DNA of 64,000 nt from a virus: the IMG/VR virus record IMGVR_UViG_3300045988_137040. One strand, written 5' to 3'. Below, one piece after another: positions 1-64,000 of the stretch. The notes beneath the pieces are model-generated. The model was not told where the DNA came from. It ran no database searches and saw nothing but the letters and a program-made list of their open reading frames with translations. Numbering within the stretch: position 1 is the first letter of the stretch; the number at the start of each line of letters is the position of its first letter. The position numbers and the translations under genes were made by a program.

Positions 1-13
1 AATAAACGCAATA

Positions 14-142
14 ATGAAATATGCTGGCTACGCCGAGCAACAACAAGTCTACGATTCTAATCTTCCTTTTGTCTTAGACATCCTAAACACCATGACGAAA
101 GAGGCAAAGGACATTGAAGAAATGAACGCGAAATATAAATAA
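14..142 (+). CDS. small ORF, 42 aa from the first ATG; the frame stays open to the window edge, so this may be the 3' end of a longer gene
   Basis: ATG at 14 and TAA at 140-142. Same strand as the next gene and tightly spaced with it. No motif recognised. Confidence 0.3.
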   Translation: MKYAGYAEQQQVYDSNLPFVLDILNTMTKEAKDIEEMNAKYK

Positions 143-161
143 ACTCATTAAATAAAACATT

Positions 162-533
162 ATGCAGAACTTTGGTATAAAGATTGATTTGCAGAAATTG
201 CGAAACGCCTTCCTGAGAGTTTTCAAGGGCAAGACTGCCACAAAGCGGTGTATCGTAATTCCCATAGACGACAACCCTGCCATTTTTCTGGGGGAGAAAG
301 GCTGCTATCTGAACCTCACTGCCATTGAGCTGGAGAACCCACAATATAAAGACACTCACTGTCTCCGTGGAAATATCCCTAACGAGATATTCCAAAAAAT
401 GACAGACGAACAGCGTAAAACGTTTCCCATCCTCGGCAACATGCGCCCTATAGCACCAAAAACACAGCAAGTCCAAGGCACTATTGACATGGACACACCA
501 GAAGGTCAACAAGACGACGACCTGCCATTTTAA
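162..533 (+). CDS. putative ssDNA-binding protein (non-canonical) with an SSB-type acidic C-terminal tip
   Basis: 123-aa ORF. The C-terminus ...EGQQDDDLPF matches the D-D-D-(I/L)-P-F tip that bacterial and phage SSBs use to recruit partner proteins. Confidence 0.5.
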   Translation: MQNFGIKIDLQKLRNAFLRVFKGKTATKRCIVIPIDDNPAIFLGEKGCYLNLTAIELENPQYKDTHCLRGNIPNEIFQKMTDEQRKTFPILGNMRPIAPKTQQVQGTIDMDTPEGQQDDDLPF

Positions 534-542
534 GCCAGAAAC

Positions 543-827
543 ATGAACAAGACTCCAATTTTTCAGCGATTTTGGGAAGCCTACGGCTTAAAGCGCGACC
601 GCTTTGCAGCTGAGCGTGCCTGGAATAGATTATCCGCAACCGATAAACGCAAGGCGATTTCAGCCATTCCAGACTACAATGCTGATTGTGCAAGACGTGG
701 AATCAATCGCATGTATGCACAAGGTTATCTCAGCCATCGCCGCTGGGAGGATGACTTCTCCACAGATGAGAGCGTATTAAAAAAATCCACGTTGGAGGCA
801 GCGAATGCCCCCATGGAATCATGGTAA
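543..827 (+). CDS. hypothetical protein (basic, W/R-rich)
   Basis: 94-aa ORF with a 9-nt gap after the upstream gene. No family assigned with confidence. Confidence 0.7.
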   Translation: MNKTPIFQRFWEAYGLKRDRFAAERAWNRLSATDKRKAISAIPDYNADCARRGINRMYAQGYLSHRRWEDDFSTDESVLKKSTLEAANAPMESW

Positions 828-1051
828 TTAAAACATCAAAAACTATGAAAACAGTAACAAAAACGACAATAAAAAGCGTGGCTGTTGTTCTTGCAGCCAT
901 AATCCTTCTCGCGACTGTCATCTCGATGCTCCCAGTGAAAGCTCTGCTTGCCATGATCATCGCAACGCAGTTCGTTACTATTGTTGCCCTTGGCGGCATT
1001 GTATCTGAGAATCTTAACTCTCATCATGAACAAAAAAAGCAAAATGCGTAA
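821..1051 (+). CDS. small membrane protein
   Basis: 76 aa. The long hydrophobic run VAVVLAAIILLATVISMLPVKALLAMIIATQFVTIVALGGIV suggests about 2 TM helices. 7-nt overlap with the upstream ORF. Confidence 0.6.
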   Translation: MVIKTSKTMKTVTKTTIKSVAVVLAAIILLATVISMLPVKALLAMIIATQFVTIVALGGIVSENLNSHHEQKKQNA

Positions 1052-1442
1052 AGGCAATGTCAAGCAGAATAAGAACGACTTGAAGCCATGGCTCGCCTTG
1101 TTAAAAATGCTTAGAGCTTATGTGACGCTCGGTTATCTTCAAATGGACATTGTCAAACATGAGGTGTATGTCACACAGCCCGCTCTTCACGCATTAAGTA
1201 AAGGCTGCGACCCAAAGGAGCAAATCAAAAACGGTAGCGTCATTACAACTGCCATACACATTCGAAGCTATGCCGCGTGGCTATCAGGCGAGGGCAAGGC
1301 TTATCAGCAAGCAAACTTTGCTGTCCACGTAGTCAAGCCCGACGAGCCACATGACTTGATATATACTCTCGTGTTCACGCAGAAGTTGCGATTTTTCAAA
1401 AGGAGAGACACAGTTAACGTAATAATTTACCCAAAGAAATGA
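1026..1442 (+). CDS. hypothetical protein
   Basis: The track ORF is 981..1442. The ATG at 1026 (MNKKSKMRKG...) minimises overlap with the membrane ORF. Confidence 0.65.
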   Translation: MNKKSKMRKGNVKQNKNDLKPWLALLKMLRAYVTLGYLQMDIVKHEVYVTQPALHALSKGCDPKEQIKNGSVITTAIHIRSYAAWLSGEGKAYQQANFAVHVVKPDEPHDLIYTLVFTQKLRFFKRRDTVNVIIYPKK

Positions 1443-1966
1443 GGCAACACCCTGATATAATCAGAACCGAAGCAAGCAATCCGTTTAAAACACTGATTGT
1501 GCGGACAAACGTGGATCCTGAGAACCCAAATATAATTGTTCAAGGGCCCTTTTTTCGGGTTTGTGGAGATAGAAAACGCATTCCACTTAACGACTATTAT
1601 AAGCACGGGTATGAGTCTCTTCGCGAGTTCAGCGAAGCCACCGTCGCGCTCATTAATCGGTGGCGCAACCGCGAGGGAGAATGTATAGAAAAGCGCCTAT
1701 TCCATGGCTTAGACACTATTGATGACAGTCTAACTATCTTGCGTCTTCGCTTTCACGACACTCCGGGCTGCCGTCCTGACGAAGCGTGGATACCAAGTTT
1801 TCTCGCTGTCCCTATTCCTATTCCCGAATATGCTAAATGGCAGACATTGACACCTTACGAACAAACGATGAAAGAGCTCATGGACTTCATAATGCACGGC
1901 AAAGATAAAGAATATGACAGGCATCATAGACAAGAAAACAAAATAGTTCAACGATTAAAAAAATAA
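1439..1966 (+). CDS. hypothetical protein
   Basis: 175-aa ORF. ATGA start/stop overlap with the upstream gene. Confidence 0.75.
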   Translation: MRQHPDIIRTEASNPFKTLIVRTNVDPENPNIIVQGPFFRVCGDRKRIPLNDYYKHGYESLREFSEATVALINRWRNREGECIEKRLFHGLDTIDDSLTILRLRFHDTPGCRPDEAWIPSFLAVPIPIPEYAKWQTLTPYEQTMKELMDFIMHGKDKEYDRHHRQENKIVQRLKK

Positions 1967-1975
1967 ACAAAAGCT

Positions 1976-2476
1976 ATGAAAACAAAGACAAGTAAGTGGT
2001 TTGAAACCAAGATCCAGTTTGACAAGACTCAGAAAGACGGAACACAGAAAAAAGTGACGGAACAGTATGTTGTCGAAGCAATAAGCTTCACCGAAGCAGA
2101 GGCAAAGATTATCGCCGAGACAAAAGACTGTGTGTCGGGTGATTACAGCGTCAAGAATATCACCCCTGCCAACTATCACGAGATATTCTTCGCGGAAAAC
2201 AACAAGGACGACAAGTGGTACAAGGCCAAGCTCCAGTTTATCACCATCGACGAGAAGACGGAGAAAGAGAAGCGCCAGAACGTCTGCTACCTTGTTCAAG
2301 GCAGCTCCACTGAGTGCGCGCAAAAGAACATCAAAGAGATCATGAACGGCACGGTGATAGATTACGTGGTTGTAAGCATCGTCGAGACGAACATCATTGA
2401 TGTCTTTGAGCATGAAGCTGGAAAGAGCAACGAGACTCCGAAAAAGGGAACCGGAACTATAGATGAGTTTGAATAA
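1976..2476 (+). CDS. DUF4494-like protein
   Basis: The N-terminus WFETKIQFDKTQKDGTQKKVTEQYVVEAISFTEAEAKII matches my recollection of the Bacteroidota DUF4494 signature. Confidence 0.65.
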   Translation: MKTKTSKWFETKIQFDKTQKDGTQKKVTEQYVVEAISFTEAEAKIIAETKDCVSGDYSVKNITPANYHEIFFAENNKDDKWYKAKLQFITIDEKTEKEKRQNVCYLVQGSSTECAQKNIKEIMNGTVIDYVVVSIVETNIIDVFEHEAGKSNETPKKGTGTIDEFE

Positions 2477-3240
2477 TGGCTAAGCTGACCGGTGAAGAGC
2501 GCAAGCGCATATTGGCGAAAATCAAAAAGCTCCTGGCCCTAAAAGAGGGAGCCGAGAAGATTGGCAGTGAGGGCGAAGCCTATGCTGCCGCCAGTGGCGT
2601 ACATAGACTGCTGACTGAATACAACTTGTCGATGGCGGATGTCATGGGCGAGGACGGAGAGCGCAAAGGACCGAAGATTGAAGAATCGGATGGCATCTCA
2701 TACGCAAGTCACTTCGGACTATGGAAGCAGAAGCTGATGGGGATCATCTGCCGATACAACTATTGCCAGTCTATCATATCGCCACAAACCAAGCAGGTGG
2801 TTATTGTAGGGCAGGAAGACAATATCGCGGTATGCCACCAGCTCTACGACTACCTTGTCAAGGCTTTTGTGCGGTTGGCCAAAGAGAAGTTTCTGAATTA
2901 CTACGCAATTCACGATATGCCATTGTCGGTGGCACGCATACAAATAGGTGAAAAGGAGGTCCAAGGGTTCTTTCATTCTTACTACATCGGTGTGGACCAA
3001 GGACTGATAGAGAACTTCGAGTCGCGCCAGCCTACCTCTGATGAGCGTGCGCTCGTGGTGACACACAAGACGGCCATTGACGACTATCTGAAGAAGTTGA
3101 ATATCAAACAGAGACGTGGTTCTGTCAACTACGGTAGGCTGGACGGCAATGCCCTCATGGAGGGCTATCGCGACGGAAAGAACATCAATCTCGACCGTCA
3201 GATTGGGGGCAGTGAAAATCTAAAGATCGGAAGACAATGA
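2476..3240 (+). CDS. DUF2786-like protein
   Basis: The N-terminus RKRILAKIKKLLALKEGAEKIGSEGEAYAAASGVHRLLTEYNL is the DUF2786-type helical motif common in phages. 1-nt overlap (TAATG) with the upstream gene. Confidence 0.6.
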   Translation: MAKLTGEERKRILAKIKKLLALKEGAEKIGSEGEAYAAASGVHRLLTEYNLSMADVMGEDGERKGPKIEESDGISYASHFGLWKQKLMGIICRYNYCQSIISPQTKQVVIVGQEDNIAVCHQLYDYLVKAFVRLAKEKFLNYYAIHDMPLSVARIQIGEKEVQGFFHSYYIGVDQGLIENFESRQPTSDERALVVTHKTAIDDYLKKLNIKQRRGSVNYGRLDGNALMEGYRDGKNINLDRQIGGSENLKIGRQ

Positions 3241-4070
3241 GCAACAAATGTATCTATCAGCCGTCGGGAGCCGCAAGGGAATACGGAGCATGGGCGTGCA
3301 ATCTCTACAACGGATGCACGCACCAGTGCCAATATTGCTATTGCCGTCGTGGGGCGTGGAAAAACGTCCTCGGCGTGGACAAGCCCGTATTGAAGGCGAC
3401 GGTTGGGAGCAACGAGGAAGAAGCCTTCCTGACCTTTCGCCGGGAGCTGCTGCAACACCGGGAAGAGATTCTCGAAGCGGGCACAGGGCTCTTCTTCTCC
3501 TTCTCTACCGACCCGATGCAACGGGAGGAGATTGCGCTGACGATGCGGTGTGTGCAGGAGTGCATGATAGAGCAGGTGCCCGTGCAGATTCTCACCAAGG
3601 CTACATGGTGGACGAGGGCCGGCAACACGATGGAGGGCGACTATCTGCGACAACTCGTGGCATGGAGAAACAAGATTACCATCGGTGTCACGCTCACGGG
3701 TCACGACGAGCTGGAGCCGGGTGCGCCATCCAACAAGGAGCGCATCATCCTGCTCAACCATCTGCTGCACTGCAAGATTAAAACCTTTGTGAGCTTGGAG
3801 CCCATCGTCGATTTCGAGAGTGCCTTGAAGATAATCCTCGGCACGCTGAACGTCACGGCGGAGTACCGCATCGGCCTGATGTCGCCATACAAGAAAGATC
3901 GCTACGACCACAGGCAGTTCGAGCGGTTCGCCAAGAAAGTTACTGAATTGTCGCGCAAGTATGGATTCACCGTCAAGTGGAAAAAGAGCGCCCTGCGGTT
4001 CTATGAGGAGGGGCTGCCACTCTTGAAACTGATTCAAGATGCACACAGACAGCATCATGGAGGTGTATAA
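3237..4070 (+). CDS. radical SAM protein (SplB / DNA-photolyase-like COG1533 type)
   Basis: The CX3CX2C cluster NGCTHQCQYCYC lies near the N-terminus. ATGA overlap with the upstream gene. Confidence 0.7.
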   Translation: MSNKCIYQPSGAAREYGAWACNLYNGCTHQCQYCYCRRGAWKNVLGVDKPVLKATVGSNEEEAFLTFRRELLQHREEILEAGTGLFFSFSTDPMQREEIALTMRCVQECMIEQVPVQILTKATWWTRAGNTMEGDYLRQLVAWRNKITIGVTLTGHDELEPGAPSNKERIILLNHLLHCKIKTFVSLEPIVDFESALKIILGTLNVTAEYRIGLMSPYKKDRYDHRQFERFAKKVTELSRKYGFTVKWKKSALRFYEEGLPLLKLIQDAHRQHHGGV

Positions 4071-4102
4071 CATCAACAAGAACTATTCAAGAATAACGAG
4101 CT

Positions 4103-4321
4103 ATGAATGAGTATCAGCCTAAGTGCGACTCTTGCGTCGATGCCTACAGTAGTGAGTGCCACTGCCAAAAGAGTGTGTATTACGGGATGGCTTTAGAGCA
4201 AATCCATTGGGACGGGTGCCCCTGTTTCCTATCGCAACGTAAATGGAGTGTGCATGACAAGCCCAAGAGGAAGCGCAGAAAGAAATACCCGAGCATGGAG
4301 GAATTTGAGTTCGGGGTGTAA
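4103..4321 (+). CDS. small Cys-rich protein
   Basis: 72 aa with C8, C11, C19, C21, C39 and C41, and a basic tail KPKRKRRKK. Possible zinc-binding protein. Confidence 0.55.
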   Translation: MNEYQPKCDSCVDAYSSECHCQKSVYYGMALEQIHWDGCPCFLSQRKWSVHDKPKRKRRKKYPSMEEFEFGV

Positions 4322-4338
4322 CTTAAAACTATTCGACT

Positions 4339-4797
4339 ATGGGAAAGAATAACGAAAAGCAATTCACCATCACCCTCAGCGAGCGTCAGCTCAAGCTCCT
4401 TGCCTACGCTTGCAGGGTGACAGACCGCTTGATTATTGGCCAGCTCGACTTCTCGCTTCAAGAGTGCTGCGAGGCGGCATTTGAGAAGCTTCATAAGAAC
4501 GACAAAGCCGGAAAGATAGGCAGCGACGAGTGGAATCTCATGCGGTTCCTGGTTACACAGGCGATACAAACGCTTCGCAAACTGTGCTGGGGCGTGGAAT
4601 ATGGAGAGAATCACGGAATCTATTACGACAAGACCGCTGACGTCCTTTTCGACATGCAAAAGGTCATGGAGCACGCTCTATGGCTGGAGGAAGACCCGGA
4701 AAAGCGGTCAAACTGGACCAACGACGCTTTTGAGCACACAAGCCCCATCGGGAACGAAAGGAACATTAAGGTAAAGAAATCACAGAGAACCTGTTAA
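4339..4797 (+). CDS. hypothetical protein
   Basis: 152-aa ORF on the operon strand. Confidence 0.7.
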   Translation: MGKNNEKQFTITLSERQLKLLAYACRVTDRLIIGQLDFSLQECCEAAFEKLHKNDKAGKIGSDEWNLMRFLVTQAIQTLRKLCWGVEYGENHGIYYDKTADVLFDMQKVMEHALWLEEDPEKRSNWTNDAFEHTSPIGNERNIKVKKSQRTC

Positions 4798-4841
4798 TAA
4801 ACCACTAAGCCCTATCGCAGCACGGTTAAGCGATTTGTTTT

Positions 4842-5051
4842 ATGTTATACGATGTTATTACGAATCATGGCTATGTTATAGCCCATAATGTGATGTTAGG
4901 CAAAGCAAAACAATTTTTGCGCGCATATTATAAGGGGTACAGCAGTAACCCAGCTTTTGCGGGTCATTTAGTCGGCTGGATGGCCTATGGTTCTATGTGT
5001 GGTGGTGAGCCGTATGTGGTTGCCCATATTGAGCTGTCAAAAAATGTTTAA
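4842..5051 (+). CDS. hypothetical small protein
   Basis: 69-aa ORF. It is preceded by a conserved 24-bp intergenic box (4807-4832). Confidence 0.5.
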   Translation: MLYDVITNHGYVIAHNVMLGKAKQFLRAYYKGYSSNPAFAGHLVGWMAYGSMCGGEPYVVAHIELSKNV

Positions 5052-5089
5052 TCTATTAGCCCTATCGAAGCACGGTTAATCGGATAAAA

Positions 5090-5239
5090 ATGAATGAAAA
5101 GACTATTCGCGAAGCATTTGACCTCGTAGAGAAGTTATCAGAGATTGAGCAGGCGTTGGTAGGTCGCCAATATGATGTTGAGTACAATGAGTGGATGAAG
5201 AAAGCAGGCTTGGAAGACCTGATGATTAAAATCGATTAG
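5090..5239 (+). CDS. hypothetical small protein (49 aa, below the ORF-track cutoff)
   Basis: ATG at 5090 and TAG at 5237-5239. It is preceded by the second copy of the 24-bp box (5057-5082). Confidence 0.4.
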   Translation: MNEKTIREAFDLVEKLSEIEQALVGRQYDVEYNEWMKKAGLEDLMIKID

Positions 5240-5318
5240 CGTTATGAATTTGGCTAAAAGCGTTATGAATTTGGCTAAAAGCGTTATGATTTAGTATTAA
5301 AGCGTTATTAATATGACC
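5239..5318. repeat. 21-bp direct repeat, about 3.8 copies (GCGTTATGAATTTGGCTAAAA)
   Basis: Two perfect copies at 5239-5259 and 5260-5280, followed by two degenerate copies. Intergenic, about 130 bp upstream of the MazG-like gene. Confidence 0.85.
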
Positions 5319-5449
5319 ATTTATGAACAGATGTTAGGCTATATCCGCCGCGAGCCTTTCGTGGTTTGCCGTATAAAGCGTGTTAAGATTTAGAAAATAA
5401 TTACGCTTGGAGTGATGATTTTGTATATAATATTTTTGGATAAAAAAGT

Positions 5450-6025
5450 ATGGACACAGAAAAATTAAACGCGCTGAAAGAACAGGCGTACAAGACGGCC
5501 GTTGAGCACGGCTTTCATGAGGACGTCAAACCCGACGTTTTCTATCTCGGACTCGTTATGAGCGAGGCAGGAGAGGCCATTAACGCAGACCGAAAAGGAC
5601 TGCACGCCGACACCAAGGCTTTCGAGGAGGACGAGGCGAATGGACTTCCATTTGCTGATAACTCCAAAAAGCATATTAAAGACAGTGTTGAAGATGAAAT
5701 CGCGGATATAGTTATCCGCCTACTGGACCTTGCAGGGTTGAAAGGGTATGAATTGAGCTTTATCTCATATTATCAGCAAAATAATCATGTTTTTTTACGG
5801 GAATTAAAAGAGTGCGGGTTGTCTGGTGTTCTTTTTCAGCTTATGGGGAGTCTTAGTGATGCTTTGGATGAAAATTGTACTGGTCAGGGTATCATTGCTC
5901 TCCTCAGTGTCTTTTCCGACTGCTTCGGGATGTTCACAGGCTGCGAAAAAGATTTGTGGTGGTTCGTGGAGAAGAAGATGCGATTCAACAAGCAAAGACC
6001 GATGTTGAACGGTAAGAAATACTAA
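5450..6025 (+). CDS. MazG-like nucleoside triphosphate pyrophosphohydrolase
   Basis: SEAGEAINADRKG ... VEDEIADIVIRLLDLAG is the EXXE...EXXD all-alpha NTP-PPase pattern. Confidence 0.65.
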   Translation: MDTEKLNALKEQAYKTAVEHGFHEDVKPDVFYLGLVMSEAGEAINADRKGLHADTKAFEEDEANGLPFADNSKKHIKDSVEDEIADIVIRLLDLAGLKGYELSFISYYQQNNHVFLRELKECGLSGVLFQLMGSLSDALDENCTGQGIIALLSVFSDCFGMFTGCEKDLWWFVEKKMRFNKQRPMLNGKKY

Positions 6026-6037
6026 AGTAAAGAAAAT

Positions 6038-6877
6038 ATGGAACTTATAGAACCAGAGGTAGAGCTTCTGAGTGAGTTAGACATCACTCCAGAATCACAC
6101 ATAGCAAGATGCGCACGCGTCTGTTACGGTCGTGAATACAAAGAGCCTAATCAGGCAGCTGATAAGAAGCTGGTGGAAGGCCTTATCAATAGAGGACACC
6201 TGTCAATGCTTAGACATGCAAGTATGTATCTTAGTCACACAGAGGATATTTTCCGAATTGCAACGCACATTGCAAACTCCTGTTACTGGAACTATGACGT
6301 GCTCGGATATGCGTCTACAAATCTTCAAGAGTTTACGCAAAGTGGAGTTGACAAAGAACAAGTAGTTACACTTATTGGCAATAAGCAATTCTTAGAGGAC
6401 TGTGCAAAGCATCCAAGACTCTTTGAGCTTTACAGACTTACTTTCTGTATCACGACTCAGATAAGCACATCAAGAGAGCTGAACAGAGTGTCCCCTAACA
6501 ATATCGCAGAGCGTAGCACGCGCTTTTGCTCTGCGAAGGGAGGCTTGGCGATATGCAGGCCTTGGTGGATAAAAAGCCCAATAGAAGATGCTGTCAGTGT
6601 CCTATCGTATTATAATCTGGCATGTGAAGCAGAGAAGACCTACATGACCCTTCTTCTCAGAGGCATGAAACCAGAGAACGCAAGAGGTGTTCTTCCCTTA
6701 GACACTGCCACCAAGGTTATCTACACCTACTCCGTCCAAGAGTGGCAGCACATCTTGGACCTCAGGCTCTACGACAAGACCGGCAAAGCCCATCCCAACT
6801 GTCACGTGGTCATGCAGATGGTTAAAGACCAGATTAACAGCTTTGCCAATGAACATAACATAGATTATCAAGTGTAA
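6038..6877 (+). CDS. divergent ThyX-like (flavin-dependent thymidylate synthase family) protein
   Basis: ARVCYG, RGHLSMLRH (compare GHxSvlEH) and ARGVLPLDTATKVIYTYSVQEWQHILDLR fit ThyX. The RHRxxSxxxxSxRY signature reads RVSPNNIAERSTRF. Confidence 0.55.
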   Translation: MELIEPEVELLSELDITPESHIARCARVCYGREYKEPNQAADKKLVEGLINRGHLSMLRHASMYLSHTEDIFRIATHIANSCYWNYDVLGYASTNLQEFTQSGVDKEQVVTLIGNKQFLEDCAKHPRLFELYRLTFCITTQISTSRELNRVSPNNIAERSTRFCSAKGGLAICRPWWIKSPIEDAVSVLSYYNLACEAEKTYMTLLLRGMKPENARGVLPLDTATKVIYTYSVQEWQHILDLRLYDKTGKAHPNCHVVMQMVKDQINSFANEHNIDYQV

Positions 6878-6885
6878 TTAGTTAT

Positions 6886-7350
6886 ATGAATAAGAATTTG
6901 AATCTTGCAGAGATACTAAAAGATGCTCCGAAGGGAACAAAACTGTGGTCTCCTTTCTGTGGAGAGTGTGAGCTGGTAGCAGTAGAAGGAAATTATACTT
7001 ACCCAATTTTGTGCAAAGCAAGTGATGGAAAAGAAATATATTTTACTAAACTTGGTGAATACTACGATGCTCTCTTCAAAAATGGAGAGTGTGATTTGTT
7101 CCCTTCCAAGGAGAACAGAGACTGGTCTACATTCAATGTCTCTGAGGGACATAAGCACTTTGTTCCCTTCCAAAGAGTACTGTGCGCATGCGACCATGAC
7201 TATGGCTATAAAATATGGGTTGCCGACGTCTATAGCCATTATGATGAATCTACCGGCAAACATTATCTTGTTAGTGGATATGTAGGTAATGATAATGAGG
7301 TCATTCCCTACGAGGGTAATGAAGATAAGCTTGGTAAAAGCGTAAAGTAA
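6886..7350 (+). CDS. hypothetical protein
   Basis: 154-aa ORF on the operon strand. Confidence 0.7.
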   Translation: MNKNLNLAEILKDAPKGTKLWSPFCGECELVAVEGNYTYPILCKASDGKEIYFTKLGEYYDALFKNGECDLFPSKENRDWSTFNVSEGHKHFVPFQRVLCACDHDYGYKIWVADVYSHYDESTGKHYLVSGYVGNDNEVIPYEGNEDKLGKSVK

Positions 7351-7376
7351 CAACTTCCAACAATACGCAAAACAAC

Positions 7377-8276
7377 ATGACAAAGAAACAGCAAAGCATC
7401 AACACAAGACCCACCTCTCGCATCCGGCTGACAGTCTCTCAAAACACCGAGGACGAATACGACAAGTGGCTGCAAGCCGTCGTGCAAGCTTCCTCTCTTG
7501 TCAAGCTCATCGACGGCTGCGCCAACAACGCGGCGTGGGCGGCGTGCCTCGACGCTTACGATTACCTAATGCCCTTGCCTCGCTTCCGTCAGCAGGTAAA
7601 AGGAGGTGATACCGCTGGCTATGGCTACAAACGAGCGTTCAAGGCATTCAAAAACTACCAGCGCAACCTTATCTACACCTCCTCAAACCGCTTCTTCCAC
7701 GTCGCCGACATGACCGAGGAGACACGTAGCTTTTACGCTAAGGACATGACTGATGAACAGTACTACGACTTCTGGGCATCCTTCGGCTTCAAGGCGTATC
7801 AAGACAACAAGTCATTCCTCACCTGTCTTATCAACAAGCTCCGCATCGTCTACGAGAAGAACGGCATCCGAAACGCCGAGGCCGCGGCGTGGAGCATGGG
7901 AGCCTACATGTCACTCAACGTGGCCACCGAGTGCCACGCCGACGCTACTAAGGCCGTGGCGAGGCAATGGGGAGGCCGGCTATCCGAATGGCAAAGCCTC
8001 TTCCGCGCCTTCGACCTCACAGCAGTGGAAAAACTGTGGGGCAGCGCGCACAAGGACTTCTTCCCAGAGCTCGCGCGTGTGGAGTTCACCGACGATGAGT
8101 TCGAGAACATCAAAATGTCATTCAACCAATGGGCCGAACGCCTCGTCCGTGGCAAGACGCTCATCAACAGCCGTGTCGCCACCGTCAACGACTTCGCCGA
8201 CGACATCTTCCGCACCAAGGGTTGCGCCAAGAAAGCCATCCGCGAGCTCACCGACTCCGAGCTTAACGAGATGTAA
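7377..8276 (+). CDS. hypothetical protein
   Basis: 299-aa ORF. The overlapping alternative-frame ORFs are low-complexity. Confidence 0.75.
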   Translation: MTKKQQSINTRPTSRIRLTVSQNTEDEYDKWLQAVVQASSLVKLIDGCANNAAWAACLDAYDYLMPLPRFRQQVKGGDTAGYGYKRAFKAFKNYQRNLIYTSSNRFFHVADMTEETRSFYAKDMTDEQYYDFWASFGFKAYQDNKSFLTCLINKLRIVYEKNGIRNAEAAAWSMGAYMSLNVATECHADATKAVARQWGGRLSEWQSLFRAFDLTAVEKLWGSAHKDFFPELARVEFTDDEFENIKMSFNQWAERLVRGKTLINSRVATVNDFADDIFRTKGCAKKAIRELTDSELNEM

Positions 8277-8361
8277 CCACACCGCCCAATGTGCCCCCAA
8301 CGCCCATTGAGCCTAAAAAAATTTACAATCAACATAATCAACTCACAAAACAACAACAATC

Positions 8362-8652
8362 ATGTATCAAGACATTCTCAACAAGAAGTGCATCGTGCGA
8401 AGCTATGATGCTGGTGTGTATTTCGGGACCGTCACAGAGGTCAATAACGACATCGTGCGCGTGGAGAACGTGCGCAACATCTGGATGTGGAAGGGCGCAT
8501 CTTGCCTCTCTCAAATCGCCAACGATGGCATCAAAGACGGCCATGTCAGCCCCGTGGTGGCTTCCATGGTGCTTAACCGCTGTTGTCAGATAATTCCTTG
8601 CACGGACAAGGCTATTGACAATCTTGAAAAAATCGAGGTATGGAAGTATTAA
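8362..8652 (+). CDS. hypothetical protein
   Basis: 96-aa ORF. Confidence 0.65.
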   Translation: MYQDILNKKCIVRSYDAGVYFGTVTEVNNDIVRVENVRNIWMWKGASCLSQIANDGIKDGHVSPVVASMVLNRCCQIIPCTDKAIDNLEKIEVWKY

Positions 8653-9377
8653 CGATAAAACAAGTTAAGTCTTTTCTGTCAGTGGATGGCTACAACGAAG
8701 ACTACGATGACAGTCAAGACTTTGACTATAAAATTTCCGATGGCTATGGCAATGGCCATGGCCGCGGCTGTGGCAATGGCTATGGCGATGGCTGTGGCAA
8801 TAGCCATGGCGTTAGCTGTGGCAATGGCAATGGCTATGGCTATGGCGATTGCTGTGGCGGCGTGAAAGAAATCAATGGGCACGCGGTGTATGTGATTGAC
8901 AACACGAGAACCATTATAACCTCTACCCATGGCAATGTAGCGCAAGGCTTCATCCTTGAACATAACACGAAGTTGGTGCCGTGCTATATTGCCAAGGATA
9001 ATAATCACTTCGCTCACGGGAAAACATTGCGTGAAGCTTTCTCGTCCCTTCAAGAGAAGCTCTACGACGACAGCACCGAGGAAGAAAGAATACAAGCGTT
9101 CAAACGAAAGTTCCCCTCTTACGACACGAAGTACAGCAATCAAGACCTGTTCGTTTACCATCATGTGCTCACGGGCAGTTGCCGCATGGGCAGGGAGTCG
9201 TTCGCGAATAGCAGGGGCATCTCGCTTAGCGACGAGACCACCGTCCGAGAGTTCGTCCAGCTCACCAAGGACGCTTACGGTGGCGATATAATCAAGAAGC
9301 TGCCCAAGGCTTATAGCATCTCGCCAATGAGCAACGGAATCTTCCAAGTGGATTTTGACATAGTTTCTCAACGATGA
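8640..9377 (+). CDS. protein with an N-terminal Gly/Tyr/Cys-rich repeat and a conserved phage C-terminal domain
   Basis: Contains GYGNGHGRGCGNGYGDGCGNSHGVSCGNGNGYGYGDCCGG. The C-terminal part includes HHVLTGSCRMGRESF. Confidence 0.7.
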   Translation: MEVLTIKQVKSFLSVDGYNEDYDDSQDFDYKISDGYGNGHGRGCGNGYGDGCGNSHGVSCGNGNGYGYGDCCGGVKEINGHAVYVIDNTRTIITSTHGNVAQGFILEHNTKLVPCYIAKDNNHFAHGKTLREAFSSLQEKLYDDSTEEERIQAFKRKFPSYDTKYSNQDLFVYHHVLTGSCRMGRESFANSRGISLSDETTVREFVQLTKDAYGGDIIKKLPKAYSISPMSNGIFQVDFDIVSQR

Positions 9378-9466
9378 CAACGATATTGTCTTTGATATAG
9401 ACAAAATCACGTCTCTCATAAAGTGGAAGGAATATGTGAAGGAGTGCAGAATCATAAAGTGGCTAT

Positions 9467-10204
9467 ATGTCGATGACTTCTTGCCACGATAAGGAGATAA
9501 GAAGTTTAACGCCTTCGGGCATAAATGTAAACAATATGGCTTGGTTAGCAGTTGATAAAGATGGTACTGAAAAGATTTTCAGCGTAAAGCCTTTCAGAGG
9601 CAATACGCAGGAAGATGAAAGCCACGTGTGGGGTACATACGTAGGTGAAAATTACTGGAGGTGGTATCCTCAACACGATGGTCGCAATGAAGATACAGGC
9701 TATGCTTATTACAAGGGACATTTCATAGAATTGCCTGTAGGAACTATTAGCACGCTTATCGGGAGAAAGCTGTCTTGGACGGATGAACCTGTAGAACTTA
9801 AAGAAAAAGATAGCTATGAGCAAAAAAACAACAAGGTACAATATCAAAAGTGGTTTTGGAGCGACCACATACTCATAACTGATAGCATCAACAACGCATC
9901 CGTGCAGGTAGCCGTGTTCAACCAGCAGGAGCTAAAAGACGAATATCACGCGGACGCCCTTATTTACGCCCTTTACGTTGACGAATCCTGCCGCAAGCGC
10001 GGCATCGGCAAGGGACTTCTCGAACAGGCCGAACGGCTCGCACATGACCATCACTGCCGCGTGGTGGCTCTCGAATGGGAAGAACAGGCAACCCCACGAT
10101 GGACGCTCGAATGGTATCTTAGACAAGGCTATAAAGACACACGGTTAGGGACTGATTGCACCCTGCTTGTTAAAGACCTGCGGAAAGGAGGCAACGATGG
10201 ATAG
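9467..10204 (+). CDS. protein with a C-terminal GNAT N-acetyltransferase domain
   Basis: LYVDESCRKRGIGKGLLEQAERLA is the GNAT motif A (R/Q-x-x-G-x-G/A). The start is uncertain; 9536 is an alternative. Confidence 0.65.
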   Translation: MSMTSCHDKEIRSLTPSGINVNNMAWLAVDKDGTEKIFSVKPFRGNTQEDESHVWGTYVGENYWRWYPQHDGRNEDTGYAYYKGHFIELPVGTISTLIGRKLSWTDEPVELKEKDSYEQKNNKVQYQKWFWSDHILITDSINNASVQVAVFNQQELKDEYHADALIYALYVDESCRKRGIGKGLLEQAERLAHDHHCRVVALEWEEQATPRWTLEWYLRQGYKDTRLGTDCTLLVKDLRKGGNDG

Positions 10205-10418
10205 TAACGCGTGTGATAATACCTTAGTTTTCGGTAGTTGCTACATAAGAAGCAGCATCGAAGTTCCATCGCTGACCGCAGGGAGAGCGAAATGGAAAGC
10301 TTTTTATAAGAAGTTCCCTTGGCTCAAAGGCCAGCCTTTTTACCTCAGACGCTCATGTTACTCTGCGGATGGCGAGAGACATTTAAGAGCAATCAAGATT
10401 AAACTCAAAAAGATATAG
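10197..10418 (+). CDS. hypothetical small protein
   Basis: The track ORF is 10167..10418. The ATG at 10197 overlaps the upstream stop by 8 nt. Confidence 0.45.
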   Translation: MDSNACDNTLVFGSCYIRSSIEVPSLTAGRAKWKAFYKKFPWLKGQPFYLRRSCYSADGERHLRAIKIKLKKI

Positions 10419-10473
10419 TTATTTATGGCAAAACCTTACAGAATCAAACACAAGGCAAGTGGATATTGCAACG

Positions 10474-10605
10474 ATGGACAAGATTAGCGAATTGTCATAC
10501 CTCCACCTTATAGCACAGCTCGAAGAAGAAAACAGGCTCTTGCGAGACGAGGCAAAACACCTACGCCTCGCGATAAAGGATTACTTAAACAAAAAAAACA
10601 CATGA
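10474..10605 (+). CDS. small coiled-coil ORF (43 aa)
   Basis: MDKISELSYLHLIAQLEEENRLLRDEAKHLRLAIKDYL. ATGA overlap with the next ORF. Confidence 0.35.
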   Translation: MDKISELSYLHLIAQLEEENRLLRDEAKHLRLAIKDYLNKKNT

Positions 10606-10775
10606 AAATCAGACTGGCAAAGAAGATAATGAACACGAGGACAGACCGCCTTGCCCCCTATTGGTATGACAGGTTGGTTGATACCTTGGTAACTCAAACA
10701 AGGATAGACCATCGAATCAAAAAGGCGGCAAGGCTAATAAGCAAGTACAATTACAATAAATTCAATAAGCAGTAA
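10602..10775 (+). CDS. small basic ORF (57 aa)
   Basis: ATG at 10602 and TAA at 10773-10775. Coupled to the previous small ORF. Confidence 0.35.
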   Translation: MKIRLAKKIMNTRTDRLAPYWYDRLVDTLVTQTRIDHRIKKAARLISKYNYNKFNKQ

Positions 10776-10830
10776 ACTACCTACAGGCTAAAGACCTATG
10801 GGTTTTACGGCGCTCAATATAAATGATAAT

Positions 10831-11394
10831 ATGAGAGCAGTTAAATTTCGTGGCAAAGACATCTTTACTGATGCTTGGCGATATGGTGACCTGGTTCACA
10901 ACCAGAAAGTAACAGCAACTGGCTTAGAGCCTTGTACAATGGTTGGTGGATATGAGGTTGACCCAGAGACTGTTGGCATCAACACTGGACTGATAGACAA
11001 AAACGGCAAGATGATATATGACGGCGATTTACTCGCCCATAATGGCAAAGTTATCGGTCATGTTGCTGATGTGCGTGGTTACCGCTTTGATGTGGTGTAT
11101 GCCAACCCTGTAAGCGAACGCACATGGTCGTTATATGGAGCTGTTGTTAACGATTACAGTGGCGATGTAGAGATTGTAGGCTCCATCCACGATAAGGAGT
11201 GGAAAGAAAGACTGACAAAGAAAATAATGAAACACCAAATTTACCACATCGACACCCCTGCCACTACCACTTACTTCCAAGTCGCCGACGGCAAGGTCTC
11301 GTGCGAGGGCAAGCCTACCAACGTCTCGCCCGACAAGCTCTTCCTCTTCTTAGCTATCGCCCGTGAACTCGGGCTGAAAGGAGGTGCGCTATGA
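10831..11394 (+). CDS. YopX-like phage protein
   Basis: MRAVKFRGKD...GGYEVDPETVGINTGLIDKNGKMIYDGDLL fits the YopX pattern. The track ORF starts at 10798. Confidence 0.65.
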   Translation: MRAVKFRGKDIFTDAWRYGDLVHNQKVTATGLEPCTMVGGYEVDPETVGINTGLIDKNGKMIYDGDLLAHNGKVIGHVADVRGYRFDVVYANPVSERTWSLYGAVVNDYSGDVEIVGSIHDKEWKERLTKKIMKHQIYHIDTPATTTYFQVADGKVSCEGKPTNVSPDKLFLFLAIARELGLKGGAL

Positions 11395-11759
11395 GCGGCG
11401 GCTACTTCGATTACGCGCAGTCCCGAATCGACGACATCGCCGACCGCATCGAGGATTACCTCTACGGCCACGAGCTCGATGAGGGTGATGTGCAAGACCT
11501 CATTCACGACAGTTTCGGAGACGACGATGAGCCAACCGAGTATGCCATCAACCACCACCACACCATGCCCAACTGCTTCGGTTATCGCTTCCTCACGCTC
11601 CAGGAACTCAAACGTGCCGTCCGCTACCTGCGCAAGGCGGCCATCTACGCCCAGCGCGCCGACTATCTGCTGAGTGGCGACGATAGCGAGGAGGCGTTTC
11701 AGAAACGTCTTAGACATGACCTCACCGACCTCGCCAAAGGCCGGGAAGTGGATTTTTAA
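11391..11759 (+). CDS. hypothetical acidic protein
   Basis: 122 aa. ATGA overlap with the YopX-like gene. Confidence 0.7.
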   Translation: MSGGYFDYAQSRIDDIADRIEDYLYGHELDEGDVQDLIHDSFGDDDEPTEYAINHHHTMPNCFGYRFLTLQELKRAVRYLRKAAIYAQRADYLLSGDDSEEAFQKRLRHDLTDLAKGREVDF

Positions 11760-11815
11760 TCAACACCCCAACCGTCCGAATAGTCTATAATCAACCATCG
11801 AAACACACAACAACA

Positions 11816-12061
11816 ATGACACAATTTGAAGTAGAATTGAAGCAAAGCCAGCTTTTCCGCGCATACTGCGCACAGGCCGAACTATTGAGACAAGAACTTA
11901 TGAATAACGGCATCGAGCTTCAGGCGGCACGACAGACCGCCAATCACACCCACGAAGAACTGCTCGACCTCTTACACCATCGTGTCGAGATGGAGCGCAA
12001 GCTCCACGAGTTGAGGACCGAGCACATGGCGCGCCATGCACAACCACGACAAAAAAAATGA
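11816..12061 (+). CDS. hypothetical coiled-coil protein
   Basis: 81-aa ORF. Confidence 0.6.
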   Translation: MTQFEVELKQSQLFRAYCAQAELLRQELMNNGIELQAARQTANHTHEELLDLLHHRVEMERKLHELRTEHMARHAQPRQKK

Positions 12062-12519
12062 ACAAGGACAAGAAATACCGCAAGGGATTTATCAATCTTG
12101 AGTCGTGGATAATGGGTTGTCGCCACGAGATGCTTGCCGACAAGCCTACATATCCCGACCATTACAAAGAAGAACATCAAGAACAATCAAAACACAATAT
12201 CACTATGAAATTTACAAAAGTAATCGAAGGCTTACAGCAAGGCCATAACTACACACGTTCGTTGTGGAACGGCAAGAAGTTTATTACGCTCCAGATACCG
12301 GCAGACATTTCTCGCGACATTATACCGAAGATGACGAGTCTGAACGATGAAGCGAAAGAGTTGCTTCTTGACCACGGCGACGGAATGATACATTATCGCA
12401 ATCAAGTGTTGCAAGTGTCGCTCGACAATGACGACCGTCAGAATATCGCCACTTACTACATCCCTACTTGGGAGGATATATTTGCCGATGACTGGTTTTG
12501 GTCAGATACTAAAGAATAA
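12058..12519 (+). CDS. DUF2829 (Tad2-family-like) protein with a 49-aa N-terminal extension
   Basis: From M50 (nt 12205): MKFTKVIEGLQQGHNYTRSLWNGKKF...IPTWEDIFADDWFW fits the DUF2829 pattern (F..A...L..G....R..WNGK ... D..A.DW). ATGA overlap at 12058. Confidence 0.6.
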   Translation: MNKDKKYRKGFINLESWIMGCRHEMLADKPTYPDHYKEEHQEQSKHNITMKFTKVIEGLQQGHNYTRSLWNGKKFITLQIPADISRDIIPKMTSLNDEAKELLLDHGDGMIHYRNQVLQVSLDNDDRQNIATYYIPTWEDIFADDWFWSDTKE

Positions 12520-12549
12520 AAACATTTTATCCGCAAAACAATAGAAACA

Positions 12550-13164
12550 ATGAAAACAAAAAACATCATTATGGCATCCATACTGCTTGTGGTAGCCATC
12601 GTTATCGGCTCATTGGTAGCCACCTACTTCAGTTACAACAACCGCGAGATTGCGCTGCGCCAACAGGCAGAGGCACAGCGCGGAAAGATTGAGGGCGTTC
12701 ACGACAAGATGTGGAAAATCATTCAGCAGAAGGCGCAGGTTACGGACGAGTATAAGCAGACCTTCGAGAAGATTTATCCGCAGCTCATTGCCGGACGCTA
12801 TCAGAACGACCAGGGCACGATGATGAAGTGGATTAAGGAGAGCAACCCCAACTTTGATGTATCGCTCTACCGCGACCTTATGCAAGCCATCGAGATACAG
12901 CGCACCGAGTTTCAGACCTCGCAGGAACGTATGCTCGACATCATCCGTGAACACGAAACACTCACTCGCACCTACCCTGCCCGATGGTTTGTGTCTAACA
13001 CCATGCCTATCGAGTATAAGGTTATCTCTTCGTCGCGATCCAAGGAAGTGATGACGGAAGGCGAAGATAAAAGACCATCGCTATATGGATTGCCACATTT
13101 GGTATGGATTCGAGGAATTGTTCAAGGAGAATATGGAGAGGAAGAAGAATGGAGTGTAAACTGA
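12550..13164 (+). CDS. membrane-anchored LemA-like protein
   Basis: N-terminal TM helix ASILLVVAIVIGSLVATYF. SYNNREIAL...RTEFQTSQERMLDIIREHETLTRTYPARWF loosely fits the LemA pattern. Confidence 0.4.
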   Translation: MKTKNIIMASILLVVAIVIGSLVATYFSYNNREIALRQQAEAQRGKIEGVHDKMWKIIQQKAQVTDEYKQTFEKIYPQLIAGRYQNDQGTMMKWIKESNPNFDVSLYRDLMQAIEIQRTEFQTSQERMLDIIREHETLTRTYPARWFVSNTMPIEYKVISSSRSKEVMTEGEDKRPSLYGLPHLVWIRGIVQGEYGEEEEWSVN

Positions 13165-13337
13165 CCCACGTCGCACCCTCCTTCCGTCTAAATGGGGGGG
13201 GTAGCGGACAAATGGTGAATGTTACTGACGGATGTTGTGCGGCAACCATAACCACACGCTACGAGGCTATCGGACCTATCAACATCCTCACGCTCGCCCA
13301 TTTCCCAAGGACAGGAGTAATCGTAGAATATGTTTAA
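13149..13337 (+). CDS. mini-ORF A of a tandem array (62 aa; alternative start 13212, 41 aa)
   Basis: MECKLTHVAPSFRLNGGGSGQMVNVTDGCCAATITTRYEAIG...GVIVEYV*. It contains a G8 tract (13194-13201). Its stop overlaps the ATG of ORF B. Confidence 0.4.
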   Translation: MECKLTHVAPSFRLNGGGSGQMVNVTDGCCAATITTRYEAIGPINILTLAHFPRTGVIVEYV

Positions 13338-13485
13338 CAAGAATGCTCGCCCCATTATCCTTGGCTCCTACAGTCCCTCGCAGAACGGCATCATCGTGTC
13401 GCCACACGGCATAGCCCTGTGTATTGCCGGGGGAGGTAAGGGTCACGACGTGGATAAACCGAAAATATTGATAGAGTATGATTAA
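13330..13485 (+). CDS. mini-ORF B of the tandem array (51 aa)
   Basis: MFNKNARPIILGSYSPSQNGIIVSPHGIALCIAGGGKGHDVDKPKILIEYD*. Both junctions are ATG/stop overlaps. Confidence 0.45.
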   Translation: MFNKNARPIILGSYSPSQNGIIVSPHGIALCIAGGGKGHDVDKPKILIEYD

Positions 13486-13627
13486 ACAAATCCCTTTCGT
13501 ACAACGCACATCACAGCTCTGCCCACGTCGGGGGTACTCCACCGCACTGTCCGCACGCTACGACGGATGGGCAGGACTCTACGACGAGCACGGACAGCAC
13601 ACCATTGTATTGATAGAATATGACTGA
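13478..13627 (+). CDS. mini-ORF C of the tandem array (49 aa)
   Basis: MIKQIPFVQRTSQLCPRRGYSTALSARYDGWAGLYDEHGQHTIVLIEYD*. Overlapping junctions on both sides. Confidence 0.45.
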   Translation: MIKQIPFVQRTSQLCPRRGYSTALSARYDGWAGLYDEHGQHTIVLIEYD

Positions 13628-13799
13628 TAAGTATTACATCGGCTGGGTACGCAGTGGCAAGGACGGCAAGGGCCTCGTAAAGTACCGACCGCGCAAGCGG
13701 ATAGCCAATGCCGTGACCTCAATGTTCGGGTGGGGTGTTACAGACCCTCGTGACGGACTGGGAAACACCACGCCGCATATAGTATATGAATTTGAATAA
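13620..13799 (+). CDS. mini-ORF D of the tandem array (59 aa)
   Basis: MTDKYYIGWVRSGKDGKGLVKYRPRKRIANAVTSMFGWGVTDPRDGLGNTTPHIVYEFE*. Confidence 0.45.
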   Translation: MTDKYYIGWVRSGKDGKGLVKYRPRKRIANAVTSMFGWGVTDPRDGLGNTTPHIVYEFE

Positions 13800-13819
13800 C
13801 CCATAAAACAAAAAAAACA

Positions 13820-14221
13820 ATGGAAAAAGACAAAAACGTAGAGATAGGCCGTGCTCTCGCCAAATTCGATACGGCCTGTCGCGATTTGGTCAACCTTGTC
13901 AACGACCAGCTCTTCGAGACCTCCCGCTCACCCTACTGGGTAGCCGACGAGGTAGGAGGCATCTGCGACTTCGGCGATACCGACTTCCTCACGCCCGAAG
14001 AAATGGTGCTCATTCTCAAACACGGCGTCAGCTACGACGACTATGTAGAGTGGCGCGAAGCCAACATCAAGCATGGCGACACCAAAGGCCGCATCAAACT
14101 CAAGTCATGGCTCCGCGGATGCCGACACGACCAGTCGCCCGGCTTGCTGGCAATGCCCACTACGCCCACAATGCCCATTAGGCCTAACATAAACTCAACA
14201 AAGAAATTAAAAAAAGAATAG
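13820..14221 (+). CDS. hypothetical protein
   Basis: 133 aa. The C-terminal KGRIKLKSWLRGCRHD resembles the N-terminal extension of the 12058 ORF. Confidence 0.7.
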   Translation: MEKDKNVEIGRALAKFDTACRDLVNLVNDQLFETSRSPYWVADEVGGICDFGDTDFLTPEEMVLILKHGVSYDDYVEWREANIKHGDTKGRIKLKSWLRGCRHDQSPGLLAMPTTPTMPIRPNINSTKKLKKE

Positions 14222-14226
14222 AAACT

Positions 14227-15234
14227 ATGGAACAGAAACAAAAGGTTTGGATTCGCGGCGTGAAAGGCCGTGGTGACGAGGTAATCAAGATGCTCATGGA
14301 CTTGGGAGCAAAGAACTGTGACGATTTGGCTGGAAACGACCCGAACAGAGTATATTCCATCACCACCGACGGGGCGATTGCTTGTACACGCGACGGTGTA
14401 ACCATTGAAACGCTGAAGACTTATTGCCGTGAGATAAAGCTGCCGGAGAAGTGGGTGACCGGCTATGTGCTGGATACAAGACAGCCCGACTATGACACTC
14501 TCTATTTCTATATCACAAGCGGTGGCGATGTGCAAGCCGCTTTAGTCAAGGGTATCCTCGACTACCAGCGTTTCCTCATCGGCAACTTCTTCCATACCCA
14601 CGTGGAAGCTTTTGATATGGCGGAGAAGTACAAGCAACTGCTGGAAGGGGATGCCGATGAACATCAGAGCAAACAAATTATAAGACATGTAAACATCACG
14701 ACCATTAACGAGAATGGTGTGTACCTTGTCGAGAAAGGCTTTGTGCCAGTTCGACTAAAGGATTTCACAGATGCACAATCGGCAAAGCGCTGTAATGTCA
14801 TGGTAAGCTACCATGGCCACAAGTGGATTGTTGCAAAAGAAGACTTGAAGGGTGGTAAATTACCTCTGTTTTCAGACGGTTCGCATCCAAAAGGTAACCC
14901 CTCATTCTACAAATGCGAAATAGAGGCTCTTAACGATTTCAACATGAAGTCTTGCACAGAGCATCTTCGTGAGGCTGGCCTTGCATTCGAGTTGGATACA
15001 GACCTGTGTATTCCTACTGCCGGACAACTTGCAGCTATGTATCTCTACCGAAAAGAGCTTAACAAGGCTCTTGAAATGGTAGGCGGCGCTCCAATGAAAG
15101 GAAATGCGTACTGGTCATCATGCGAGCTCAGCGCGGGTGAAAGTTGGGTTGTGTACTTCTGTGGCGGCTACGTCTACAACAACGGCAAGTACGCCAGCTA
15201 CTGCGTTCGCCCTTGCACGGCATTTGAAGTTTAA
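14227..15234 (+). CDS. DUF1566 (Lcl C-terminal-like) domain protein
   Basis: The C-terminus IPTAGQLAAMYLY...AYWSSCELSAGESWVVYFCGGYVYNNGKYASYCVRPC fits the DUF1566 pattern. Confidence 0.6.
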   Translation: MEQKQKVWIRGVKGRGDEVIKMLMDLGAKNCDDLAGNDPNRVYSITTDGAIACTRDGVTIETLKTYCREIKLPEKWVTGYVLDTRQPDYDTLYFYITSGGDVQAALVKGILDYQRFLIGNFFHTHVEAFDMAEKYKQLLEGDADEHQSKQIIRHVNITTINENGVYLVEKGFVPVRLKDFTDAQSAKRCNVMVSYHGHKWIVAKEDLKGGKLPLFSDGSHPKGNPSFYKCEIEALNDFNMKSCTEHLREAGLAFELDTDLCIPTAGQLAAMYLYRKELNKALEMVGGAPMKGNAYWSSCELSAGESWVVYFCGGYVYNNGKYASYCVRPCTAFEV

Positions 15235-15313
15235 TTTTCCCCTTAAAGCTTGCGACTGTTTCAAAGGCGCAAGCTATAAATAAAAGTTAAGCTTAACTTA
15301 GCTAAAAATTCAT

Positions 15314-15348
15314 GGGAGGCTCGTCGGAATGGCGCGCTTCCCTTTTTT
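15314..15348 (+). terminator. candidate intrinsic terminator at the end of the early block
   Basis: GGGAGGC...GCTTCCC stem (7 bp including one wobble) followed by TTTTTT. Confidence 0.4.
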
Positions 15349-15456
15349 GAAAACCCTGTTACAACCTCTCATGCTGAACTGACGTAGATTTATGCCCTTG
15401 ACCTAAGCTCCCAAATTTATTAACTTTCGGGCAAAATCAATTCAAAACGTCAAGTT

Positions 15457-17091
15457 ATGGACATTTCACTTTTGAATATTCTTCGCACGGTGTCATGGGA
15501 CTTCCGTCGCGACATGGCACAGAGTTATGCCAACGGCCTGAAGAAGGCCATCGAGGTGCATATTGATAATGATGTAGAGAAGGAGCAGGGTTACTTCCTC
15601 TCCAAGAAAGGCCTAATCTCCAAAGAGAATGGCAAGCGCCATGCGGCCAACTTCGAGGACAAACTCTATGTCGGCAACATCCACAGCATCGAGAACCATC
15701 TGTATTGGAACGACGAGGAACTGGCCGACGACGATCAGGTCATCAACGTGGTAAACATCAACGGCCCCGTCACCCGTGACGGTGGCGCATGCTCGTATGG
15801 CACCAAGGACTGGCGCGACCAAATTCTCTATGCCGATACTATCCCGCAGGTCATCGGCCACCTCTTCATCGTCAACAGTCCCGGTGGTGAGAGCGCATGC
15901 CGTAAGGATTACGACTTGATGATGGAGGATTGGCGTGCGCACAAGAAACCTGCCGTGATGTATGTCGATGGCATGGCTTGTTCCTCCCTCGTCAACCTCG
16001 GATGCCGTTGCGACCGTGTGGTGGTGCGGAACCCCAAGGACGACTTCGGCTGCATCGGTTCGATGGCTGCGTTCTGGGCTACCCCGGACGGTGCCAAGGA
16101 TATGGACGGCTCCCGATATATCGAGATAGTAGGCGACAACGCTCCCGAAAAGAACGATTGGTATCGCAATGCCGCCGAGGGCGACTACGAGAAGTTGAAG
16201 ACACTCATTAACAAGGACACCAACGAGTTTCAACAGACCGTCCGCGACAACCGTCCATTGGTGGAGGACTGGATGTTGAGCGGTAACGTGTTCGAGGCTC
16301 AGCAAGTGATGCCGGCTCTCGTCGATGAGATTGGCACTCTCGACCGCGCCATCGAGTGCGTCTTTGAGTTGGCTGATGGTAAGTTGGCTCCTGCACGTGA
16401 GGCAAAGAAAGAGCCCAAGGTGGAGCCAGACCCACAGAAAGAGCCGGAAACCGACCCCGACCCCGACGCACAGCCCTCTCCCGAAGATCCGGAAGACGAG
16501 CCAGAAAGTGATCACAAAATTAATAATAATATGACAGAGGACAAAAAGGAAGAGCTCGCAACCATTGAGCAACCCGAAGCCGAACAGGTCAGCACATCTC
16601 CCGAGGAGACCCCCCAGGGCGAAAAGCCCGATAACAACGAGGACGCCCAGGAGAAGAAAAACGAGGAACCCAACGACGACCCCAACAGTGGCGAGAACCG
16701 TGGCAACAATGACACTCCTGATGATGCAGCTACAAAAGCTATCATCGCTAACCTCGACAATAAGATTAGAGCAAAAGACAAGGCTATTGCCGAAAAAGAC
16801 CATGAGATTATCAACCTCAAGACAATGCTCGAAAAGTCGAAAAAAGAGAACAATGACGCCATCGCGCAACTGAAGATGCAGATTGCAGAACTTCACAAGG
16901 AGGTGAAAGAGCTTGCGTCAGAGCCAACCCCAATGACCGAAGGCACTGAAGCTCCTAAAGACAACGGTACAGGCGTACCTGAAACTGGGACGGTAAAGAG
17001 CGTCATAACAGCAGACATGAGCGCGGACGAAATTCGCAAGCGTCTCCGTGAACAAGACAAGGCTATAGCAACCAAGCGACGGCGCATGTAA
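15457..17091 (+). CDS. S49/SppA-ClpP-type prohead protease fused to an acidic coiled-coil scaffold-like C-terminus
   Basis: LFIVNSPGGES...VDGMACSSLVNLG gives the serine-peptidase S49 pattern. The C-terminal 220 aa are P/E/D-rich and then coiled coil. It lies directly upstream of the capsid gene. Confidence 0.7.
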   Translation: MDISLLNILRTVSWDFRRDMAQSYANGLKKAIEVHIDNDVEKEQGYFLSKKGLISKENGKRHAANFEDKLYVGNIHSIENHLYWNDEELADDDQVINVVNINGPVTRDGGACSYGTKDWRDQILYADTIPQVIGHLFIVNSPGGESACRKDYDLMMEDWRAHKKPAVMYVDGMACSSLVNLGCRCDRVVVRNPKDDFGCIGSMAAFWATPDGAKDMDGSRYIEIVGDNAPEKNDWYRNAAEGDYEKLKTLINKDTNEFQQTVRDNRPLVEDWMLSGNVFEAQQVMPALVDEIGTLDRAIECVFELADGKLAPAREAKKEPKVEPDPQKEPETDPDPDAQPSPEDPEDEPESDHKINNNMTEDKKEELATIEQPEAEQVSTSPEETPQGEKPDNNEDAQEKKNEEPNDDPNSGENRGNNDTPDDAATKAIIANLDNKIRAKDKAIAEKDHEIINLKTMLEKSKKENNDAIAQLKMQIAELHKEVKELASEPTPMTEGTEAPKDNGTGVPETGTVKSVITADMSADEIRKRLREQDKAIATKRRRM

Positions 17092-17137
17092 AAACAAAGG
17101 ATAAGACACATTTTTTTAACACAAAAACAATAAGATT

Positions 17138-18430
17138 ATGGCAACAAACGCACTTAATCTATCTCAGGTACAGACTGTCACCGAACAGTTGCATACCGAC
17201 CTGGTTGCTCGTGCAAGCATGCTGAACGACCAGATGGCAGACAAACTTCGTCTTACCGTTACTACCGATGTTGAGAACATCGACAAGCTGTTTATCTTCA
17301 ATGACAAGGGGCTGCTTGCACGTCAGTACAAGCAGGGTGCCGTGAAGAAAGTGCAGCTCGGTACCTTTACCGAGAACCCCGCGAAGGTTATACTCGCCGT
17401 TACGCATCCACAAGACAACGTGCAGAAGTATCGCGAGAAAGAGCCTTTTCACGTGAACCCCGACGGTACCAACAATGCCGAGAAGACGCAGTTCCTCCTC
17501 GGTAAGATCGCAGAGCGTCACGCACAGGATGTCCGTGCCAACTTTTTCTTCGGCAACGAGGCAAACGACAATTTGGAGGATACTACCGCTAACCAGGTAA
17601 AGCGCGGACTGTCGCTCTACGATGGCATCTATACCAAGATTGCCAAGGGTATCACGACTGGTAAGATTTCCAAGACGATTGGAAACCTCGTTGAGACGGG
17701 TGACCTCATGGCTTCAAACGTCACGTCGCAGCAGGCTTACGAGAAGTTCAAGGCCATGTACCAAGCGATTAACGACGATCTCCGCGCCGCTGAAGAGATA
17801 ATTGCTTATGCAAGCTCTGCTCTTGCCGACAAGATTGTCGAAGGCTACATGCTCGTTCATCCGCAACTTGCTCCGTCTACGCTCAACGAAGGATGGAAGT
17901 TCTCTCAGATGCCTAACCTCACCCTTGTTACTCACTCGGCTATGGGTAAGGGTTCACAGATCATCTTTGCCCTTCCTGGCGTATTGGAGTACATCTGCGA
18001 CATCCGCCCAGAGGGTCCGGCCAACATCACCGTGGAACGAGACAGTGACGACCACAACCTCTTCGACTATCAGATTCAGACAGCACAGGCAAGTCGTATC
18101 CGCGACTACAGCCCCAAGTCTATCTGCGTCAACGAGCAGGTCAACACACCTAACAGCGTACCTGCAGGTGACTACATCGCCGATGTGTTCACGGTGTCAA
18201 CATCTGACGAAAAGGAGGGCACTGTCCAAATCACATCGGGCAAGAAAGACCTCTACGCCGAGGGCGACATCATCACCGTCACTGCCACGCCTAAAACTCA
18301 ATACAAGTTCGCGGGCTGGTCAGACGGAGCTACTGCTAATCCTTACAACTACACGTTTGAGGGCGGCGTAATGAACCTTGTAGCCCAGTTCGAGGAAGCT
18401 ACTGCAAGCACAAGCTCTAAGCAGCATTAA
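17138..18430 (+). CDS. major capsid protein with a C-terminal InlB-B-repeat-like domain
   Basis: Position is after the protease-scaffold gene; size is 430 aa. The last ~65 aa, GTVQITSGKKDLYAEGDIITVTATPKTQYKFAGWSDGATANPYNYTFEGGVMNLVAQFE, fit the divergent InlB B-repeat pattern. Confidence 0.6.
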   Translation: MATNALNLSQVQTVTEQLHTDLVARASMLNDQMADKLRLTVTTDVENIDKLFIFNDKGLLARQYKQGAVKKVQLGTFTENPAKVILAVTHPQDNVQKYREKEPFHVNPDGTNNAEKTQFLLGKIAERHAQDVRANFFFGNEANDNLEDTTANQVKRGLSLYDGIYTKIAKGITTGKISKTIGNLVETGDLMASNVTSQQAYEKFKAMYQAINDDLRAAEEIIAYASSALADKIVEGYMLVHPQLAPSTLNEGWKFSQMPNLTLVTHSAMGKGSQIIFALPGVLEYICDIRPEGPANITVERDSDDHNLFDYQIQTAQASRIRDYSPKSICVNEQVNTPNSVPAGDYIADVFTVSTSDEKEGTVQITSGKKDLYAEGDIITVTATPKTQYKFAGWSDGATANPYNYTFEGGVMNLVAQFEEATASTSSKQH

Positions 18431-18456
18431 AATTCATAACACTAACACATTTTATT

Positions 18457-19053
18457 ATGGCACAATCATGTATTCCCAAATCGGTGATTTCTTCAGCAAG
18501 TTGCAAAGAAAATCCCGCAGGTGTCAGCAGATTCCTGTTTGCCGTACCCTTAGATACTAACCATATCAAGTCGATTACGACCAACGACGAAGCAAACCGG
18601 TATGACATCATACCAGCTGCTAAGGCCGAAATAGCTGGTGGCACCGAACCGGCCCTTAAAGGTTACCGCATTGACTTCAAGCCACAAACGGGTCAATACA
18701 CTTCCGATGACAACGGAACTGGCAAGGCTTGGAGTGGCACTGCCACTGGCCGTGTAGAGCTCTCAGAAGACGATATGGCTTACACTTCCCGTGTATTGCA
18801 CAACAGCGACAATTACCTTTACTTTTTGGCTACTGGCCAAAAAGACAGCACCGGTAAAAACGAGTTTATCGTGATAGGCAACGAGAACGGCGAGGCGGAA
18901 TGGTCTGTCAAGGCGGACACTGGCACAAAGCGTAGCGATGACCACGGTCAGACCTTTACCGTGAAGTGCGACTACCAGCTCTATCCTATCACCAAATGGT
19001 ACGGTACCATAGAGCAAGAAGTCGCGGCCGAAAGCTCTTCAAGCCAAAAGTAA
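18457..19053 (+). CDS. hypothetical structural protein (head module)
   Basis: 198-aa ORF between the capsid gene and a strong terminator. Confidence 0.65.
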   Translation: MAQSCIPKSVISSASCKENPAGVSRFLFAVPLDTNHIKSITTNDEANRYDIIPAAKAEIAGGTEPALKGYRIDFKPQTGQYTSDDNGTGKAWSGTATGRVELSEDDMAYTSRVLHNSDNYLYFLATGQKDSTGKNEFIVIGNENGEAEWSVKADTGTKRSDDHGQTFTVKCDYQLYPITKWYGTIEQEVAAESSSSQK

Positions 19054-19087
19054 GCACACTTGCGCATACCAAATTCTCAATAGGCAC

Positions 19088-19129
19088 GAGACCCAGGCAC
19101 CAATACGTCGTGCCTGGGTCTCTTTCGTT
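19088..19129 (+). terminator. intrinsic terminator
   Basis: 13-bp perfect stem GAGACCCAGGCAC/GTGCCTGGGTCTC with a 9-nt loop, followed by TTTCGTT. Confidence 0.75.
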
Positions 19130-19149
19130 AATTGTAATTCACACATGAC

Positions 19150-20427
19150 ATGTTCATAACAACCGAAAATGAGATTGTCTCACTCATGCCTACGGCACGA
19201 TGGAGCAGACCCGACCAACTCCTCGGCTACCTTGAAGAGGAAGAGATGGTAAGTCTTGAACCGCTGTTAGGCACATCGCTCTACAACCACCTCTGCACGG
19301 AGTGTGAGCGATTGCGTAATACTTACACCGACATCACCGCCACGACCATACGTCCCACAGGCAAGGCACGTAAGAATCCTATCGTGCCATACGCATGCGT
19401 GACCGACCGACTCAACGATATTGTCAACGGTAATATTCAGCTCGACCTGTACGACGTTCCGCCGTCTTCATTGTCAACCGACAAGGATGTAACGGTCATG
19501 GATATGCAGACGGTGCAACTGCTACGCATCTGTCAACAGATAGAATTTTACAAGATGCTGGCACATAAGGCCGGGTTACTCACGGTGTCGTTCAACGAGG
19601 GTGGCGGCATGAACGTCGTGAGTGCCGACGGTTATGACCCTGCCGACGACAAACGCATGGAGCGGGTGGCCAAGGACGCGTTCATGTCTGCCGGGCGTGC
19701 CGTAGACTCCCTATTGCTATTCCTCGAATCCGACGCCAAAAGCGACAAGATATTCACCGCCCTTTGGCAAGAGGCCGACGCTTTCTATCTTCATCGTGAC
19801 CTGCTTTTCCAGACCGCACGGGTCTTGAACGAATACTTGGACATCAAGGGTGATCGCATGCAGTACATCTCAATGGTGCGAGACATACGTTTCTGCCAAA
19901 ACACTTACATCAAGCCACGCGTCGGTGCCAGACTGCTGAAGGCGATTGTCAGCTATGCCAACGGACTGGAACAGAGCAAGAGCACTTCTTCGTCGGTTTC
20001 TTCCTCGGCATCATCCTCGGTATCTTCTTCCGACGGCAAGGCTGTAAAACCTCTCGACCCCGACGTGGCCGACGAACTGCTGTCTATGCTCCGCACCTCC
20101 CTTGCCTTCTATGTTGAGAGCAGACGCACCACGCTGACACAATCAAAGGAACGATTAATGCAGCGCGACTCGCTGAACGATGCCCAGCAAGCGATGGCGA
20201 TGGCCTGTCATTACATTGCGGACAATCTCGACGCGCTTGGCGATGCTGCCGTGGATTCACCAATCTACAAGGAAGTGAAAGAAAGAGAAACCCGAAAGGC
20301 TAATGACAAGAAAAACGCCGAGCGCGCCCAGCAACGGCACGAGAGGGAACGGTATGAAACACAAAAGCGCAAACTCTTCACGGCCTTTCCGCCGACATAC
20401 AGAGTACCACCAGTAAACGTAAAATGA
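19150..20427 (+). CDS. hypothetical structural protein with a Ser-rich linker
   Basis: 425 aa, containing SKSTSSSVSSSASSSVSSSDG. Confidence 0.7.
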   Translation: MFITTENEIVSLMPTARWSRPDQLLGYLEEEEMVSLEPLLGTSLYNHLCTECERLRNTYTDITATTIRPTGKARKNPIVPYACVTDRLNDIVNGNIQLDLYDVPPSSLSTDKDVTVMDMQTVQLLRICQQIEFYKMLAHKAGLLTVSFNEGGGMNVVSADGYDPADDKRMERVAKDAFMSAGRAVDSLLLFLESDAKSDKIFTALWQEADAFYLHRDLLFQTARVLNEYLDIKGDRMQYISMVRDIRFCQNTYIKPRVGARLLKAIVSYANGLEQSKSTSSSVSSSASSSVSSSDGKAVKPLDPDVADELLSMLRTSLAFYVESRRTTLTQSKERLMQRDSLNDAQQAMAMACHYIADNLDALGDAAVDSPIYKEVKERETRKANDKKNAERAQQRHERERYETQKRKLFTAFPPTYRVPPVNVK

Positions 20428-21089
20428 CAACACTTAACACGAAAACGACTATGTATCTAATTGAACCCTGCTGCGCAAGCAAGCATTTTATGCTTCTGCG
20501 CGACGCCATCGGCTCCTGCGGTAAGGCGACGTTTGAAGGTTACGGAGACCTTTCATTGACGGAGCTGCTGCCAGCTATCCTCACTCGTTATGCCGAGACG
20601 AGAATGATGATTATAGCTCCGGCCATCCCCGACCAGGCTGCCGACATCATCTACGAATGGCTGCGCAAGACGTGGGCACGAATGGACGGAAAAGGACGGA
20701 TCAACGTGCTATCTAAGCTAACTATCGTTGCCGATCTTAGCGAGGAAGTATCTCCAACGGCATCTTTGTGGCTAAAGAGCAATCCGTTCCCCGAACGTCT
20801 CACACTCGTTGACAAGGCGCAAGATGATACGGCTCTGCTGTTGCCCGACATGGCAATTGTAGGCCCTGTGAACATGCGCTACGGTAAACACTTTGTCTGC
20901 GAGGTCACGACAAAACAAGAAGAGGTGAACGAGCTGTGGGACTTCTATTCCAAGTTCACCAAGCGAACCAACCGCACCGCACGCAAGACGGCAAAGGCCG
21001 TCGCTGCTCCTGCTGACAAGGCCGACGATGAACCCGCTGACAGCGCAAGTTCCGCTCTGCCAAAGGACGAGGACGCAAGCTCTAACTAA
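20424..21089 (+). CDS. hypothetical protein (head/neck module)
   Basis: 221 aa. ATGA overlap with the upstream gene. Confidence 0.7.
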   Translation: MTTLNTKTTMYLIEPCCASKHFMLLRDAIGSCGKATFEGYGDLSLTELLPAILTRYAETRMMIIAPAIPDQAADIIYEWLRKTWARMDGKGRINVLSKLTIVADLSEEVSPTASLWLKSNPFPERLTLVDKAQDDTALLLPDMAIVGPVNMRYGKHFVCEVTTKQEEVNELWDFYSKFTKRTNRTARKTAKAVAAPADKADDEPADSASSALPKDEDASSN

Positions 21090-21103
21090 CGGGAGGGCCG
21101 ACT

Positions 21104-21586
21104 ATGAGCTGTAAGGAATTTGACCTCGACGACCTGCTGGCTATCACAGTCATTCCCGTGACCGACTACAATCCCGGTCTGTCTGGTTGGCAGGTGTTGC
21201 CGACGATACCCAACACAAGTTTCTCGCCGCCACTCTCCAACGCTATTGCCATCGGTGTGCAGCCTGCCACGACGGGTGGCAAACTGGTGCCTATCATGCG
21301 CAAAAGCGGTAAGGCGAAGGACAGCGAGAGTGACAGCGTGGCGGGGCGCAAGCACAGCGTCAGCGTATCGTGCCAGGCCGACGACCGCGAGGCTAAGGTA
21401 TGGGACTATCTGCTTGCGTTGGAGCGCACGCCGAGCCATCTGCTGCTCACGTTCCGTGGTGGCAGTCGTGGTTTCGTGCAAGCCACGGAGGACAGCTACT
21501 CCTGCGAGGTGAACCGCGACGGCGCCAAGACGAGCGTGGAGTTCAGGATTGAGAACCTCATGGGCATCCAGTTGATTACCACGTGA
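21104..21586 (+). CDS. hypothetical protein (head/neck module)
   Basis: 160-aa ORF. Confidence 0.65.
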   Translation: MSCKEFDLDDLLAITVIPVTDYNPGLSGWQVLPTIPNTSFSPPLSNAIAIGVQPATTGGKLVPIMRKSGKAKDSESDSVAGRKHSVSVSCQADDREAKVWDYLLALERTPSHLLLTFRGGSRGFVQATEDSYSCEVNRDGAKTSVEFRIENLMGIQLITT

Positions 21587-21626
21587 GGGAATTTTCGATA
21601 AAGAGATTCAAGCAAGGAAAGAAAAG

Positions 21627-21662
21627 GGAGTCAACGGTGCTTGTGCCGTTGACTCCTTTTGT
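21627..21662. terminator. bidirectional terminator between convergent genes
   Basis: GGAGTCAACGG/CCGTTGACTCC 11-bp stem, with TTTTGTG on the + strand and a T-rich run on the - strand. Confidence 0.7.
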
Positions 21663-21663
21663 G

Positions 21664-22413
21664 TCACAACTCTTGCGCAATCCGCTGTTGCGCTATCTCA
21701 AAGTATTTTTTGTCGGTCTCAAAACCGATGAAGTGTCTGTGTTCACGCATGGCGGCAATGGCGGTGGTGCCACTGCCCATGCAGTTGTCAAGTATTACCC
21801 CCCCCAATTCACTGTAGGTACGAATGAGGTATCGCACCAGGTCAACGGGCTTCTGCGTGGGGTGCAGTCGGTTGGTGTCTCGGTTGAACTTTATCACGTC
21901 GAGGGGATAACGCTCGGCCTTATAGTGTGTCATCACTGGCTCACGCATGTGCGTAATGTCATAGCTTGTGGTGGGCGTACCCTGCTTTGCCGAGTACGCC
22001 TTTCCTGGTCGCATCTGAGGATGGTAGTTCATGGCGTTGCTTTTATCACGCACGAAGGCCGCTGCCGACTTGCTAAAGACAAGGATGTTCTCATGAACCT
22101 TCAGTGGAGCGAAATGGCTGTTGAGAAAGCCGGTGGCATTTTCTTTCTGCCATATCCATTCATATTTGAAGAGCCGTGGGTTGCTGGCCACAAGGATGGC
22201 CGAGAACGGCATCTGCGAGAACAGCACGATGGCACCACGGTCTTTGACGATCCGCTCGTATTCTTTCCACAGAGGTTGCAAGGGTACCACGCTGTCCCAT
22301 GCGTTGCGGGTGGTACCGTAGGGCAGGTCACAGATGATGGCGTCGATGCTTTGGTCGGGAATGTCTCTCATTCCGAGCAGGCAGTCGGTGTTGTAAATGC
22401 GGTCTAAATCCAT
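21664..22413 (-). CDS. beta-class N6-adenine/N4-cytosine DNA methyltransferase
   Basis: The N-terminal IICDLPYG (DPPY-type motif IV) precedes the C-terminal DNCMGSGTTAIAA (FxGxG motif I). An internal G8 tract lies at 21798-21805. Confidence 0.8.
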   Translation of the reverse strand: MDLDRIYNTDCLLGMRDIPDQSIDAIICDLPYGTTRNAWDSVVPLQPLWKEYERIVKDRGAIVLFSQMPFSAILVASNPRLFKYEWIWQKENATGFLNSHFAPLKVHENILVFSKSAAAFVRDKSNAMNYHPQMRPGKAYSAKQGTPTTSYDITHMREPVMTHYKAERYPLDVIKFNRDTNRLHPTQKPVDLVRYLIRTYSELGGVILDNCMGSGTTAIAAMREHRHFIGFETDKKYFEIAQQRIAQEL

Positions 22414-22434
22414 GTGATATTATTAGTTGGAAAT

Positions 22435-22468
22435 CAAAAAACCTACCGCAAGATACGATGCGGTAGGT
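22435..22468 (-). terminator. hairpin plus T-run on the minus strand
   Basis: CCTACCGCA/TGCGGTAGG stem with an 8-nt loop, followed on the minus strand by TTTTTT. Confidence 0.55.
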
Positions 22469-22488
22469 TGGAAATCAAGGGCAAAGCG

Positions 22489-22578
22489 GTCGCATGACGA
22501 CTTTTTTTGGTCGCTTCGCTTGAAATTTTATTTATAATTTTTATTTATAATTTTTATTTATAATTTTTATTTATAATT
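22489..22578. repeat. left inverted-repeat arm flanking the GxxExxY gene; contains a 12-bp tandem repeat, about 4.5 copies
   Basis: GGTCGCTTCGCTTGAAATTTTATTTATAATTTTTATTTATAATT... is the reverse complement of 23121-23203. Confidence 0.85.
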
Positions 22579-22630
22579 GGCTGGCGCGGTGATTAAAAAC
22601 AAATTCCAAACGGTTCAAAGTGCATGCACA

Positions 22631-23083
22631 TCACAAGAGCTTTACCTTCTCGATGGTATGAGTAAGCGGATCACGACGATACCAAGCAGAGTAAAGATAC
22701 GGACCGCCAAAGTTGATCAACATACCGTATTCCGTGTGCGTCAAGTGCATGTAGTTCCACAGCTGGCGCACGTGCGCGTCGTTGGTATGTATCACTGACT
22801 TCAACTCCACAATGATACCATCAATCACCAAGTCCATGCGGTAGTGCTGGGCAAGGCGTACATCCTCCCAGTATATCGCCAACTCTTTCTGACGCTCAAC
22901 CTTGTGTCCTTCTTTGCGTAATAGATACTCCATTGCTGCCTCGTATGCTGACTCCAACAATCCGGGGTGGTATTTCGCGTGTACCTTCATAGCTACACCT
23001 GTGATCGTTCGCAAAGGCTGCAACTTTGCGTTATATTCTTGAATTGCATCCATAGCCGAAAACCTTAATAGCTCATTCTTCAA
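22631..23083 (-). CDS. GxxExxY family protein (PD-(D/E)XK nuclease superfamily)
   Basis: HPGLLESAYEAAMEYLLRKEGHKVERQ...YRMDLVIDGIIVELKSV...LINF shows the GxxExxY motif and the D...ExK core. Confidence 0.8.
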   Translation of the reverse strand: MKNELLRFSAMDAIQEYNAKLQPLRTITGVAMKVHAKYHPGLLESAYEAAMEYLLRKEGHKVERQKELAIYWEDVRLAQHYRMDLVIDGIIVELKSVIHTNDAHVRQLWNYMHLTHTEYGMLINFGGPYLYSAWYRRDPLTHTIEKVKLL

Positions 23084-23120
23084 AACAGTCGCCTCACTCC
23101 CGCGCTATTTGGGTTCGCAG

Positions 23121-23203
23121 AAAAATTATTAATAAAATTATAAATAAAAATTATAAATAAAATTTCAAGCGAAGCGCCCACATAAAAAGGGACGCGGCGA
23201 CCG
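23121..23203. repeat. right inverted-repeat arm flanking the GxxExxY gene
   Basis: ...AATTATAAATAAAAATTATAAATAAAATTTCAAGCGAAGCGCCC is the reverse complement of the left arm. It includes a GCGAAGC box. Confidence 0.85.
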
Positions 23204-23208
23204 AAAGG

Positions 23209-24093
23209 TTAATACCCTACCTCGTCATACTTCTGCCAATCCTCTTCGACTTGAAACGAGGAGGAGAAGGTGGCGTCCTTGAAGAAGCGGCCACGATACA
23301 CGGTGCGGTAGTTGTTGCGGATGGGCACGTCGGTGAACGTGTGGGCCTTCAGCAGCGTGCCGTCAGCGGCATAGGCAGAGACGGTGACGGTGCAGGGCTT
23401 TTCCGTGTCACTGCCGAGGATATAGATGCTGAACATCGTGGTGCCGTCCGTCTCCGTGGTGTAGTCCGTCCACGATACGTTGTACGTGTCAGTCGGTGTG
23501 ATACCCGACCGCCGCGGAAAGCTCCACTGCGTCGGGGTGCTGTTGGCCGTGACTTCTATCTTCTTCACCTCCGTGGGTATCTCGTCGGTGATGATGATGC
23601 GGAACATGCCGACGGCACGTTGCATCATGCAGGAGAGAGCGGTCGTCTTAGCTGGCGTGAACGTCGTCGAGTAATATAGCGTCTGCAACTTCTTCGTGTC
23701 AGGGAACGTCACCACGCCACCGGCCATTGTCGTTGGCGCACTCTCCTTGTGGCCGATGGCATAGAGCGTGTAGGTCTTGTCCTTGTCGAGCATGAGCGAG
23801 AGCGTACCGAAGTCGTTGTCCTTGGTGGTCTGATGGTTCTCGGTCACGGCTGCGGTCTGTGTGAGTGCCTTGGCGGAGTCGCCCTCCATGAGCCAGAGGT
23901 CGAGACGATTCACCACGTTGCCGACAGGTACGGCTGCACGGGTCACTGCCATCGTCTCGGTGGTGTAAGGCGCAAAGGTGAGCGTCACTCTCTGTTTCCC
24001 GGTCGTTACTTCCTCGTCGTCCAACGGGGTGTTTCCATTCACGCAAGCGGCACACAAGAGTGCCACGGCTGCGAAAGCAAAAAGATTCTTCAT
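23209..24093 (-). CDS. fimbrillin (FimB/Mfa2-like) family lipoprotein
   Basis: Lipobox signal MKNLFAFAAVALLCAAC. The body resembles Bacteroidales fimbrillin-family proteins (by recollection; an HMM check is needed). Confidence 0.5.
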   Translation of the reverse strand: MKNLFAFAAVALLCAACVNGNTPLDDEEVTTGKQRVTLTFAPYTTETMAVTRAAVPVGNVVNRLDLWLMEGDSAKALTQTAAVTENHQTTKDNDFGTLSLMLDKDKTYTLYAIGHKESAPTTMAGGVVTFPDTKKLQTLYYSTTFTPAKTTALSCMMQRAVGMFRIIITDEIPTEVKKIEVTANSTPTQWSFPRRSGITPTDTYNVSWTDYTTETDGTTMFSIYILGSDTEKPCTVTVSAYAADGTLLKAHTFTDVPIRNNYRTVYRGRFFKDATFSSSFQVEEDWQKYDEVGY

Positions 24094-24105
24094 GGCTTTT
24101 TGTTT

Positions 24106-24291
24106 TTAAGTTGATGGATATTCGTTGATGTTCTTAATCTCCACTTCCATCCCGAGTTGCCTTGCCCGGTCGAAGTATCCTTGCCGCACCTTCTCGTTGG
24201 GGATAAGTGCGGCGATACGGTGCTGCGTGCCATCCGCCTTGCGGTAGATGACAGCGCACGCACCATAGAAAGGTTGGTTATTCGTGTTCAT
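24106..24291 (-). CDS. hypothetical small protein
   Basis: 61-aa ORF on the operon strand. Confidence 0.55.
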   Translation of the reverse strand: MNTNNQPFYGACAVIYRKADGTQHRIAALIPNEKVRQGYFDRARQLGMEVEIKNINEYPST

Positions 24292-24370
24292 ATTAACGCT
24301 CTTTGATATGATAAACTATGTGCTCCGTTCTCTGTATAGGCGCCGAACACTCATCGCCATGAAAAAACGC

Positions 24371-24589
24371 TCAGAAACAATCCAAGATAACGCCATTTTC
24401 CTCTATAACGTCGAAATCGCCCCAACCATCATCTAACATCTCTTTCACTTCGGCCAATCCAATTTTGGCTAACTCCATACTGTCATACTCCCTGTCCCAG
24501 AGCCAACCCTCGCTGGATTCTATCTTTTTTATGCTTCTATCCGCGTAAACATCATAGACCCGGCAGAAAGCCCAAATTCCGAAACTCAT
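24371..24589 (-). CDS. hypothetical small acidic protein
   Basis: 72-aa ORF. Confidence 0.55.
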   Translation of the reverse strand: MSFGIWAFCRVYDVYADRSIKKIESSEGWLWDREYDSMELAKIGLAEVKEMLDDGWGDFDVIEENGVILDCF

Positions 24590-24628
24590 AAAAACTCGCT
24601 TTACCGTGATGCATAGGGCTGAAGAACA

Positions 24629-25381
24629 TTACTTATTGTTTCTATCAATCAAGCCTATAGCATAATGATGGGTATCGTAGCTATATTCCATCGTCGTTTT
24701 TTTGATGGTTTCATAATAGTTGCCATCTAAAGTAATTACCAACTCGTCGTCTTCTGCTTCCTCAATTTCATCGTAGATTTTCTCCTTGTTGTCGAGGAAC
24801 GAACGCAAAGAAGCGAAATCGTTAAAGTCAGACACGAAAGGCTGCACCTCGTTCTCGTAGAACTCCTCCAAGTCCTCATTTGAAAATTCGCTGGCATTAT
24901 CGCCATACTCGTCAGCCGAACGCTCGAACGGCTCCCATTCCTTATTCCCTGTTCTGTACCATAAGTTCCACCCATCTCGCTTGGTGAAACATTCGATGCT
25001 CAGGCCATTCTTTTTTGCCAGCTCATCGGCCTGCTCGAATGAGTCGAAGCCGATAATGGCTTTCTGTAAGCCCTGTGGGTAGCCATTCCAACCGGATGTT
25101 GTCTCTATCAACTCCAAGCCGTTCTCATACGCTATGTCTTCAAGGTTGCGCTCTGGTAAATAGTTGTAGTTCTCATTCAGATAGGCTTTCAGCTCATCTA
25201 TCTGCTCGTCGGTCGGCTCGCCCGTCTCGTTGAGCTCGCTATCATCGAAGAACTCTTGCCAACCCGTACTCTCAGCGTTGCTGATTATATAATCGGCCAT
25301 AGAACTGTATCCGCCATCTTTGATGTATTGCTCATTGTCGTGAGCAATAGCATTAATGTAAGTGTCAATGCTCTTTCTCAT
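24629..25381 (-). CDS. hypothetical highly acidic protein
   Basis: The track ORF runs to 25459. The ATG at 25381 (MRKSIDTY...) is preferred. The sequence is D/E-rich throughout. Confidence 0.65.
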   Translation of the reverse strand: MRKSIDTYINAIAHDNEQYIKDGGYSSMADYIISNAESTGWQEFFDDSELNETGEPTDEQIDELKAYLNENYNYLPERNLEDIAYENGLELIETTSGWNGYPQGLQKAIIGFDSFEQADELAKKNGLSIECFTKRDGWNLWYRTGNKEWEPFERSADEYGDNASEFSNEDLEEFYENEVQPFVSDFNDFASLRSFLDNKEKIYDEIEEAEDDELVITLDGNYYETIKKTTMEYSYDTHHYAIGLIDRNNK

Positions 25382-25559
25382 AATATTCTTGAAATTGTAA
25401 TTAGATGCCCTTAGCTGTTTATGCTCTTTACGATAGCAACATACACGAGGACAGCCCAAATTAATGTCATGATGTTTATAATTAATTGTTGTTGTAGCTA
25501 TGGCAAAGGTAGGAAATGTTTTTGAGAAACATCCTGTCTTTGTGCTTTTTTGTTTTATA

Positions 25560-26201
25560 TTATTGTCTCTCGGCCATCACGTCAAAGTCTGCGAGGATGT
25601 CACGCACAAGGTCAAGGTGAGCATCATCTGTATCCTTGGGGTCAAAGATGATGTCCTTACACTCGCCCTCGTAGTCGCACGTGAACCCGACACAATTACA
25701 ACTGTTCTCATAGAGGCTTCCATCCGCAGGGTCTTCATCCTCCATGTCTGGCACGTCAAGCCACACGTTAAATATCATGCCACGCTGTGCAAGGCCATTC
25801 TCATCCTCGCTGACAAACGTGTGCTCCATGTTAAGTGCGCACTCTGTTAGCGTGACAACAAACACGCCATTGGCCTCCATGTTCCATGAGATGCCCGGCA
25901 GCTCCGCTCCCTTGGCGTAGCCATAGTGGTAATACATCGCCATGCGCTCACAGAGACAATGCAACAACTTGCACATGTCACTGATGTTCTCATAGGCCAA
26001 CTTCTTCATCTCATGTTGAGCACTGCGCTTGGAGCTCTCTATCTCCAAGCGGTAGACGGAACGATAGAGCTCGTCATCCCACGCTTCATCGAACGACTTG
26101 TCGCCACGGATAGACTTACTCAACTGCCCCATGATGTCAATGCAGTCCATGAGGTTCTCGGTACGCAAACCACTCACTTCGTTTCTTAAACTTTTACTCA
26201 T
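25560..26201 (-). CDS. hypothetical acidic, Cys-containing protein
   Basis: 213-aa ORF. Confidence 0.7.
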   Translation of the reverse strand: MSKSLRNEVSGLRTENLMDCIDIMGQLSKSIRGDKSFDEAWDDELYRSVYRLEIESSKRSAQHEMKKLAYENISDMCKLLHCLCERMAMYYHYGYAKGAELPGISWNMEANGVFVVTLTECALNMEHTFVSEDENGLAQRGMIFNVWLDVPDMEDEDPADGSLYENSCNCVGFTCDYEGECKDIIFDPKDTDDAHLDLVRDILADFDVMAERQ

Positions 26202-26235
26202 AATTGTAGCTTTTTATTAATTAATAATCTTGTTT

Positions 26236-29200
26236 TCACGCTGTCTTTTCCGTCTTTTTCCCCTTGTTGAGCTTTTGGTTTATCTTCATGTCGAGCTGAG
26301 CGAGGTCGGCACGGAGCTTGGCCAGTTCGGTGTCCTTTCCCCATGGCTGCTTGATGATTGTGTCGAGCTGCTTGATGCGTGCCTCGTTCTCCTCGTGCAG
26401 CTGCTCCCACCCGCTGATGATGTCGGGCAGACGGAGCAGGGCATTGAGGAACTGACCGGCTGCGATACGTTTCGACTGACGGTTGAGACGGCCTTGACTG
26501 CGCTCAGCCTCGGCATTGATAGGATAGCTCAGACGGCCACCGCTGACGTAGAAGAGATTGGTGTACTCCTTGGTGTGGGTGTACTCGCTCACCCACTCTT
26601 TCGTCCTGACGCTGATGACGAATCCGTAGATGTTGCCTATACGCTTCATGTTGCCCATCGTCCGTGCATTCTTGTCAATCTTCTGCAATGCCGCGCCGAT
26701 GGCCTCGTTGTAAGCGTCGGGGTCGCTCTCCACCGTCACCACCTTATCGGTGGGCTTACCGTCCTTGTCGAGGGCATAGGGAGTGAAGCCGTCTATAGCG
26801 ATAGCGTTCACTATCTCACCGTTGGCGTTGGTCGTGCCATGTGCCATGAGGTTGTCGAGGTCGGCCTTGGCGTCAGCGATATTCTTAGCGTTCGACTCGT
26901 TGTCGGTAATCAACCGCTCACGCTTGCGCTCCTGCCCTGCCTTGTCACGATAGAACGCCTTGCGCTCTGCCTCCATAGCGGCGATGCGCTTCTCCAACTT
27001 CGCACGCTCCAAGAGGTCAGTGTTACCGCTCAGCACGGCCATGTACTCGGCGAAGTTCATGCCGCTCTTCTCGTCCATGCTGCCCTCGTCAAGGGTACGC
27101 ACACTGAGCTGACCGCGCTTGAGCTGATTGATGAACATCTGCTTGTTGTTCAGCAAGCCGAACTTGTAGGCATCGAGGCTCCGGCGGACGGCATAGATAA
27201 TCACGTCCACGGTGTTGTCGGCATAGAGCTTGGCAATCTCATTACCCTTGCGGATGGCACGGCCGTCACGCTGTTCGAGGTCTGACGGTCGCCACGGGGT
27301 ATCGAGGTGATGGACGGCCACCACTCGCTTTTGAGCGTTCACTCCCGTACCGAGCATGGAGGTGGAGCCGAAGAGCACACGCACCTTACCATCGTTCACG
27401 GCCTGTATCATCTTGGCCTTGGTGCTCTCGCTCTTGCACTCTTGGATAAAGCGTATCTCGCTTGACGGGATACCCATCTCCACGAGTTTCTGCTTGATGT
27501 CCTCATAGACGTTCCACCCGCGGTTCTTACCCTGATAGGTACTGAGGTCGGAAAAGATAAGCTGCGTGCCCTTCACGGCATCGAACTTATCGTAATACTG
27601 CTTTACGAGCTTGGCGCACATCGACGACTTGGAGCGTGGATGGTCGGGATAGCTCGGGTCAATCATTCTCATGTCGAGACTCATCTTGCGGGCGAGGTCG
27701 GTGGCATAGAGCATCTTTGCCTTGCGCTGCGCGTCGGTGGCATAGTCCATGCCAATGAGCGAGAAGTCACCCCACTTGGCAAACTCCATCAGCGTATTGG
27801 TGAACTCCTGCTGGTCGGGTGTCGGCTCGATGTTCAACAGCCGTGCGTGTTTCTTCGGTCGCTCGATACCCACATCCTCGGCGGTGCGGAAGTCGGTAAT
27901 CTCGTTGTAGAACTGTGCCAGCTCCGGCACCTTGATGAAGTAGCGGAACCGCTCTTTCATGATAATCTGATTGGTGATGGAGAACTCAAACTCGGTGCTC
28001 TTCTTCGTGAAGATAGCAGCCCATGCGTCGAAGCAGGTGATGCCCTGCTTGGCCATCGCCTTCGGACGGAGATAGCGGAAGAGGGAGTAGAGCTCGGTCA
28101 GCGAGTTCGTCACCGTCGTGCCACTGAGGAACGTGACGCCGAGGTCCTTATTCGTGCGCTGCTGTATCGTGCGGATAGCCATCAGCAGGTTGTAGGCACG
28201 CTTCGAGCCCTCGGTGTTGCCGAGTCCTGCCACACGGTCTTGACGGGTGACGAAGCCGAGATTCTTGAACATGTGGCTTTCATCGACGAAGATATGGTCG
28301 ATGCCCATCATCTTGAAGTCGGCCACGTGGTCTTTGTTCTTAGCGATGCTGTTCTGCACGTCACGGAGCTTTGCTTCGAGGTTGCGCTTTCTGCGCTCCA
28401 GTCCTTTCATTATGCGGTGTTGGTTGGTCCAGTCGTAGGTACGGGCCACGTTGATAGCGTTCTCCAATGCGTCGAGGTCGTCCTGTATCACCTGCTGCTG
28501 CACCTCGTCGCTCTGTGGCAGACGGCTGAACTGGTCGTGCGACATAATCACACAGTCATAGTCGTTGTTCTTCATGCGGTTGAAGAAGGCCACCCTTTCG
28601 CTTTCGCGGAAGTCCTTGTTCTGCGCATAGAGTATCTTTGCCTTGGGATAGGCGGTCTGATAGGTCTCGGCAATGGCACCGACATTGGCCTTCAGTCCGA
28701 TAATCATCGGCTTGTGGACGAGTCCCAACCGCTTCATCTCGTGGGCGGCGATGCACATGATAAGCGTCTTGCCGCTGCCTACCTCATGGTCGCAGATGCC
28801 GCCCTGGTTCTGAACGAGCATCCAGACACAATCCTTTTGCGACTGATAGAGGTCCTTCACTCCGCACTTCTCTTCCAACGCCTTGCGGTCGAGACCGGGG
28901 AACCGTTGGTGGGAACCGTCGTAGTGGGGCTTGACAAAGCAGTTGAACTTCTCGTTGTACTCCTTGGCCAATGCGTCCTTCACGTCCTTGGACTGACGTG
29001 TCAGCCAGTCCACCCACCCGGTGCGTATCTCGGCAATCTTGGCGTTGGCCATCTGTATGGCCTGCGGGTCCTCTTCCTTCTGCTTCTCGTATTTGTCGTT
29101 ATAGACAATCTCGCCGTCGCTGTCGCGCTTGTAGCGCCACAACTTAGGACAAGTGTCCTGCAGGGCATGGATAAAGAGGTCGATACCGTCAACGTCGGAG

Positions 29201-31239
29201 CACTCGCTGCTCACGGCATACTGCGTGTGGATCTTCTCGTTCCATGCGCCGTCGGCACTCGCGCTGAACTGGTCGATGATGCTGTCGTACTTCACATCGA
29301 CATTCACGTGGTCACGCTCATTCGTACTTCCATCGACGGAGAAGAACTCGGAGCCGAACCGTGAATAGAGGTCGCAGCTTATCCACCGCTCACCTAAGTT
29401 GAAGTCTAACTCCTCAAAGGGGATAGGGGTCGGCACCGCATCCTCCAACGCTCTCAGTGAGCGCGTCACCCTCGGGTCGATGGTCTTGGTCAGCTCGCCT
29501 TTGCCGTCGCTCGCGTCCTCCTCGTCGATGCCGTAGGCGGTGCGTATCTCCTTGGCCTTCTCCACGACGTTGCCGCTGATGAACTTGGCGGCAATCTCGT
29601 AGCCGTTGGTGAGGGGATTGTAATAGACGTCGCCGTCGAGTTTCGTCAGCAACTCACGCTCGGTGAGTCCCGTCAGTGCCATCATATAGGGCATGTCGGG
29701 ATAGCCCTTGTCATTCAGGCTCACGGCCAACGCCTCCTGCGGTGTGCCGGCCTCGTGAATCTCGTCAGTGGCAAACGCTACGGGCTTGAAGAAGATGTCG
29801 GCCTTGGTCAACTCGCTACCGTCCCGCACTTCGAGTGCCAGCAGCTCCTCCGATACGCTCTTCACGATAGGGCGGTTGAGCGGACAGTTAAACTGGCCGT
29901 ACTTCTTCACCCATGCGTCGTAGAGCTTGTTGAGCTGCTTGCGGTCGGCCACGTCCTCGGTCATCGTCGTAGCCTCTTGCACATACAGCAGGTCGTAGGT
30001 GTCGAGGATAGCCTTCAGTTCCTTGGCTTTCTTCTCGTCCTTGGTATCGGTGTGGGCAGTCTGCTGCTTCGTCTCGGCTTTCTTCTCCGCCTTGTGCCGG
30101 GTATTGAAGAGTTCAACGTCGAGGTTCTCGGTCAGGTCCTTGCTCAGCATCGTGCGCATATCCTTGCTGATACCCTGCACGTCAAACTCGTGATGATAGA
30201 CGAAGCCCGGCTTGCCATAGGCATCGGTGCCCACCTTTGTCTCGGTGGCGATGATATGGTCGGGGTGCATGGTGAAATACATGTTCGTGGGGCAGTCGCC
30301 GTCGAGATATGGAGTGAGCAGGAAACTCTCATCGGCGGTGACACCCTCTTTCTCTTTGTCTTTCTGCAATACGAGCAGGTCGGTGCCCACCTCCGTGCCG
30401 CTCTCCTTGAAGAGGTTGTTGGCCAGTCGGTAGGCACCAATCAGCCGGGCCTCTTTCAGTGCCTCGGCTATCTGGTCGGCATCATGGTTGAGATAGTTGC
30501 TCGTGATGATGTACGCCTCGATACCACCGTCGCGCAGACAGTCCAAACCTTTCAGCACGTAGTAGCGATGGATATACTTTGCCGCTGCTCTCCGCACGGG
30601 ACTCTTGCTGTTGGTATAGTCGGGGTCGAAAACACGGATGTCGCCAAAGGGAACGTTGGTGCTTACGAGGTCGTAGGTTCCCAACTCCTCTTTCGGGAAG
30701 TTCTCGAAACCGTCAACCCTCACTTCCGCTACATGCTCCATGCGCTTGCCGAGGATAGTACCGGTGAGCAGGTCTTTCTCATAACCTACCACTTTGCCCT
30801 GGCCTTTATAGGCCCAATCTAAAAAGCGGTCGAGGAACACGCCGCTACCTGCTGCAGGGTCGAGGAGACTCGAACCAGTGGCAGCTTTGCTGTCCAACGC
30901 AGCAATCAATCCTTGCACGAACTTGCTTGGTGTATAGTATGCTGTCAGCACTGACGACCGCAGCGAGTTCATCCACCGATTGTACTCGTTCATGTCCTTG
31001 CTGTGATGGAGCAGCAGCTGAGCCAGCTCCCGAATGTCGTCCCAATAGGGCAGCATGGTCTTAGGCCACTCACGTTTGTCAGTGTATGTGGCATAGAGGA
31101 TGGCGTTGATACCGCCAAACCCCGTGTATTTGTCGAGGACGTTTTTGTTGCCCTCGCCCGTCAATGCGTACTTGATAGCCGCAATGTTGTCTTTCAGTCG
31201 TTGTAATATGCTCATAATATGTTTCTTTGTCTTGTTCAC
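26236..31239 (-). CDS. giant N6-adenine methyltransferase / SNF2-type helicase fusion (P1 DarB-like architecture)
   Basis: Methyltransferase motifs LLDPAAGSGVF and NVPFG. Helicase motifs DHEVGSGKTL, FVDESHMFKN and QRDGRAIRKGN. The start is GTG at 31239 (GTGA overlap) or ATG at 31215. Confidence 0.85.
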   Translation of the reverse strand: MNKTKKHIMSILQRLKDNIAAIKYALTGEGNKNVLDKYTGFGGINAILYATYTDKREWPKTMLPYWDDIRELAQLLLHHSKDMNEYNRWMNSLRSSVLTAYYTPSKFVQGLIAALDSKAATGSSLLDPAAGSGVFLDRFLDWAYKGQGKVVGYEKDLLTGTILGKRMEHVAEVRVDGFENFPKEELGTYDLVSTNVPFGDIRVFDPDYTNSKSPVRRAAAKYIHRYYVLKGLDCLRDGGIEAYIITSNYLNHDADQIAEALKEARLIGAYRLANNLFKESGTEVGTDLLVLQKDKEKEGVTADESFLLTPYLDGDCPTNMYFTMHPDHIIATETKVGTDAYGKPGFVYHHEFDVQGISKDMRTMLSKDLTENLDVELFNTRHKAEKKAETKQQTAHTDTKDEKKAKELKAILDTYDLLYVQEATTMTEDVADRKQLNKLYDAWVKKYGQFNCPLNRPIVKSVSEELLALEVRDGSELTKADIFFKPVAFATDEIHEAGTPQEALAVSLNDKGYPDMPYMMALTGLTERELLTKLDGDVYYNPLTNGYEIAAKFISGNVVEKAKEIRTAYGIDEEDASDGKGELTKTIDPRVTRSLRALEDAVPTPIPFEELDFNLGERWISCDLYSRFGSEFFSVDGSTNERDHVNVDVKYDSIIDQFSASADGAWNEKIHTQYAVSSECSDVDGIDLFIHALQDTCPKLWRYKRDSDGEIVYNDKYEKQKEEDPQAIQMANAKIAEIRTGWVDWLTRQSKDVKDALAKEYNEKFNCFVKPHYDGSHQRFPGLDRKALEEKCGVKDLYQSQKDCVWMLVQNQGGICDHEVGSGKTLIMCIAAHEMKRLGLVHKPMIIGLKANVGAIAETYQTAYPKAKILYAQNKDFRESERVAFFNRMKNNDYDCVIMSHDQFSRLPQSDEVQQQVIQDDLDALENAINVARTYDWTNQHRIMKGLERRKRNLEAKLRDVQNSIAKNKDHVADFKMMGIDHIFVDESHMFKNLGFVTRQDRVAGLGNTEGSKRAYNLLMAIRTIQQRTNKDLGVTFLSGTTVTNSLTELYSLFRYLRPKAMAKQGITCFDAWAAIFTKKSTEFEFSITNQIIMKERFRYFIKVPELAQFYNEITDFRTAEDVGIERPKKHARLLNIEPTPDQQEFTNTLMEFAKWGDFSLIGMDYATDAQRKAKMLYATDLARKMSLDMRMIDPSYPDHPRSKSSMCAKLVKQYYDKFDAVKGTQLIFSDLSTYQGKNRGWNVYEDIKQKLVEMGIPSSEIRFIQECKSESTKAKMIQAVNDGKVRVLFGSTSMLGTGVNAQKRVVAVHHLDTPWRPSDLEQRDGRAIRKGNEIAKLYADNTVDVIIYAVRRSLDAYKFGLLNNKQMFINQLKRGQLSVRTLDEGSMDEKSGMNFAEYMAVLSGNTDLLERAKLEKRIAAMEAERKAFYRDKAGQERKRERLITDNESNAKNIADAKADLDNLMAHGTTNANGEIVNAIAIDGFTPYALDKDGKPTDKVVTVESDPDAYNEAIGAALQKIDKNARTMGNMKRIGNIYGFVISVRTKEWVSEYTHTKEYTNLFYVSGGRLSYPINAEAERSQGRLNRQSKRIAAGQFLNALLRLPDIISGWEQLHEENEARIKQLDTIIKQPWGKDTELAKLRADLAQLDMKINQKLNKGKKTEKTA

Positions 31240-32606
31240 GCAGTCTTGGCCGCTTTCTTCTTGGCTTTAGGCTTCTTCGCATAGCTCGTGTTGTTGAAGA
31301 TATACTCCACGACATTGCCGACTTGCACCTCGCGCTTGCCGTTCTGCATGTGGCAGAACCAATCGCCCTTGCCTTCTTCCACCGTCTTGCCCACCATAAG
31401 GTTTATTATCATCCAGTCCGTGTCGCTGACCTCCACATAGTCGTCATAGCCAGCCGTGGTGAATACGTCCGATACCTCTCCGAGGTGTTCCAGGATAGAG
31501 GCTTTAGCGAGTGTGCTCATACGTCGCACCGAGTTGGAAAGCGAGATGCGTCCGAACCGCTCGTTCCATGGGGTAACAATGTCGCCATAGGCAGAGTTAT
31601 AGCTCTCGAACAGGCACGCCGTCTCGTTCGCCTCGTCCACCGTCGGGCCGTCCTGCCAATTGAGTTGGTAGGCATAGCTTATCACTTTGCTTTTCGTTAC
31701 ACGTATTGCCGCGCCAGGAAACCTTGCCTTTAGCATCTTGCTCAGGTTGCTGACGGCCACGGTCTCCTTCTCCTTGTCCGTGAGTGCGGCAGAGATAGCA
31801 ATCAGCTTGCCCTCCCACGCCGCAATCAACGGCTGTTGCTCGGCAACTATCTTTGCCTTCAGCTCGGCCATCTTGCGCTGACGTTCCTCCTCTTTCCGCT
31901 GCTTCTCGGCGGCCATCTGAATGAACAGGGCGCCGAACATAACGGCGGCGCTGACGTGTACGTAGTAGTCGCTGACAACATGGTCGCCCTTGGGGTTGCC
32001 GAAGATGCAATAGCGCTGAGAGCGGAACATCACCACCTTAGGCACACGCTTTCCCTTGGCGGTATTGGTAGGATTCTGCAACGTCTCCCAACCGCCATAG
32101 ATGCCGTCGATGGCACAGCTCAGACTTCTCTCCATAATCTCCTTGTCGCCCAACTCGACGACGGCCTCTATCTTCACCACCGTCTCGGGCTCGGCGGCAT
32201 GGTCGAAGAACATGCTCACGATGTCACGACCACGGAGATAATCCCACTCATAGGCTCCGCCGCACCCCTGCTCCACCTTACGGGCATAGATATAGGCACC
32301 GGCTTTAAGAGTGTCGAATCTGACACTTTTGTTGCGTCGGGCCTCGTTGATGACATCGTTCACACGGTTGGCATCACGCTGCTCACGCTCAGCCCGTTCC
32401 CGGCGTTGCCGTCCCTTGGCACTGGCACGATAGTCACCATGGAGTTCCGCAAGGCGTTCCTCGTATTGTGCCTGCATCTCCTGGAACTTTGCCGTGGCAT
32501 CGGGGTCGTCGAGGTTACGGTCTGGGTGCAACTTTACGACCAGCCGGCGATGCTCCTTTCGTAGCTCGTCCTCGGTCGTACAATGGTTGAAATATTCTGG
32601 TATCAT
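31236..32606 (-). CDS. J-domain (DnaJ-like) protein
   Basis: The N-terminus EDELRKEHRRLVVKLHPDRNLDDPDATAKFQEMQAQYEERL contains the HPD tripeptide. Confidence 0.75.
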   Translation of the reverse strand: MIPEYFNHCTTEDELRKEHRRLVVKLHPDRNLDDPDATAKFQEMQAQYEERLAELHGDYRASAKGRQRRERAEREQRDANRVNDVINEARRNKSVRFDTLKAGAYIYARKVEQGCGGAYEWDYLRGRDIVSMFFDHAAEPETVVKIEAVVELGDKEIMERSLSCAIDGIYGGWETLQNPTNTAKGKRVPKVVMFRSQRYCIFGNPKGDHVVSDYYVHVSAAVMFGALFIQMAAEKQRKEEERQRKMAELKAKIVAEQQPLIAAWEGKLIAISAALTDKEKETVAVSNLSKMLKARFPGAAIRVTKSKVISYAYQLNWQDGPTVDEANETACLFESYNSAYGDIVTPWNERFGRISLSNSVRRMSTLAKASILEHLGEVSDVFTTAGYDDYVEVSDTDWMIINLMVGKTVEEGKGDWFCHMQNGKREVQVGNVVEYIFNNTSYAKKPKAKKKAAKTA

Positions 32607-32632
32607 AAATCGTTTTGATTATCTCCTTATGC

Positions 32633-32857
32633 TTAGGAACCGAATATCTTATGCATAATTCGTTTCTCCTCTTCAAGCGTTGGCAAAACAGTATTGTTGC
32701 AGGGAAAGCAATCCGCTATTGGCCAGAAAAAATCATTGTCAATCTCCGCCCATCCGTACACTTCCCTTAATCCTGTCACAATGTGTTTTCTCGATTGCGA
32801 ATGTAGGTCGCAATAGACCTCCATCCCAATCCGTATCTCTTCTGCTTTTTCTGTCAT
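32633..32857 (-). CDS. hypothetical small protein
   Basis: 74-aa ORF. Confidence 0.55.
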   Translation of the reverse strand: MTEKAEEIRIGMEVYCDLHSQSRKHIVTGLREVYGWAEIDNDFFWPIADCFPCNNTVLPTLEEEKRIMHKIFGS

Positions 32858-32869
32858 GATGACCTTGGG

Positions 32870-33067
32870 TTATTTCTCTCGGTACTCTTCCTCGCTAAAG
32901 CTAAGGTCTTCGTCATCAGACGCCATATAGCAAACATCACTCTCGCGAAGACCTAACCCTGCCTTGCTGAACAGATAATCATTTATCTGTTCCTCTTCCC
33001 AATCGTCAGGGCAATTGTTGATGATTGTTACATCAGACGCGACGTAGTTCACAATTACTAATTTCAT
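32870..33067 (-). CDS. hypothetical small acidic protein
   Basis: 65-aa ORF. Confidence 0.55.
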   Translation of the reverse strand: MKLVIVNYVASDVTIINNCPDDWEEEQINDYLFSKAGLGLRESDVCYMASDDEDLSFSEEEYREK

Positions 33068-33071
33068 GTTC

Positions 33072-33275
33072 TTATCTTTTACTTAAGGGGCAATCATAGT
33101 GGAACACGACAAGGACTCTGAAATATTCCACAAAAAAGCTGCACAAGAGATTCGTGTCGTCGTCCTTTGCTGTAAAATAGTCACGTAGTCTACCGACAAT
33201 TGGCTCCAATATATCACGCTCTATTCCTGTGAGCCTATATGTAATTTCACGGTGCCATTGACCGTTTACAATCAT
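33072..33275 (-). CDS. hypothetical small protein
   Basis: 67-aa ORF with a 4-nt gap to the next gene. Confidence 0.55.
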   Translation of the reverse strand: MIVNGQWHREITYRLTGIERDILEPIVGRLRDYFTAKDDDTNLLCSFFVEYFRVLVVFHYDCPLSKR

Positions 33276-33341
33276 AATTTTAAGTATTAAATCGTTAGTG
33301 TTTGCAGGCAGTAATTCAACTGAGAATTACTGTCATGGATG

Positions 33342-33626
33342 CTACTCGACTTCGTAGATATAAATCAGTTCGTCATTGTCCTTGAGAATCGCATAGATTT
33401 CTCTGTCGAACGTTCTTTCAAATCTGTCGTTGTAAGAGTAGTAGAACTTCATCTCTTTCTCAGGCGTCTTTAAGGTGTTCCCCTTGTCGTAAACAACCTC
33501 GAAATTCTTACCGAACATCCATTGAAGACACGAATATATACTTGTAGCTTCATCAGCCGTAAAAGTACCGTTGTTGTTTTCATAAGAATTTCTTGTTAAT
33601 TCGTCGATGATGTCAAATGCTTTCAT
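33342..33626 (-). CDS. hypothetical protein
   Basis: 94-aa ORF. Confidence 0.6.
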   Translation of the reverse strand: MKAFDIIDELTRNSYENNNGTFTADEATSIYSCLQWMFGKNFEVVYDKGNTLKTPEKEMKFYYSYNDRFERTFDREIYAILKDNDELIYIYEVE

Positions 33627-33691
33627 GTTACGTTTAATTTTAGTTGGACAATGTAGCCGTATATTCGTTAGAGAACATACGACTTAACGTC

Positions 33692-33955
33692 TTAGATTTT
33701 TACATCGTACTGCTTTACCTTTTTGTCCTTGCATACACCGAGTAGTTTACACTGTTTGTGTGGTACAAATTTCCACGTGAAAAGCACCACCACAGCTTTG
33801 TCTAACTCCTCGCCGTAACGTTGGCGATATTCGGCTATCTTACGTTCTACATAGCCGCCTACTTTTGAAGTGCATACGACCTTGCGGTCTCCGGTTATAA
33901 AGTCTCCGTCTTTGAACTTGAAATTGACCTCACATTTGATAAATTCTTTCTCCAT
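33692..33955 (-). CDS. hypothetical protein
   Basis: 87-aa ORF. Confidence 0.6.
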   Translation of the reverse strand: MEKEFIKCEVNFKFKDGDFITGDRKVVCTSKVGGYVERKIAEYRQRYGEELDKAVVVLFTWKFVPHKQCKLLGVCKDKKVKQYDVKI

Positions 33956-34094
33956 GTTCTTTGCGTATTAAAAGTTAAGAGAAATGCCCACAGGTTAGTG
34001 TGGGCAAACCGTTACATCATTTGGACAGCCGTAGGCAAATCCTCGTACACGTGGTGAGAGCCTCTAAAAGTCCATCCGTTATTATTCTCATAAG

Positions 34095-34688
34095 TTAAGT
34101 TCTTTGTATTTTGTTCATTTGCTCTTCGGTGTATATCTCGCTATCATCCACATACACCATAGGCATGGAAGAGCACAGCCCATCAATGGTGTCGATAGCT
34201 TCCTCCACAGTCTTAACGTCGGTACCATAATATCTGTTGATATAGGGCACGGCTTCCTCGCCTTTCCATTCGTCCAGTCCTTGGAATGGCTCAAGGCCAA
34301 GGTCGTCGTCCTCCAACTGATATTTACCTTCGAGGTCTTTATCATTGCAGTGCGGTTCCTGCCCGAACTCATCAATGCCCTGCCATCTTAGAGAGAAGTC
34401 TGGCCAACGCTTATGGATGCAACGCAACACACCCGGTTGGAAACTCCATGCCCCACAATAGCGCACGCTCAGGATGTTGGAATCTTGGCGCTGAAGCTGT
34501 TCGGTGTACGCCCTGCGACTTTCCACCGTGCTTGGGTCGAAACCCATCGCTGCGATAGACTTGTAAAACGTGTAATAATCCTGCCTGGTTTGGCTTCCGT
34601 CTATCTCCTGTTGAAGGATAGACTCCAGTTTGTCGAGGTCACTTTCTCGGCCTCTGACAACCAAATCAACATAATAATCGTTTGCCAT
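34095..34688 (-). CDS. hypothetical protein
   Basis: 197-aa ORF. There is a weak resemblance to plasmid DUF1281/Api92-like proteins, which I do not rely on. Confidence 0.7.
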   Translation of the reverse strand: MANDYYVDLVVRGRESDLDKLESILQQEIDGSQTRQDYYTFYKSIAAMGFDPSTVESRRAYTEQLQRQDSNILSVRYCGAWSFQPGVLRCIHKRWPDFSLRWQGIDEFGQEPHCNDKDLEGKYQLEDDDLGLEPFQGLDEWKGEEAVPYINRYYGTDVKTVEEAIDTIDGLCSSMPMVYVDDSEIYTEEQMNKIQRT

Positions 34689-34721
34689 CGGAAATATATT
34701 TTGGTTAGATTCTCAGAATAC

Positions 34722-34817
34722 AAAAAAGGCCGACACGTCTCACGACGCACCGGCTCGAAACAACTTTCAAAAATCTTACGTCGTATGGCACGTAAGTTAT
34801 GGGGGTCTCCTTTCATT
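34722..34817 (-). ncRNA. structured intergenic element A: conserved 5' box, hairpin, TTTTTGAAAGTT box, GTGA-loop terminator
   Basis: Paralogous to 36127-36219. Terminator hairpin at 34729-34754 plus a U-run. Inner hairpin CTTACGT/ACGTAAG. Confidence 0.5.
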
Positions 34818-34832
34818 CATAGATGATAGCGG

Positions 34833-35516
34833 TTACTCCTGCGGCGCCATGTTCTTGGCGACGTAGGCAGGAGTGTAGTAGAGCGATACGTTCAGCGTAT
34901 CGTTTTCCGACTGCTTAATCTCCGGCTCCACTTCCTCGCCCGTTAACGCGTCCTTCAGTATTTGTATGCGGTCTCTCATTTCCAGAGAACCGCAATAGCG
35001 AGGAAGATATTTCACATTTAGCTTATTCAGGCCGAGCCACCAATTCACCATCACGGGCTCACCATGGATGAAGCCAAGCACGTCATGCACGTGCCCCCAC
35101 CGTTGGTGGTCGATATATTCGCCGTCGTCGAAGAGGTCATCAAACAAGGCGTCGCTATGCAGGTCGGCACCCTCGTTGGTACAGGCTCTCACCCGGCGCC
35201 TCTCAAAGCGTCGCTTCACCTCGTCAGACGTAGCGGTCTTGTCGAGAATGGCGAGATAATTTTCACACGGCACATAGAGCTCTTGCGTCTGAGGACAGAA
35301 GAACACATCGGCCACGCAGTCCCCAGATGCCTTGTAGAACTCCTTATAGTCGTACTTCTCGTGACCATCGGCCACGCAACCGCGGTTGATAGAGAAAAGA
35401 CATCTCACGATTTCAAACATCGTAGCGTCTTTCTTAAATCCATAGTCGGTAAACTGACCACACGGCACGAACTTGTAACCGCCATAGGTAAAACTCTTCA
35501 AATTATTATTTACCAT
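34833..35516 (-). CDS. hypothetical protein
   Basis: 227-aa ORF. Confidence 0.7.
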   Translation of the reverse strand: MVNNNLKSFTYGGYKFVPCGQFTDYGFKKDATMFEIVRCLFSINRGCVADGHEKYDYKEFYKASGDCVADVFFCPQTQELYVPCENYLAILDKTATSDEVKRRFERRRVRACTNEGADLHSDALFDDLFDDGEYIDHQRWGHVHDVLGFIHGEPVMVNWWLGLNKLNVKYLPRYCGSLEMRDRIQILKDALTGEEVEPEIKQSENDTLNVSLYYTPAYVAKNMAPQE

Positions 35517-35518
35517 AG

Positions 35519-36088
35519 TTATGCTGTTTGTTGTTTCAACATTCTCACTGCATCCATCACTGCCTCACGGATAGAAGGGGCGGGGGTGGCAGGCTTAGCA
35601 CTCACTTTCACGCTCGGTTGCTTAGTCGCTTTAGGTAACTTCCATTCTGGAATACAGGCGTACATACCGTCGGCATCCTTACCGAACACGGCTTTCTTTA
35701 TCAAAGACGGATAGCCGTTCCTGCGGCAGAACTGATAGCACATGATAAACACGTTCTTGAGAGGATAACCGCAACTGAAGCCCTGCTTGGGGTCGGTATC
35801 GCTCGTGTTGATGAAGAGGTGTACCATGTGTCTACGCATAACATAGCCGGACACACCAGGCACAAGTGCCAACTTCTTGTACAGTACATCGGGGTAGCGG
35901 CAATAGTTAATTTCAGTCTGCACCATTCTTGTATGCTTGCGACCCTCCACAATGTTCTCGCACATCTTCAGCACGTCGCTTAGCAGGAACTCGCCCTTGA
36001 CCTTGCACTTGGTGCAAAGCTCCCACATGATGGCGCACTGCATCAGCATCGACATGGCGATGCGATAGTTGATTTCTTTCTGCTCCAT
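35519..36088 (-). CDS. hypothetical protein
   Basis: 189-aa ORF with a 2-nt gap to the next gene. Confidence 0.7.
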   Translation of the reverse strand: MEQKEINYRIAMSMLMQCAIMWELCTKCKVKGEFLLSDVLKMCENIVEGRKHTRMVQTEINYCRYPDVLYKKLALVPGVSGYVMRRHMVHLFINTSDTDPKQGFSCGYPLKNVFIMCYQFCRRNGYPSLIKKAVFGKDADGMYACIPEWKLPKATKQPSVKVSAKPATPAPSIREAVMDAVRMLKQQTA

Positions 36089-36126
36089 GGTTGTTATATG
36101 TTGTTTTGTTACTCTGTCTTAGAATG

Positions 36127-36219
36127 AAAAAAGGCCACGCGTCTCACGACGCATAGCCTTCACCTAACTTTCAAAAATTTCGCAATTATGATACCGCGAA
36201 TGGGGTTTTCCTTTCATTC
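36127..36219 (-). ncRNA. structured intergenic element B (paralogue of element A)
   Basis: It has the same 5' box (GAATGAAAGGAAAACCCCA), the TTTTTGAAAGTT box and a GCGTC-GTGA-GACGC terminator plus U-run. The inner hairpin has a different sequence (TTCGC/GCGAA). Confidence 0.5.
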
Positions 36220-36244
36220 CGCAAAGGTAATAATAATCTTTGGA

Positions 36245-36610
36245 TTAGAAGCTCACGAAGTGGATAAAACCGTCTCGCGTGTCGGCCTCCTGCTGACAGC
36301 GTCGCATGATGTCGAGGGCTTTCTCGGCTGTCATACCTGCCTCGTCGAGGGCTTTCTTGATAAGGTCGCTCTCCGTGAACAGTGTCGGGTCGTCGATATA
36401 CACCATGAGGTTCTGCATGGCATCCTCGTAGCCCATCACGTTGCACTCGAAATATTCCGAGTACATTCCGTCCTCGCTGCCAACCGCATTAGGCTCACCA
36501 CCTAACGCGGCCAACAGCTCGTAGAAGGCATGCACCTTGTTATGGAAATCGCAAGAAGTCTCAACATACTCCACCTCGTACTTCTTTGCAACATGAAGAT
36601 TCTGTCCCAT
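36245..36610 (-). CDS. hypothetical protein
   Basis: 121-aa ORF. Its first 14 codons are duplicated at 37497-37538. Confidence 0.7.
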   Translation of the reverse strand: MGQNLHVAKKYEVEYVETSCDFHNKVHAFYELLAALGGEPNAVGSEDGMYSEYFECNVMGYEDAMQNLMVYIDDPTLFTESDLIKKALDEAGMTAEKALDIMRRCQQEADTRDGFIHFVSF

Positions 36611-36630
36611 AGTCGTAATGTATTAAAGGT

Positions 36631-37218
36631 TTATAGAAATAACTTTTCGTAGTCGATGCCGATAGCTTCGGCGATATAGTTCAAGTCCTTGTAGCTCCAC
36701 TGGTGCATAGAGAACAATTCTTGGATAGCAACCTCGGTCTGCTCCGTCACGTCCTCCAACCGCACATAGAACCGCTCGTTGTTGGGGTCGTCATATTGCT
36801 TGGCCAACTGCTCGTTAATCACCACCGTATCGCCCTCATGCTTTATCCACGATGTGGTATCAATGAAAGTGGGGATGTACGTGTTGAGCCACCGCATAGC
36901 CGCCTTTAGGTTGCCAAATGTGTGTGTCCAATGCGTCACCTTACCGTGTCGTTCAGGCAGCTCGGCATGGATAACACAGATATAAATCTTATCACCACGC
37001 TCGTTGCTGTTCTCGTAGGCGTGCTGCTTAGCGTCGAGGATAAGCTGTTCCAACTCGTTGGCATAGTAGCCTTGGGCGTACCGCTCTGTCTCGCCATCGT
37101 TCCACTCGATATAGAGGCTATAGCCGTTGTCCTCTTTCTCGGTGTGCAGTTGCGCACCATAGTCTTTCAACATTCGATTGGCATCTGCCAACATCGTTTT
37201 CCAATTTTCTTGTGCCAT
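36631..37218 (-). CDS. hypothetical protein
   Basis: 195-aa ORF. It is the first gene downstream of palindromic repeat copy 1. Confidence 0.7.
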   Translation of the reverse strand: MAQENWKTMLADANRMLKDYGAQLHTEKEDNGYSLYIEWNDGETERYAQGYYANELEQLILDAKQHAYENSNERGDKIYICVIHAELPERHGKVTHWTHTFGNLKAAMRWLNTYIPTFIDTTSWIKHEGDTVVINEQLAKQYDDPNNERFYVRLEDVTEQTEVAIQELFSMHQWSYKDLNYIAEAIGIDYEKLFL

Positions 37219-37251
37219 AGTTCGTATGATTTAGTTGTTGTTATTGTTTAT

Positions 37252-37445
37252 GTCGCTACGCTTATCGGGGGTCGCTACGCTCGAAATGAAACGTAAAATT
37301 ATACGTAAAATTAAATTTAGAATTATCCTGCACTGCAACGAGCATGGTATGCGATAGCTAATTTTACGTTTAATTCTAAAGTTAATTTTACGTTCCATTT
37401 CAAGCCGCGAAGCGGCGACCAAAAAAGAAGAGCGCGAAGCGCCCC
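37252..37445. repeat. long palindromic intergenic repeat, copy 1
   Basis: The core at 37270-37420 runs GGTCGCTACGCTCGAAATG...CATTTCAAGCCGCGAAGCGGCGACC. The arms are built of 12-bp AT-rich repeats, with flanking GCGTAGC/GCGAAGC boxes. Confidence 0.9.
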
Positions 37446-37457
37446 TCCCTTAGCGTC

Positions 37458-37538
37458 TTACGCAACCGTGAGCAGCTTGGGGCTCTCGTTGCCATTAGCC
37501 ACCTCGTACTTCTTTGCCACATGGAGATTCTGTCCCAT
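37458..37538 (-). pseudogene. chimeric gene remnant: 5' end of a 36245..36610-like gene joined to the 3' end of an ArdC-like gene
   Basis: 37497-37538 is close to 36569-36610, and 37458-37510 is close to 39333-39385. The junction sits in the shared CCTCGT microhomology. The encoded peptide is MGQNLHVAKKYEVANGNESPKLLTVA*. Confidence 0.7.
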
Positions 37539-37703
37539 TGTCGTATTATTTTAAGATTGTACATTCAGTTATCGTCAACTCTGTGTGGTTGGTAGAATAG
37601 CTGCCAACGTTCGGGCTCGAAGAACATTTGTAGGATTTTGTCTTCTTCCATAATTCTATTTGTTTTGGTTATATTGGTAGGGAGATTACTCTCCCCGTTT
37701 GGC

Positions 37704-37931
37704 TTAGTCGATATGCTGATAAGTCTCGCCGTTCTCTTTCTCGTAATCGGTGTAGAATTCCTGATCATCTTCTATCTCTACTTTTTCTCCGCAGAAATCG
37801 TCGTTATCGAGAACAATATCGCAGTCATCATAGGCATCATGTACTTTCTGTAAAGCCTCTATCTCGCTCTCAGCATCAACGCTGACTACCTTGTTTATAG
37901 TCTCTGTGACTGATACGTAATATCTCTTCAT
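37704..37931 (-). CDS. DpnD/PcfM-like small protein
   Basis: MKRYYVSVTETINKVVSVDAESEIEALQKVHDAYDDCDIVLDNDDF fits my recollection of the DpnD/PcfM family. Confidence 0.5.
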   Translation of the reverse strand: MKRYYVSVTETINKVVSVDAESEIEALQKVHDAYDDCDIVLDNDDFCGEKVEIEDDQEFYTDYEKENGETYQHID

Positions 37932-37956
37932 AACTCTTGTAATTTTGGTTAATATT

Positions 37957-38003
37957 GTTCCGTGTCGGGTCTCGAACCCGATGTGCGCCTGTCGCTCACG
38001 GAT
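37957..38003 (-). ncRNA. tRNA-like acceptor/T-arm minihelix (47 nt)
   Basis: Minus strand: ATCCGTG-15 nt-TCGGG TTCGAGA CCCGA-CACGGAA-C. It starts 9 nt after the stop of the upstream gene. Confidence 0.45.
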
Positions 38004-38011
38004 GATAGATG

Positions 38012-38419
38012 TTAGAGTCTCTTGAGAGCAGCTTCGATGCCTGCGACTTTTTTGTCCTCAATCTTCGATATTTCTTGTAATATCTCGTCCAAGTGAGTAA
38101 CAAAACTAAGTGCATCTACTACGCGACCAACCTTCACATTAAGGTCACCAGCATATATGTCGCATATACCAAACTCTTGCAACAAATAGTAAATGGTGCC
38201 ACTATTTAGCGCAAGAAGATTGCATTTAACACAACTTATTTGCACGGTAATAACGCTGAAGGTAATACCACAGCGAGGGATGAAGATTTCTGTCATGTCA
38301 AGCTCAATGAGCTTATCGCATATAGCTTTCGCCAGTTCCTCGCACTTTTTTTTCAGTTCTTGAGACTTGTGTGCGTAATCGTCACGTCCAAGTACTTTCC
38401 ACATTTCTTTTTTCTCCAT
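38012..38419 (-). CDS. hypothetical protein
   Basis: 135-aa ORF. Confidence 0.65.
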   Translation of the reverse strand: MEKKEMWKVLGRDDYAHKSQELKKKCEELAKAICDKLIELDMTEIFIPRCGITFSVITVQISCVKCNLLALNSGTIYYLLQEFGICDIYAGDLNVKVGRVVDALSFVTHLDEILQEISKIEDKKVAGIEAALKRL

Positions 38420-38469
38420 AATTCTCTGTAATTTGGTTCATAGAAGAGGAGCTTGCAAGCTCCCCCTTG

Positions 38470-39312
38470 TTAGGCTGCGTCATTCTTCTTGATGCCGTTC
38501 TCTGTGAGAACCTCGTCGATCAGCTTATCGGTATCCATGTAGTAGCCCCAGCAGGAAACAATCTGCTCCCAGTCGTAGTCGTCCTCCGGCTCACGACCTA
38601 TTTCCGTGAAGACTTTCTTGTAATGGACTTTCTTCTCCAAGACGAATCCCTTGACATCTCCCCACATCCAAAGACCTATGCACTTAATCTCATGCTCGAA
38701 TAAGTCCAAGGCTCGCTTTCTCCAGTTTTTTGTATTAGTGTCATAATACTTGGAGAAACGCTCCTTGTCGCAGTAAGCATATCCGCTAACATAGTCTCCC
38801 TGGCAATATCCGCTGGATGACCACTCGTAGAATGCAATATCCTCGCAATCATGCAGAAGATACGTGAAATCGTCCTCTTCGAGGATATCGCAAAGTTCTT
38901 CTCTATAGACGAATCTCTTTAAGTCGCTCGGGCAGAACTCTTCGTGGTTGTACCACTCGCCCTTGTACAGATTCTCAAGATACCACATGCGGTCACTCTT
39001 GTCATAGCGCATACGGTAATTATCGACGTTTTCACTATTGATGTAGTCGATAATCTTCTTTTGCGACACATATATGCAGACAAGCTCTTTCAAAGCATCC
39101 TCTGCATTTTTAGCGTCAACTTCGCTGCTGCAACAACGAGACAGACCTCTATTGTATCCGTTGTCGGAATAGTCCCAGAAGTAAACTCCCACCAAATCCC
39201 ATGCAGTGCAAGGGCATTCGGCATCCTCATCCTGGTAAATGGTGATTCTGTAATCACCGATTTCCTTCTTTGCAAATTCGTAACTCACATCATTTAATAA
39301 ATGGTTAAACAT
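38470..39312 (-). CDS. hypothetical protein (family seen in plasmid/ICE accessory regions)
   Basis: 280 aa with YRITIYQDEDAECPCTAWDLVG...GLWMWGDVKGFVLEK. No named family assigned. Confidence 0.7.
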   Translation of the reverse strand: MFNHLLNDVSYEFAKKEIGDYRITIYQDEDAECPCTAWDLVGVYFWDYSDNGYNRGLSRCCSSEVDAKNAEDALKELVCIYVSQKKIIDYINSENVDNYRMRYDKSDRMWYLENLYKGEWYNHEEFCPSDLKRFVYREELCDILEEDDFTYLLHDCEDIAFYEWSSSGYCQGDYVSGYAYCDKERFSKYYDTNTKNWRKRALDLFEHEIKCIGLWMWGDVKGFVLEKKVHYKKVFTEIGREPEDDYDWEQIVSCWGYYMDTDKLIDEVLTENGIKKNDAA

Positions 39313-39332
39313 TGAATATCCCCATACAAGGG

Positions 39333-40427
39333 TTACGCAACCGTGAGCAGCTTGGGGCTCTCATTGCCATTAGCCGCCTCGTCGTACTTGCGCAGGATAT
39401 AGTTCACGGCTTTCTGTACCTGGTCGATGACAGCCGGCACGAAGTCCTTGTCAGTGCGCAGGGCGCGTCGCCAACTCTCAACATAGGCGATAGTGTTCTC
39501 GTCGAGCAGCTTGCCGATGCCGAGCATAGAGCAGACACACGCCGACGAGAGTTCAGCCACAAACTCCTCCATGGCATAGTCCTCAGTACCGAAGGCGCCC
39601 GTCACCTCACGGTTCACGGCCTTGGCCGTGGAGTGTGCCATCTCGTGCAGAGCGGTGCCATAGAACTGGGCATCGCCGAGGAAGTTCTTACGCTCGGGCA
39701 GATGTATCTCGTCCTTGCCTATGAGGTAGCAACTCTCTCGTCCACCGAAACGGATAGGACAACGCCAACCGCCAAAGAGTATCATGTGCTCCAACACGTC
39801 GTCACGCACACCCTCCTTGTAGTCATGCTCCGGTGTCTTGGTCATCTCGGCATAGTCGTCGGGGTAGAGCGTGGCGAAGTTCGTTTGGTCGAGGTTATAG
39901 ACCAGATAGCTCTCCTGTATGAACCACGTCTTGCCTTCTTGCTTCTCCTCAAGGGTCAGCTCGTCCCATTCCTCGTCGGTCAGCTTGTTGCCATCGGCAT
40001 CGTAGTGGACAGGCTTGTAGAAGATAATCGGAAACCTGCGCTCCACGTCCATCTCCGGCATCCCGTTGTCGCCGAGGATAACCATGCCGTCGTCGTCGAG
40101 TTTCGGAGTGGCGTTAGCCATCAGGCCGTCGTACTTCAATTCTCCGTTCTCGTTCTTCATCTGACTCTTGGTGATGAAGTACGGAGTGTTCCAGCCTCTC
40201 ACGCTGATAAGCATAGAGAGCCAGAAATAATTGCTCTTACGGTATGGCTTTCCCTTGCGGTAGAGGTTGCAGGGCGCACCCACCGTGGCAGCCACCCACG
40301 GCTGCTTGTAGTCGTGCTGCTCCATAGAGTTCAGTGCCTCGATGAACAGCTCGGCATACTTGGCCTTCATAGAGTCCGACATGCGCAGACCCTTACGGCC
40401 ACCCTTGTGATTTCTTTTCGTTGCCAT
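39333..40427 (-). CDS. ardC: ArdC-like antirestriction protein (ssDNA-binding N-domain plus HExxH metalloprotease domain)
   Basis: KQPWVAATVGAPCNLYRKGKPYRKSNYFWL...TPYFITKSQ fits the ArdC N-domain pattern. The C-terminal domain has LHEMAHST. Confidence 0.7.
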   Translation of the reverse strand: MATKRNHKGGRKGLRMSDSMKAKYAELFIEALNSMEQHDYKQPWVAATVGAPCNLYRKGKPYRKSNYFWLSMLISVRGWNTPYFITKSQMKNENGELKYDGLMANATPKLDDDGMVILGDNGMPEMDVERRFPIIFYKPVHYDADGNKLTDEEWDELTLEEKQEGKTWFIQESYLVYNLDQTNFATLYPDDYAEMTKTPEHDYKEGVRDDVLEHMILFGGWRCPIRFGGRESCYLIGKDEIHLPERKNFLGDAQFYGTALHEMAHSTAKAVNREVTGAFGTEDYAMEEFVAELSSACVCSMLGIGKLLDENTIAYVESWRRALRTDKDFVPAVIDQVQKAVNYILRKYDEAANGNESPKLLTVA

Positions 40428-40471
40428 AATAGTTCCTCCAATAATTTATGGTTGGTTATTCTGATTGTGTT

Positions 40472-40664
40472 GGTCGCTATCGCTCCACGAATTTTTAGGG
40501 TCGCTACGCTTGAAATGGAACGTTATCCGTAAAATTAAATTTAGAATTATACTGCACAATCTACCACACGGATAGGGTATGCAATAGCTTAATTCTAAAG
40601 TTAATTTTACGTTTAATTTCAAGCACGAAGTGCGACCCAAAAGAATAAGTACGAAGTGCGACCC
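40472..40664. repeat. long palindromic intergenic repeat, copy 2
   Basis: The core at 40498-40637 runs GGGTCGCTACGCTTGAAATGGAACG...TTTAATTTCAAGCACGAAGTGCGACCC, with a second GTACGAAGTGCGACCC box. Confidence 0.9.
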
Positions 40665-40669
40665 GATAG

Positions 40670-41512
40670 TTATGCGTCAGCCCAGTAAGTCCACGTCTTT
40701 AACTTACGTGTGCCATAGCGTTTGAGATAGGCGTTGAGACGTTTCTCGAACTTCTCACGCTCGTGCTTCACCCCTTCTAAGATAGTCTTGCGGTCAGCCT
40801 CCGTCATCTTCATGTGGTCGCCATGGTATTTCGACGGATTTTCCTGCACGTCCCATTCCGACCACGCTTTCCACTGCCATAGGTTCAGCGGCTCCGTCTG
40901 GGAATAACTCTCACGCTGGAGATAGAGCGTTGTGCCGTCATGCGACAGCGATTGCAACTGCTCAATATCCTTATCGAACTGTGCAAGGTTCTCACGAAGG
41001 AAGTATTGTTTCAGCCGCTCCTCGCTCGACGTTATGCGGTTGTAAGCGTCAAGGCTCGGCCCCTCGTCAGCCCAACAGAAGCGGTTCTCGATAGACGGCT
41101 TCTTAAATTTGAGGATGCCTCCATTCTGCAAACGCACGGCATAAGAGAACTGCTTGCACTCATAATAGTCAAGCATGTGCTCATCGCTCCACACCTTAGC
41201 CATCTCCCGTTTGAACTCGGGCAACAGAGCCTTGTCGCCCGACGGCTTCTTTTCCGCCGTCTCCTCGGCCTTGATAGCGGCAAGCACGTCATTGAAATCT
41301 TCTTCGCCAAAGCTCTCACCACAAGAGAGCCCATCGGGAAAGTCGCTCGTGTCTTGCACCATCAGTTCCGGCTCGCGCTCATCACGGTGGAGCGCATAGC
41401 ACTTACTAAGAAAGTCGTCATAGTTCTTGCAACTCTTAAGGCTTATCCAACCACCGGCAATAGAGCCGTTGTTATACTTGGCGTATGTGCCAACATATAC
41501 TTTAGGATTCAT
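40670..41512 (-). CDS. protein with an ArdA-like antirestriction N-terminal domain
   Basis: KVYVGTYAKYNNGSIAGGWISLKSCKNYDDFLSKCYALHRDEREPELMVQDTSDFP parallels the ArdA N-terminus (VYIANLGKYNEGELVGAWF...). Confidence 0.65.
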   Translation of the reverse strand: MNPKVYVGTYAKYNNGSIAGGWISLKSCKNYDDFLSKCYALHRDEREPELMVQDTSDFPDGLSCGESFGEEDFNDVLAAIKAEETAEKKPSGDKALLPEFKREMAKVWSDEHMLDYYECKQFSYAVRLQNGGILKFKKPSIENRFCWADEGPSLDAYNRITSSEERLKQYFLRENLAQFDKDIEQLQSLSHDGTTLYLQRESYSQTEPLNLWQWKAWSEWDVQENPSKYHGDHMKMTEADRKTILEGVKHEREKFEKRLNAYLKRYGTRKLKTWTYWADA

Positions 41513-41535
41513 ATCGTTGTGATTTAGAATTGTTG

Positions 41536-42948
41536 TTATGCTGCTTTAGCTTGTGTTCTCGATTTCTTCTCCAGCTTCACGAACTCCGCCTTGTTGTCCG
41601 TGATAAGCTTCCGTATCTCCTTGTCACGCTCCGGCACCGCGTTGCAGGCGGCACGGCACTGCACGATAGTGTTCGATGCCATGTTGTACTCGATGGTGGC
41701 CAAACGCTTGCCGTTGTCGTCCTTGGCAGAGAGGATAAGACTTTCGGGGTGGGTAAAATAATTCCAATAGCCCATGCGGTACACGCAGTGGTGCATGTGC
41801 TCGGCTTCTTCCTTGAACTCGTCAACGCTTTGCAGCGGACGGATAGTAAGGTTCGTGGAAGTCAAGTCGATTGTCAGCATCTTGCCCATGTGCTCGGGAT
41901 AGTGTTGCGCTGCCTCGGCCTCCCGCTTGGCACGCTTAGCGCACTCCGCATTGTAGAGTATCATGTCTTGCCTCCGTCGCTCAGCCGCCATAGCCTGTAG
42001 TCTGGCTTCGGCAATTTCGTCGATACGCCTCTTGCGCTTCAGCAACATGTCATGCAGGGCGTGCAGATTGTCGGGACACACAAACTTAGGATTGTGGATG
42101 TCCATGTGCAGGAACGTCAGCAGATAGAGCGTGTCAAGCCATAGCGAAGGGTCGTCGATATGATATTTATGTCGGATGCAAATCTTCACGGCCGCCTCCC
42201 CACCATGGGGCAGACGGGTTCGGTTACGCACAAGATGGTCGAAGAGCGGTGTCTGAGAAGCAGACAGCATCGTCTCAGCGATAGGATAGGCTATCACACG
42301 GATGCAGCTGGTGTTATAGTCGTACTTGTCCATCAGTCCCGGCACGTCCTTGTACTGCCACTGCTTAGTGAGCGATTTTATCTCATAGTTCCACACATAG
42401 AGATTCTTCCGCATCATGGAGCCCCAACCCATGCAGTTAGGTGACAACTCCCGGCGAAGTATCAATGGTGAGGACTTGCTGAAGGCGTCATACGCATAGG
42501 ACATAACATTTACAGTACGCTCATATACCTTGCGCTCTCCCGTAGGAGCATACATGATGCGCTCAATCTCCCACGCATGCACCTGCGCTGCCTTGCCATA
42601 TTGCAGCTTACGCTCCACGCGGACATAGCGCACCAACTGAATGTCACGCTTAGCCTCGAAGATAGCAATATCACGAAGCTCGGTATCCACTCGGCGGCGA
42701 TTTAGCTCCACCGTCTTTTTCTCCGTCCACTTGGCATGGCACTGAGGACATTCGTGCTGGCCGATAGGGTTGATAGAGCAACCGCACTCGGTGCAGAAGT
42801 AAACCAGCTCGCCACGCAACACCCTCGAAGCAAGACCGGGCTTGAACAGTTTACGATAGAGGCGGTGGGTCTCCGTCTTGCCGGGTTCGTCATGCAGACG
42901 CTTGTTGATAGCGGCGCAGCGTCTGCCAAATTCTGTCACTCGTTTCAT
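41536..42948 (-). CDS. PcfJ-like protein
   Basis: The C-terminus EEAEHMHHCVYRMGYWNYFTHPESLILSAKDDNGKRLATIEY fits the PcfJ domain pattern. An N-terminal zinc-ribbon-like CTECGC...CPQC is present. Confidence 0.6.
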   Translation of the reverse strand: MKRVTEFGRRCAAINKRLHDEPGKTETHRLYRKLFKPGLASRVLRGELVYFCTECGCSINPIGQHECPQCHAKWTEKKTVELNRRRVDTELRDIAIFEAKRDIQLVRYVRVERKLQYGKAAQVHAWEIERIMYAPTGERKVYERTVNVMSYAYDAFSKSSPLILRRELSPNCMGWGSMMRKNLYVWNYEIKSLTKQWQYKDVPGLMDKYDYNTSCIRVIAYPIAETMLSASQTPLFDHLVRNRTRLPHGGEAAVKICIRHKYHIDDPSLWLDTLYLLTFLHMDIHNPKFVCPDNLHALHDMLLKRKRRIDEIAEARLQAMAAERRRQDMILYNAECAKRAKREAEAAQHYPEHMGKMLTIDLTSTNLTIRPLQSVDEFKEEAEHMHHCVYRMGYWNYFTHPESLILSAKDDNGKRLATIEYNMASNTIVQCRAACNAVPERDKEIRKLITDNKAEFVKLEKKSRTQAKAA

Positions 42949-43349
42949 TTCTTTTCCTCCTGCTTTAAGTCCTCGTCCGTTTCGTCATAGTAGTGTACGG
43001 CCATGCTGTAGATTACCTCTGGAGAGCGGAAGATGCCCACGGCAGACTTGCCTTTGCGGTTAGCCTTGGCCACCTTCAGCATCTTGCCGAAGATGTATTC
43101 ACAGCATCCGTCGATGCTCTTTCCGGGTGCTGCAAGTTTCTCGATGATGTCGGGACGGGAATACAGATAACCCTCGATAGCCTCCTTGAACTCCTTGGGG
43201 ATGACATAGCTCGCACCGCCCTCGCTCTTTTTGGTATCGGCGTGGGCCTTGGAAGTACGCTTAGACTCGCTCTTAGGCTGAGCCTCTTGTTCACGCTGCT
43301 GCTTCAGTTCCTCGGCAGCGGCTTTGATAGCTGATAAATCAATAGCCAT
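42945..43349 (-). CDS. PcfK-like protein
   Basis: FKEAIEGYLYSRPDIIEKLAAPGKSIDGCCEYIFGKM...AVHYYDETDEDL fits the PcfK-like pattern. ATGA overlap with the PcfJ-like gene. Confidence 0.6.
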   Translation of the reverse strand: MAIDLSAIKAAAEELKQQREQEAQPKSESKRTSKAHADTKKSEGGASYVIPKEFKEAIEGYLYSRPDIIEKLAAPGKSIDGCCEYIFGKMLKVAKANRKGKSAVGIFRSPEVIYSMAVHYYDETDEDLKQEEKK

Positions 43350-43385
43350 AATTGCTTGAAATTTGAAAGTTGTTATTGTGTGTTG

Positions 43386-43590
43386 ATCGCTAACGCTCCC
43401 ATGATTTAGTGGTCGCTACACTCGAAATGAAACGTAAAATTATCCGTAAAATTAAATTTAGAATTATCCTGCGCAACCTGCAACGAGCATGGTATGCGAT
43501 AGCTAATTTTACGTTTAATTCTAAAGTTAATTTTACGTTCCATTTCAAGCCGCGAAGCGGCGACCGAAAAAGAAGAGCGCGTAGCGCCCA
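43386..43590. repeat. long palindromic intergenic repeat, copy 3
   Basis: The core is at 43411-43565 and is nearly identical to copy 1, including the centre GCAACGAGCATGGTATGCGATAGC. Flanking GCGAAGC and GCGTAGC boxes. Confidence 0.9.
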
Positions 43591-43596
43591 ATAAAA

Positions 43597-44589
43597 TTAC
43601 GCTGCCTTGATGATAGGCTCTAAATCTTTTATCTTGCAGCCTAACGACTTGGCCAGCGTCTCGAACGCGCGGCGGATGCGTGCTTTCACCTGTGCCTCGG
43701 TATAGAGCTCCTCGCCATCGGTAGCGGACGACTTAGAAGCCTTGGCCGTCGCCTTGGCTTTCTCAGCCTCCTGCTTCTTTGCCTCACGCTGAGCCTTGCG
43801 CTCCAGATACTCCGCCTTCTGCTCGGCACGCTTAGCAACCAGGGCCTCGGTGTTCGTCTCAACGATGTCGAGGAGGTCGTCGAAGTCGCAGCCCTCGTTC
43901 AGAGCGTTGCACACCTCACGGGCAGCGTCGGTATAGCGTGGGCTAAACAAGAGCACATAGACACGCTTGCCGTCCTTGCGCTCCCATGTGTGGGAGGCGT
44001 GGATTTCACCTGCACGCTGATAGGCGGGCTCGTCCTCGTCGAGACCCACAATCTTTCCGGCTTCCTTGCCACGCTTGGTGGTGTATGTCGCAAAGGTGTA
44101 CTTGCCCTTAGCGGTGCGCTTAGCGGTGCGCTTAGTGGCCTTCGGCTTAGGCTTGGCCTTAGGCTCGTCCTCGATAGGCTCGTCCTCGATAGGCTCTTCC
44201 TCGCCCTCGTCCTCGACAGGCTGCTCACGCACCTTATCCTTGACGATGCGCCCAGTGACCACACGGAGCTTGGCTTTCGGGCGTACAGGCACCGGCTCCT
44301 CGTCGATAACGTCATCGGCGTTCTCTTCCTCGACCTCGTCCTCGATGGGTTCGCTCTTAGGCTCGGCCTTTGCCTTGGGTGCCTCCTGCTTAGGCTCGTC
44401 GTCAGCCCAGTGCATCTTGCCCTGCTCGACGAGAGAATTGATCGCTCCCTTCGTCATGGGGAATGTCTGTTTCATGCCCTCGCGCTGGAAGTCTACGACC
44501 ACGCGGTCGCCGTCAACGCTCTTTATTGTGTACGTGGCAGCACCGCTACCGATAACTAACACTCTGCCTACTTCAAAATTGTTTGCCAT
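43597..44589 (-). CDS. hypothetical protein with a central acidic/basic repeat region
   Basis: 330 aa. Contains EEPIEDEPIEDEPKAKPKPKATKRTAKRTAK, encoded by short DNA tandem repeats (44090-44240). Confidence 0.7.
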   Translation of the reverse strand: MANNFEVGRVLVIGSGAATYTIKSVDGDRVVVDFQREGMKQTFPMTKGAINSLVEQGKMHWADDEPKQEAPKAKAEPKSEPIEDEVEEENADDVIDEEPVPVRPKAKLRVVTGRIVKDKVREQPVEDEGEEEPIEDEPIEDEPKAKPKPKATKRTAKRTAKGKYTFATYTTKRGKEAGKIVGLDEDEPAYQRAGEIHASHTWERKDGKRVYVLLFSPRYTDAAREVCNALNEGCDFDDLLDIVETNTEALVAKRAEQKAEYLERKAQREAKKQEAEKAKATAKASKSSATDGEELYTEAQVKARIRRAFETLAKSLGCKIKDLEPIIKAA

Positions 44590-44629
44590 AGTTGTAAGAA
44601 ATTAAAAAGTTGAATATGTTGATTGATTG

Positions 44630-44938
44630 TTATGCGACCTTAGTGTCTAAGTCCTTCATCATACCCTCGGCCACTACTTCCGTAGGGGTAGAGCCGTCGG
44701 GGGTGGCGATGATGGCATAGTGGGCATCGTCACGGGTCAGTGTACGAAAGAGCCATTGAAGGTTTTTCTCAATGGCCTGCTTACGCCACCCTGCGAGATA
44801 CTTTAGAGCCGTGGACGCTCGTTTGCATGCAACACGGTTGAAATCGAGGTCGATGGTCTCACCATTCGACAGACGCGATGCGTCAAGATAGGTAGGAGCA
44901 CCATACCAGTGCTCTACGATAAATGTCTGTTTACCCAT
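44630..44938 (-). CDS. hypothetical protein
   Basis: The track ORF runs to 45091. The ATG at 44938 (MGKQTFIVEHW...) avoids the hairpin and the upstream gene. Confidence 0.6.
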   Translation of the reverse strand: MGKQTFIVEHWYGAPTYLDASRLSNGETIDLDFNRVACKRASTALKYLAGWRKQAIEKNLQWLFRTLTRDDAHYAIIATPDGSTPTEVVAEGMMKDLDTKVA

Positions 44939-44953
44939 GGAATTTGATTTAGG

Positions 44954-44989
44954 GTCGCTACGCTCCAACGGATTAGGAGCGATAGCGAC
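44954..44989. repeat. short palindrome related to the termini of the long repeats
   Basis: GTCGCTACGCTCC-9 nt-GGAGCGATAGCGAC. It shares the GGTCGCTACGCT box. Confidence 0.7.
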
Positions 44990-44999
44990 AAATGAAATA

Positions 45000-45242
45000 C
45001 TATGCGATGAGTCCTCCGAATGGGTCATCATCGGGGTGTACACTCTGCACGTCTGCGATGATGGCACGTGCCTGACGTGCGCCACCCTCACGTGCGATGT
45101 CCTGCAGGGCTGCCTTGGCAGCCTCCGTTTCCTCAGCCGTTAGGCCGAGGTTCATAGCCATGGCAGCAGTGGCAGCTGCGATGGACATGCGTTTAACACT
45201 TTTGCGAATAAGGCTCTTGCGAAAATCAAACTTGATAATCAT
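45000..45242 (-). CDS. hypothetical protein
   Basis: 80-aa ORF. Confidence 0.55.
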   Translation of the reverse strand: MIIKFDFRKSLIRKSVKRMSIAAATAAMAMNLGLTAEETEAAKAALQDIAREGGARQARAIIADVQSVHPDDDPFGGLIA

Positions 45243-45277
45243 AGCGATAAGTTTTTGAAAGTTGATACGAATAGATA

Positions 45278-45499
45278 TTAGTCGAGGGTGATATTACACG
45301 CATGGGCGACATGCTCCAAAGCGAGGAACACCACCACGCCAACACATACGGTCACGATAGCGTCGGGGAACACCCAGAACCCCGTGAGGTCGAGATAATC
45401 AACCATGAAGTTGGCCACCAAAACGGCTGCATAGATAGCCGCGCCAAGATTTGCCGCGATGACCACGATAGCCATAGCTACACGAACGATTTTCTTCAT
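45278..45499 (-). CDS. small membrane protein
   Basis: 73 aa with two hydrophobic helices. The start abuts the TTTTTGAAAGTT box. Confidence 0.6.
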   Translation of the reverse strand: MKKIVRVAMAIVVIAANLGAAIYAAVLVANFMVDYLDLTGFWVFPDAIVTVCVGVVVFLALEHVAHACNITLD

Positions 45500-45541
45500 T
45501 TTTTGAAAGTTAAGTGTTTGTTTACTCTGTTACTTTGTCTC

Positions 45542-45760
45542 TTAGGCGACGTTGCTCATGTCGTCGTGGTGCATATCCTTGCGGATAGCACGATGGTCGT
45601 CCTCGTCGACGTCGAAAGCACCGACAACGCAGCCCACAACAAAAAGCACCGTGACAGTCACGGCAATGACAGCATTGTCGCTCCAGTCGAGCATGATAGC
45701 GGCAACGCCTGCGTTCATGGCCACGATGATGGTCACGAACATACGAAGTATAGTTTTCAT
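45542..45760 (-). CDS. small membrane protein
   Basis: The ATG at 45760 (MKTILRMFVTIIVAMNAGVAAIML...) is chosen. The track ORF runs to 45823. Confidence 0.55.
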   Translation of the reverse strand: MKTILRMFVTIIVAMNAGVAAIMLDWSDNAVIAVTVTVLFVVGCVVGAFDVDEDDHRAIRKDMHHDDMSNVA

Positions 45761-45773
45761 AAGCGAATAAGAT

Positions 45774-45977
45774 TTAGTCGAAATCGAAAGCGGACTCGAT
45801 AAAAGTCCGCAACTTAGTCTCACTCCACCTGCACCCTAAATCCCGGGCGAAAGCGTATAAGATATTCTTCACCTGCACCTCGGTGTAGGTGCGCTCGTTC
45901 CTAAGCTGCTGAAACTTGGGGACGAGCTTTATAACCAGTGCTTTTTCTGCCATAGCGATATTACTCAAGCAGGGCAT
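45774..45977 (-). CDS. hypothetical small protein
   Basis: 67-aa ORF. Confidence 0.5.
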   Translation of the reverse strand: MPCLSNIAMAEKALVIKLVPKFQQLRNERTYTEVQVKNILYAFARDLGCRWSETKLRTFIESAFDFD

Positions 45978-46017
45978 TAAGCAACCATGATGCGTTCATA
46001 GTCTGTCCTCCGATAGT

Positions 46018-46245
46018 TTATTTTTTGAATGGATATTTATATAATCCCAGTAAAACGAACCACGAGACAGCGCAGCTTATTACACAGCCCAATGGCAAAA
46101 AGGCCAGGCACCACGCGCCCTTGATTGATAGCTCGTCCTCTATCCAATGGCACACCAGCGCACCCACATAGAGCGAGCAGAGACCTATTACCATCATAGT
46201 TGCAATGAATGATACCATGGATACGATTGATAAAAACTTCTTCAT
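46018..46245 (-). CDS. small membrane protein
   Basis: 75 aa with 2-3 hydrophobic helices. Confidence 0.6.
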   Translation of the reverse strand: MKKFLSIVSMVSFIATMMVIGLCSLYVGALVCHWIEDELSIKGAWCLAFLPLGCVISCAVSWFVLLGLYKYPFKK

Positions 46246-46263
46246 TGTTTTGTCCTCCGAAAA

Positions 46264-46686
46264 TTAAAAAATTCTACTTTTGCAAACACAGGTAACACGG
46301 CTACCTGCAAATCTCTTCACCACGATACGACGGGCAACAGTGCCCATCTTTTCGCTTGATACTTTGTTTTTGGCCTTCTTTGGCTGACGCACCCCCTGCC
46401 CATAGAAGAACATCTGTTTGGTGCTCTCTTTGCGCATAGGCTCCGGCATCGTCTCACGGCGCACCGCCCGACGGCTGCCCTCCAGAGAAACGCCATGCTC
46501 ACCCCGACGGATAGCACGACGCTGCTCTCTCTCACGATAGGCACGCAAACGCTCTCTATTCGCTTTGCGCTGCTCTTTCCATGCAAGGCTTTTTGATAAG
46601 CGGATAGCCTCGTTACGCTCTTTCTTTTCCTCACGCTCTACCCACTCCGTGGGCAGGATAGCGCACAGGTCTGATAATGTTGTCAT
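46264..46686 (-). CDS. hypothetical basic protein
   Basis: The ATG at 46686 (MTTLSDLCAILP...) is chosen because the track ORF (to 46947) would run through the tRNA-like element. Confidence 0.6.
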   Translation of the reverse strand: MTTLSDLCAILPTEWVEREEKKERNEAIRLSKSLAWKEQRKANRERLRAYREREQRRAIRRGEHGVSLEGSRRAVRRETMPEPMRKESTKQMFFYGQGVRQPKKAKNKVSSEKMGTVARRIVVKRFAGSRVTCVCKSRIF

Positions 46687-46715
46687 AGTCGTAATTTTTT
46701 GAAAGTTATACAAAA

Positions 46716-46773
46716 GTTCCGTGTGGGGAATCGAACCCCATAGCACCTTTGCAGTGCCACACCATGCACGGAA
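46716..46773 (-). ncRNA. D-arm-less tRNA-like element (58 nt)
   Basis: Minus strand: TTCCGTG-CATGGTGT-GGCAC TGCAAAG GTGCT-A-TGGGG TTCGATT CCCCA-CACGGAA-C. It has a 7-bp acceptor stem, a canonical T arm and an anticodon-like arm, but no D arm. Confidence 0.5.
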
Positions 46774-46819
46774 AGCACACCCCCACCCCGTAGGGGATAG
46801 GGTGCATGATAGTGTTGCA

Positions 46820-47515
46820 TTAAGCAGCCTTCTTGCTGCTCTTGCGTGTGCTCTTGCGAGCGGACTTTTTAGCCTCCTTTTTTGCGCCCGTAGCAACCTC
46901 CTGCTTAGGCTGCTCTTCAACGAACATAGTCCACGTGCCATCAGCATCCTTCACGACGTGTGCCCACTGCTCCACCTTTTTGTCGGTAGATACGTTGACA
47001 TAGCCCTCCTTGATAGCGGCACACGCTTTCTCCGACTTGTCAATCTTTGCGAATGTGTCCTCCACAAAGACGCTCTGCTGCAAACCACGCAGAATGTTGG
47101 TCTGATTGACAACGACGGCGTTGTCAAACTTTTTCTTGTCGGTAGCACTCACCACAGGGCAAAGGGTCTGCACTGATACACGGGTGTACTTGCCCTCCAC
47201 TTTCTGCTGATAGAGCGGATATTCGTAGCCCATGAAGTTCACCATATAGGGCACACCATGTGCCATATACACCTGCCCGTCCTTCATCATGCGCCCGCTC
47301 CAAGCCGTGAAGATGTCCTTTGGCTTGTAGCTGTTCTTTGCCACGTGTACACCGAGGGACTGCATGAGTTCCAACGGGCGCACCTTCTCCTTGTCGCTGA
47401 TAGCCACGTAGCCACCGATGCCAGAGATAGCCTTGCACACCTGATTCCATGACATAGCCTTTGCAGCCATAGACTTAACACCATTGTTGATTGACTTTTT
47501 GCTTGTGATAATCAT
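46820..47515 (-). CDS. hypothetical protein with a Lys-rich basic C-terminal tail
   Basis: 231 aa. It is the first gene of the long minus-strand block. The tail reads KKEAKKSARKSTRKSSKKAA. Confidence 0.7.
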   Translation of the reverse strand: MIITSKKSINNGVKSMAAKAMSWNQVCKAISGIGGYVAISDKEKVRPLELMQSLGVHVAKNSYKPKDIFTAWSGRMMKDGQVYMAHGVPYMVNFMGYEYPLYQQKVEGKYTRVSVQTLCPVVSATDKKKFDNAVVVNQTNILRGLQQSVFVEDTFAKIDKSEKACAAIKEGYVNVSTDKKVEQWAHVVKDADGTWTMFVEEQPKQEVATGAKKEAKKSARKSTRKSSKKAA

Positions 47516-48016
47516 AATCGTAAATTTTGAAGTGAAATATTATTGTTAGCCCCTAACTCAAGGGAATTGAACCCAAGACACCCAAAGGGTGCAACCATTT
47601 AGGGATAGTACCTGCCCCCTGCTTATTTCCATAGTCTGTTTTTCGCTTTCCCTTTTGCACTCCGTGCTTTCCGTGTTTTCTTTTGCAAGAACTTTGCACT
47701 TATTAAGGGAGACAAAATTGCATACAAAAGCAATTTAATGCGATTACCCTTAACGTTACTCGCTGAAACATAGCTATTTATTAAGCGTTTAGCAACTTTT
47801 CTAACACGTACTACAAAGACACTTATCCTGCATACACCGGGTTATGGTACCCTCCGGTATATTGCTTTCGGCCGGCGTAAAAACGCACCCAAACTATTAA
47901 GTAGGCTTACACTCTATTACAAGTGTAACATTGCAGGCAGTCTATCCCCCCCTCCGTGTCGTATGTAAGTAAGTCAAAGATCGCTAGCAAAACATTTTGT
48001 TTCTGTGTTACGTTTG

Positions 48017-48048
48017 CAAAGGTATAACACTTTTTGTTACCCCGCAAA
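48017..48048 (-). promoter_or_regulatory. Bacteroidota-type promoter for the long minus-strand block
   Basis: The minus strand reads TTTG-N20-TACCTTTG, an exact -33/-7 consensus with canonical spacing. It implies a ~490-nt leader before the ATG at 47515. Confidence 0.55.
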
Positions 48049-48208
48049 TGTTTTTTGGGTTTTAACATGAAATTAACATAATCTTTTTTGTTCACCTTAT
48101 TATATAGGGAATTAAGGGTTGTTAACAGTTGTACTGACTACTTGCATACGTACATATTTATCGCGCGCACGTACCTATTAAGCGAAAAAAGTTCATCTCT
48201 GGTTATCC

Positions 48209-48256
48209 ACACACCACACCAACACCACACCAACACCACACCAACACCACACACAC
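48209..48256. repeat. 11-bp tandem repeat (CACCACACCAA), about 4 copies
   Basis: Read directly from the sequence in a non-coding region. Confidence 0.8.
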
Positions 48257-48399
48257 TACCTTTGCATATTTACGGCAACCGCCTGAGAGAGAGCAGCCCC
48301 CCACCGCGTAGCGAGGCGCGCGCTGTTCTTTTCAAAAAAAAAAGAATTTGAAACATTTTTTTGCGACATGTTACAAAAAAAGAGGATTGGCAAAAAAAC

Positions 48400-48440
48400 A
48401 AAAGGCAATCCGCAAGAAAACTGCGGATTGCCTTTTGTTT
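48400..48440. terminator. bidirectional intrinsic terminator
   Basis: GGCAATCCGCA/TGCGGATTGCC 11-bp stem flanked by A-runs and T-runs on both sides. It lies 72 nt downstream of the stop at 48512. Confidence 0.8.
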
Positions 48441-48511
48441 CAAAACGAATAGGAAAGTTTAAGTCCTATTCATTGACAGCGACGATTTCGCAAATGGAAA
48501 CCACCACCTTA

Positions 48512-49060
48512 TTATTTAGAGCTGCTTGAACTGCTGTTGTCAAAAGCGTTTTCGTCAGGCACAACTTCCACATTCTCCAAGAAACCGACTATAGACATAA
48601 TCTCCACATTGATAATATCGACATCATCTTCACTGATATTACCATAGTTGTTACTTGACGGGCCACCAAAAATCATGCGTTTCTTCGTCTTACTCCAGCC
48701 CAACATGCGTTCCATGAGAGCCGTGGCGTTAAGATATTTACCTAACTGGTTGATTGGCTCTATCATGCCTGGATCATAGGTGCGTCCATGCTTATTGGTG
48801 TACATCTTGTCAGTACCAAAGTGCAATAGACAACCACGCAACTCATTGGCAAAAACATGGAGTGCATCATTGAGCTTCTGAATATTCTCAACCGTGAAGT
48901 AGCGAGGATTGCCGTGCCGGTTCGGGCGATGGCAGAAATCAGAGAGAACTGTAGAGGGGGTACTGCCCATCAACTCCGCAATGCGAGACATCTTTATGCC
49001 ATGTTCAAGAATAAACTTGTACAATGTGTCTTGAGACACTTTCATTTTTTCCTTATTCAT
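48512..49060 (-). CDS. putative HTH DNA-binding regulator
   Basis: 182 aa. The N-terminus GIKMSRIAELMGSTPSTVLSDF is HTH-like. It is a monocistronic unit with its own promoter and terminator. Confidence 0.5.
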   Translation of the reverse strand: MNKEKMKVSQDTLYKFILEHGIKMSRIAELMGSTPSTVLSDFCHRPNRHGNPRYFTVENIQKLNDALHVFANELRGCLLHFGTDKMYTNKHGRTYDPGMIEPINQLGKYLNATALMERMLGWSKTKKRMIFGGPSSNNYGNISEDDVDIINVEIMSIVGFLENVEVVPDENAFDNSSSSSSK

Positions 49061-49086
49061 ATTGTTGTAGCTTTATTTTTCATTTG

Positions 49087-49118
49087 CAAATGTACAACAT
49101 TTTCTTTTCACCTCCAAA
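49087..49118 (-). promoter_or_regulatory. Bacteroidota-type promoter
   Basis: The minus strand reads TTTG-N20-TACATTTG, ending 27 nt upstream of the ATG at 49060. It overlaps the perfect palindrome CATTTGCAAATG. Confidence 0.6.
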
Positions 49119-49395
49119 CAATCTCGCAAATTTTTTTCACTGACCCCCTCATTTTTAACAATTATACAATGTTTTTATTTCACCCTAATTTGTCCTATTA
49201 AAATTTATATATCATCCATTAATTCTTTTACTATAATGTCTATTTTCTGAAAAACATAGTTCTGTTTGCTGGAAATCATAGTTGTGAATCTCCTAAGCCA
49301 CTATTGTGACTTCCCGGGCGCTCCATCGTCGGAATGGTGAAAGAGTGTGAAAGGTATGGGTCAAACTTGTTTTTCAACTCCTAATTCCTCACTTC

Positions 49396-49893
49396 TCACT
49401 GCTCACTCTCCTGCTTTCCCATCACTACCCGACTTCTGAGGTTGCTGTCCTTGGGGTTGTCGAGCTCCACCAGTCCGTCCATGGCGATGAATATTTTCTT
49501 CTTCTTCCCTTTTGACTCAATGGCCTTGCGGACCCGGATGCCGCGCTCGCCGGGGAAGAGGGCGAAGGCCTCATGGGTGGGGTCAAAGTGTGACTCAGCC
49601 ACCTCACGTTTGAGGTTGTTGGCAGGCAGGAACTTCACGATGAGACGTGGCGGCAGCTCCACCATGCGTGTGGTGCCGTCTTTCTCGATACGCTTATAAT
49701 GGCGTGCAGGACGCTGGCGCACGACGAAGGTGCCGAAGCTCTCCACCGTCACGCAGCGGTAGTTGCCCTCGCAGAGCATATACCGCATCTCGTCGAAGAG
49801 GGCAGGGAGCACCACCTGGCAAGTGGCGATGCTGATACCACTGCGTTTAGATACGGCCTGCGCAAGCCTGTATAGGTACTTCTTCGGTTCCAT
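49396..49893 (-). CDS. HU/IHF-family DNA-binding protein (long Bacteroidota type)
   Basis: VESFGTFVVRQRPARHYKRIEKDGTTRMVELPPRLIVKFLPANNLKREV is the HU beta-arm pattern. Confidence 0.65.
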   Translation of the reverse strand: MEPKKYLYRLAQAVSKRSGISIATCQVVLPALFDEMRYMLCEGNYRCVTVESFGTFVVRQRPARHYKRIEKDGTTRMVELPPRLIVKFLPANNLKREVAESHFDPTHEAFALFPGERGIRVRKAIESKGKKKKIFIAMDGLVELDNPKDSNLRSRVVMGKQESEQ

Positions 49894-49925
49894 GAGCTAA
49901 TCAAGAAAAAGAGTTGTTGACGATA

Positions 49926-50753
49926 TTAATAATTGCTAATCGTGTGGGACAAATGGCGGTTCAGCTCCACATATAACATGACAGCATAGCTTGCCATGTC
50001 CTTCAACGTGTCCATCAGACTCTCGTCTTTGACTTCCGCCTTGCCATTCTTCACAAGACTCTTCACACGCTCCATCTTATCATTAAGGCGTACAACACCG
50101 GCAGTAACACCGAACTCCTCGAAGCTCTTGTGGAACGCATCACCGTAGTCCTTGTTCTTCTTGGCGTGAAGGTCTCTCATTTCATTGAGAACGGACTCAA
50201 AGGTGTCGGATTCGATACCTTTTGTTTTGCCATGCGAGTACTCTTTCTCTTTGTTGCTTGCCATCTCTTTCAATCCATCAGAGAGCTTGACTTCCTCGTG
50301 GGTCTTTTCATAGCCTTTGCAAAGGTTGTCAATCTTTATATGGGCTGGGGTGATACATACTCCTGCGTCCAAAGATGGCGCTGATCTAAAGACATCCTTA
50401 AAGCCTTTGAAGAACTCATCACGACCGTCAAGAGCCTCCTTGAGGATATTGCTCATGCCTTCCCTGTCAATGCCTTTGCAGTCGTCTTCCTGCACTTCCT
50501 CAAAGGTCTTTCTGAAAGTGGCATCCTTGTAGAACTGAAAGGTTTTGCCATTTCTCACAACCCATCCGAACTTAGGAACGACAACATTAAAATTACGCCC
50601 CTTAAGGTCTGCGTAGGATATATTAAGGTTGCCGGAATGGTCGTCCAGCGTACGATAGGACTTGGTAGTAGGACTGATAAAATTAGAGACTTCTTTCTGG
50701 TTGTCCCCCTTCCACTGGATAGCCTCTACTGGCGTTTTTCTCATGTACTTCAT
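49926..50753 (-). CDS. protein with a C-terminal DUF1599-like (MazG-related all-alpha) domain
   Basis: LHAKKNKDYGDAFHKSFEEFGVTAGVVRLNDKMERVKSLV...DESLMDTLKDMASYAVMLYVEL fits the K.DYG...R..DK..R...ES..D...D..NY pattern. Confidence 0.5.
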   Translation of the reverse strand: MKYMRKTPVEAIQWKGDNQKEVSNFISPTTKSYRTLDDHSGNLNISYADLKGRNFNVVVPKFGWVVRNGKTFQFYKDATFRKTFEEVQEDDCKGIDREGMSNILKEALDGRDEFFKGFKDVFRSAPSLDAGVCITPAHIKIDNLCKGYEKTHEEVKLSDGLKEMASNKEKEYSHGKTKGIESDTFESVLNEMRDLHAKKNKDYGDAFHKSFEEFGVTAGVVRLNDKMERVKSLVKNGKAEVKDESLMDTLKDMASYAVMLYVELNRHLSHTISNY

Positions 50754-50804
50754 AAGCTATTATAATTATTCATGTATGTTGTATTACTCATGTATCTTCT
50801 TTCC

Positions 50805-51074
50805 TTAAACCACCAGTTCGTAATCGTCCGCCCTGATGATGCAGCAGTCACGCAGCCTTCTAGTTTGGCCGCTTTGCGTGAATTGGACGAGCCGTGAGGG
50901 ATAGGCTCCTGGACAATGAGGTGGCACGTCAACGCTAAGGGTGACCACTTCCTCACCACGAATACAGTCTCCGTTGGATGCCGCCACATACCACACCCTC
51001 CAAGGCATGCGCTCGTGGTTGGCGGTGAATCGCTCGGCAACACGCCGCAGTTCTGATAATGCAAGTTGCTTCAT
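50805..51074 (-). CDS. hypothetical protein
   Basis: 89-aa ORF. It is the first gene after the promoter at 51093-51124. Confidence 0.55.
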   Translation of the reverse strand: MKQLALSELRRVAERFTANHERMPWRVWYVAASNGDCIRGEEVVTLSVDVPPHCPGAYPSRLVQFTQSGQTRRLRDCCIIRADDYELVV

Positions 51075-51092
51075 GACATGAATTTTACGTCA

Positions 51093-51124
51093 CAAAGATA
51101 AGGCAACACGATAGCGATGGCAAG
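51093..51124 (-). promoter_or_regulatory. candidate Bacteroidota-type promoter
   Basis: The minus strand reads CTTG-N20-TATCTTTG, ending 18 nt upstream of the ATG at 51074. Confidence 0.45.
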
Positions 51125-51938
51125 GGCGTTTAGTACATAATGTACGAATTAGAATGTTGTCAACGAAAACGCCACTACCCCCAAAAGCTACAACAGGAGT
51201 AGTGGCGCGGACGGATATAATCTCGTTTCAACGTCGGTCGAAAACGAGGATAACGATGCAAGTCGTCTTATATCCGATAAAATTAGTGTTACTCAAGTGC
51301 AAAGGTACGAAGATTCACAAAGAACACAAACTTTGTTTCAACTTTAATTGGCCACGCCGATATTTAAGCTTACGGATAAGAGTACATAATATGTTGTTAA
51401 TCAGACGGTTAAATGGCATAAAGTATTTTGCCGTTTAAGTTGGTGGGTTCCGTTTTACTTTTTGTATATTGCTGATTTTCAACGGTTTACAAAAAAATTG
51501 CGCGGTTTTTAGTACATAGAATATATTTATTATTATTTTTTTATTTGAAATTTTAGCTTAAAATATATATTATATTATATAACTAATTGATAATCAACTT
51601 CTTTTCTTATTTTATAATACTATTCCTTTATTGATTGGGGTGCGGGGAATTTTCCGTATATGTACGATAAAAAATAATAGAGAGAGAAAGTTTCGGCAAA
51701 TATGGCATATTTCGCTAAAGTCGTGAGCAGTCGATTCGTAATTGCTTGATTTTCAAATGGTTTGAATGGAGAAAACTCGGTTCCACGGTTTTGGTTTTCT
51801 CCCACAAAGGCAGAGCCGATTTCTCGAAGCACCCCATAACCCACTGATTATCAATGCGTATTAAGCAATAAACGCGTTTAGGTGACAACTTAAAAAGATT
51901 TTAGTCCTTAAACGCACAGTCTTATCAGGTTTTTTGCG

Positions 51939-51946
51939 TATATTTG
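51939..51946 (+). promoter_or_regulatory. candidate -7 box (TATATTTG) for the 51980 gene
   Basis: A TAnnTTTG match lies 33 nt upstream of the ATG. No -33 TTTG is found at the expected spacing. Confidence 0.3.
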
Positions 51947-51979
51947 CACCAGACAAACAAAAGGCTACAATAACAACTG

Positions 51980-52558
51980 ATGGGACATATCTGCTGGCTA
52001 CGTATCACGGATTATATGCGAGGATGGGCTCGCATGGCTCTCGGAAACGGAAAGAGCGTGAAAGGCATTCCTGTGCTTGACATTAAGAGTCTTGACGGGA
52101 TGGAACAGGTACGGCTCATGTCTACCGACGATGAGCTGCCTGGAGATGGCGTGCCTGGCAACGTGATGTGTGACACGTGGCACGCGACACTGACGGCAGG
52201 GATAGAGATGGACCCATGGGGCATGGAACAGGAGTTCGGAATCACCAGCGAGGTTCTTGACCAGTACCTGCCGGTGGAGTGCCCAGATTATGCCGTAGGG
52301 CAGGATGGGGCAATACGTCCGTGGGATAACAACACCTGTTTCGGGAAGCAACAGGCCATAGCCATCCTACGGCTCGTCAGAGAGACTTTTTGGGCGTCAG
52401 TGGGCAACTATGCGTCTGAATACCGGAAAGTCCATTTTGGCACCAAATACGCGCAAATAGACATGCTTGAAAGCTTTTGCAAGGATTACCACATAGACGA
52501 CACGTGCATAGAAGCCATGAGGAGAGAATGGCAGAGGAGGAGTAAAAGGGGTGGCTGA
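51980..52558 (+). CDS. hypothetical protein
   Basis: 192-aa ORF, divergent from the regulatory block and convergent with the terminase gene. Confidence 0.65.
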   Translation: MGHICWLRITDYMRGWARMALGNGKSVKGIPVLDIKSLDGMEQVRLMSTDDELPGDGVPGNVMCDTWHATLTAGIEMDPWGMEQEFGITSEVLDQYLPVECPDYAVGQDGAIRPWDNNTCFGKQQAIAILRLVRETFWASVGNYASEYRKVHFGTKYAQIDMLESFCKDYHIDDTCIEAMRREWQRRSKRGG

Positions 52559-52569
52559 CCTCTATTCCC

Positions 52570-54489
52570 TCAGCTTTGCATTACCAGGTTTTTGAATCTC
52601 CCTCTCAGTCTTCCTCCTACTTTCCTTTCTCCCTCGGCTCCCATCTTGACACCGATAACGAGATCGTCGAAGGCATCGGTGATGTCGGTACGTGTACGTG
52701 GGTCACCGGCTACGCCGTCGGCACTCTTGTATTTCTCCAGGCTTTTATCCTTTTGGAAGTTGTTGAGCACGCCTGCGTTGTTGATAGCGGTAAGGAGATA
52801 CTGGCATCGTCCGCTCTCCTTACAGATGTAAACGCTCGGGGAAGTCTGGAAGGAGAAGACATCGCAGAACAATTGCCACTTGCGTTCATGACGCCACACG
52901 CTGAACTCCCCACGTGTGACTTTCCATCCATAGCTCTCCAGCTCCAAAACCATAACGTTGTCAAAGCGACTATCTTCAGAGCCTTCTACAGCGTATGCCG
53001 TAGCTCCACCTTGCTTGATGGTCTGCGTGTAATAGAAGATGACCTCCCCTGCCCCACCAGCCGCGCTGTTTCTTCTACGGAGGTACGGACGGTAGTAATT
53101 CGTAAACTCTCTCACGAGGCCACGCAACCGCACCTCGCCCTGCACGAAAAACTCATTCATGACGAGAAGGCTCGGCTTACCTTGATAGTTGACAGTCTGC
53201 CCTACCACCATGCAGCTCATGTCGTGGCCAGCGTCGATGGCGATACGTAATGGCTCGTCATAGCGCAAATCGAGGTCGCAAGAGCAATCCTCTCCCGCGC
53301 TCTGCATGGCGTCCATGTCAAGTGTCATATATTCAACATCGGTAGGCCACCGTTGCGCGTCGAGGAAACGTCCCTTTGTCTTATGGCTGAACTTGTCGAG
53401 GATAAGATCCGTACAGTCGGCACTCTCATAGGTGTTAAGCTCTTCGCTGAACTGGCAGTAGAAACCATCCGAAGCCTTGCCAGGCGGCTGACCGAGTATC
53501 TGCAGGCGGAACATCAGGTCTGGCAATTCTCGCTTCATGTCGCGCAGCCACGCCTCGCCACCAAGCATGGCGATGTTCTCAATGCTGCTGAACTGCCAAA
53601 AGACTTCAGACTTGGAACGTAAAAGATTGAGTTTGCGCAGGTAGTTGTCGTTACGTGACAAGGCAATGGCGGTCTTCGGGCTATGCTTCTCCAGGTATTT
53701 GAGTTCCGCGAGCATCTCGGCAATCTGTGCGTTGACGTCTTTAGTCTCATAGTCTTTTTCTTTCTCCCACTCGCATTGTTTCTGCGTCAGTCCCGCGTCG
53801 CTGACCCATAACTGACTGCAATAGTAAGGATTGATTTTAGGGTCTGTGCCGTAGCCCCACCGCTTGACTTCTGCCTTGCGTGCCGACAACGGCATGAAAT
53901 CGCCACGCAGGGTAGGCAATACCTCCTCCTTAACCCTTTGCCACGGGAGGTATTTCGTCTCGTCGCCGATAAGGAAAGCGAGGTTCAGACCGTTCGAGCT
54001 TCCCTTGACTGCCATGGAGAGCATCTGCACGACCACGCCATTGCTGAAGTGGACACAGTTTTCCCACACTCTCGGCTTGGCAAGAGGTACGTCCCAATGG
54101 AGCTTGGCGGGTGCCTGGCCAAGAAAATAAAATCCCTCGAAGCCTAACTGGTTGACAACCTTTAGCGCGTTGGGCATGGTACGGGTGTAAAGCTGTTTAG
54201 CGCTCGCCCCAACAAAACCACCCATCTGGCGAGGCATGCCGAGGACGCATTTCATCATGTGGCAACCTATATAAGAGGTCTTGCCAAAACCACGCGCGGC
54301 GCGTACTTTCGTGTTCCTCGCGCCAAAGTTGTAGACGTCAAGCTGGCCACGATGCATGTAGATTTTATGTACGCCGTCGCCGACAATATCCACCTCGCCA
54401 CCGTCTTGCCCCTGCTCCTCCATGCCGGGGAGCATACGAGCTTCAAGCTTGTCACTGCTCCTGCCTACGTTCGTCCCTACTCTCGTCAT
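52570..54489 (-). CDS. terL: terminase large subunit
   Basis: Walker A VRAARGFGKTS and Walker B LAFLIGDE. The C-terminal RNaseH-like LRIAIDAGHD is present. The size of 639 aa fits. Confidence 0.7.
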   Translation of the reverse strand: MTRVGTNVGRSSDKLEARMLPGMEEQGQDGGEVDIVGDGVHKIYMHRGQLDVYNFGARNTKVRAARGFGKTSYIGCHMMKCVLGMPRQMGGFVGASAKQLYTRTMPNALKVVNQLGFEGFYFLGQAPAKLHWDVPLAKPRVWENCVHFSNGVVVQMLSMAVKGSSNGLNLAFLIGDETKYLPWQRVKEEVLPTLRGDFMPLSARKAEVKRWGYGTDPKINPYYCSQLWVSDAGLTQKQCEWEKEKDYETKDVNAQIAEMLAELKYLEKHSPKTAIALSRNDNYLRKLNLLRSKSEVFWQFSSIENIAMLGGEAWLRDMKRELPDLMFRLQILGQPPGKASDGFYCQFSEELNTYESADCTDLILDKFSHKTKGRFLDAQRWPTDVEYMTLDMDAMQSAGEDCSCDLDLRYDEPLRIAIDAGHDMSCMVVGQTVNYQGKPSLLVMNEFFVQGEVRLRGLVREFTNYYRPYLRRRNSAAGGAGEVIFYYTQTIKQGGATAYAVEGSEDSRFDNVMVLELESYGWKVTRGEFSVWRHERKWQLFCDVFSFQTSPSVYICKESGRCQYLLTAINNAGVLNNFQKDKSLEKYKSADGVAGDPRTRTDITDAFDDLVIGVKMGAEGERKVGGRLRGRFKNLVMQS

Positions 54490-55147
54490 CGTTAATCACT
54501 TCACCTGGTTTATCCTTAACCTCGCCGCTACGCGCCTCCATCTTGGCAACTTCATCTTCCACCATCTTGCGCTTGTCGTCCACATAAGCACCATATTTCG
54601 CGGCAATGCGCTTCGTCTCTTCGTCGTCATAGTTCTCCTTTGTCTCGTCCACCTCCTTGATGTTCGTGACGACCACGGACGGGAGAAAAGAAACCTTATT
54701 GATGTCAGTCTTGTTGTCCTCTGGCTTGTCGAGACCCGCCACTTCAAAGAGACGCTTGCCACCCAGGTTGAGGGCGTTCACGTTGTCAGTCTCCATGCCA
54801 ATACGCAACATCTTCTCCGCGGCGACCTGCACTTTGACCTTAGCCTCGTTACGGCTCATCGGGCTTACGGTGTCACGTATAAACTTAAAGAGCAACACGT
54901 CTTTGGTCAAAGCGTGAGTCTCGGACGGCGCGTCGGCATAGGCGTGACTGTTCTTGATAATCTGCCGAAGCAATCCTTTATAGTCTACGGAGAACGGGTT
55001 GCGCAGCCACTGCCAATAAACGTGATCCACTCTCGCCAACCGTCGTTTCTGTTCTGCACGGAGGGAAAGGTCATCGATTGGCACGCCACTTTGGAAATGG
55101 AGCAATGAGCTTTTCATGAGCTCTGCTGATAATGATGATTCGTACAT
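54452..55147 (-). CDS. hypothetical protein; positional candidate for the small terminase subunit
   Basis: The ATG at 55147 is chosen (the track ORF runs to 55264). It overlaps the terL start by 38 nt. The C-terminus is an acidic coiled coil. Confidence 0.35.
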   Translation of the reverse strand: MYESSLSAELMKSSLLHFQSGVPIDDLSLRAEQKRRLARVDHVYWQWLRNPFSVDYKGLLRQIIKNSHAYADAPSETHALTKDVLLFKFIRDTVSPMSRNEAKVKVQVAAEKMLRIGMETDNVNALNLGGKRLFEVAGLDKPEDNKTDINKVSFLPSVVVTNIKEVDETKENYDDEETKRIAAKYGAYVDDKRKMVEDEVAKMEARSGEVKDKPGEVINDDESRDERRQEQ

Positions 55148-55203
55148 GATAATTTGAAATTTTATGATTATTGTTTTGCGGTTTCGCAAACATGTGCTTT
55201 TGT

Positions 55204-55252
55204 GCAACCGCATGGTCGTGCAACCGCACGGTTGCACGACCATGCGGTTATG
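55204..55252. repeat. 49-bp near-perfect palindrome built from TGCGGTT/AACCGCA units
   Basis: GCAACCGCATGGTCGTGCAACCG-CA-CGGTTGCACGACCATGCGGTT. It is intergenic, upstream of the terminase genes. Confidence 0.85.
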
Positions 55253-55256
55253 CAAA

Positions 55257-55610
55257 TTAATCACCTTCTTGCGATGGCTTCAAGGAGAGAGGTTTCGCTT
55301 CTTGCCATCCTGTCTCCTCCACATATCCGTCTTTCTCTTTTAAGTACATGACACGCTGACCATTTAACCAGTGCCACACGAACCCTTGTTCCAGAAGCAT
55401 CCTCTCTGCTTCCGGCCAAGGGTCTCCGATGTCAATGGTGGCTCGCATGCCCATGGCGTCTCGAAGTTGGCCTACATCCATGACCTCTACACCGAGGTTG
55501 AAATTAGGCCACGGCATCCAGCGACTCACAAATGAGAAGACCATCGTCTCTATGTTGCTTTTTGCGGAGTCAATATCCGTCACATACGTTGGTTTCTTGT
55601 CATTACTCAT
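55257..55610 (-). CDS. hypothetical protein
   Basis: 117-aa ORF. Confidence 0.65.
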   Translation of the reverse strand: MSNDKKPTYVTDIDSAKSNIETMVFSFVSRWMPWPNFNLGVEVMDVGQLRDAMGMRATIDIGDPWPEAERMLLEQGFVWHWLNGQRVMYLKEKDGYVEETGWQEAKPLSLKPSQEGD

Positions 55611-55632
55611 GATTTTCCCTTTTGATTTTATG

Positions 55633-55700
55633 TTACACGGTTGTGCGGTTACACGACTATGCAGCTATGCGGCTATGCGGTTACACGACTATGCGACTCG
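55633..55700. repeat. TGCGGTT-type motif cluster with an 18-bp direct repeat (GCGGTTACACGACTATGC, 2 copies)
   Basis: Read directly from the sequence; intergenic. Confidence 0.8.
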
Positions 55701-55707
55701 AATAAGG

Positions 55708-56217
55708 CTAAACGTATAAGCCCTTGTCAACACATAGGTTCAACGGCTCTTCTCTTGTGAACTGTACGAGGACGGCAAACCAGCCGTTTTCCAAAGGTCC
55801 AACGGATTGATAAGAAACGTCGGTATCGTCGAGGGCGATACGCGCGTAGTCGCCGTCCATCTTCCCCTCGTTTATTTCTTTGTCGTGCTTGTCGAGGAGC
55901 CACGCCACGAAGTTGCGGGCATGATGCAACGCCTCTTGCTTTGCCACGGCAGCGTCATTGCCGTCTGCCATCTTGTTTGCTCGGACGAAGAAATAAACCG
56001 GGTAATTGAACTCTGGCCTGCGGATTGAGCCCCTGTCGCTCTCTATGGTGCTCTCCATCACGACACATGGCGACTGCATGTTACTTATGCCTTTGGCCAT
56101 CTCAACCACTCCCTTCCACGAGTCGGTGAACATGAACCGTATGTTCCCATTGTTCGGATTATGCAGCATATACATGTACCGTGAACACCAATGCTCTACT
56201 ATTGAATAGAATGTCAT
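55708..56217 (-). CDS. hypothetical protein (possible head-completion/neck protein by position)
   Basis: 169-aa ORF. Confidence 0.6.
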   Translation of the reverse strand: MTFYSIVEHWCSRYMYMLHNPNNGNIRFMFTDSWKGVVEMAKGISNMQSPCVVMESTIESDRGSIRRPEFNYPVYFFVRANKMADGNDAAVAKQEALHHARNFVAWLLDKHDKEINEGKMDGDYARIALDDTDVSYQSVGPLENGWFAVLVQFTREEPLNLCVDKGLYV

Positions 56218-56242
56218 GTCTCTTAAAATCTATGTTCTTGAT

Positions 56243-56277
56243 TATGCAACCGCATGGTTGTGCGGTTGGGCGGTTGC
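56243..56277. repeat. TGCGGTT-type motif cluster
   Basis: TATGCAACCGCATGGTTGTGCGGTTGGGCGGTTGC, intergenic. Confidence 0.75.
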
Positions 56278-56285
56278 TTGATTTG

Positions 56286-57347
56286 TTACTTGGGGATTCT
56301 GATTTTATAAAACGCCGCAGTCTTTTTCATGCTCTCAGAAAGTTCCACGCCGAGCCCTATCAGTTCTTTAGCGTTCTCTTTCCATTGTTTCTTATGTTCA
56401 GGCGTGCCGGCAGGTCTTGGGTCCCGCAGCCACTTTTGGAGGTATTTAACACGTGCGGCTTTTTCCTCGTCGGTATATATCTTCGATGGCGCGCGTTTCT
56501 TTTTGTGTCTTGTTTGACGTTCACCATCCTGTCCCTTGTCAATACTCGGAGTTCGTGTCTCATCCGCCACCTTGCCGTTCTCGTCAAGGACATGCGCCAT
56601 GCCTAAATCATCCACGACAACACGTCCGGTGCTCGCCACTTTATCCCATTCTTTATCGAGCTCCCTTCTGAGGTCACCAATTCCCTTGTCGAGCGCCACG
56701 GCAGTTTTAGCCCATCGCTCCCTTTCTGTAGCCGTGGCTCCAACGTCATCCATGAGCAACCGCATGTTTCCGCGAGCAGTTCCAAGGTCTTTCATCATCT
56801 GACCATAATTAGCCGCACGCTTCCGCGTCTCCTCTGGTAACAAATGTGCGTATTGGTCAATATGCTTCGGGCGAGGGACAGCCGCCCCAACCTCAGTGAC
56901 GACAGCGTTTATTTTTGCGGTTGTGCTGTCTTGCGGTTGCACGACCGTGCAACTTTGCGGTTGTGCAGCCAACGTGGTATCATGCCCTGGTGTTGGCTTT
57001 ACTCCTGGTCTTTGCAGACATTGTGTGAGGACATCTATAATACGGTGTATGCTGCGCTTGGCAGCCTTGGTATAAATCATGGTGGGTAGCCACGTGTCGA
57101 CAATTCCCGCAAAGGGAGTCATTAGGCGCACGCCCTCGTTGAAGGCGTCTTGGGCGTCGGTAGACCAGCCACCGCACACTTGCTCAACGCTCATTATCCT
57201 CGCCGACGGTTCATTGGCTTTAGGCAAAAGGATATTGGCTTCCTGCTTCAGCCACTCCCCTACCCTCTTAGAGAGGTCTTGCTTTTCGCCTTCCGTCATG
57301 TTGCTCACTCTTCTAAGCCACTCGTTAGACGCTATCCGGTATATCAT
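56286..57347 (-). CDS. hypothetical protein
   Basis: 353-aa ORF. It contains an in-frame TGCGGTT motif cluster at 56914-56970. Confidence 0.7.
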   Translation of the reverse strand: MIYRIASNEWLRRVSNMTEGEKQDLSKRVGEWLKQEANILLPKANEPSARIMSVEQVCGGWSTDAQDAFNEGVRLMTPFAGIVDTWLPTMIYTKAAKRSIHRIIDVLTQCLQRPGVKPTPGHDTTLAAQPQSCTVVQPQDSTTAKINAVVTEVGAAVPRPKHIDQYAHLLPEETRKRAANYGQMMKDLGTARGNMRLLMDDVGATATERERWAKTAVALDKGIGDLRRELDKEWDKVASTGRVVVDDLGMAHVLDENGKVADETRTPSIDKGQDGERQTRHKKKRAPSKIYTDEEKAARVKYLQKWLRDPRPAGTPEHKKQWKENAKELIGLGVELSESMKKTAAFYKIRIPK

Positions 57348-57448
57348 ATTGATAGTATATAATTGTTTTATGGGCTAAAGATAATACAGACGTGACAAGT
57401 AGGCAAGGGCAAGGGCAAGAGTTCTCATTATTAAAAATGTTTAATATT

Positions 57449-57590
57449 ATGCGGTTTTGCGGTCGCACGGTTGTGCGGTTGCAGAATTTTCAATAACTTT
57501 GCATCGCTACAACAAAACAAGACCGTTCGATTTTGTGGTTACACAGTCGCACAACCGCATAATTGCAGTAACTTGCGGTCGCACATCTGC
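57449..57590. repeat. TGCGGTT-type motif array upstream of parA (candidate centromere/operator)
   Basis: At least 7 units, for example TGCGGTTTTGCGGTCGCACGGTTGTGCGGTTGCA ... GCACAACCGCA ... TGCGGTCGCAC. Confidence 0.6.
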
Positions 57591-57621
57591 GCATATTCAT
57601 ATTTTATATAAAGCTACATTT

Positions 57622-58488
57622 ATGAGTAAGGTAAAATCTACACATCTCCGGCACATAGTTGCCGTGAGCAACAACAAGGGTGGGGCAGGGAAGACCACCA
57701 CGGTATTGAACCTCGCTGCGGCAATCGCGCGCAAAGGCTACCACGTGCTTGTCATCGACACTGACCCTCAATGCAACCTCTCGCTCTCTGTAGGATGGGA
57801 CACGACAAGAGAGGGCACGCGAACCAAACCTGGCGAGCCGACTATCTTCAATGCGATATGCCTCGGACAGAACATCCCCGTCTATCGCAATGAGACAGGG
57901 TTGTACTATACGCCGTCATCTCCGCGCATGGAAGACGCCGACATCCACTTGAACAGCTCTGAGGTGACAGACCCTGTGCGTGTGTTGAAGATGCTCTTCG
58001 CTGAACCTATAGACGACCACACGGGCGAGGGCTTGAAAGAGTGGGAAAGCAGCTTCGACTTCATCTTCATCGACACACAGCCTGCCATGAGCCGAGTCAC
58101 GGTCAACGTGATATGCGCGGCCACGGGTATCATCATACCAGTTGAACTGGAGCCGTTGGCCGTTGACGGCTATGTCAAGACCATCGGTAAAATCATGAAG
58201 ATTAAAAAGGTGAGCAATCCATCCCTGCAAATCCACGGTATCCTGCTCACCAAGAAAGACCGACGACTGGTAAGCGCACGGAGTTTCGAGGAACAACTGC
58301 GTGAGGAGGGAGACGTTTTCGAGACGACCATCAGCCGCACCAACGATGTGCCCAACTCGCAAGACCGGGACTACGACGAACGGCCCGGTATCTGTCACGA
58401 CATCTTCAGCTACCAAAAAGGCAGAGGACGTGCCAAGGAAGATTTCACCAACCTTGCCGAAGAGTATATCAAGAAGTGGGGAAAGTAA
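57622..58488 (+). CDS. parA: ParA-family partition ATPase
   Basis: Deviant Walker A VSNNKGGAGKTTT, then VIDTDPQ. The ATG at 57622 is chosen (the track ORF starts at 57457 inside the repeat array). Confidence 0.85.
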   Translation: MSKVKSTHLRHIVAVSNNKGGAGKTTTVLNLAAAIARKGYHVLVIDTDPQCNLSLSVGWDTTREGTRTKPGEPTIFNAICLGQNIPVYRNETGLYYTPSSPRMEDADIHLNSSEVTDPVRVLKMLFAEPIDDHTGEGLKEWESSFDFIFIDTQPAMSRVTVNVICAATGIIIPVELEPLAVDGYVKTIGKIMKIKKVSNPSLQIHGILLTKKDRRLVSARSFEEQLREEGDVFETTISRTNDVPNSQDRDYDERPGICHDIFSYQKGRGRAKEDFTNLAEEYIKKWGK

Positions 58489-58645
58489 CACAACCGCACG
58501 ACCATGCAACTGCATAACTGCAATAATATGCAACCACTTAACTACATAACCGCATAGTTGAGCAGTTGGGCAGTTACTAAAACACACGTATGTGCAACTA
58601 TGTGGTTGCATAGTTGTGTGGTCGCACAGATAAGCAACCGCAAAA
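58489..58645. repeat. TGCGGTT-type motif array downstream of parA
   Basis: CACAACCGCACGACCATGCAAC ... ATAACCGCATAGTTG ... TGTGGTTGCATAGTTGTGTGGTCGCACAGATAAGCAACCGCA. Confidence 0.6.
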
Positions 58646-58655
58646 AACATAAGAT

Positions 58656-59030
58656 ATGAACAAGAAAGAAAAACCGCAGCGCAGATCGCTAAACGCAAGA
58701 ATAGACGCAGAGTTGGCAAGCGCAGAAAACATACCGTTGGCAGGAATGACCAGAGAGCCAGCAAAACCAGTGAAAACTCCATCGCAGAGCTCAACTTTGG
58801 GGCGGGGTGGGGGAGAGCCTATAGCAACCAAGAAGGCAACGACCATCATGCCCAAGGATGTGTTCGTGGCCCTGCAACGCTATTGCATCAACAAGGACAC
58901 GCCCAAGCACCGTGCGCTCTATTTCTTCATCCTTGACGGACTGCATGCCGCTGGGGAAATCAATGATGCCGACTATCAACGCTTCCGCGATATGGCCGAG
59001 CAGATAACTACGACATACGAAAAGAAGTAA
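58656..59030 (+). CDS. small DNA-binding protein, candidate centromere-binding partner of ParA (RHH-like)
   Basis: 124 aa, placed directly after parA. It has a basic disordered N-terminus followed by TTIMPKDVFVALQRYCI. Confidence 0.45.
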   Translation: MNKKEKPQRRSLNARIDAELASAENIPLAGMTREPAKPVKTPSQSSTLGRGGGEPIATKKATTIMPKDVFVALQRYCINKDTPKHRALYFFILDGLHAAGEINDADYQRFRDMAEQITTTYEKK

Positions 59031-59043
59031 ACAATCAAGACAA

Positions 59044-59478
59044 ATGAAACAAGAAAAATTATTTACTATTCTCATGCTCCTCTTCCTGAGCATGATGGCC
59101 ATCAGCTTCGCCGCGTGCAGCAGCAGCGACGACGAAGAGGACGACGGATCGCAACGTTACAAGAATCAAATCATCGGAACATGGTATTGCGACCGCGTTT
59201 CGTATGTGTTCGAGTCGGACGGCACCGGATGGTCTAACAGCGACAGCTGGGACGTTATTGCCCACTTCAAGTACACCATCGAGGGGCAAGGCGTGCAGAT
59301 GCATCAGTTCACCTACGTTAACACCACCACTGGCAGTCTTTGGTACGGCGAGGACCAATCCGCTTCCTACAATCCTGAGCAGAACACCATGCGCATCGAA
59401 GGACGTGTCTTCACGCGTCAGAAGCCGACACACAAACCGCCCACAGAGGAGCCGGTGGACACCGTGGTGACGGAGTAG
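59044..59478 (+). CDS. lipoprotein
   Basis: Signal plus lipobox LFLSMMAISFAAC, followed by an acidic linker SSSDDEEDD. Confidence 0.7.
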   Translation: MKQEKLFTILMLLFLSMMAISFAACSSSDDEEDDGSQRYKNQIIGTWYCDRVSYVFESDGTGWSNSDSWDVIAHFKYTIEGQGVQMHQFTYVNTTTGSLWYGEDQSASYNPEQNTMRIEGRVFTRQKPTHKPPTEEPVDTVVTE

Positions 59479-59513
59479 GGTAGGGCGTCCATCATCACAC
59501 CCGACACTTCAAC

Positions 59514-59544
59514 GGCAAGGAGCGTGGCTCCTTGCCTTTTTTTG
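59514..59544 (+). terminator. intrinsic terminator
   Basis: GGCAAGGAGC-GTG-GCTCCTTGCC followed by TTTTTTT. Confidence 0.8.
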
Positions 59545-59800
59545 TTTGGCACTCACATCTATAGCCGACACTTCCGTTTTTGTCGGGATTTTCAACTTGC
59601 TAAATACTTCTAACTCAAAGGTTTACAAATTTAGCTATTTCTAATTATTCTTTGAAGTTACTAATTTGTCGGTAAAGCTATAAATCTGTCATCAAAGTTG
59701 TGTTTTTCCGACCGACCTAATTATTAGGCAGTTACGGCTATATATTTGGATTATACTATATCGACCACTCTATATATCAACAACTTATGGACTTTGCCAA

Positions 59801-60192
59801 ATTGAGGACAGATTAACAGCTAAAAGAAAAAATCAAAAATACTCGATTCTTATTATATAATTATTGGTATAGATAGTATATAGTATATAAGGCTTTGTAA
59901 CTTATTGATAATCAAATAATAGCAAGGTGAATTGAGGACAGATTAATAGCTTTTTGAGGACAGATTAATAGGTTTCGGGGGACAGATTAATAGCTTTTTG
60001 AGGACGGATTAATAGGTATTATCTATGAATTGAGGACAAATTAATAGCTTTGGAAACTCCGACAAATAGGTAACTCCATATTATTGAGGACAATTTTATA
60101 GCTTTATCAATTATTTAAGGAGTGCTAAAATTCAAAACTATCTGAAAATAAACACGTAAAGCCTTGTGTAATTGAGGACAAATTTATAACTT
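59801..60192. repeat. iteron array (8 copies of about 20 bp, ATTGAGGACAGATTAATAGCT) = plasmid-type origin
   Basis: Copies begin near 59801, 59931, 59954, 59977, 59998, 60028, 60083 and 60171. The array is directly upstream of rep. Confidence 0.85.
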
Positions 60193-60194
60193 TG
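60163..60194 (+). promoter_or_regulatory. rep promoter overlapping the last iteron
   Basis: CTTG-N20-TAACTTTG. The spacer and -7 box lie inside iteron 8. Confidence 0.5.
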
Positions 60195-60257
60195 CCAACA
60201 AATGGTAAAAGACATGGCTACAACTGTCCGAGCTACCACACATTAAAAGCTACAAAC

Positions 60258-61469
60258 ATGGCAAGAAAATCACGAAAGGCTGAGCAGCTCAAGCAAGAGT
60301 TGTTGAGCACAGTGCAGCAGCAGGAGCTGATTACTCAGCCTGTTACCTTCGCTTACATCAAAGGTGAGATGTCAGTGATGCAGGCACGTATTCAGACAAT
60401 CATCATGGAGAAGCTGCAACTGCGCATCGCAAAGTTCTTAAAGGAGAGGGCGCATGATGGCTTTGCTGGATGCTTATTCTCCGATGAAGATTTCGCCCCG
60501 CTCAAGGGGGAAAATGACAAGAGCAGGTATCTCACGTTCAGTGTGAAATACTCAGAGCTCGGCATACCGTCGGCAAATTACCGCTACGTCTCGGACGCTG
60601 CGAGAGCCATGCAGGGCTCTTTGGTATATGAAAAAAGCATTGTTGACGACGGAAAGACTTATAAGCGATATATCGTTGCTTTTCCCGTAGTCGATGTCCC
60701 GGACGAGAGCCTTGGAGAGCGACGCACTGACATCAAGCTCCACATGACAGAGAGCACTGCAAAATATCTCTTCCGTATTACGCCCTATCACCGATACCTT
60801 AAAGACGCGGTGTTTCTATTCAACAGCGGATATACGGGCAGGATATATCTGCTTATCAATGCCAATAAGCAGTTGGGTACATGGAATATTGACTACGACG
60901 AGCTGCGCAAGATACTCCTTACCACCTATGACAAAGAAAATGATAAATATGTCTGTGACAAATACCCTGATATTAGGGATTTCAAGCGCCGTGTCCTCGA
61001 ACCGGCCCGCAAGGAAATCATGGAGGTCGCAAAACGTATTGACTGCACTTTCGACTACGAAATAAAAAAGAAGCGTGGCTCGAATGAGAACATCAAGATA
61101 GTTTTCCATATCCACCTCACAGACCTCGGAAAGAACATCAAGCAGGGGCAGCTGGAAAGCCAGGAGGCCGTGACGCTGCGCAATGCGCTGATGAACCTGC
61201 ATATCACCATCACCGACGCAAACAGGTTGATGAAGCAAGTCTCCGCCGAGCAATATCCAGCTCTAACCAACAAGGCAAGAGAACTGATGAAATACTACCA
61301 AGACGTCAGAGAGGGGAGGGCAAAGGGAGTCTCAATCAAGGACTACCGAGCCCATGCCGTTAAGTCCCTTCAAAACATTATCTTAGGAAAAGGCAACTTC
61401 TTCAGCGAAGCCGTCGAGATAAATGACAAGCCTATTTCAGAACCCCAAAAATCATTAAACGAATGGTAA
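60258..61469 (+). CDS. rep: iteron-type plasmid replication initiator (Rep)
   Basis: 403 aa from the ATG at 60258. Its position behind the iterons supports the call. The family (Rep_3/RepB-like) is inferred from context more than from motifs. Confidence 0.65.
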   Translation: MARKSRKAEQLKQELLSTVQQQELITQPVTFAYIKGEMSVMQARIQTIIMEKLQLRIAKFLKERAHDGFAGCLFSDEDFAPLKGENDKSRYLTFSVKYSELGIPSANYRYVSDAARAMQGSLVYEKSIVDDGKTYKRYIVAFPVVDVPDESLGERRTDIKLHMTESTAKYLFRITPYHRYLKDAVFLFNSGYTGRIYLLINANKQLGTWNIDYDELRKILLTTYDKENDKYVCDKYPDIRDFKRRVLEPARKEIMEVAKRIDCTFDYEIKKKRGSNENIKIVFHIHLTDLGKNIKQGQLESQEAVTLRNALMNLHITITDANRLMKQVSAEQYPALTNKARELMKYYQDVREGRAKGVSIKDYRAHAVKSLQNIILGKGNFFSEAVEINDKPISEPQKSLNEW

Positions 61470-62341
61470 GAACAACGAAACCCAATTATACCGCCCTCTG
61501 GCAGCAGTGCCTTAACTATATCCGTGACCGTTACCCTAAGGGCGAGAAGTACGACCACTGGTTCAACGTCTGGTACGGCGACGTGAAGTTTGAGAGCTAT
61601 GATGCCGACAAACGTCAGTTGCGTATCAACGTGCCGTCGAAGTATGTGTACGAGTACCTCGAGACGCACCAACTGGAAACGCTCAATGAGGCTCTGCGGG
61701 CCACTTTTAAGGAACAGGTGGTGCTGTCCTACCATATAGCTCCGCAAGAGCCGTCATTCGCTGATATGGCTGCTTACCTGCAACGGCAGTCGGGTGGGGT
61801 AGGACAGGGTAAAATCCATATCCATATCGACAACGCAAGAGAACGGTTGGAAGATGGTTTGAAATACTATCTGAAGGATAAACCTGTCACATGGCTACCG
61901 GGTTATGAGCATATCGTCCGATGGTTGACCGACAACGACAACCGGGGACTGTTGTGTTTCGGCTATTCGGGGGTGGGAAAAACATTGATATGTCAAAAGA
62001 TTCTTCCGATACTGATAGGCCGGCCCGTTGTCAGTGTCAGGGCAACAGACCTGCACGACCGTCTCGAAGAGCTGAAGCGTGAGCGCATCGTCGTCATCGA
62101 CGACCTCGGCAAGGAGCCACGCAAACACTATGGCGACACCGACCAGAGTTTCTACGAGTTGTGCGACAATGCCGAGCATACTGGCAACATCCTTATCATC
62201 ACCACGAACCTCTCCACCAATACCGTTGACGACCCACACTATCCCGACAGCATAAAGAACCGCTATGGTGAAGAAGTTTTTACCCGGCTGAAGGCCATCA
62301 CTCACACCGCACGTATTGAAGCCGAGAGCCTGCGCGAGTGA
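61463..62341 (+). CDS. AAA+ ATPase with a DnaA-N-like N-terminus (DnaC/IstB-like helicase loader candidate)
   Basis: Walker A GYSGVGKTL and Walker B RIVVIDDLG. 7-nt overlap with rep. Confidence 0.65.
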   Translation: MVRTTKPNYTALWQQCLNYIRDRYPKGEKYDHWFNVWYGDVKFESYDADKRQLRINVPSKYVYEYLETHQLETLNEALRATFKEQVVLSYHIAPQEPSFADMAAYLQRQSGGVGQGKIHIHIDNARERLEDGLKYYLKDKPVTWLPGYEHIVRWLTDNDNRGLLCFGYSGVGKTLICQKILPILIGRPVVSVRATDLHDRLEELKRERIVVIDDLGKEPRKHYGDTDQSFYELCDNAEHTGNILIITTNLSTNTVDDPHYPDSIKNRYGEEVFTRLKAITHTARIEAESLRE

Positions 62342-62344
62342 TAT

Positions 62345-62406
62345 GGGCGCCGCTTCGCAGCTTGAAATTAAACGTAAAATTATCCGTAAAATTAAACTTA
62401 AAATTA
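62345..62406. repeat. solo arm of the long palindromic repeat family
   Basis: GGGCGCCGCTTCGCAGCTTGAAATTAAACGTAAAATTATCCGTAAAATTAAACTTAAAATTA matches one arm of copies 1-3. No partner arm is present. Confidence 0.8.
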
Positions 62407-62493
62407 TTCAACCAACCAAGGCTTGCTGAGAGATAGGGTAGTGGGCGCCCAAAGGAAAGGAATTGATGCGACCAGTATCAATTCCACGTCTCT

Positions 62494-63411
62494 CTATGTT
62501 CCCATGCACACCGTGCGTTTTGCGGTTGTGCGACCGCATAGCTTTGCGGTTATCGTCTCACGCACGAGTTTAGCGCGTGATTCCCAATCCGCGATATTCT
62601 CGTTGTCATTGAGACAGACGACGCCAGCCATCGGGTCGTTGATGAGCGCAGGGAGGTCGGCGGTGGGCGTGTCCTCGTCGGCGTACTGCATACGCGGGGA
62701 ATGGTCGATGTCAAGACCCGCGAAGTGCTGATAGAGCAAGTAGATGTACTGGTTGAACGAATGCTCGGTGCGAACGAGAGGACTCATCCACCGCTCTATC
62801 TCCTCGCCATGCCGTTGCCAAACCGCCTCGCAAGCAGAGCGGAGGATGGGCGCATAGGAATGGCCCGTCGTCAGCCAGGTGCGCACATAGTGTCTACCAA
62901 AAGGTCTGCCAATCATGTTCTGCTGATTCAGACATTTTCGATGAAAGATATTCGGCACATCGGGAAAGAGTTTTTCTTTGAAGTGGACACACGGACGACC
63001 GTCAAGAAAGAAGTCGGACGGCTGTAAAGGTGAGAGCGGGAACATATCGTCGTTGGCATAGACAAACCTTTCCGACAGCCCCGGTATGCGGCCTAAGAAC
63101 ATCTCAATGCAGGGCGAGGAAAAGCAAGGAAGATACTTCTCCGGAATGAAGTCACGATGAAAGACGATATGCACCTTATCGTAGCGTGACATCCACGGCT
63201 GCACCTGACTCTCACGGGCGAGAAGGATATGGATGGTACGGAGCCATGGCATATACTTCATGCAACAACGAACCAACAACTCTTCCGTCCCCCATGAACG
63301 GAAGCGGACGTTGGCACAAGCGTCATCGCCGTGGTAACGGCGATAATCGCTGAGCCAGTCCGCATCCTGGGGAAACACCATCGGAACTACTAAATCAATA
63401 TTTTTCTCCAT
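62494..63411 (-). CDS. Stealth-family-like (CR1-CR3) sugar-phosphotransferase
   Basis: IDLVVPMVFPQDADW (CR1-like), WGTEELLVRCCMKYMPWLRTIHILLARESQVQPWM and LPCFSSPCIEMFLGRIPGLSERFVYANDDMF (CR2-like). Confidence 0.5.
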   Translation of the reverse strand: MEKNIDLVVPMVFPQDADWLSDYRRYHGDDACANVRFRSWGTEELLVRCCMKYMPWLRTIHILLARESQVQPWMSRYDKVHIVFHRDFIPEKYLPCFSSPCIEMFLGRIPGLSERFVYANDDMFPLSPLQPSDFFLDGRPCVHFKEKLFPDVPNIFHRKCLNQQNMIGRPFGRHYVRTWLTTGHSYAPILRSACEAVWQRHGEEIERWMSPLVRTEHSFNQYIYLLYQHFAGLDIDHSPRMQYADEDTPTADLPALINDPMAGVVCLNDNENIADWESRAKLVRETITAKLCGRTTAKRTVCMGT

Positions 63412-64000
63412 ATCTTCCTACATTTTTCTTGCCCGTGTCATAACTATCTATTATTCCACCTTTGCCATAGACATTAAAGACACCCTTGATACCATTGCTG
63501 ACAGCTTTCTCCATAACCTCGCTGTTACGGTCAAGACTTGCTTGAATGGCCGCAAGCATATCGGTGAATGCAGGTTGTGCTGAGCCAGCAGAGCCTTGTG
63601 CGCTCGCGCCATCGGCAAATTCATCGAGGTTACCGTCGGCAAAGTTGCTCATGCCACCGCCACGCTGACGGGTAGCACGCACACGGCCTCCATTGTAAAG
63701 CGTTTGGATTGCCTGCCAAATGCCCGTATCGTTCATCTGCAACTTGCGGGTGGTATTGGCGTCGATAATCGCCTCACGGCCACGCTCACCGACAAGGTGG
63801 AACTCTGGGCCGTTGGTGAGGTGAGTAGTTGGGTTCGCACCCATATATCGCGCGCGATACGTTTTACCATCAGCGGCATCCACGTTGTATCGCTGCCCAG
63901 GGGTAAGCGACGACGGGTTCGTGAACTCATTGACGTTACCCTCGGCATAGGTCAGCATACCCGTGGAGAGACGACCGGCGGAAACGTTAGCACCAGTTGC
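63395..64000 (-). CDS. tail protein, C-terminal part (tape-measure-like); 5' end lies outside the window
   Basis: The frame is open to 64000. HLVGERGREAIID resembles the GE.GPE motif of tape-measure proteins. YAEGNVNEF and FADGNLDEF are repeats. Confidence 0.5.
   Translation of the reverse strand, partial: ATGANVSAGRLSTGMLTYAEGNVNEFTNPSSLTPGQRYNVDAADGKTYRARYMGANPTTHLTNGPEFHLVGERGREAIIDANTTRKLQMNDTGIWQAIQTLYNGGRVRATRQRGGGMSNFADGNLDEFADGASAQGSAGSAQPAFTDMLAAIQASLDRNSEVMEKAVSNGIKGVFNVYGKGGIIDSYDTGKKNVGRYGEKY

Follow-up and report, generated by a model that had tools for sequence, protein, structure and literature searches.

Can the target-recognition domains (TRDs) of a C5-cytosine methyltransferase (MTase) be encoded as free mini-proteins, one gene each? 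The question is raised by four consecutive short ORFs in the virus record IMGVR_UViG_3300045988_137040, of which we analyzed one stretch of 64,000 nucleotides (hereafter, the window). Our preferred answer is that the four ORFs are separately translated TRD modules of a multispecific phage C5-MTase system, orphaned in this phage, and we consider this probable, though by no means certain.

Four mini-ORFs behind a deleted catalytic gene

ORF listing recovered all four plus-strand mini-ORFs reported by the first-pass annotation, which we name o1 to o4 (Table 1). The longest ATG-initiated version of o1 starts at 13104, and an internal methionine yields a version of 41 aa. Consecutive units are connected by stop/start overlaps of the form ATGnnTRA (GAATATGTTTAA, GAGTATGATTAA and GAATATGACTGA), with the next ATG lying inside the last codons of the previous ORF. 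All three overlaps measure 8 nt, which places each next ORF in the +1 frame. The C-terminal hydrophobic strand with an EY-type end is also present as described (VIVEYV in o1, ILIEYD in o2, VLIEYD in o3 and IVYEFE in o4, each directly before the stop), and so is the run of eight G within o1. In relatives this run occurs as G5 in 10 distinct sequences, as G8 in two and as G10 in one, which is frameshifted. The array genes are under-annotated, as gene callers recorded only o1, and at times o2, on these contigs.

Table 1. Features at the array and its borders (positions in the window; dN/dS is the in-frame value of the unit family)
Feature	Position	Strand	Description
204-aa chimeric ORF	12550-13164	+	~174 native residues, then ~31 out-of-frame through the core remnant
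Deletion/recombination breakpoint	13067/13069		window compared with L004 and L048
Remnant of the permuted core gene 3' end	13069-13159	+	last ~29 codons; blastn/tblastn to the core 3' ends of L048, L039 and L049
24-aa ORF inside the core remnant	13085-13159	+	MDCHIWYGFEELFKENMERKKNGV, then stop
o1	13149-13337	+	62 aa counted from the conserved MECKL start; family F11; dN/dS 0.18
G8 homopolymer	13194-13201	+	within o1
o2	13330-13485	+	51 aa; family F0; dN/dS 0.07
o3	13478-13627	+	49 aa; family F3; dN/dS 0.16
o4	13620-13799	+	59 aa; family F5; dN/dS 0.20
133-aa gene	13820-14221	+	in relatives, recurs at the edge of TRD arrays or inside them

The earlier statement that no catalytic motif lies near the ORFs can be extended to the whole window: tblastn searches with a related core protein and with a canonical enzyme returned no C5-MTase catalytic region or motif in its 64 kb. 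The only match of the core from the intact relative L002 corresponds to its last ~15 residues (13109-13153). Homology to a 183-aa membrane-protein gene extends up to one side of the breakpoint, and homology to the core tail starts on the other. The window units are therefore orphaned, because recombination at this point removed all of the core but its last ~29 codons. No fewer than 10 contigs, drawn from several samples, show the same core-less arrangement.

The stop of the 204-aa ORF that spans the breakpoint overlaps the o1 start by 16 nt. Its native part is a predicted membrane-anchored protein, and the ORF had no significant match in Pfam; an initial LemA-like identification was dropped for want of Pfam support. 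The 133-aa protein encoded downstream of o4 had no match in Pfam either, and its 'FLTPEEMVLILKHGV' was rejected as a motif IX because Pfam gives no MTase match. This gene may or may not be a member of the TRD system. The neighborhood also carries anti-defence genes, one of them Tad2-like.

The array is itself a condensed remnant after in-frame deletions. In the window o1 is chimeric, joined in frame to the C-terminal end of an F9-type unit (AHFPRTGVIVEY), and the first seven codons of o2 (MFNKNAR) come from a deleted F14 unit, with the join at a shared CTCGC. Such deletions, mediated by the junctions or by microhomology, reduced the array to its present four units.

Unit arrays and a permuted catalytic core in related phages

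At least 80 related phage contigs contain orthologues of all four units, in arrays adjoining a catalytic core of 439 aa. The core-bearing contigs belong to Prevotella-associated phages, and orthologues of each window unit are found in 18 to 46 related loci. An intact locus is represented by L002, in which a permuted core is followed by eight overlapping units. The units of relatives flank the core on both sides and abut either its C-terminus, after motif VIII and the tail, or its N-terminus, before motif IX. They thus occupy the permuted equivalent of the TRD position between motifs VIII and IX, and in the window the last 29 core codons still precede o1. There are about 30 unit families, with a median of eight and a maximum of 15 per locus, and the same family never occurs twice in a locus. 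Unit order is semi-conserved. The first array position is taken by two families only, F11 or F6, the F11 unit (o1 type) being the first after the core, and F5 (o4 type) is usually the last in the downstream array. Units are also independent of position: L104 has an o4-like unit upstream of its core, and in L003 an o3 unit is located past the 133-aa gene. Searches of 50,697 phage genomes with the concatenated window units (tblastn) gave no match, and the sole GenBank phage record with a long match (MT837876) shares the upstream membrane-protein gene and has no array.

Array unit genes encode 45 to 63 aa, each from an ATG of its own that usually overlaps the previous stop, a start-codon rule that is partly built in since our chain detection demanded an ATG. 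Among 373 distinct junctions, 143 are overlaps of 8 nt, 44 of 4 nt, 21 of 11 nt, 21 of 19 nt and 11 of 14 nt, and about one third are gaps of 1 to 44 nt. The sequence around the unit ATGs is 65-80% A+T. Unit boundaries and overlaps are kept in relatives down to 67% core identity, and in the window as well as in 60 or more relatives the units are separate ORFs in differing frames. In-frame dN/dS is 0.07-0.23, and in the other frames it is approximately 1-4. Given the orthologues in 18 to 46 loci, the frame-specific purifying selection and the recurring 8-nt overlap, the array pattern is far beyond chance. It is also not a frameshifted MTase pseudogene, a possibility raised by the first-pass annotation, because relatives keep the units as individual ORFs, subject to purifying selection, beside an intact MTase gene, rather than showing sporadic breaks and a dN/dS near 1. 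Stop-codon reassignment was rejected as a way of joining the units because each next unit lies in another frame. Two proteins with 'EYDW...' sequences (P0001 and P0004) read like out-of-frame read-through.

The core was identified in 146 IMG/VR stretches and in over 7,800 proteins, almost all of them 435-439 aa long. Its motif order is circularly permuted (IX-X, linker, I-VIII, helical tail), starting about 15 residues ahead of motif IX and ending with a novel helical tail of ~80 aa. Compared with M.MpeI (4dkj), residues 188-350 of the core correspond to chain positions 112-277 and residues 15-49 to positions 333-367. Motifs I, IV, VI, VIII, IX and X all lie within this single protein, and the catalytic motifs are retained in 115 to 119 of 120 cores. 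The canonical C-terminus QLTLF is still present ahead of motif I, which fits a permutation-by-duplication model. The core has no TRD, and TRD-like sequence is seen in the flanking mini-ORFs only. We rejected interrupted cores as a two-gene architecture, as their stops and frameshifts are sporadic rather than consistent.

Relationship of the units to target-recognition domains

The first-pass annotation had compared the units with the variable regions of phage C5-MTases and with serial TRDs present as free mini-proteins. Several lines of evidence support this: units adjoin the core, sister families match PF00145 proteins, the o2 and o4 families have hhalign matches among internal TRDs of single-chain multispecific enzymes, and one lineage contains a natural fusion. 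Concatenated sister units matched 324 proteins (E down to 1e-26), and among the 120 matches listed almost all carry PF00145. The matched enzymes include single chains of 630-740 aa with about seven tandem TRDs, each ending in hhhE(P), and families F1, F2/F13, F4, F10, F18 and F26 have counterparts inside such single-chain multi-TRD enzymes. In the fusion lineage (P0083, P0005 and P0006) an o4-like unit is joined to the core C-terminus. Two AlphaFold2 models of P0083 reached mean pLDDT values of 44.5 and 59.2, with confidence confined to the catalytic part (residues 120-320).

For the window units themselves, the outcome of profile searches was divided. All four gave no supported match in Pfam, PHROGs or PDB, a hit of o1 to phrog_9689 (E 0.008) being taken as chance, and PDB searches with the single o2 sequence and with the o2 and o3 family profiles gave chance matches only. 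In hhalign comparisons the o2 and o4 families probably match internal TRDs of single-chain multispecific enzymes: o2 aligns with residues 7-40 of P0238 (probability 68%, E 4.6e-5) and also with a TRD of P0136, and o4 with residues 380-417 of P0138 (probability 58%, E 1e-4) and also with a TRD of P0139. The IANAVTS segment of o4, previously listed among the variable-region stretches, aligns with VNTVHTS inside a TRD of single-chain enzymes; reading it as a degenerate motif X did not hold. Against the TRDs of full-length MTases, o1 and o3 showed short motifs (TITTRY, ALSARY) and no significant match. Since direct profile searches with these two were negative, their assignment as TRDs rests on context and short motifs. 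Among 29 homologues of o3 in 1.84 billion representative proteins, 27 are 35-119 aa long, and the family stays a protein of ~50 aa down to 49% identity.

Proposed free specificity subunits, known enzymes and alternative readings

These data suggest a model in which each unit would be made as a separate small protein, by termination and reinitiation on one polycistronic mRNA, and would dock non-covalently on the core. A candidate docking element is the conserved hydrophobic C-terminal strand hhhEY[DE], which matches in position the passage from a canonical TRD to motif IX. If each unit confers a different target sequence, the phage DNA would be shielded from many host restriction enzymes together. 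Translation of the window units probably continues through coupling to the 204-aa ORF upstream, and the units are probably inactive unless a co-resident relative or the remaining ~28 kb of the contig provides a core. Whether C5-MTases in general can use free, interchangeable specificity subunits is in our view evenly balanced: a TRD-less permuted core and up to ~15 separate TRDs of 45-63 aa would then form a combinatorial, re-assortable shield, and orphan arrays could be complemented in trans.

To our knowledge, all characterized C5-MTases carry the TRD in the polypeptide that also bears catalytic motifs. Multispecific C5-MTases were described in the Bacillus phages SPR, phi3T, rho11s and H2 by Trautner, Noyer-Weidner and colleagues, and contain three to five TRD modules, as compared to up to 15 here. 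Like the proposed system, these enzymes and the single chains P0131, P0137 and P0144 combine one catalytic framework with several independent TRDs of ~40-60 aa; in single-chain multispecific enzymes, as in the present units, a hydrophobic strand followed by Glu closes each TRD. The Bacillus phage enzymes and the present system also have the same presumed role, which is to guard the phage DNA against several restriction systems. However, TRDs of the single-chain enzymes are covalently inserted between motifs VIII and IX of one polypeptide with motifs I-X, whereas here each TRD has its own ORF and the catalytic protein is TRD-less.

That C5-MTases tolerate non-covalent assembly is shown by M.AquI and M.EcoHK31I, two-polypeptide enzymes that are interrupted in the variable region or close to it and whose overlapping ORFs are translated separately (PMC3404938). 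In those enzymes the catalytic motifs are split over two subunits with one fixed specificity, whereas here a single core bears all the motifs, and it is the specificity module alone that has been separated and multiplied. A set of 'multi-TRD + IX-X' proteins (P0129 and others) resembles the M.AquI beta subunit. The core is similar to the naturally permuted enzymes M.BssHII, M.Alw26I, M2.Eco31I, M.Esp3I and M2.BsaI (PMC5944983) in having IX-X before I-VIII, with the permutation point within the variable region; this order is a property of the relatives' core, and the window has no core to show it. Unlike our core, the enzymes of the M.BssHII group retain a TRD in the chain, N-terminal in the Type H arrangement that most of them have. 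A looser analogy is offered by the HsdS specificity subunit of Type I restriction-modification systems, which is translationally coupled to the methylase gene (PMC3510504). HsdS is likewise a separate, exchangeable specificity component that varies through module recombination, but its fold and chemistry (N6-adenine) are unrelated, it is a scaffold of ~400 aa that bears two TRDs, and S subunits are used one at a time.

Separate ORFs could be only apparent if frame shifts or bypassing at the junctions fused the core and successive units into one multi-TRD polypeptide. In its favor are the +1 shift to the following unit at most overlaps (8, 11 and 14 nt), the conserved junction sequence TATGAnTRA, and the existence of enzymes with several TRDs in a single chain and of a core naturally fused to a unit. 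We nevertheless regard such recoding as improbable: the mixed overlaps (8, 4, 19, 1 and 13 nt) would require different shifts, about a third of the junctions are gaps, many unit ATGs have an in-frame stop one or two codons upstream (for example, TGA TAG AAT ATG), there is no slippery P-site codon able to re-pair, and units upstream of the core or beyond another gene cannot join its C-terminus. Every unit, moreover, keeps an ATG in an A+T-rich context. Slightly less probable still is that only the core-adjoining unit is used and the others form a silent reservoir, recombined at the junctions to switch specificity as in hsdS shufflons. The repeated junction sequences, the unit-precise deletions and chimeras that distinguish the arrays of relatives, and the semi-conserved order would agree with it. 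Silent cassettes, however, have no need of their own ATG, intact ORF and stop/start overlap, yet all families are under frame-specific purifying selection (dN/dS 0.07-0.23). All units have the same orientation, and the loci read contain neither inverted repeats nor a recombinase close by. The first position is held by F11 or F6 only, and the unit in that position is itself an ORF separate from the core.

Two further readings concern the fate of the array after the core was lost. The four units of the window may be functionless leftovers that have yet to decay, which is compatible with free subunits in the intact system and which we take as a real, if not the leading, possibility. The deletion of the core, the lack of any other PF00145 gene in the window or the 10 kb upstream of it, and the decay products in other relatives (P0008, P0271 and L039) point in this direction. 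Against it, all four ORFs are intact, two of them even after in-frame deletions, their differences from the nearest orthologues are mostly synonymous (6:0, 9:2 and 4:1), and the core-less arrangement recurs across samples; core absence refers to the window and its 10-kb upstream flank, and ~28 kb of the contig lie outside. Intact ORFs in this core-less lineage could reflect a core-independent role or simply a recent deletion. It is very unlikely that the mini-proteins act alone, as decoys or occluders for instance, by binding specific DNA sequences or the restriction or methylation enzymes of the host. Orphan arrays do persist with intact ORFs in a neighborhood of anti-defence genes, but nearly all other loci have the units tightly linked to the core, no homology supports such a role, and from the structures of M.HhaI and M.HaeIII we know of no lone TRD fragment of 45-60 aa that folds or binds DNA.

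Free TRD modules of a C5-MTase system thus remain our preferred reading. Full-text literature searches returned no description of free TRD subunits or of the present phage system. For the window itself the message is more modest, namely that its array is a core-less remnant; more broadly, dozens of conserved gene families of ~50 aa escape standard annotation. If the model is true, a detached TRD of ~50 residues acting in trans would be the smallest known MTase DNA-specificity subunit and would provide programmable cytosine methylation with a compact plug-in scaffold. It would also extend the classic modular-TRD picture of the Bacillus phages to a non-covalent form, and would account for the simultaneous evasion of many restriction systems by abundant Prevotella phages of the gut.

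The four mini-ORFs and their surroundings

The first-pass annotation had described the four mini-ORFs o1 to o4 (hereafter also units), at 13149-13799, as free mini-proteins resembling the serial target-recognition domains (TRDs) of multispecific phage C5-methyltransferases (MTases). The sequence and the ORF listing agreed with its description of the region: four plus-strand ORFs with hhhEY-type ends, 8-nt overlaps and a G8 run. All three junctions are ATGnnTRA overlaps that place the next ORF in the +1 frame. None of the four units was recognised by Pfam or PHROGs profiles, and a search of phage genomes showed that they are absent from sequenced phages in GenBank. Since we found no terminator-like site between 11.5 and 14.5 kb of the window and the genes around the units are all co-oriented, it is plausible that the units and their neighbours share one transcript. 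The G-run within o1 varies in relatives: 10 distinct sequences have G5, two have G8 and one has G10; the G10 of the related locus L039 (5352-5361) cuts the o1-type ORF down to 23 aa. The run could act as an on/off site prone to slippage, or the variation could stem from misassembly of the homopolymer.

Features of the window, with the number of related loci carrying each unit family
Feature	Position	Strand	Length	C-terminal end or domain	Unit family (loci)
Thy1 gene, early region (ThyX-type thymidylate synthase; source-contig gene table)	6038-6877	+		PF02511	
Tad2-like Thoeris anti-defence domain protein	12058-12519	+	153 aa	PF11195 (E 8e-10)	
o1	13149-13337	+	62 aa	VIVEYV	F11 (18)
G8 run within o1	13194-13201				
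o2	13330-13485	+	51 aa	ILIEYD	F0 (46)
o3	13478-13627	+	49 aa	VLIEYD	F3 (34)
o4	13620-13799	+	59 aa	IVYEFE	F5 (28)
133-aa gene	13820-14221	+	133 aa	no Pfam match	
N6/N4 DNA methyltransferase	21664-22410	-		PF01555 (E 8e-32)	
Rep3_C-like, DnaA_N-like and ParA-like genes, adjoining very large tail gene	~57,400-62,400				

The Tad2-like gene places the array within an apparent anti-defence neighbourhood. The N6/N4 methyltransferase gene, which adjoins a PDDEXK_3 gene, indicates that the phage retains at least one other methylase, and the Rep3_C-, DnaA_N- and ParA-like genes suggest a phage-plasmid lifestyle. The 133-aa gene travels with TRD arrays. It directly follows the array in the window and in the related locus L002, separates the o4 unit from the o3 unit in L003 (4001-4360) and directly precedes the upstream array in L104 (3433-3741); it may have an accessory function or merely be a stable neighbour.

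A permuted core and its flanking arrays in relatives

We fetched the regions around homologues of this 133-aa gene in related Prevotella-associated phage contigs. L002 and L003 contain o2, o3 and o4 with 88-98% amino-acid identity to the window copies, and in L002 a 439-aa ORF, the core, precedes the units. This protein begins with motif IX (RKLTPKECFRLMG) and motif X (AGNSIVV), followed by a linker that still holds the canonical C-terminus QLTLF. Motifs I (TFSGYDSQ), IV (SPCQDIS), VI (ENVAAL) and VIII (QNRDRVF) come next, then the usual post-VIII segment, represented by about 40 residues (RYFLKDDAVSKFLKAND), and a helical tail of about 80 aa ending in FKENMERKK. There is no TRD within the 439 aa. 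In a PDB search, core residues 188-350 aligned to M.MpeI 112-277 and residues 15-49 to M.MpeI 333-367, and this split alignment confirms a circular permutation with IX-X before I-VIII. The retention of QLTLF before motif I is consistent with permutation by tandem duplication, in which case the TRD regions of two duplicated MTase gene copies would have given rise to the two flanking arrays.

The core family comprises 146 stretches in IMG/VR and more than 7,800 proteins at E <= 1e-10. Among the 120 matches listed, nearly all are 435-439 aa long, some are labelled by their sources as Prevotella or Caudoviricetes C5-MTases, and PCQ, ENV, QNRDR, FSGYD, RKLTPKE and AGNSI are conserved in 115-119. 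The catalytic PCQ is present in 115 of these 120; the core P0009, representing a 781-member cluster, has PFQ instead. About 8% of core-bearing loci (L028, L050, L058, L063, L064, L088) have a prematurely terminated core with intact TRD units, reflecting either recent inactivation of the kind seen in the window or errors in assembly.

Walking stepwise from the core through ORFs with an ATG near the preceding stop, we detected chains of as many as 15 ORFs on its downstream side and 11 on its upstream side. Not all of these are TRD-like; the recurrent TRD-like ones cluster into about 30 families with members of 42-63 aa and one with members of about 105 aa. Counting TRD-like families only, loci have a median of 8 units and a maximum of 15, never two of one family. 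Unit order is semi-conserved, with F11 or F6 in first place, then F7, F0, F2, F1, F3, F8 and F5. The same architecture recurs in L104 and L106, where core identity is only 67% and an o4-like unit precedes the core. Purifying selection on the units is strong and frame-specific: dN/dS was 0.07-0.23 in 16 of 16 families tested, whereas the two alternative frames gave about 1-4. The 373 distinct junction sequences comprise 8-nt overlaps (143; Y-[DE]-stop, with the ATG within TATGA), ATGA overlaps (44), 11-nt overlaps from core to first unit (21), 19-nt (21) and 14-nt overlaps (11), the remainder being short gaps. A+T content is 65-80% in the 25 nt surrounding unit ATGs, compared with about 50% within units. 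Initiation in Bacteroidota is Shine-Dalgarno-independent, and the A+T-rich starts are consistent with this.

Probable target-recognition identity of the units

A search of 5.8 billion proteins with concatenated o1-o4 matched eight, including P0006, a PF00145 C5-MTase fragment whose reading frame runs on into a terminal o4-like unit (IIIEYD). Natural in-frame fusions of core and o4-like unit occur in P0006, P0005 and P0083 (491 aa, nine member sequences). At E <= 1e-3, a concatenation of ten sister families matched 324 proteins; PF00145 is present in almost all of the 120 listed. Among the matches are canonical-order enzymes of 630-740 aa (P0131, P0137, P0144, P0133). Their motifs VIII and IX are separated by a run of about seven tandem TRDs that each close with hhhE(P), and they match F1, F18, F2/F13, F4, F26, F10 and F16/F22. 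About half of the sister-family matches are proteins with multiple TRDs and IX-X that lack motifs I-VIII; many gut-metagenome proteins are built in this way (P0129, P0176, P0179, P0238 and some 50 others). In L110 (2865-5254), P0129 overlaps a preceding 390-aa PF00145 ORF by 37 nt, an order like that of M.AquI; the arrangement is either an M.AquI-like alpha/beta pair bearing several TRDs or one gene broken by a frameshift.

The o2 and o4 families align with IGQMSSSQNSRVIDPEGISYAVTNGHKDGEPKII (hhalign probability 68%, E 5e-5) and IGYTRDKKGKVVSRHLQDYVNTVHTSTGSGGNTDCFIL (58%, E 1e-4), respectively, of TRD-bearing MTase proteins, whereas o1 and o3 show motif-level resemblance only (TITTRY, ALSARY), which we take to be reminiscent of ARYYKG-type TRDs such as that of E. 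coli Dcm. Given these alignments and the o4-like fusions, the assignment as TRDs draws directly on sequence matches in the case of o2 and o4, and on context in that of o1 and o3. Together with the core and arrays of relatives, these matches uphold the earlier reading of the mini-ORFs as free TRDs.

Proposed separate subunits and the condensed window array

The units could instead be parts of a recoded fusion, or silent cassettes. Against both stand the heterogeneous overlap lengths, with gaps at some junctions, the stop codons immediately upstream of unit ATGs and the position of units on both sides of the core, also past an intervening gene. Each unit is separately under purifying selection, and no family is redundant within a locus. 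The o3 family, moreover, stays as proteins of about 50 aa: an exhaustive HMMER search returned 29 relatives, of which 27 are 35-119 aa long, some of them only 49-65% identical, and no relative forms part of a complete MTase. These observations favour separate proteins. The best-supported reading of the intact system is that of a putative multispecific C5-MTase with a permuted core that has no TRD of its own and TRDs that would be made as separate mini-subunits through translational coupling. The units would dock on the core and supply DNA specificity, and the assembly may serve in anti-restriction; neither of two AlphaFold models gave information beyond the catalytic part. The TRDs of Bacillus-phage multispecific enzymes behave as independent modules. 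M.AquI and M.EcoHK31I are two-polypeptide enzymes, and fragments of M.BspRI, M.BsuRI, M.HhaI and M.SssI complement one another (PMC3404938). By analogy with these precedents, non-covalent assembly of core and units is plausible.

The core is absent from the whole 64-kb window and from positions 23.4-56.6 kb of the 101,875-bp source contig (ENA ERZ27229761 k119_213702). A 183-aa membrane-protein gene of the kind present in L004 is homologous to the window up to 13067, and homology to the core 3' end (as in L048) starts at 13069, leaving only the last ~29 codons of the core; the membrane-protein ORF, now 204 aa, runs through them out of frame. The start of o1 is at the usual first-unit position. 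It is an F11 unit with an F9-type C-terminal end (crossover at CTCGCCCA), and in o2 the seven initial codons of an F14 unit run into an F0 body at a common CTCGC. Whole units were lost on either side of o3, from its junctions with o2 and with o4, with frames and junctions preserved through every deletion. Synonymous changes predominate relative to the nearest orthologues (6:0, 9:2, 4:1), and at least 10 contigs from several samples have the core-less arrangement. Judged from these comparisons, the window array is an orphaned, condensed remnant, and its own activity is doubtful.

A full-text literature search returned no description of a core with free units. The intact system is related to known multispecific, split and permuted C5-MTases, and the remnant in the window reveals a widespread architecture.

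What the first reader, a model, noticed from the sequence alone, without database searches (positions are those of the whole stretch)
37252..43590. Three ~180-bp imperfect palindromes with GCGNAGC mini-hairpin boxes, each just upstream of a gene block in the ArdA/ArdC antirestriction region (ssDNA/hairpin-promoter-like elements?)
Copies lie at 37252-37445, 40472-40664 and 43386-43590. All three share the same features:
- outer boxes GGTCGCTACGCT ... AGCGGCGACC;
- arms made of 12-bp AT-rich units (ACGTAAAATTAT, ACGTAAAATTAA, ATTTAGAATTAT);
- a 30-40-bp non-palindromic centre, with GCAACGAGCATGGTATGCGATAGC identical in copies 1 and 3;
- two GCGAAGC/GCGTAGC boxes per side.

d(GCGNAGC) is known to form exceptionally stable DNA mini-hairpins. 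The outer box of each copy ends 34-45 nt upstream of the first ATG of a minus-strand block. Copy 3 precedes the PcfK-PcfJ-ArdA block. Copy 2 precedes ArdC. Copy 1 precedes 36631..37218.

The surrounding 26 kb is uniformly oriented and carries ArdA-, ArdC- and methyltransferase-helicase genes, like plasmid leading regions. In those regions, long hairpins (Frpo/ssi type) act as single-strand promoters or priming sites for immediate-early anti-defence expression. Hairpin promoters are also used by phage N4. Alternative roles are MITE-like mobile repeats (see the GxxExxY cassette), RNA processing or termination sites, or recombination hot spots. The ORFs called inside the repeats are artefacts.
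Basis: partly seen in the sequence, partly recalled or inferred. Interest (0 to 1): 0.75.

Follow-up and report, generated by a model that had tools for sequence, protein, structure and literature searches.

The report
Gene-less copies of a nuclease cassette
The three palindromes are real, but they are not special promoters for anti-restriction genes: they are gene-less copies of a widespread, apparently undescribed repeat element of Bacteroidales whose full-length form carries a small "GxxExxY" nuclease gene of unknown function.

Summary
Three 190-bp imperfect palindromes lie at the stated coordinates. I also found a degenerate one-armed copy (62335-62456) and a 671-bp full-length relative (22509-23179).

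The window is a ~100-kb Bacteroidales phage-plasmid, not a conjugative leading region.

Scans of metagenome and viral contigs found hundreds of relatives. They share one plan:
- a terminal GGKC;
- a covarying mini-hairpin with a GNA or GNNA loop;
- TYRAAAT;
- 1-4 AT-rich 12-bp units;
- a variable centre;
- a mirror arm.

Copies are intergenic and strongly oriented relative to flanking genes. They occur between convergent genes and beside housekeeping genes in bacterial chromosomes.

Every complete GxxExxY (PF13366/TIGR04256) nuclease gene in these loci sits between two such arms. So do homologues selected by protein alone. One identical cassette occurs in at least three chromosomal contexts.

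The three palindromes are best read as internal-deletion, MITE-like derivatives of this cassette. They lack a Bacteroides -7 box. A related contig shows them at the junction of a module deletion.

The single-strand promoter reading is not supported. How the element moves, and what it does to transcripts, is inferred only.

The parts
37252..37445 (-). Palindrome copy 1. The core runs box to box over 37270-37420. Extra terminal boxes lie at 37252-37262 and 37431-37445. It is a gene-less member of the family, between a remnant ORF and the 195-aa gene.
40472..40664 (-). Palindrome copy 2, with core 40499-40637. It lies between ArdA and ArdC. ArdA and this copy are absent together in some related contigs.
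43386..43590 (-). Palindrome copy 3, with core 43411-43565. It lies between the 330-aa gene and PcfK.
62335..62456 (+). Degenerate fourth copy. It has one arm with three units, a centre remnant (GATAGGGT) and closing boxes GGGCGCC...GGGCGCCC. It lies between the stop codons of two convergent genes.
22509..23179 (-). Full-length cassette. The left arm starts at 22509: GGTCGCTTCGC TTGAAAT followed by four TTTATTTATAATT units. The right arm ends at 23179 (...ATTTCAAGCGAAGCGCCC). The two arms enclose the nuclease gene.
22631..23053 (-). GxxExxY / PDDEXK_3 nuclease gene (140 aa). The catalytic residues D74, E83 and K85 and the motif G31xxE34xxY37 are conserved.
48017..48024 (-). Canonical Bacteroides -7 box (TACCTTTG) with an upstream TTTG. 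It is the last recognisable host-type promoter before the 12-kb stretch that holds the three palindromes.
36222..36229 (-). The next canonical -7 box (TACCTTTG) downstream of the three palindromes.
37458..37554 (-). Mosaic remnant. 37458-37514 copies the 3' end of ArdC (39333-39389, 91% identity). 37499-37554 copies the 5' end of the 121-aa gene (36571-36626, 89% identity). This is a scar of past rearrangement next to copy 1.
   Evidence: repeat families D12 and D13

Best explanation
The three palindromes are non-autonomous, gene-less members of a large family of Bacteroidales repeat elements. I call the full-length form the GxxExxY cassette.

The full-length form is 0.53-0.67 kb. It is a small PD-(D/E)XK nuclease gene bracketed by two inverted arms. 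Each arm has this plan:
- a terminal GGKC;
- a mini-hairpin with a 2-5-bp stem and a GNA or GNNA loop, on the strand whose 3' end points outward;
- TYRAAAT;
- 1-4 tandem AT-rich 12-bp units with core TTTARAATT.

Internal deletion of the gene leaves short palindromes of 70-250 bp, like those in the window. Their centres keep the inner junctions of the cassette.

Shown:
- the family exists;
- its architecture;
- covariation in the mini-hairpin stems;
- its strictly intergenic, orientation-biased distribution in chromosomes and phage-plasmids;
- the consistent embedding of GxxExxY genes between the arms;
- one identical cassette in several genomic contexts;
- the palindromes at a rearrangement junction.

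Inferred:
- The cassette is or was mobile, and the nuclease acts on the arms. The tandem units would be its lineage-specific binding sites and the hairpin termini its cleavage or recognition sites.
- The gene-less copies were spread in trans or arose in place.
- In the window the copies are co-transcribed inside a promoter-less 12-kb operon. There they would form long RNA hairpins between cistrons. As 97%-identical direct repeats they also allow deletion and shuffling of anti-restriction modules.
For: Family and architecture:
- These held 474 arm termini, 100 complete elements and 140 'solo' arms in 808 kb.
- Mini-hairpin stems covary (GC, GCC/GGC, GGGC/GCCC, GCAC/GTGC, GCCGC/GCGGC, GCCTC/GAGGC and others). 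Loops are almost always GNA or GNNA.

Link to the nuclease gene:
- All 11 GxxExxY genes with both flanks inside the locus lie between a left and a right arm. The window copy is one of them.
- Loci chosen by protein alone (60-76% identity) also have the arms.
- Distant homologues are flanked by inverted arms built from different tandem units: 27/30 paired bases in Bacteroides finegoldii (45% identity) and 25/28 in Bernardetia (40% identity).
- The centres of short elements match the inner junctions of the cassette. The chain of similarity is GGCTGGCGCGGTG (window cassette), GGCTGGCGCGGTAC (L063_1), GGCTATCGCGGTAT (L063_3), AGCTATCGCATAC (copy 1).

Dispersal:
- The identical 140-aa protein P0171, with identical arms, lies in at least three different chromosomal contexts.
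- Many homologues sit on 0.5-2-kb contigs, as expected where repeats break assemblies.
- There is an empty site in L149 and a filled site in L113.
- Nested and tandem copies occur.

Distribution:
- 67 copies lie between co-directional genes, 12 between convergent genes and 3 between divergent genes. The baseline of intergenic regions is 389, 50 and 42.
- Polarity relative to flanking genes is 55 to 10.
- The 98-nt class lies next to ProRS, ValRS, glycogen synthase and TonB-dependent receptor genes.

In the window:
- There is no -7 box inside the palindromes. Canonical promoters occur only at 48024 and 36229.
- L052 joins the 330-aa gene to the 195-aa gene through a single element.
Against: - No clear, consistent target-site duplication was found. 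ATATCT is possible at one site and CATG flanks another lineage.
- The cassette encodes no known transposase. PD-(D/E)XK nucleases are not known to move DNA on their own.
- The strong orientation bias, and the near-absence from divergent intergenic regions, suggest that the copies also have, or are filtered by, a transcript-level effect.
- The units of copies 1-3 (ACGTAAAATTA / CTTTAGAATTA) differ from those of the resident cassette (TTTATTTATAATT). The resident nuclease may therefore not act on them.
- Close relatives of the window all carry the cassette at the same site, so no polymorphism was seen there.
- The homology between the centres of copies 1-3 and the cassette junctions is weak. It rests on intermediates.
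- In Prevotella nigrescens the boxes are direct rather than inverted. In Sphingomonas no arms were seen.
Confidence: 0.7

Rival explanations
1. These are single-strand or hairpin promoters. The folded palindrome, or its GNA mini-hairpins, would recruit RNA polymerase to DNA entering a cell. This would give immediate-early expression of ArdA, ArdC and neighbouring genes, as Frpo/ssi elements do in F and ColIb-P9, or as N4 early promoters do.
For: - Three copies lie upstream of gene blocks in a uniformly oriented anti-restriction region that lacks canonical promoters for 12 kb.
- GNA mini-hairpins with 4-5-bp stems resemble N4 promoter hairpins (PMC13037366, PMC4496689).
- At the upstream terminus the GNA loop lies on the template strand, so an N4-like geometry would point inward, towards the gene (my inference).
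- In several full-length cassettes the nuclease ATG follows the arm directly, so some promoter must lie in or before the arm.
Against: - The replicon is a phage-plasmid with no relaxase or type IV secretion system in the ~84 kb seen.
- There is no -33/-7 motif in the arms on either strand.
- Eight of 11 elements fold better as the sense strand.
- Family members sit between convergent genes and beside housekeeping genes in chromosomes.
- The one giant protein seen is a coiled-coil tape-measure protein with no match to any solved structure, N4 polymerase included.
- Hairpin loops have a variable central base, unlike the purine required at N4 position -11.
Confidence: 0.06
2. The main selected role is at the RNA level. 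The elements would be co-transcribed and fold into long hairpins between cistrons. These would act as RNase III processing sites, 3' stabilisers or partial terminators and insulators, like T7 RNase III sites, REP/BIME elements or Correia elements. Mobility would be secondary or extinct.
For: - The elements are strictly intergenic, with a median of 48 nt after the upstream stop codon.
- They are enriched where a gene end is present: 12 in convergent against 3 in divergent regions, and 67 in co-directional regions.
- Polarity relative to transcription is strong, 55 to 10.
- The sense strand folds better in most copies. Centre hairpins contain G·U pairs that would be C·A mismatches on the other strand.
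- In the window each copy is preceded by a small GC hairpin and a T-run that looks like a terminator.
- The palindromes lie inside a promoter-less 12-kb stretch.
Against: - The loops are mostly GNA triloops. These are exceptionally stable in DNA, not a typical RNA terminator motif (PMC13037366).
- No U-tract follows the elements.
- The 3-nt spacers between unit cores are often not complementary, while the cores are conserved as sequence.
- The wobble count is only 28 G·U against 18 A·C.
- No Rfam family matches.
- This reading does not explain why a nuclease gene sits between the arms.
Confidence: 0.2
3. The elements are operator or architectural arrays for a DNA-binding protein of the phage-plasmid or host. 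Candidates are the phage repressor, as with P1 C1 operators or mycobacteriophage stoperators, or the HU-HIG protein. The tandem 12-bp units would be binding sites that silence or insulate operons.
For: - The conserved core TTTARAATT is repeated every 12 bp in inverted arrays. Cores are conserved as sequence while spacers are not complementary.
- HU-like genes are among the commonest genes in the loci that carry elements. The window has one at 49396-49893.
- The orientation bias resembles that of stoperators.
Against: - Unit sequences differ greatly between lineages (TTTARAATT, CACAGAGA, GAAGTNNN) and track the embedded nuclease gene rather than the host replicon.
- The family also populates chromosomes, where no phage regulator is expected.
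- The stem covariation in the terminal mini-hairpins is not explained by this reading.
Confidence: 0.08
4. The elements are priming signals (ssi-type). The GNA mini-hairpins on both strands would be recognised by the phage-encoded primase, as CCGAAGG is in RSF1010 ssiA/ssiB or GCGAAAGC in G4 oric.
For: - Mini-hairpins of the C-GNA-G type are known at primase sites. In RSF1010 they lie on opposite strands of an inverted repeat (PMC13037366).
- The phage-plasmid encodes a 1144-aa protein with a DnaG-type zinc ribbon.
Against: - The family is abundant in chromosomes and is oriented relative to genes.
- Copy number is variable, and there are nested and solo arms.
- This reading gives the embedded nuclease gene no role.
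Confidence: 0.04

Closest known systems
MITEs, especially Correia/NEMIS elements of Neisseria; also the MITEs shared by Bacteroidota and their phages catalogued in PMC11602168
   Same: Both are short, non-coding, multi-copy and intergenic, with inverted termini. Both come in long and short size classes and show nested copies. Both are shared between host chromosomes and phages and are co-transcribed with neighbours. Both derive from a longer gene-carrying element with the same ends.
   Different: The gene-carrying partner encodes only a 140-aa PD-(D/E)XK nuclease, not a DDE transposase. The termini are GNA mini-hairpins followed by tandem 12-bp units. No consistent target-site duplication was found.
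REP / BIME / REPIN elements with their RAYT (Y1 HUH) transposase
   Same: Both have a conserved tetranucleotide next to a small covarying hairpin (GGKC plus hairpin here, GTAG plus hairpin there). Both form inverted doublets that make a larger hairpin. Both are extragenic with a 3'-end bias. Both occur in mosaics with other repeats. Both have a single small protein gene flanked by the repeats.
   Different: The associated protein is PD-(D/E)XK, not HUH. The arms carry tandem AT-rich units. The loops are GNA or GNNA.
Free-standing homing endonuclease genes of phages (seg/mob type) and PD-(D/E)XK homing enzymes such as I-Ssp6803I (from my own knowledge)
   Same: A small nuclease ORF is wedged between co-oriented conserved genes: fabD and fabG, radA and its neighbour, or inside tRNA arrays and phage modules. 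It is expressed by read-through.
   Different: Homing genes do not leave multi-copy gene-less palindromes. They are not bracketed by long inverted arms.
Frpo/ssi single-strand promoters of conjugative leading regions (F, ColIb-P9)
   Same: Both are repeated long imperfect hairpins found upstream of ardA-type genes in a uniformly oriented block.
   Different: There is no conjugation machinery and no promoter boxes in the stem. The wrong strand folds better. The family is not restricted to anti-defence genes or to mobile DNA.
Phage N4 virion RNA polymerase promoters
   Same: Both have small GC hairpins with three-base G-N-A loops (GGA or GAA in N4).
   Different: Stems here are mostly 2-4 bp and the central loop base is free. 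There is no conserved -17 to +1 sequence. There are dozens of copies per genome. No virion polymerase was found.

Membership tests
Frpo/ssi single-strand promoter of a conjugative leading region | Lies in the first-transferred region next to oriT of a conjugative element | tested here: not met
   Pfam and PHROGs over the window and 20 kb beyond show a head protease, a tape-measure protein, cI/Cro-like HTH proteins, a primase, Rep3 and ParA. No relaxase or type IV secretion system was seen. About 20 kb of the replicon was not seen.
Frpo/ssi single-strand promoter of a conjugative leading region | The hairpin stem recreates the host promoter boxes (for Bacteroides, -33 TTTG and -7 TAnnTTTG) | tested here: not met
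   No TAnnTTTG lies inside 37252-37445, 40472-40664 or 43386-43590 on either strand.
Frpo/ssi single-strand promoter of a conjugative leading region | The structure forms on the template (transferred) strand | tested here: inconclusive
   Eight of 11 elements fold better as the sense strand. Wobble counts are only 28 to 18.
Frpo/ssi single-strand promoter of a conjugative leading region | Promoter activity on single-stranded DNA | not testable with these tools
   This needs reporter assays or 5'-end mapping.
N4-type hairpin promoter | A 5-7-bp stem and a 3-nt loop with a purine at the centre, on the template strand, plus conserved -17 to +1 sequence | tested here: not met
   Stems are mostly 2-4 bp. 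The loop is G-N-A with any N. The geometry is compatible only at the upstream terminus.
N4-type hairpin promoter | The phage encodes a virion RNA polymerase | tested here: not met
   The only giant protein seen (2983 aa) is coiled-coil and Ala/Leu/Lys/Glu-rich. It has no DxDGD motif and no match to any solved structure. The rest of the genome was not seen.
MITE (non-autonomous derivative of a larger mobile element) | Short, non-coding, with terminal inverted repeats | tested here: met
   Elements are 70-250 bp with inverted arms. ORFs inside them have no coding signal.
MITE (non-autonomous derivative of a larger mobile element) | Many dispersed copies, including nested or tandem ones | tested here: met
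   There are 100 complete elements and 140 further arms in 808 kb. At least 17 arms lie on one 74-kb viral contig. Compound copies occur.
MITE (non-autonomous derivative of a larger mobile element) | Shares its ends with a longer, gene-carrying element | tested here: met
   GxxExxY cassettes of 531-671 bp have the same arms and inner junctions.
MITE (non-autonomous derivative of a larger mobile element) | Target-site duplication and empty/filled site pairs | tested here: inconclusive
   One empty/filled pair was found (L149 against L113), with a possible 6-bp ATATCT repeat or microhomology. CATG flanks another lineage. Neither is general.
MITE (non-autonomous derivative of a larger mobile element) | The partner encodes a recognised transposase | tested here: not met
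   The only gene is a PD-(D/E)XK nuclease.
REP/REPIN-RAYT system | A conserved tetranucleotide plus a covarying small hairpin, arranged as inverted doublets | tested here: met
   GGKC plus a mini-hairpin with many compensating stems, at both ends. This is an analogy of form only.
REP/REPIN-RAYT system | An associated Y1 HUH transposase (RAYT) | tested here: not met
   The commonest neighbouring proteins were scanned. They include PDDEXK_3, HU-like proteins, Rep3 and ParA, but no Y1_Tnp. Only 20 protein clusters were scanned.
Integron attC site | An adjacent intI integrase and attI, with R/L boxes carrying extrahelical bases | not tested
   No tyrosine recombinase appeared among the window proteins scanned. 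No dedicated search was made.
GxxExxY protein family (TIGR04256 / PF13366), for the gene 22631-23053 | Passes the curated family cut-offs and keeps the GxxExxY and D...ExK motifs | tested here: met
   TIGR04256 scored 111 bits against a cut-off of 35. PF13366 scored 105 bits against a cut-off of 22. G31, E34, Y37, D74, E83 and K85 are invariant.

The most novel reading that the evidence does not exclude
GxxExxY proteins (PF13366/TIGR04256) have thousands of members and no known function. They may be the nucleases of an unrecognised class of small selfish cassettes. In this reading:
- the nuclease gene is bracketed by inverted arms made of lineage-specific tandem units, which would be its binding sites;
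- the arms are capped by GNA mini-hairpins, which would be its cleavage or recognition sites;
- the cassette inserts between co-oriented genes and is expressed by read-through;
- it sheds gene-less palindromes that populate Bacteroidota chromosomes and their phages and plasmids.
Probability: 0.4. Interest if true: 0.8.

Novelty: new variant of a known kind. Interest (0 to 1): 0.58.

Why it matters
- It removes a tempting false positive. Long hairpin repeats in front of ardA/ardC-type genes are not by themselves evidence of single-strand promoters or of a leading region.
- It gives a large protein family of unknown function a concrete, testable genomic context. A nuclease gene sits between matching inverted tandem-unit arms, and gene-less derivatives exist.
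- It identifies an abundant repeat family shared by gut and rumen Bacteroidales chromosomes and their ~100-kb phage-plasmids. The family could be used to link phages to hosts. It breaks metagenome assemblies.
- In the window the nearly identical copies bracket anti-restriction modules and sit at deletion junctions in related contigs. They probably contribute to the modular turnover of anti-defence genes.

Tried and rejected
- Rfam at gathering and at permissive thresholds: nothing relevant.
- blastn of the element against PLSDB and INPHARED, and megablast of 8.6-kb and 4.8-kb pieces of the window against PLSDB: no match.
- My first collection pattern (CGTAAAATTAANNTTANAATTA) was too specific.
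- Sigma-70-type promoter scan: no more hits than in shuffles, and the model is wrong for Bacteroides.
- A virion RNA polymerase in the 2983-aa protein: rejected, because it is a coiled-coil tape-measure-like protein.
- The 103-113-aa protein common near elements: it is not embedded between arms and is just a neighbour.
- Insertion polymorphism of the window's cassette among close relatives: none, because all carry it.
- Sequence search of the nuclease against solved structures: no hit. The fold search gave only generic PD-(D/E)XK matches.
- I looked for a fixed link between the GGGC/GGTC terminal polarity and the orientation of the nuclease gene. It is not uniform, so I do not claim one.
- I did not build a covariance model of the long arms. 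Unit-number indels make alignment unreliable, and the arms' spacers are often not complementary.

Full report
**1. The observation**

The three copies are at 37252-37445, 40472-40664 and 43386-43590 and have the features described.
- The unit ACGTAAAATTA (one mismatch or fewer) occurs 16 times in the window against 1.04 expected.
- Each copy folds as a single strand far better than shuffled controls, with z from -3.8 to -6.7.
- The neighbouring genes are as labelled: PcfK, PcfJ, ArdA, ArdC and PcfM.
- A repeat search found a fourth, one-armed copy at 62335-62456, between the stop codons of two convergent genes.

**2. What the replicon is**

The window is not a conjugative plasmid. It carries:
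- a Rep3 initiator with 22-bp iterons, ParA and a DnaA_N/AAA protein;
- a head-maturation protease, ThyX, YopX and a weak terminase match.

Contigs that extend the window add more:
- a 2983-aa tape-measure-like protein;
- cI/Cro-like HTH proteins;
- a 1144-aa primase-like protein.

The giant protein is coiled-coil. It lacks a DxDGD motif and matches no solved structure. Related contigs are 100-106 kb long. No relaxase or type IV secretion gene was seen in about 84 kb. This is a phage-plasmid, so 'leading region' does not apply.

On the minus strand, canonical Bacteroides promoters (TTTG...TAnnTTTG) lie at 51307, 49094, 48024, 36229 and 25511. None lies between 48.0 and 36.2 kb, where the palindromes sit. 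No TAnnTTTG occurs inside any palindrome on either strand.

**3. Close relatives**

Contigs encoding the identical PcfK or 195-aa protein carry the same elements at 97-100% identity, but the modules between them vary:
- Some contigs have PcfK-PcfJ-ArdC-[element]-195-aa gene. They lack ArdA together with copy 2, and lack the 280-aa to PcfM block.
- L052 joins the 330-aa gene directly to the 195-aa gene through one element. Everything between copy 3 and copy 1 is absent.
- L042 has a version of copy 1 with one unit per arm instead of three, a symmetric loss. Downstream of the 330-aa gene it has an asymmetric variant.

A relative with a 69%-identical ArdC (L063) has three palindromes at equivalent junctions with different units: TTTATTTATAATT and GACTTAAAATTT. 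One of them has its centre inverted. A 73% relative (L060) has palindromes built from GAAGTNNN units but with a homologous centre. A 60% relative (L064) has none near ArdC.

**4. The wider family**

I scanned for one arm terminus with the pattern AATTWTANNNNNNATTTYRAGCN{2,12}GCGMCC.
- The viral-contig scan gave 11 loci on contigs of 25-142 kb. One 74-kb contig has at least 17 arms.
- In 808 kb there are 474 arm termini, 100 complete elements and 140 further arms.

The common plan is GGKC, a mini-hairpin, TYRAAAT, 1-4 twelve-bp units with core TTTARAATT, a centre of 0-70 nt, and a mirror arm. Sizes run from 70 to 250 bp, with a mode near 98 bp.

The mini-hairpin stems covary: GC, GCC/GGC, GGGC/GCCC, GCAC/GTGC, GCCGC/GCGGC, GCCTC/GAGGC, GAAC/GTTC and others. 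The loops stay GNA or GNNA on the strand whose 3' end points outward. This part of the structure is clearly under selection as a hairpin.

The long arms behave differently. The unit cores are conserved as sequence, while the 3-nt spacers are often not complementary.

**5. Where the elements sit**

I used a codon-usage gene caller that reproduces the supplied gene tables.
- 67 elements lie between co-directional genes, 12 between convergent genes and 3 (in two regions) between divergent genes.
- The baseline of intergenic regions of at least 60 bp is 389, 50 and 42.
- The median distance is 48 nt from the upstream stop and 71 nt to the downstream start.
- Polarity is strong. In the sense orientation of the flanking genes, the left end reads GGGCGC and the right end GCGACC in 55 cases, against 10 for the reverse. 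Clusters also show orientation bias.

The 98-nt class lies in bacterial chromosomes. Its neighbours include prolyl- and valyl-tRNA synthetase, glycogen synthase, a TonB-dependent receptor and GH2 enzymes. There it sits inside mosaics of other short repeats. Other classes lie in phage-plasmids with Rep3, ParA, HU-HIG and a tape-measure protein.

The family is therefore tied neither to anti-restriction genes, nor to gene starts, nor to mobile DNA.

**6. The link to the GxxExxY gene**

Among the proteins most often found in element-bearing loci is a 140-aa PDDEXK_3 protein, which is TIGR04256 'GxxExxY protein'.
- Each of the 11 genes with both flanks inside its locus lies between a left and a right arm, giving units of 531-671 bp. 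Most 'solo' arms are these.
- The window has one at 22509-23179, around gene 22631-23053.
- Oriented by the gene, the structure is arm, 0-65 nt, ATG...stop, 0-50 nt, mirror arm.
- The inner junctions of the window cassette (GGCTGGCGCGGTG... and ...GGGTTCGCAGAAAAATT) recur as the centre of many gene-less elements. They grade into the centre of copies 1-3 through intermediates. The short elements are thus internal-deletion derivatives.

Independent samples chosen by protein confirm the association:
- Three viral contigs and the P0230 and P0171 lineages (60-76% identity) all have arms of the same plan.
- The identical P0171 protein, with identical arms, lies in at least three different chromosomal contexts: next to ribD, after ribF and an Rce1-like gene, and others. 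It is often followed by a gene-less copy.
- There are 6920 homologues at E below 1e-5. Many are on contigs of 0.5-2 kb, as expected for repeats that break assemblies.
- Distant homologues in PLSDB are wedged between co-oriented housekeeping genes: radA and an FAD protein in Bacteroides finegoldii, ade and a guanylyltransferase in Bernardetia, fabD and fabG in Sphingomonas.
- The first two are flanked by 27/30 and 25/28 inverted arms built from CAGAGGA and CACAGAGA units. Sphingomonas shows no arms. Prevotella nigrescens has direct rather than inverted boxes.

Unit sequence thus changes with the protein lineage. That is what one expects if the units are the protein's binding sites.

The protein model is confident (pLDDT 93). 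It resembles Cas4, lambda exonuclease, AddAB nuclease and Hjc only weakly, so it has a generic PD-(D/E)XK fold. The catalytic D, E and K are invariant.

**7. How it most likely works**

Shown:
- the family and its architecture;
- the hairpin covariation at the termini;
- the distribution and polarity;
- the embedding of the nuclease gene;
- the multi-context copies;
- one empty/filled site (L149 against L113);
- the position of the window's copies at a module-deletion junction.

Inferred:
- The cassette is a selfish unit whose nuclease recognises the tandem units and the hairpin termini.
- It relies on read-through transcription.
- The gene-less copies persist because they are tolerated, or mildly useful, in 3' intergenic positions.
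- In the window they are probably transcribed from the promoter at 48024 as part of a long operon, where they form RNA hairpins between cistrons.
- As near-identical direct repeats they allow loss and exchange of anti-restriction modules.

I put 0.7 on 'gene-less derivatives of the GxxExxY cassette family'. I put about 0.4 on the stronger claim that the nuclease mobilises them.

**8. Comparison with known systems**

- In form the elements are closest to MITEs such as Correia elements and to REPIN/RAYT systems. The partner gene is a PD-(D/E)XK nuclease rather than a DDE or HUH enzyme. No consistent target duplication was found.
- GNA mini-hairpins are known at primase sites and at N4 promoters (PMC13037366, PMC4496689). 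The defining features of those systems were tested and not met.
- MITEs shared by Bacteroidota and their phages have been catalogued generically (PMC11602168).
- I found nothing on GxxExxY/PF13366 cassettes in the held literature. PF13366 is listed there as 'function unknown' (PMC3424549).

**9. Verdict**

The elements belong to a new variant of a known kind. Their main value is the link they give to a large nuclease family of unknown function.

Noticed in passing
window 57622-62341 and 59800-60200: A plasmid maintenance module: ParA (57622-58488), two small downstream ORFs, 22-bp iterons (AATTGAGGACAGATTAATAGCT, at least six copies), a Rep3-type initiator (60258-61469) and a DnaA_N/AAA protein (61463-62341). 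With the head protease (15457-17091) and the tape-measure gene just beyond the window end, this makes the replicon a phage-plasmid of about 100 kb that is common in human gut metagenomes.
   Followed up: partly
window 55198-58521 and 62515-62555: Repeated motifs of the type GTGCAACCGCA / TGCGGTTGTGCGACCGCA are scattered around the ParA region and again next to the fourth palindrome. They may be partition or regulator binding sites.
   Followed up: no
window 8716-8870: Nine in-register 12-bp repeats (ATGGCTATGGCA-like) lie where two predicted ORFs overlap. I did not determine which strand, if either, is coding.
   Followed up: no
window 26236-31215: A 1659-aa methyltransferase-helicase (Eco57I-like methylase, SNF2 and Helicase_C domains) follows a DnaJ/LPD29 protein. 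It is reminiscent of phage P1 DarB (from my own knowledge), in keeping with a phage rather than a conjugative anti-restriction region.
   Followed up: no
L060/L061 7970-8078, 12566-12682 and 19363-19469: A related phage-plasmid (ArdC 73% identical) has, at the same junctions, palindromes built from GAAGTNNN units with a centre homologous to the window's (CAGCTATCGCCCTGCATGGGTGG). The same contigs carry TnpB (OrfB_IS605) genes. Whether a GxxExxY gene with GAAGT-type arms exists was not checked.
   Followed up: partly
L063 13270-14532 and L064 11158-12771: Reverse-transcriptase (RVT_1) genes with strongly structured flanks lie just downstream of ArdC in two related contigs. They may be group II introns or retron-like elements.
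   Followed up: no
cluster-0 loci, e.g. L087, L127, L134 and L145 (flanks of the 98-nt elements): Intergenic regions of these Prevotella-like chromosomes are mosaics of several other short repeat families: (GTGAAAA)n, three copies of AGGATTTAA, a GC-rich hairpin CCTCACCCCC...GAGGGGAG, and ACCTTTAGCTCGGCGTAGCCAATC. In P0171 loci there are also GGTGTCGGATTGCAAATCCGACACAAC palindromes.
   Followed up: no
L239 (Sphingomonas parapaucimobilis NZ_CP155749.1, 482837-483265): A GxxExxY gene sits between fabD and fabG, with gaps of 33 and 2 nt and no obvious arms. This looks like a selfish insertion into a core operon outside Bacteroidota.
   Followed up: partly
L113 / L149 / L128 / L169 / L186: Elements and an empty site lie between phage-borne tRNA genes separated by conserved CCCTAAAAATTAAAG spacers.
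   Followed up: partly
L216-L225 (P0230 loci): The GxxExxY cassette lies at the boundary between a conserved DUF6261 gene and highly variable large proteins (Lcl_C and Flg_new domains, fibre-like). It marks the edge of a variable region.
   Followed up: no
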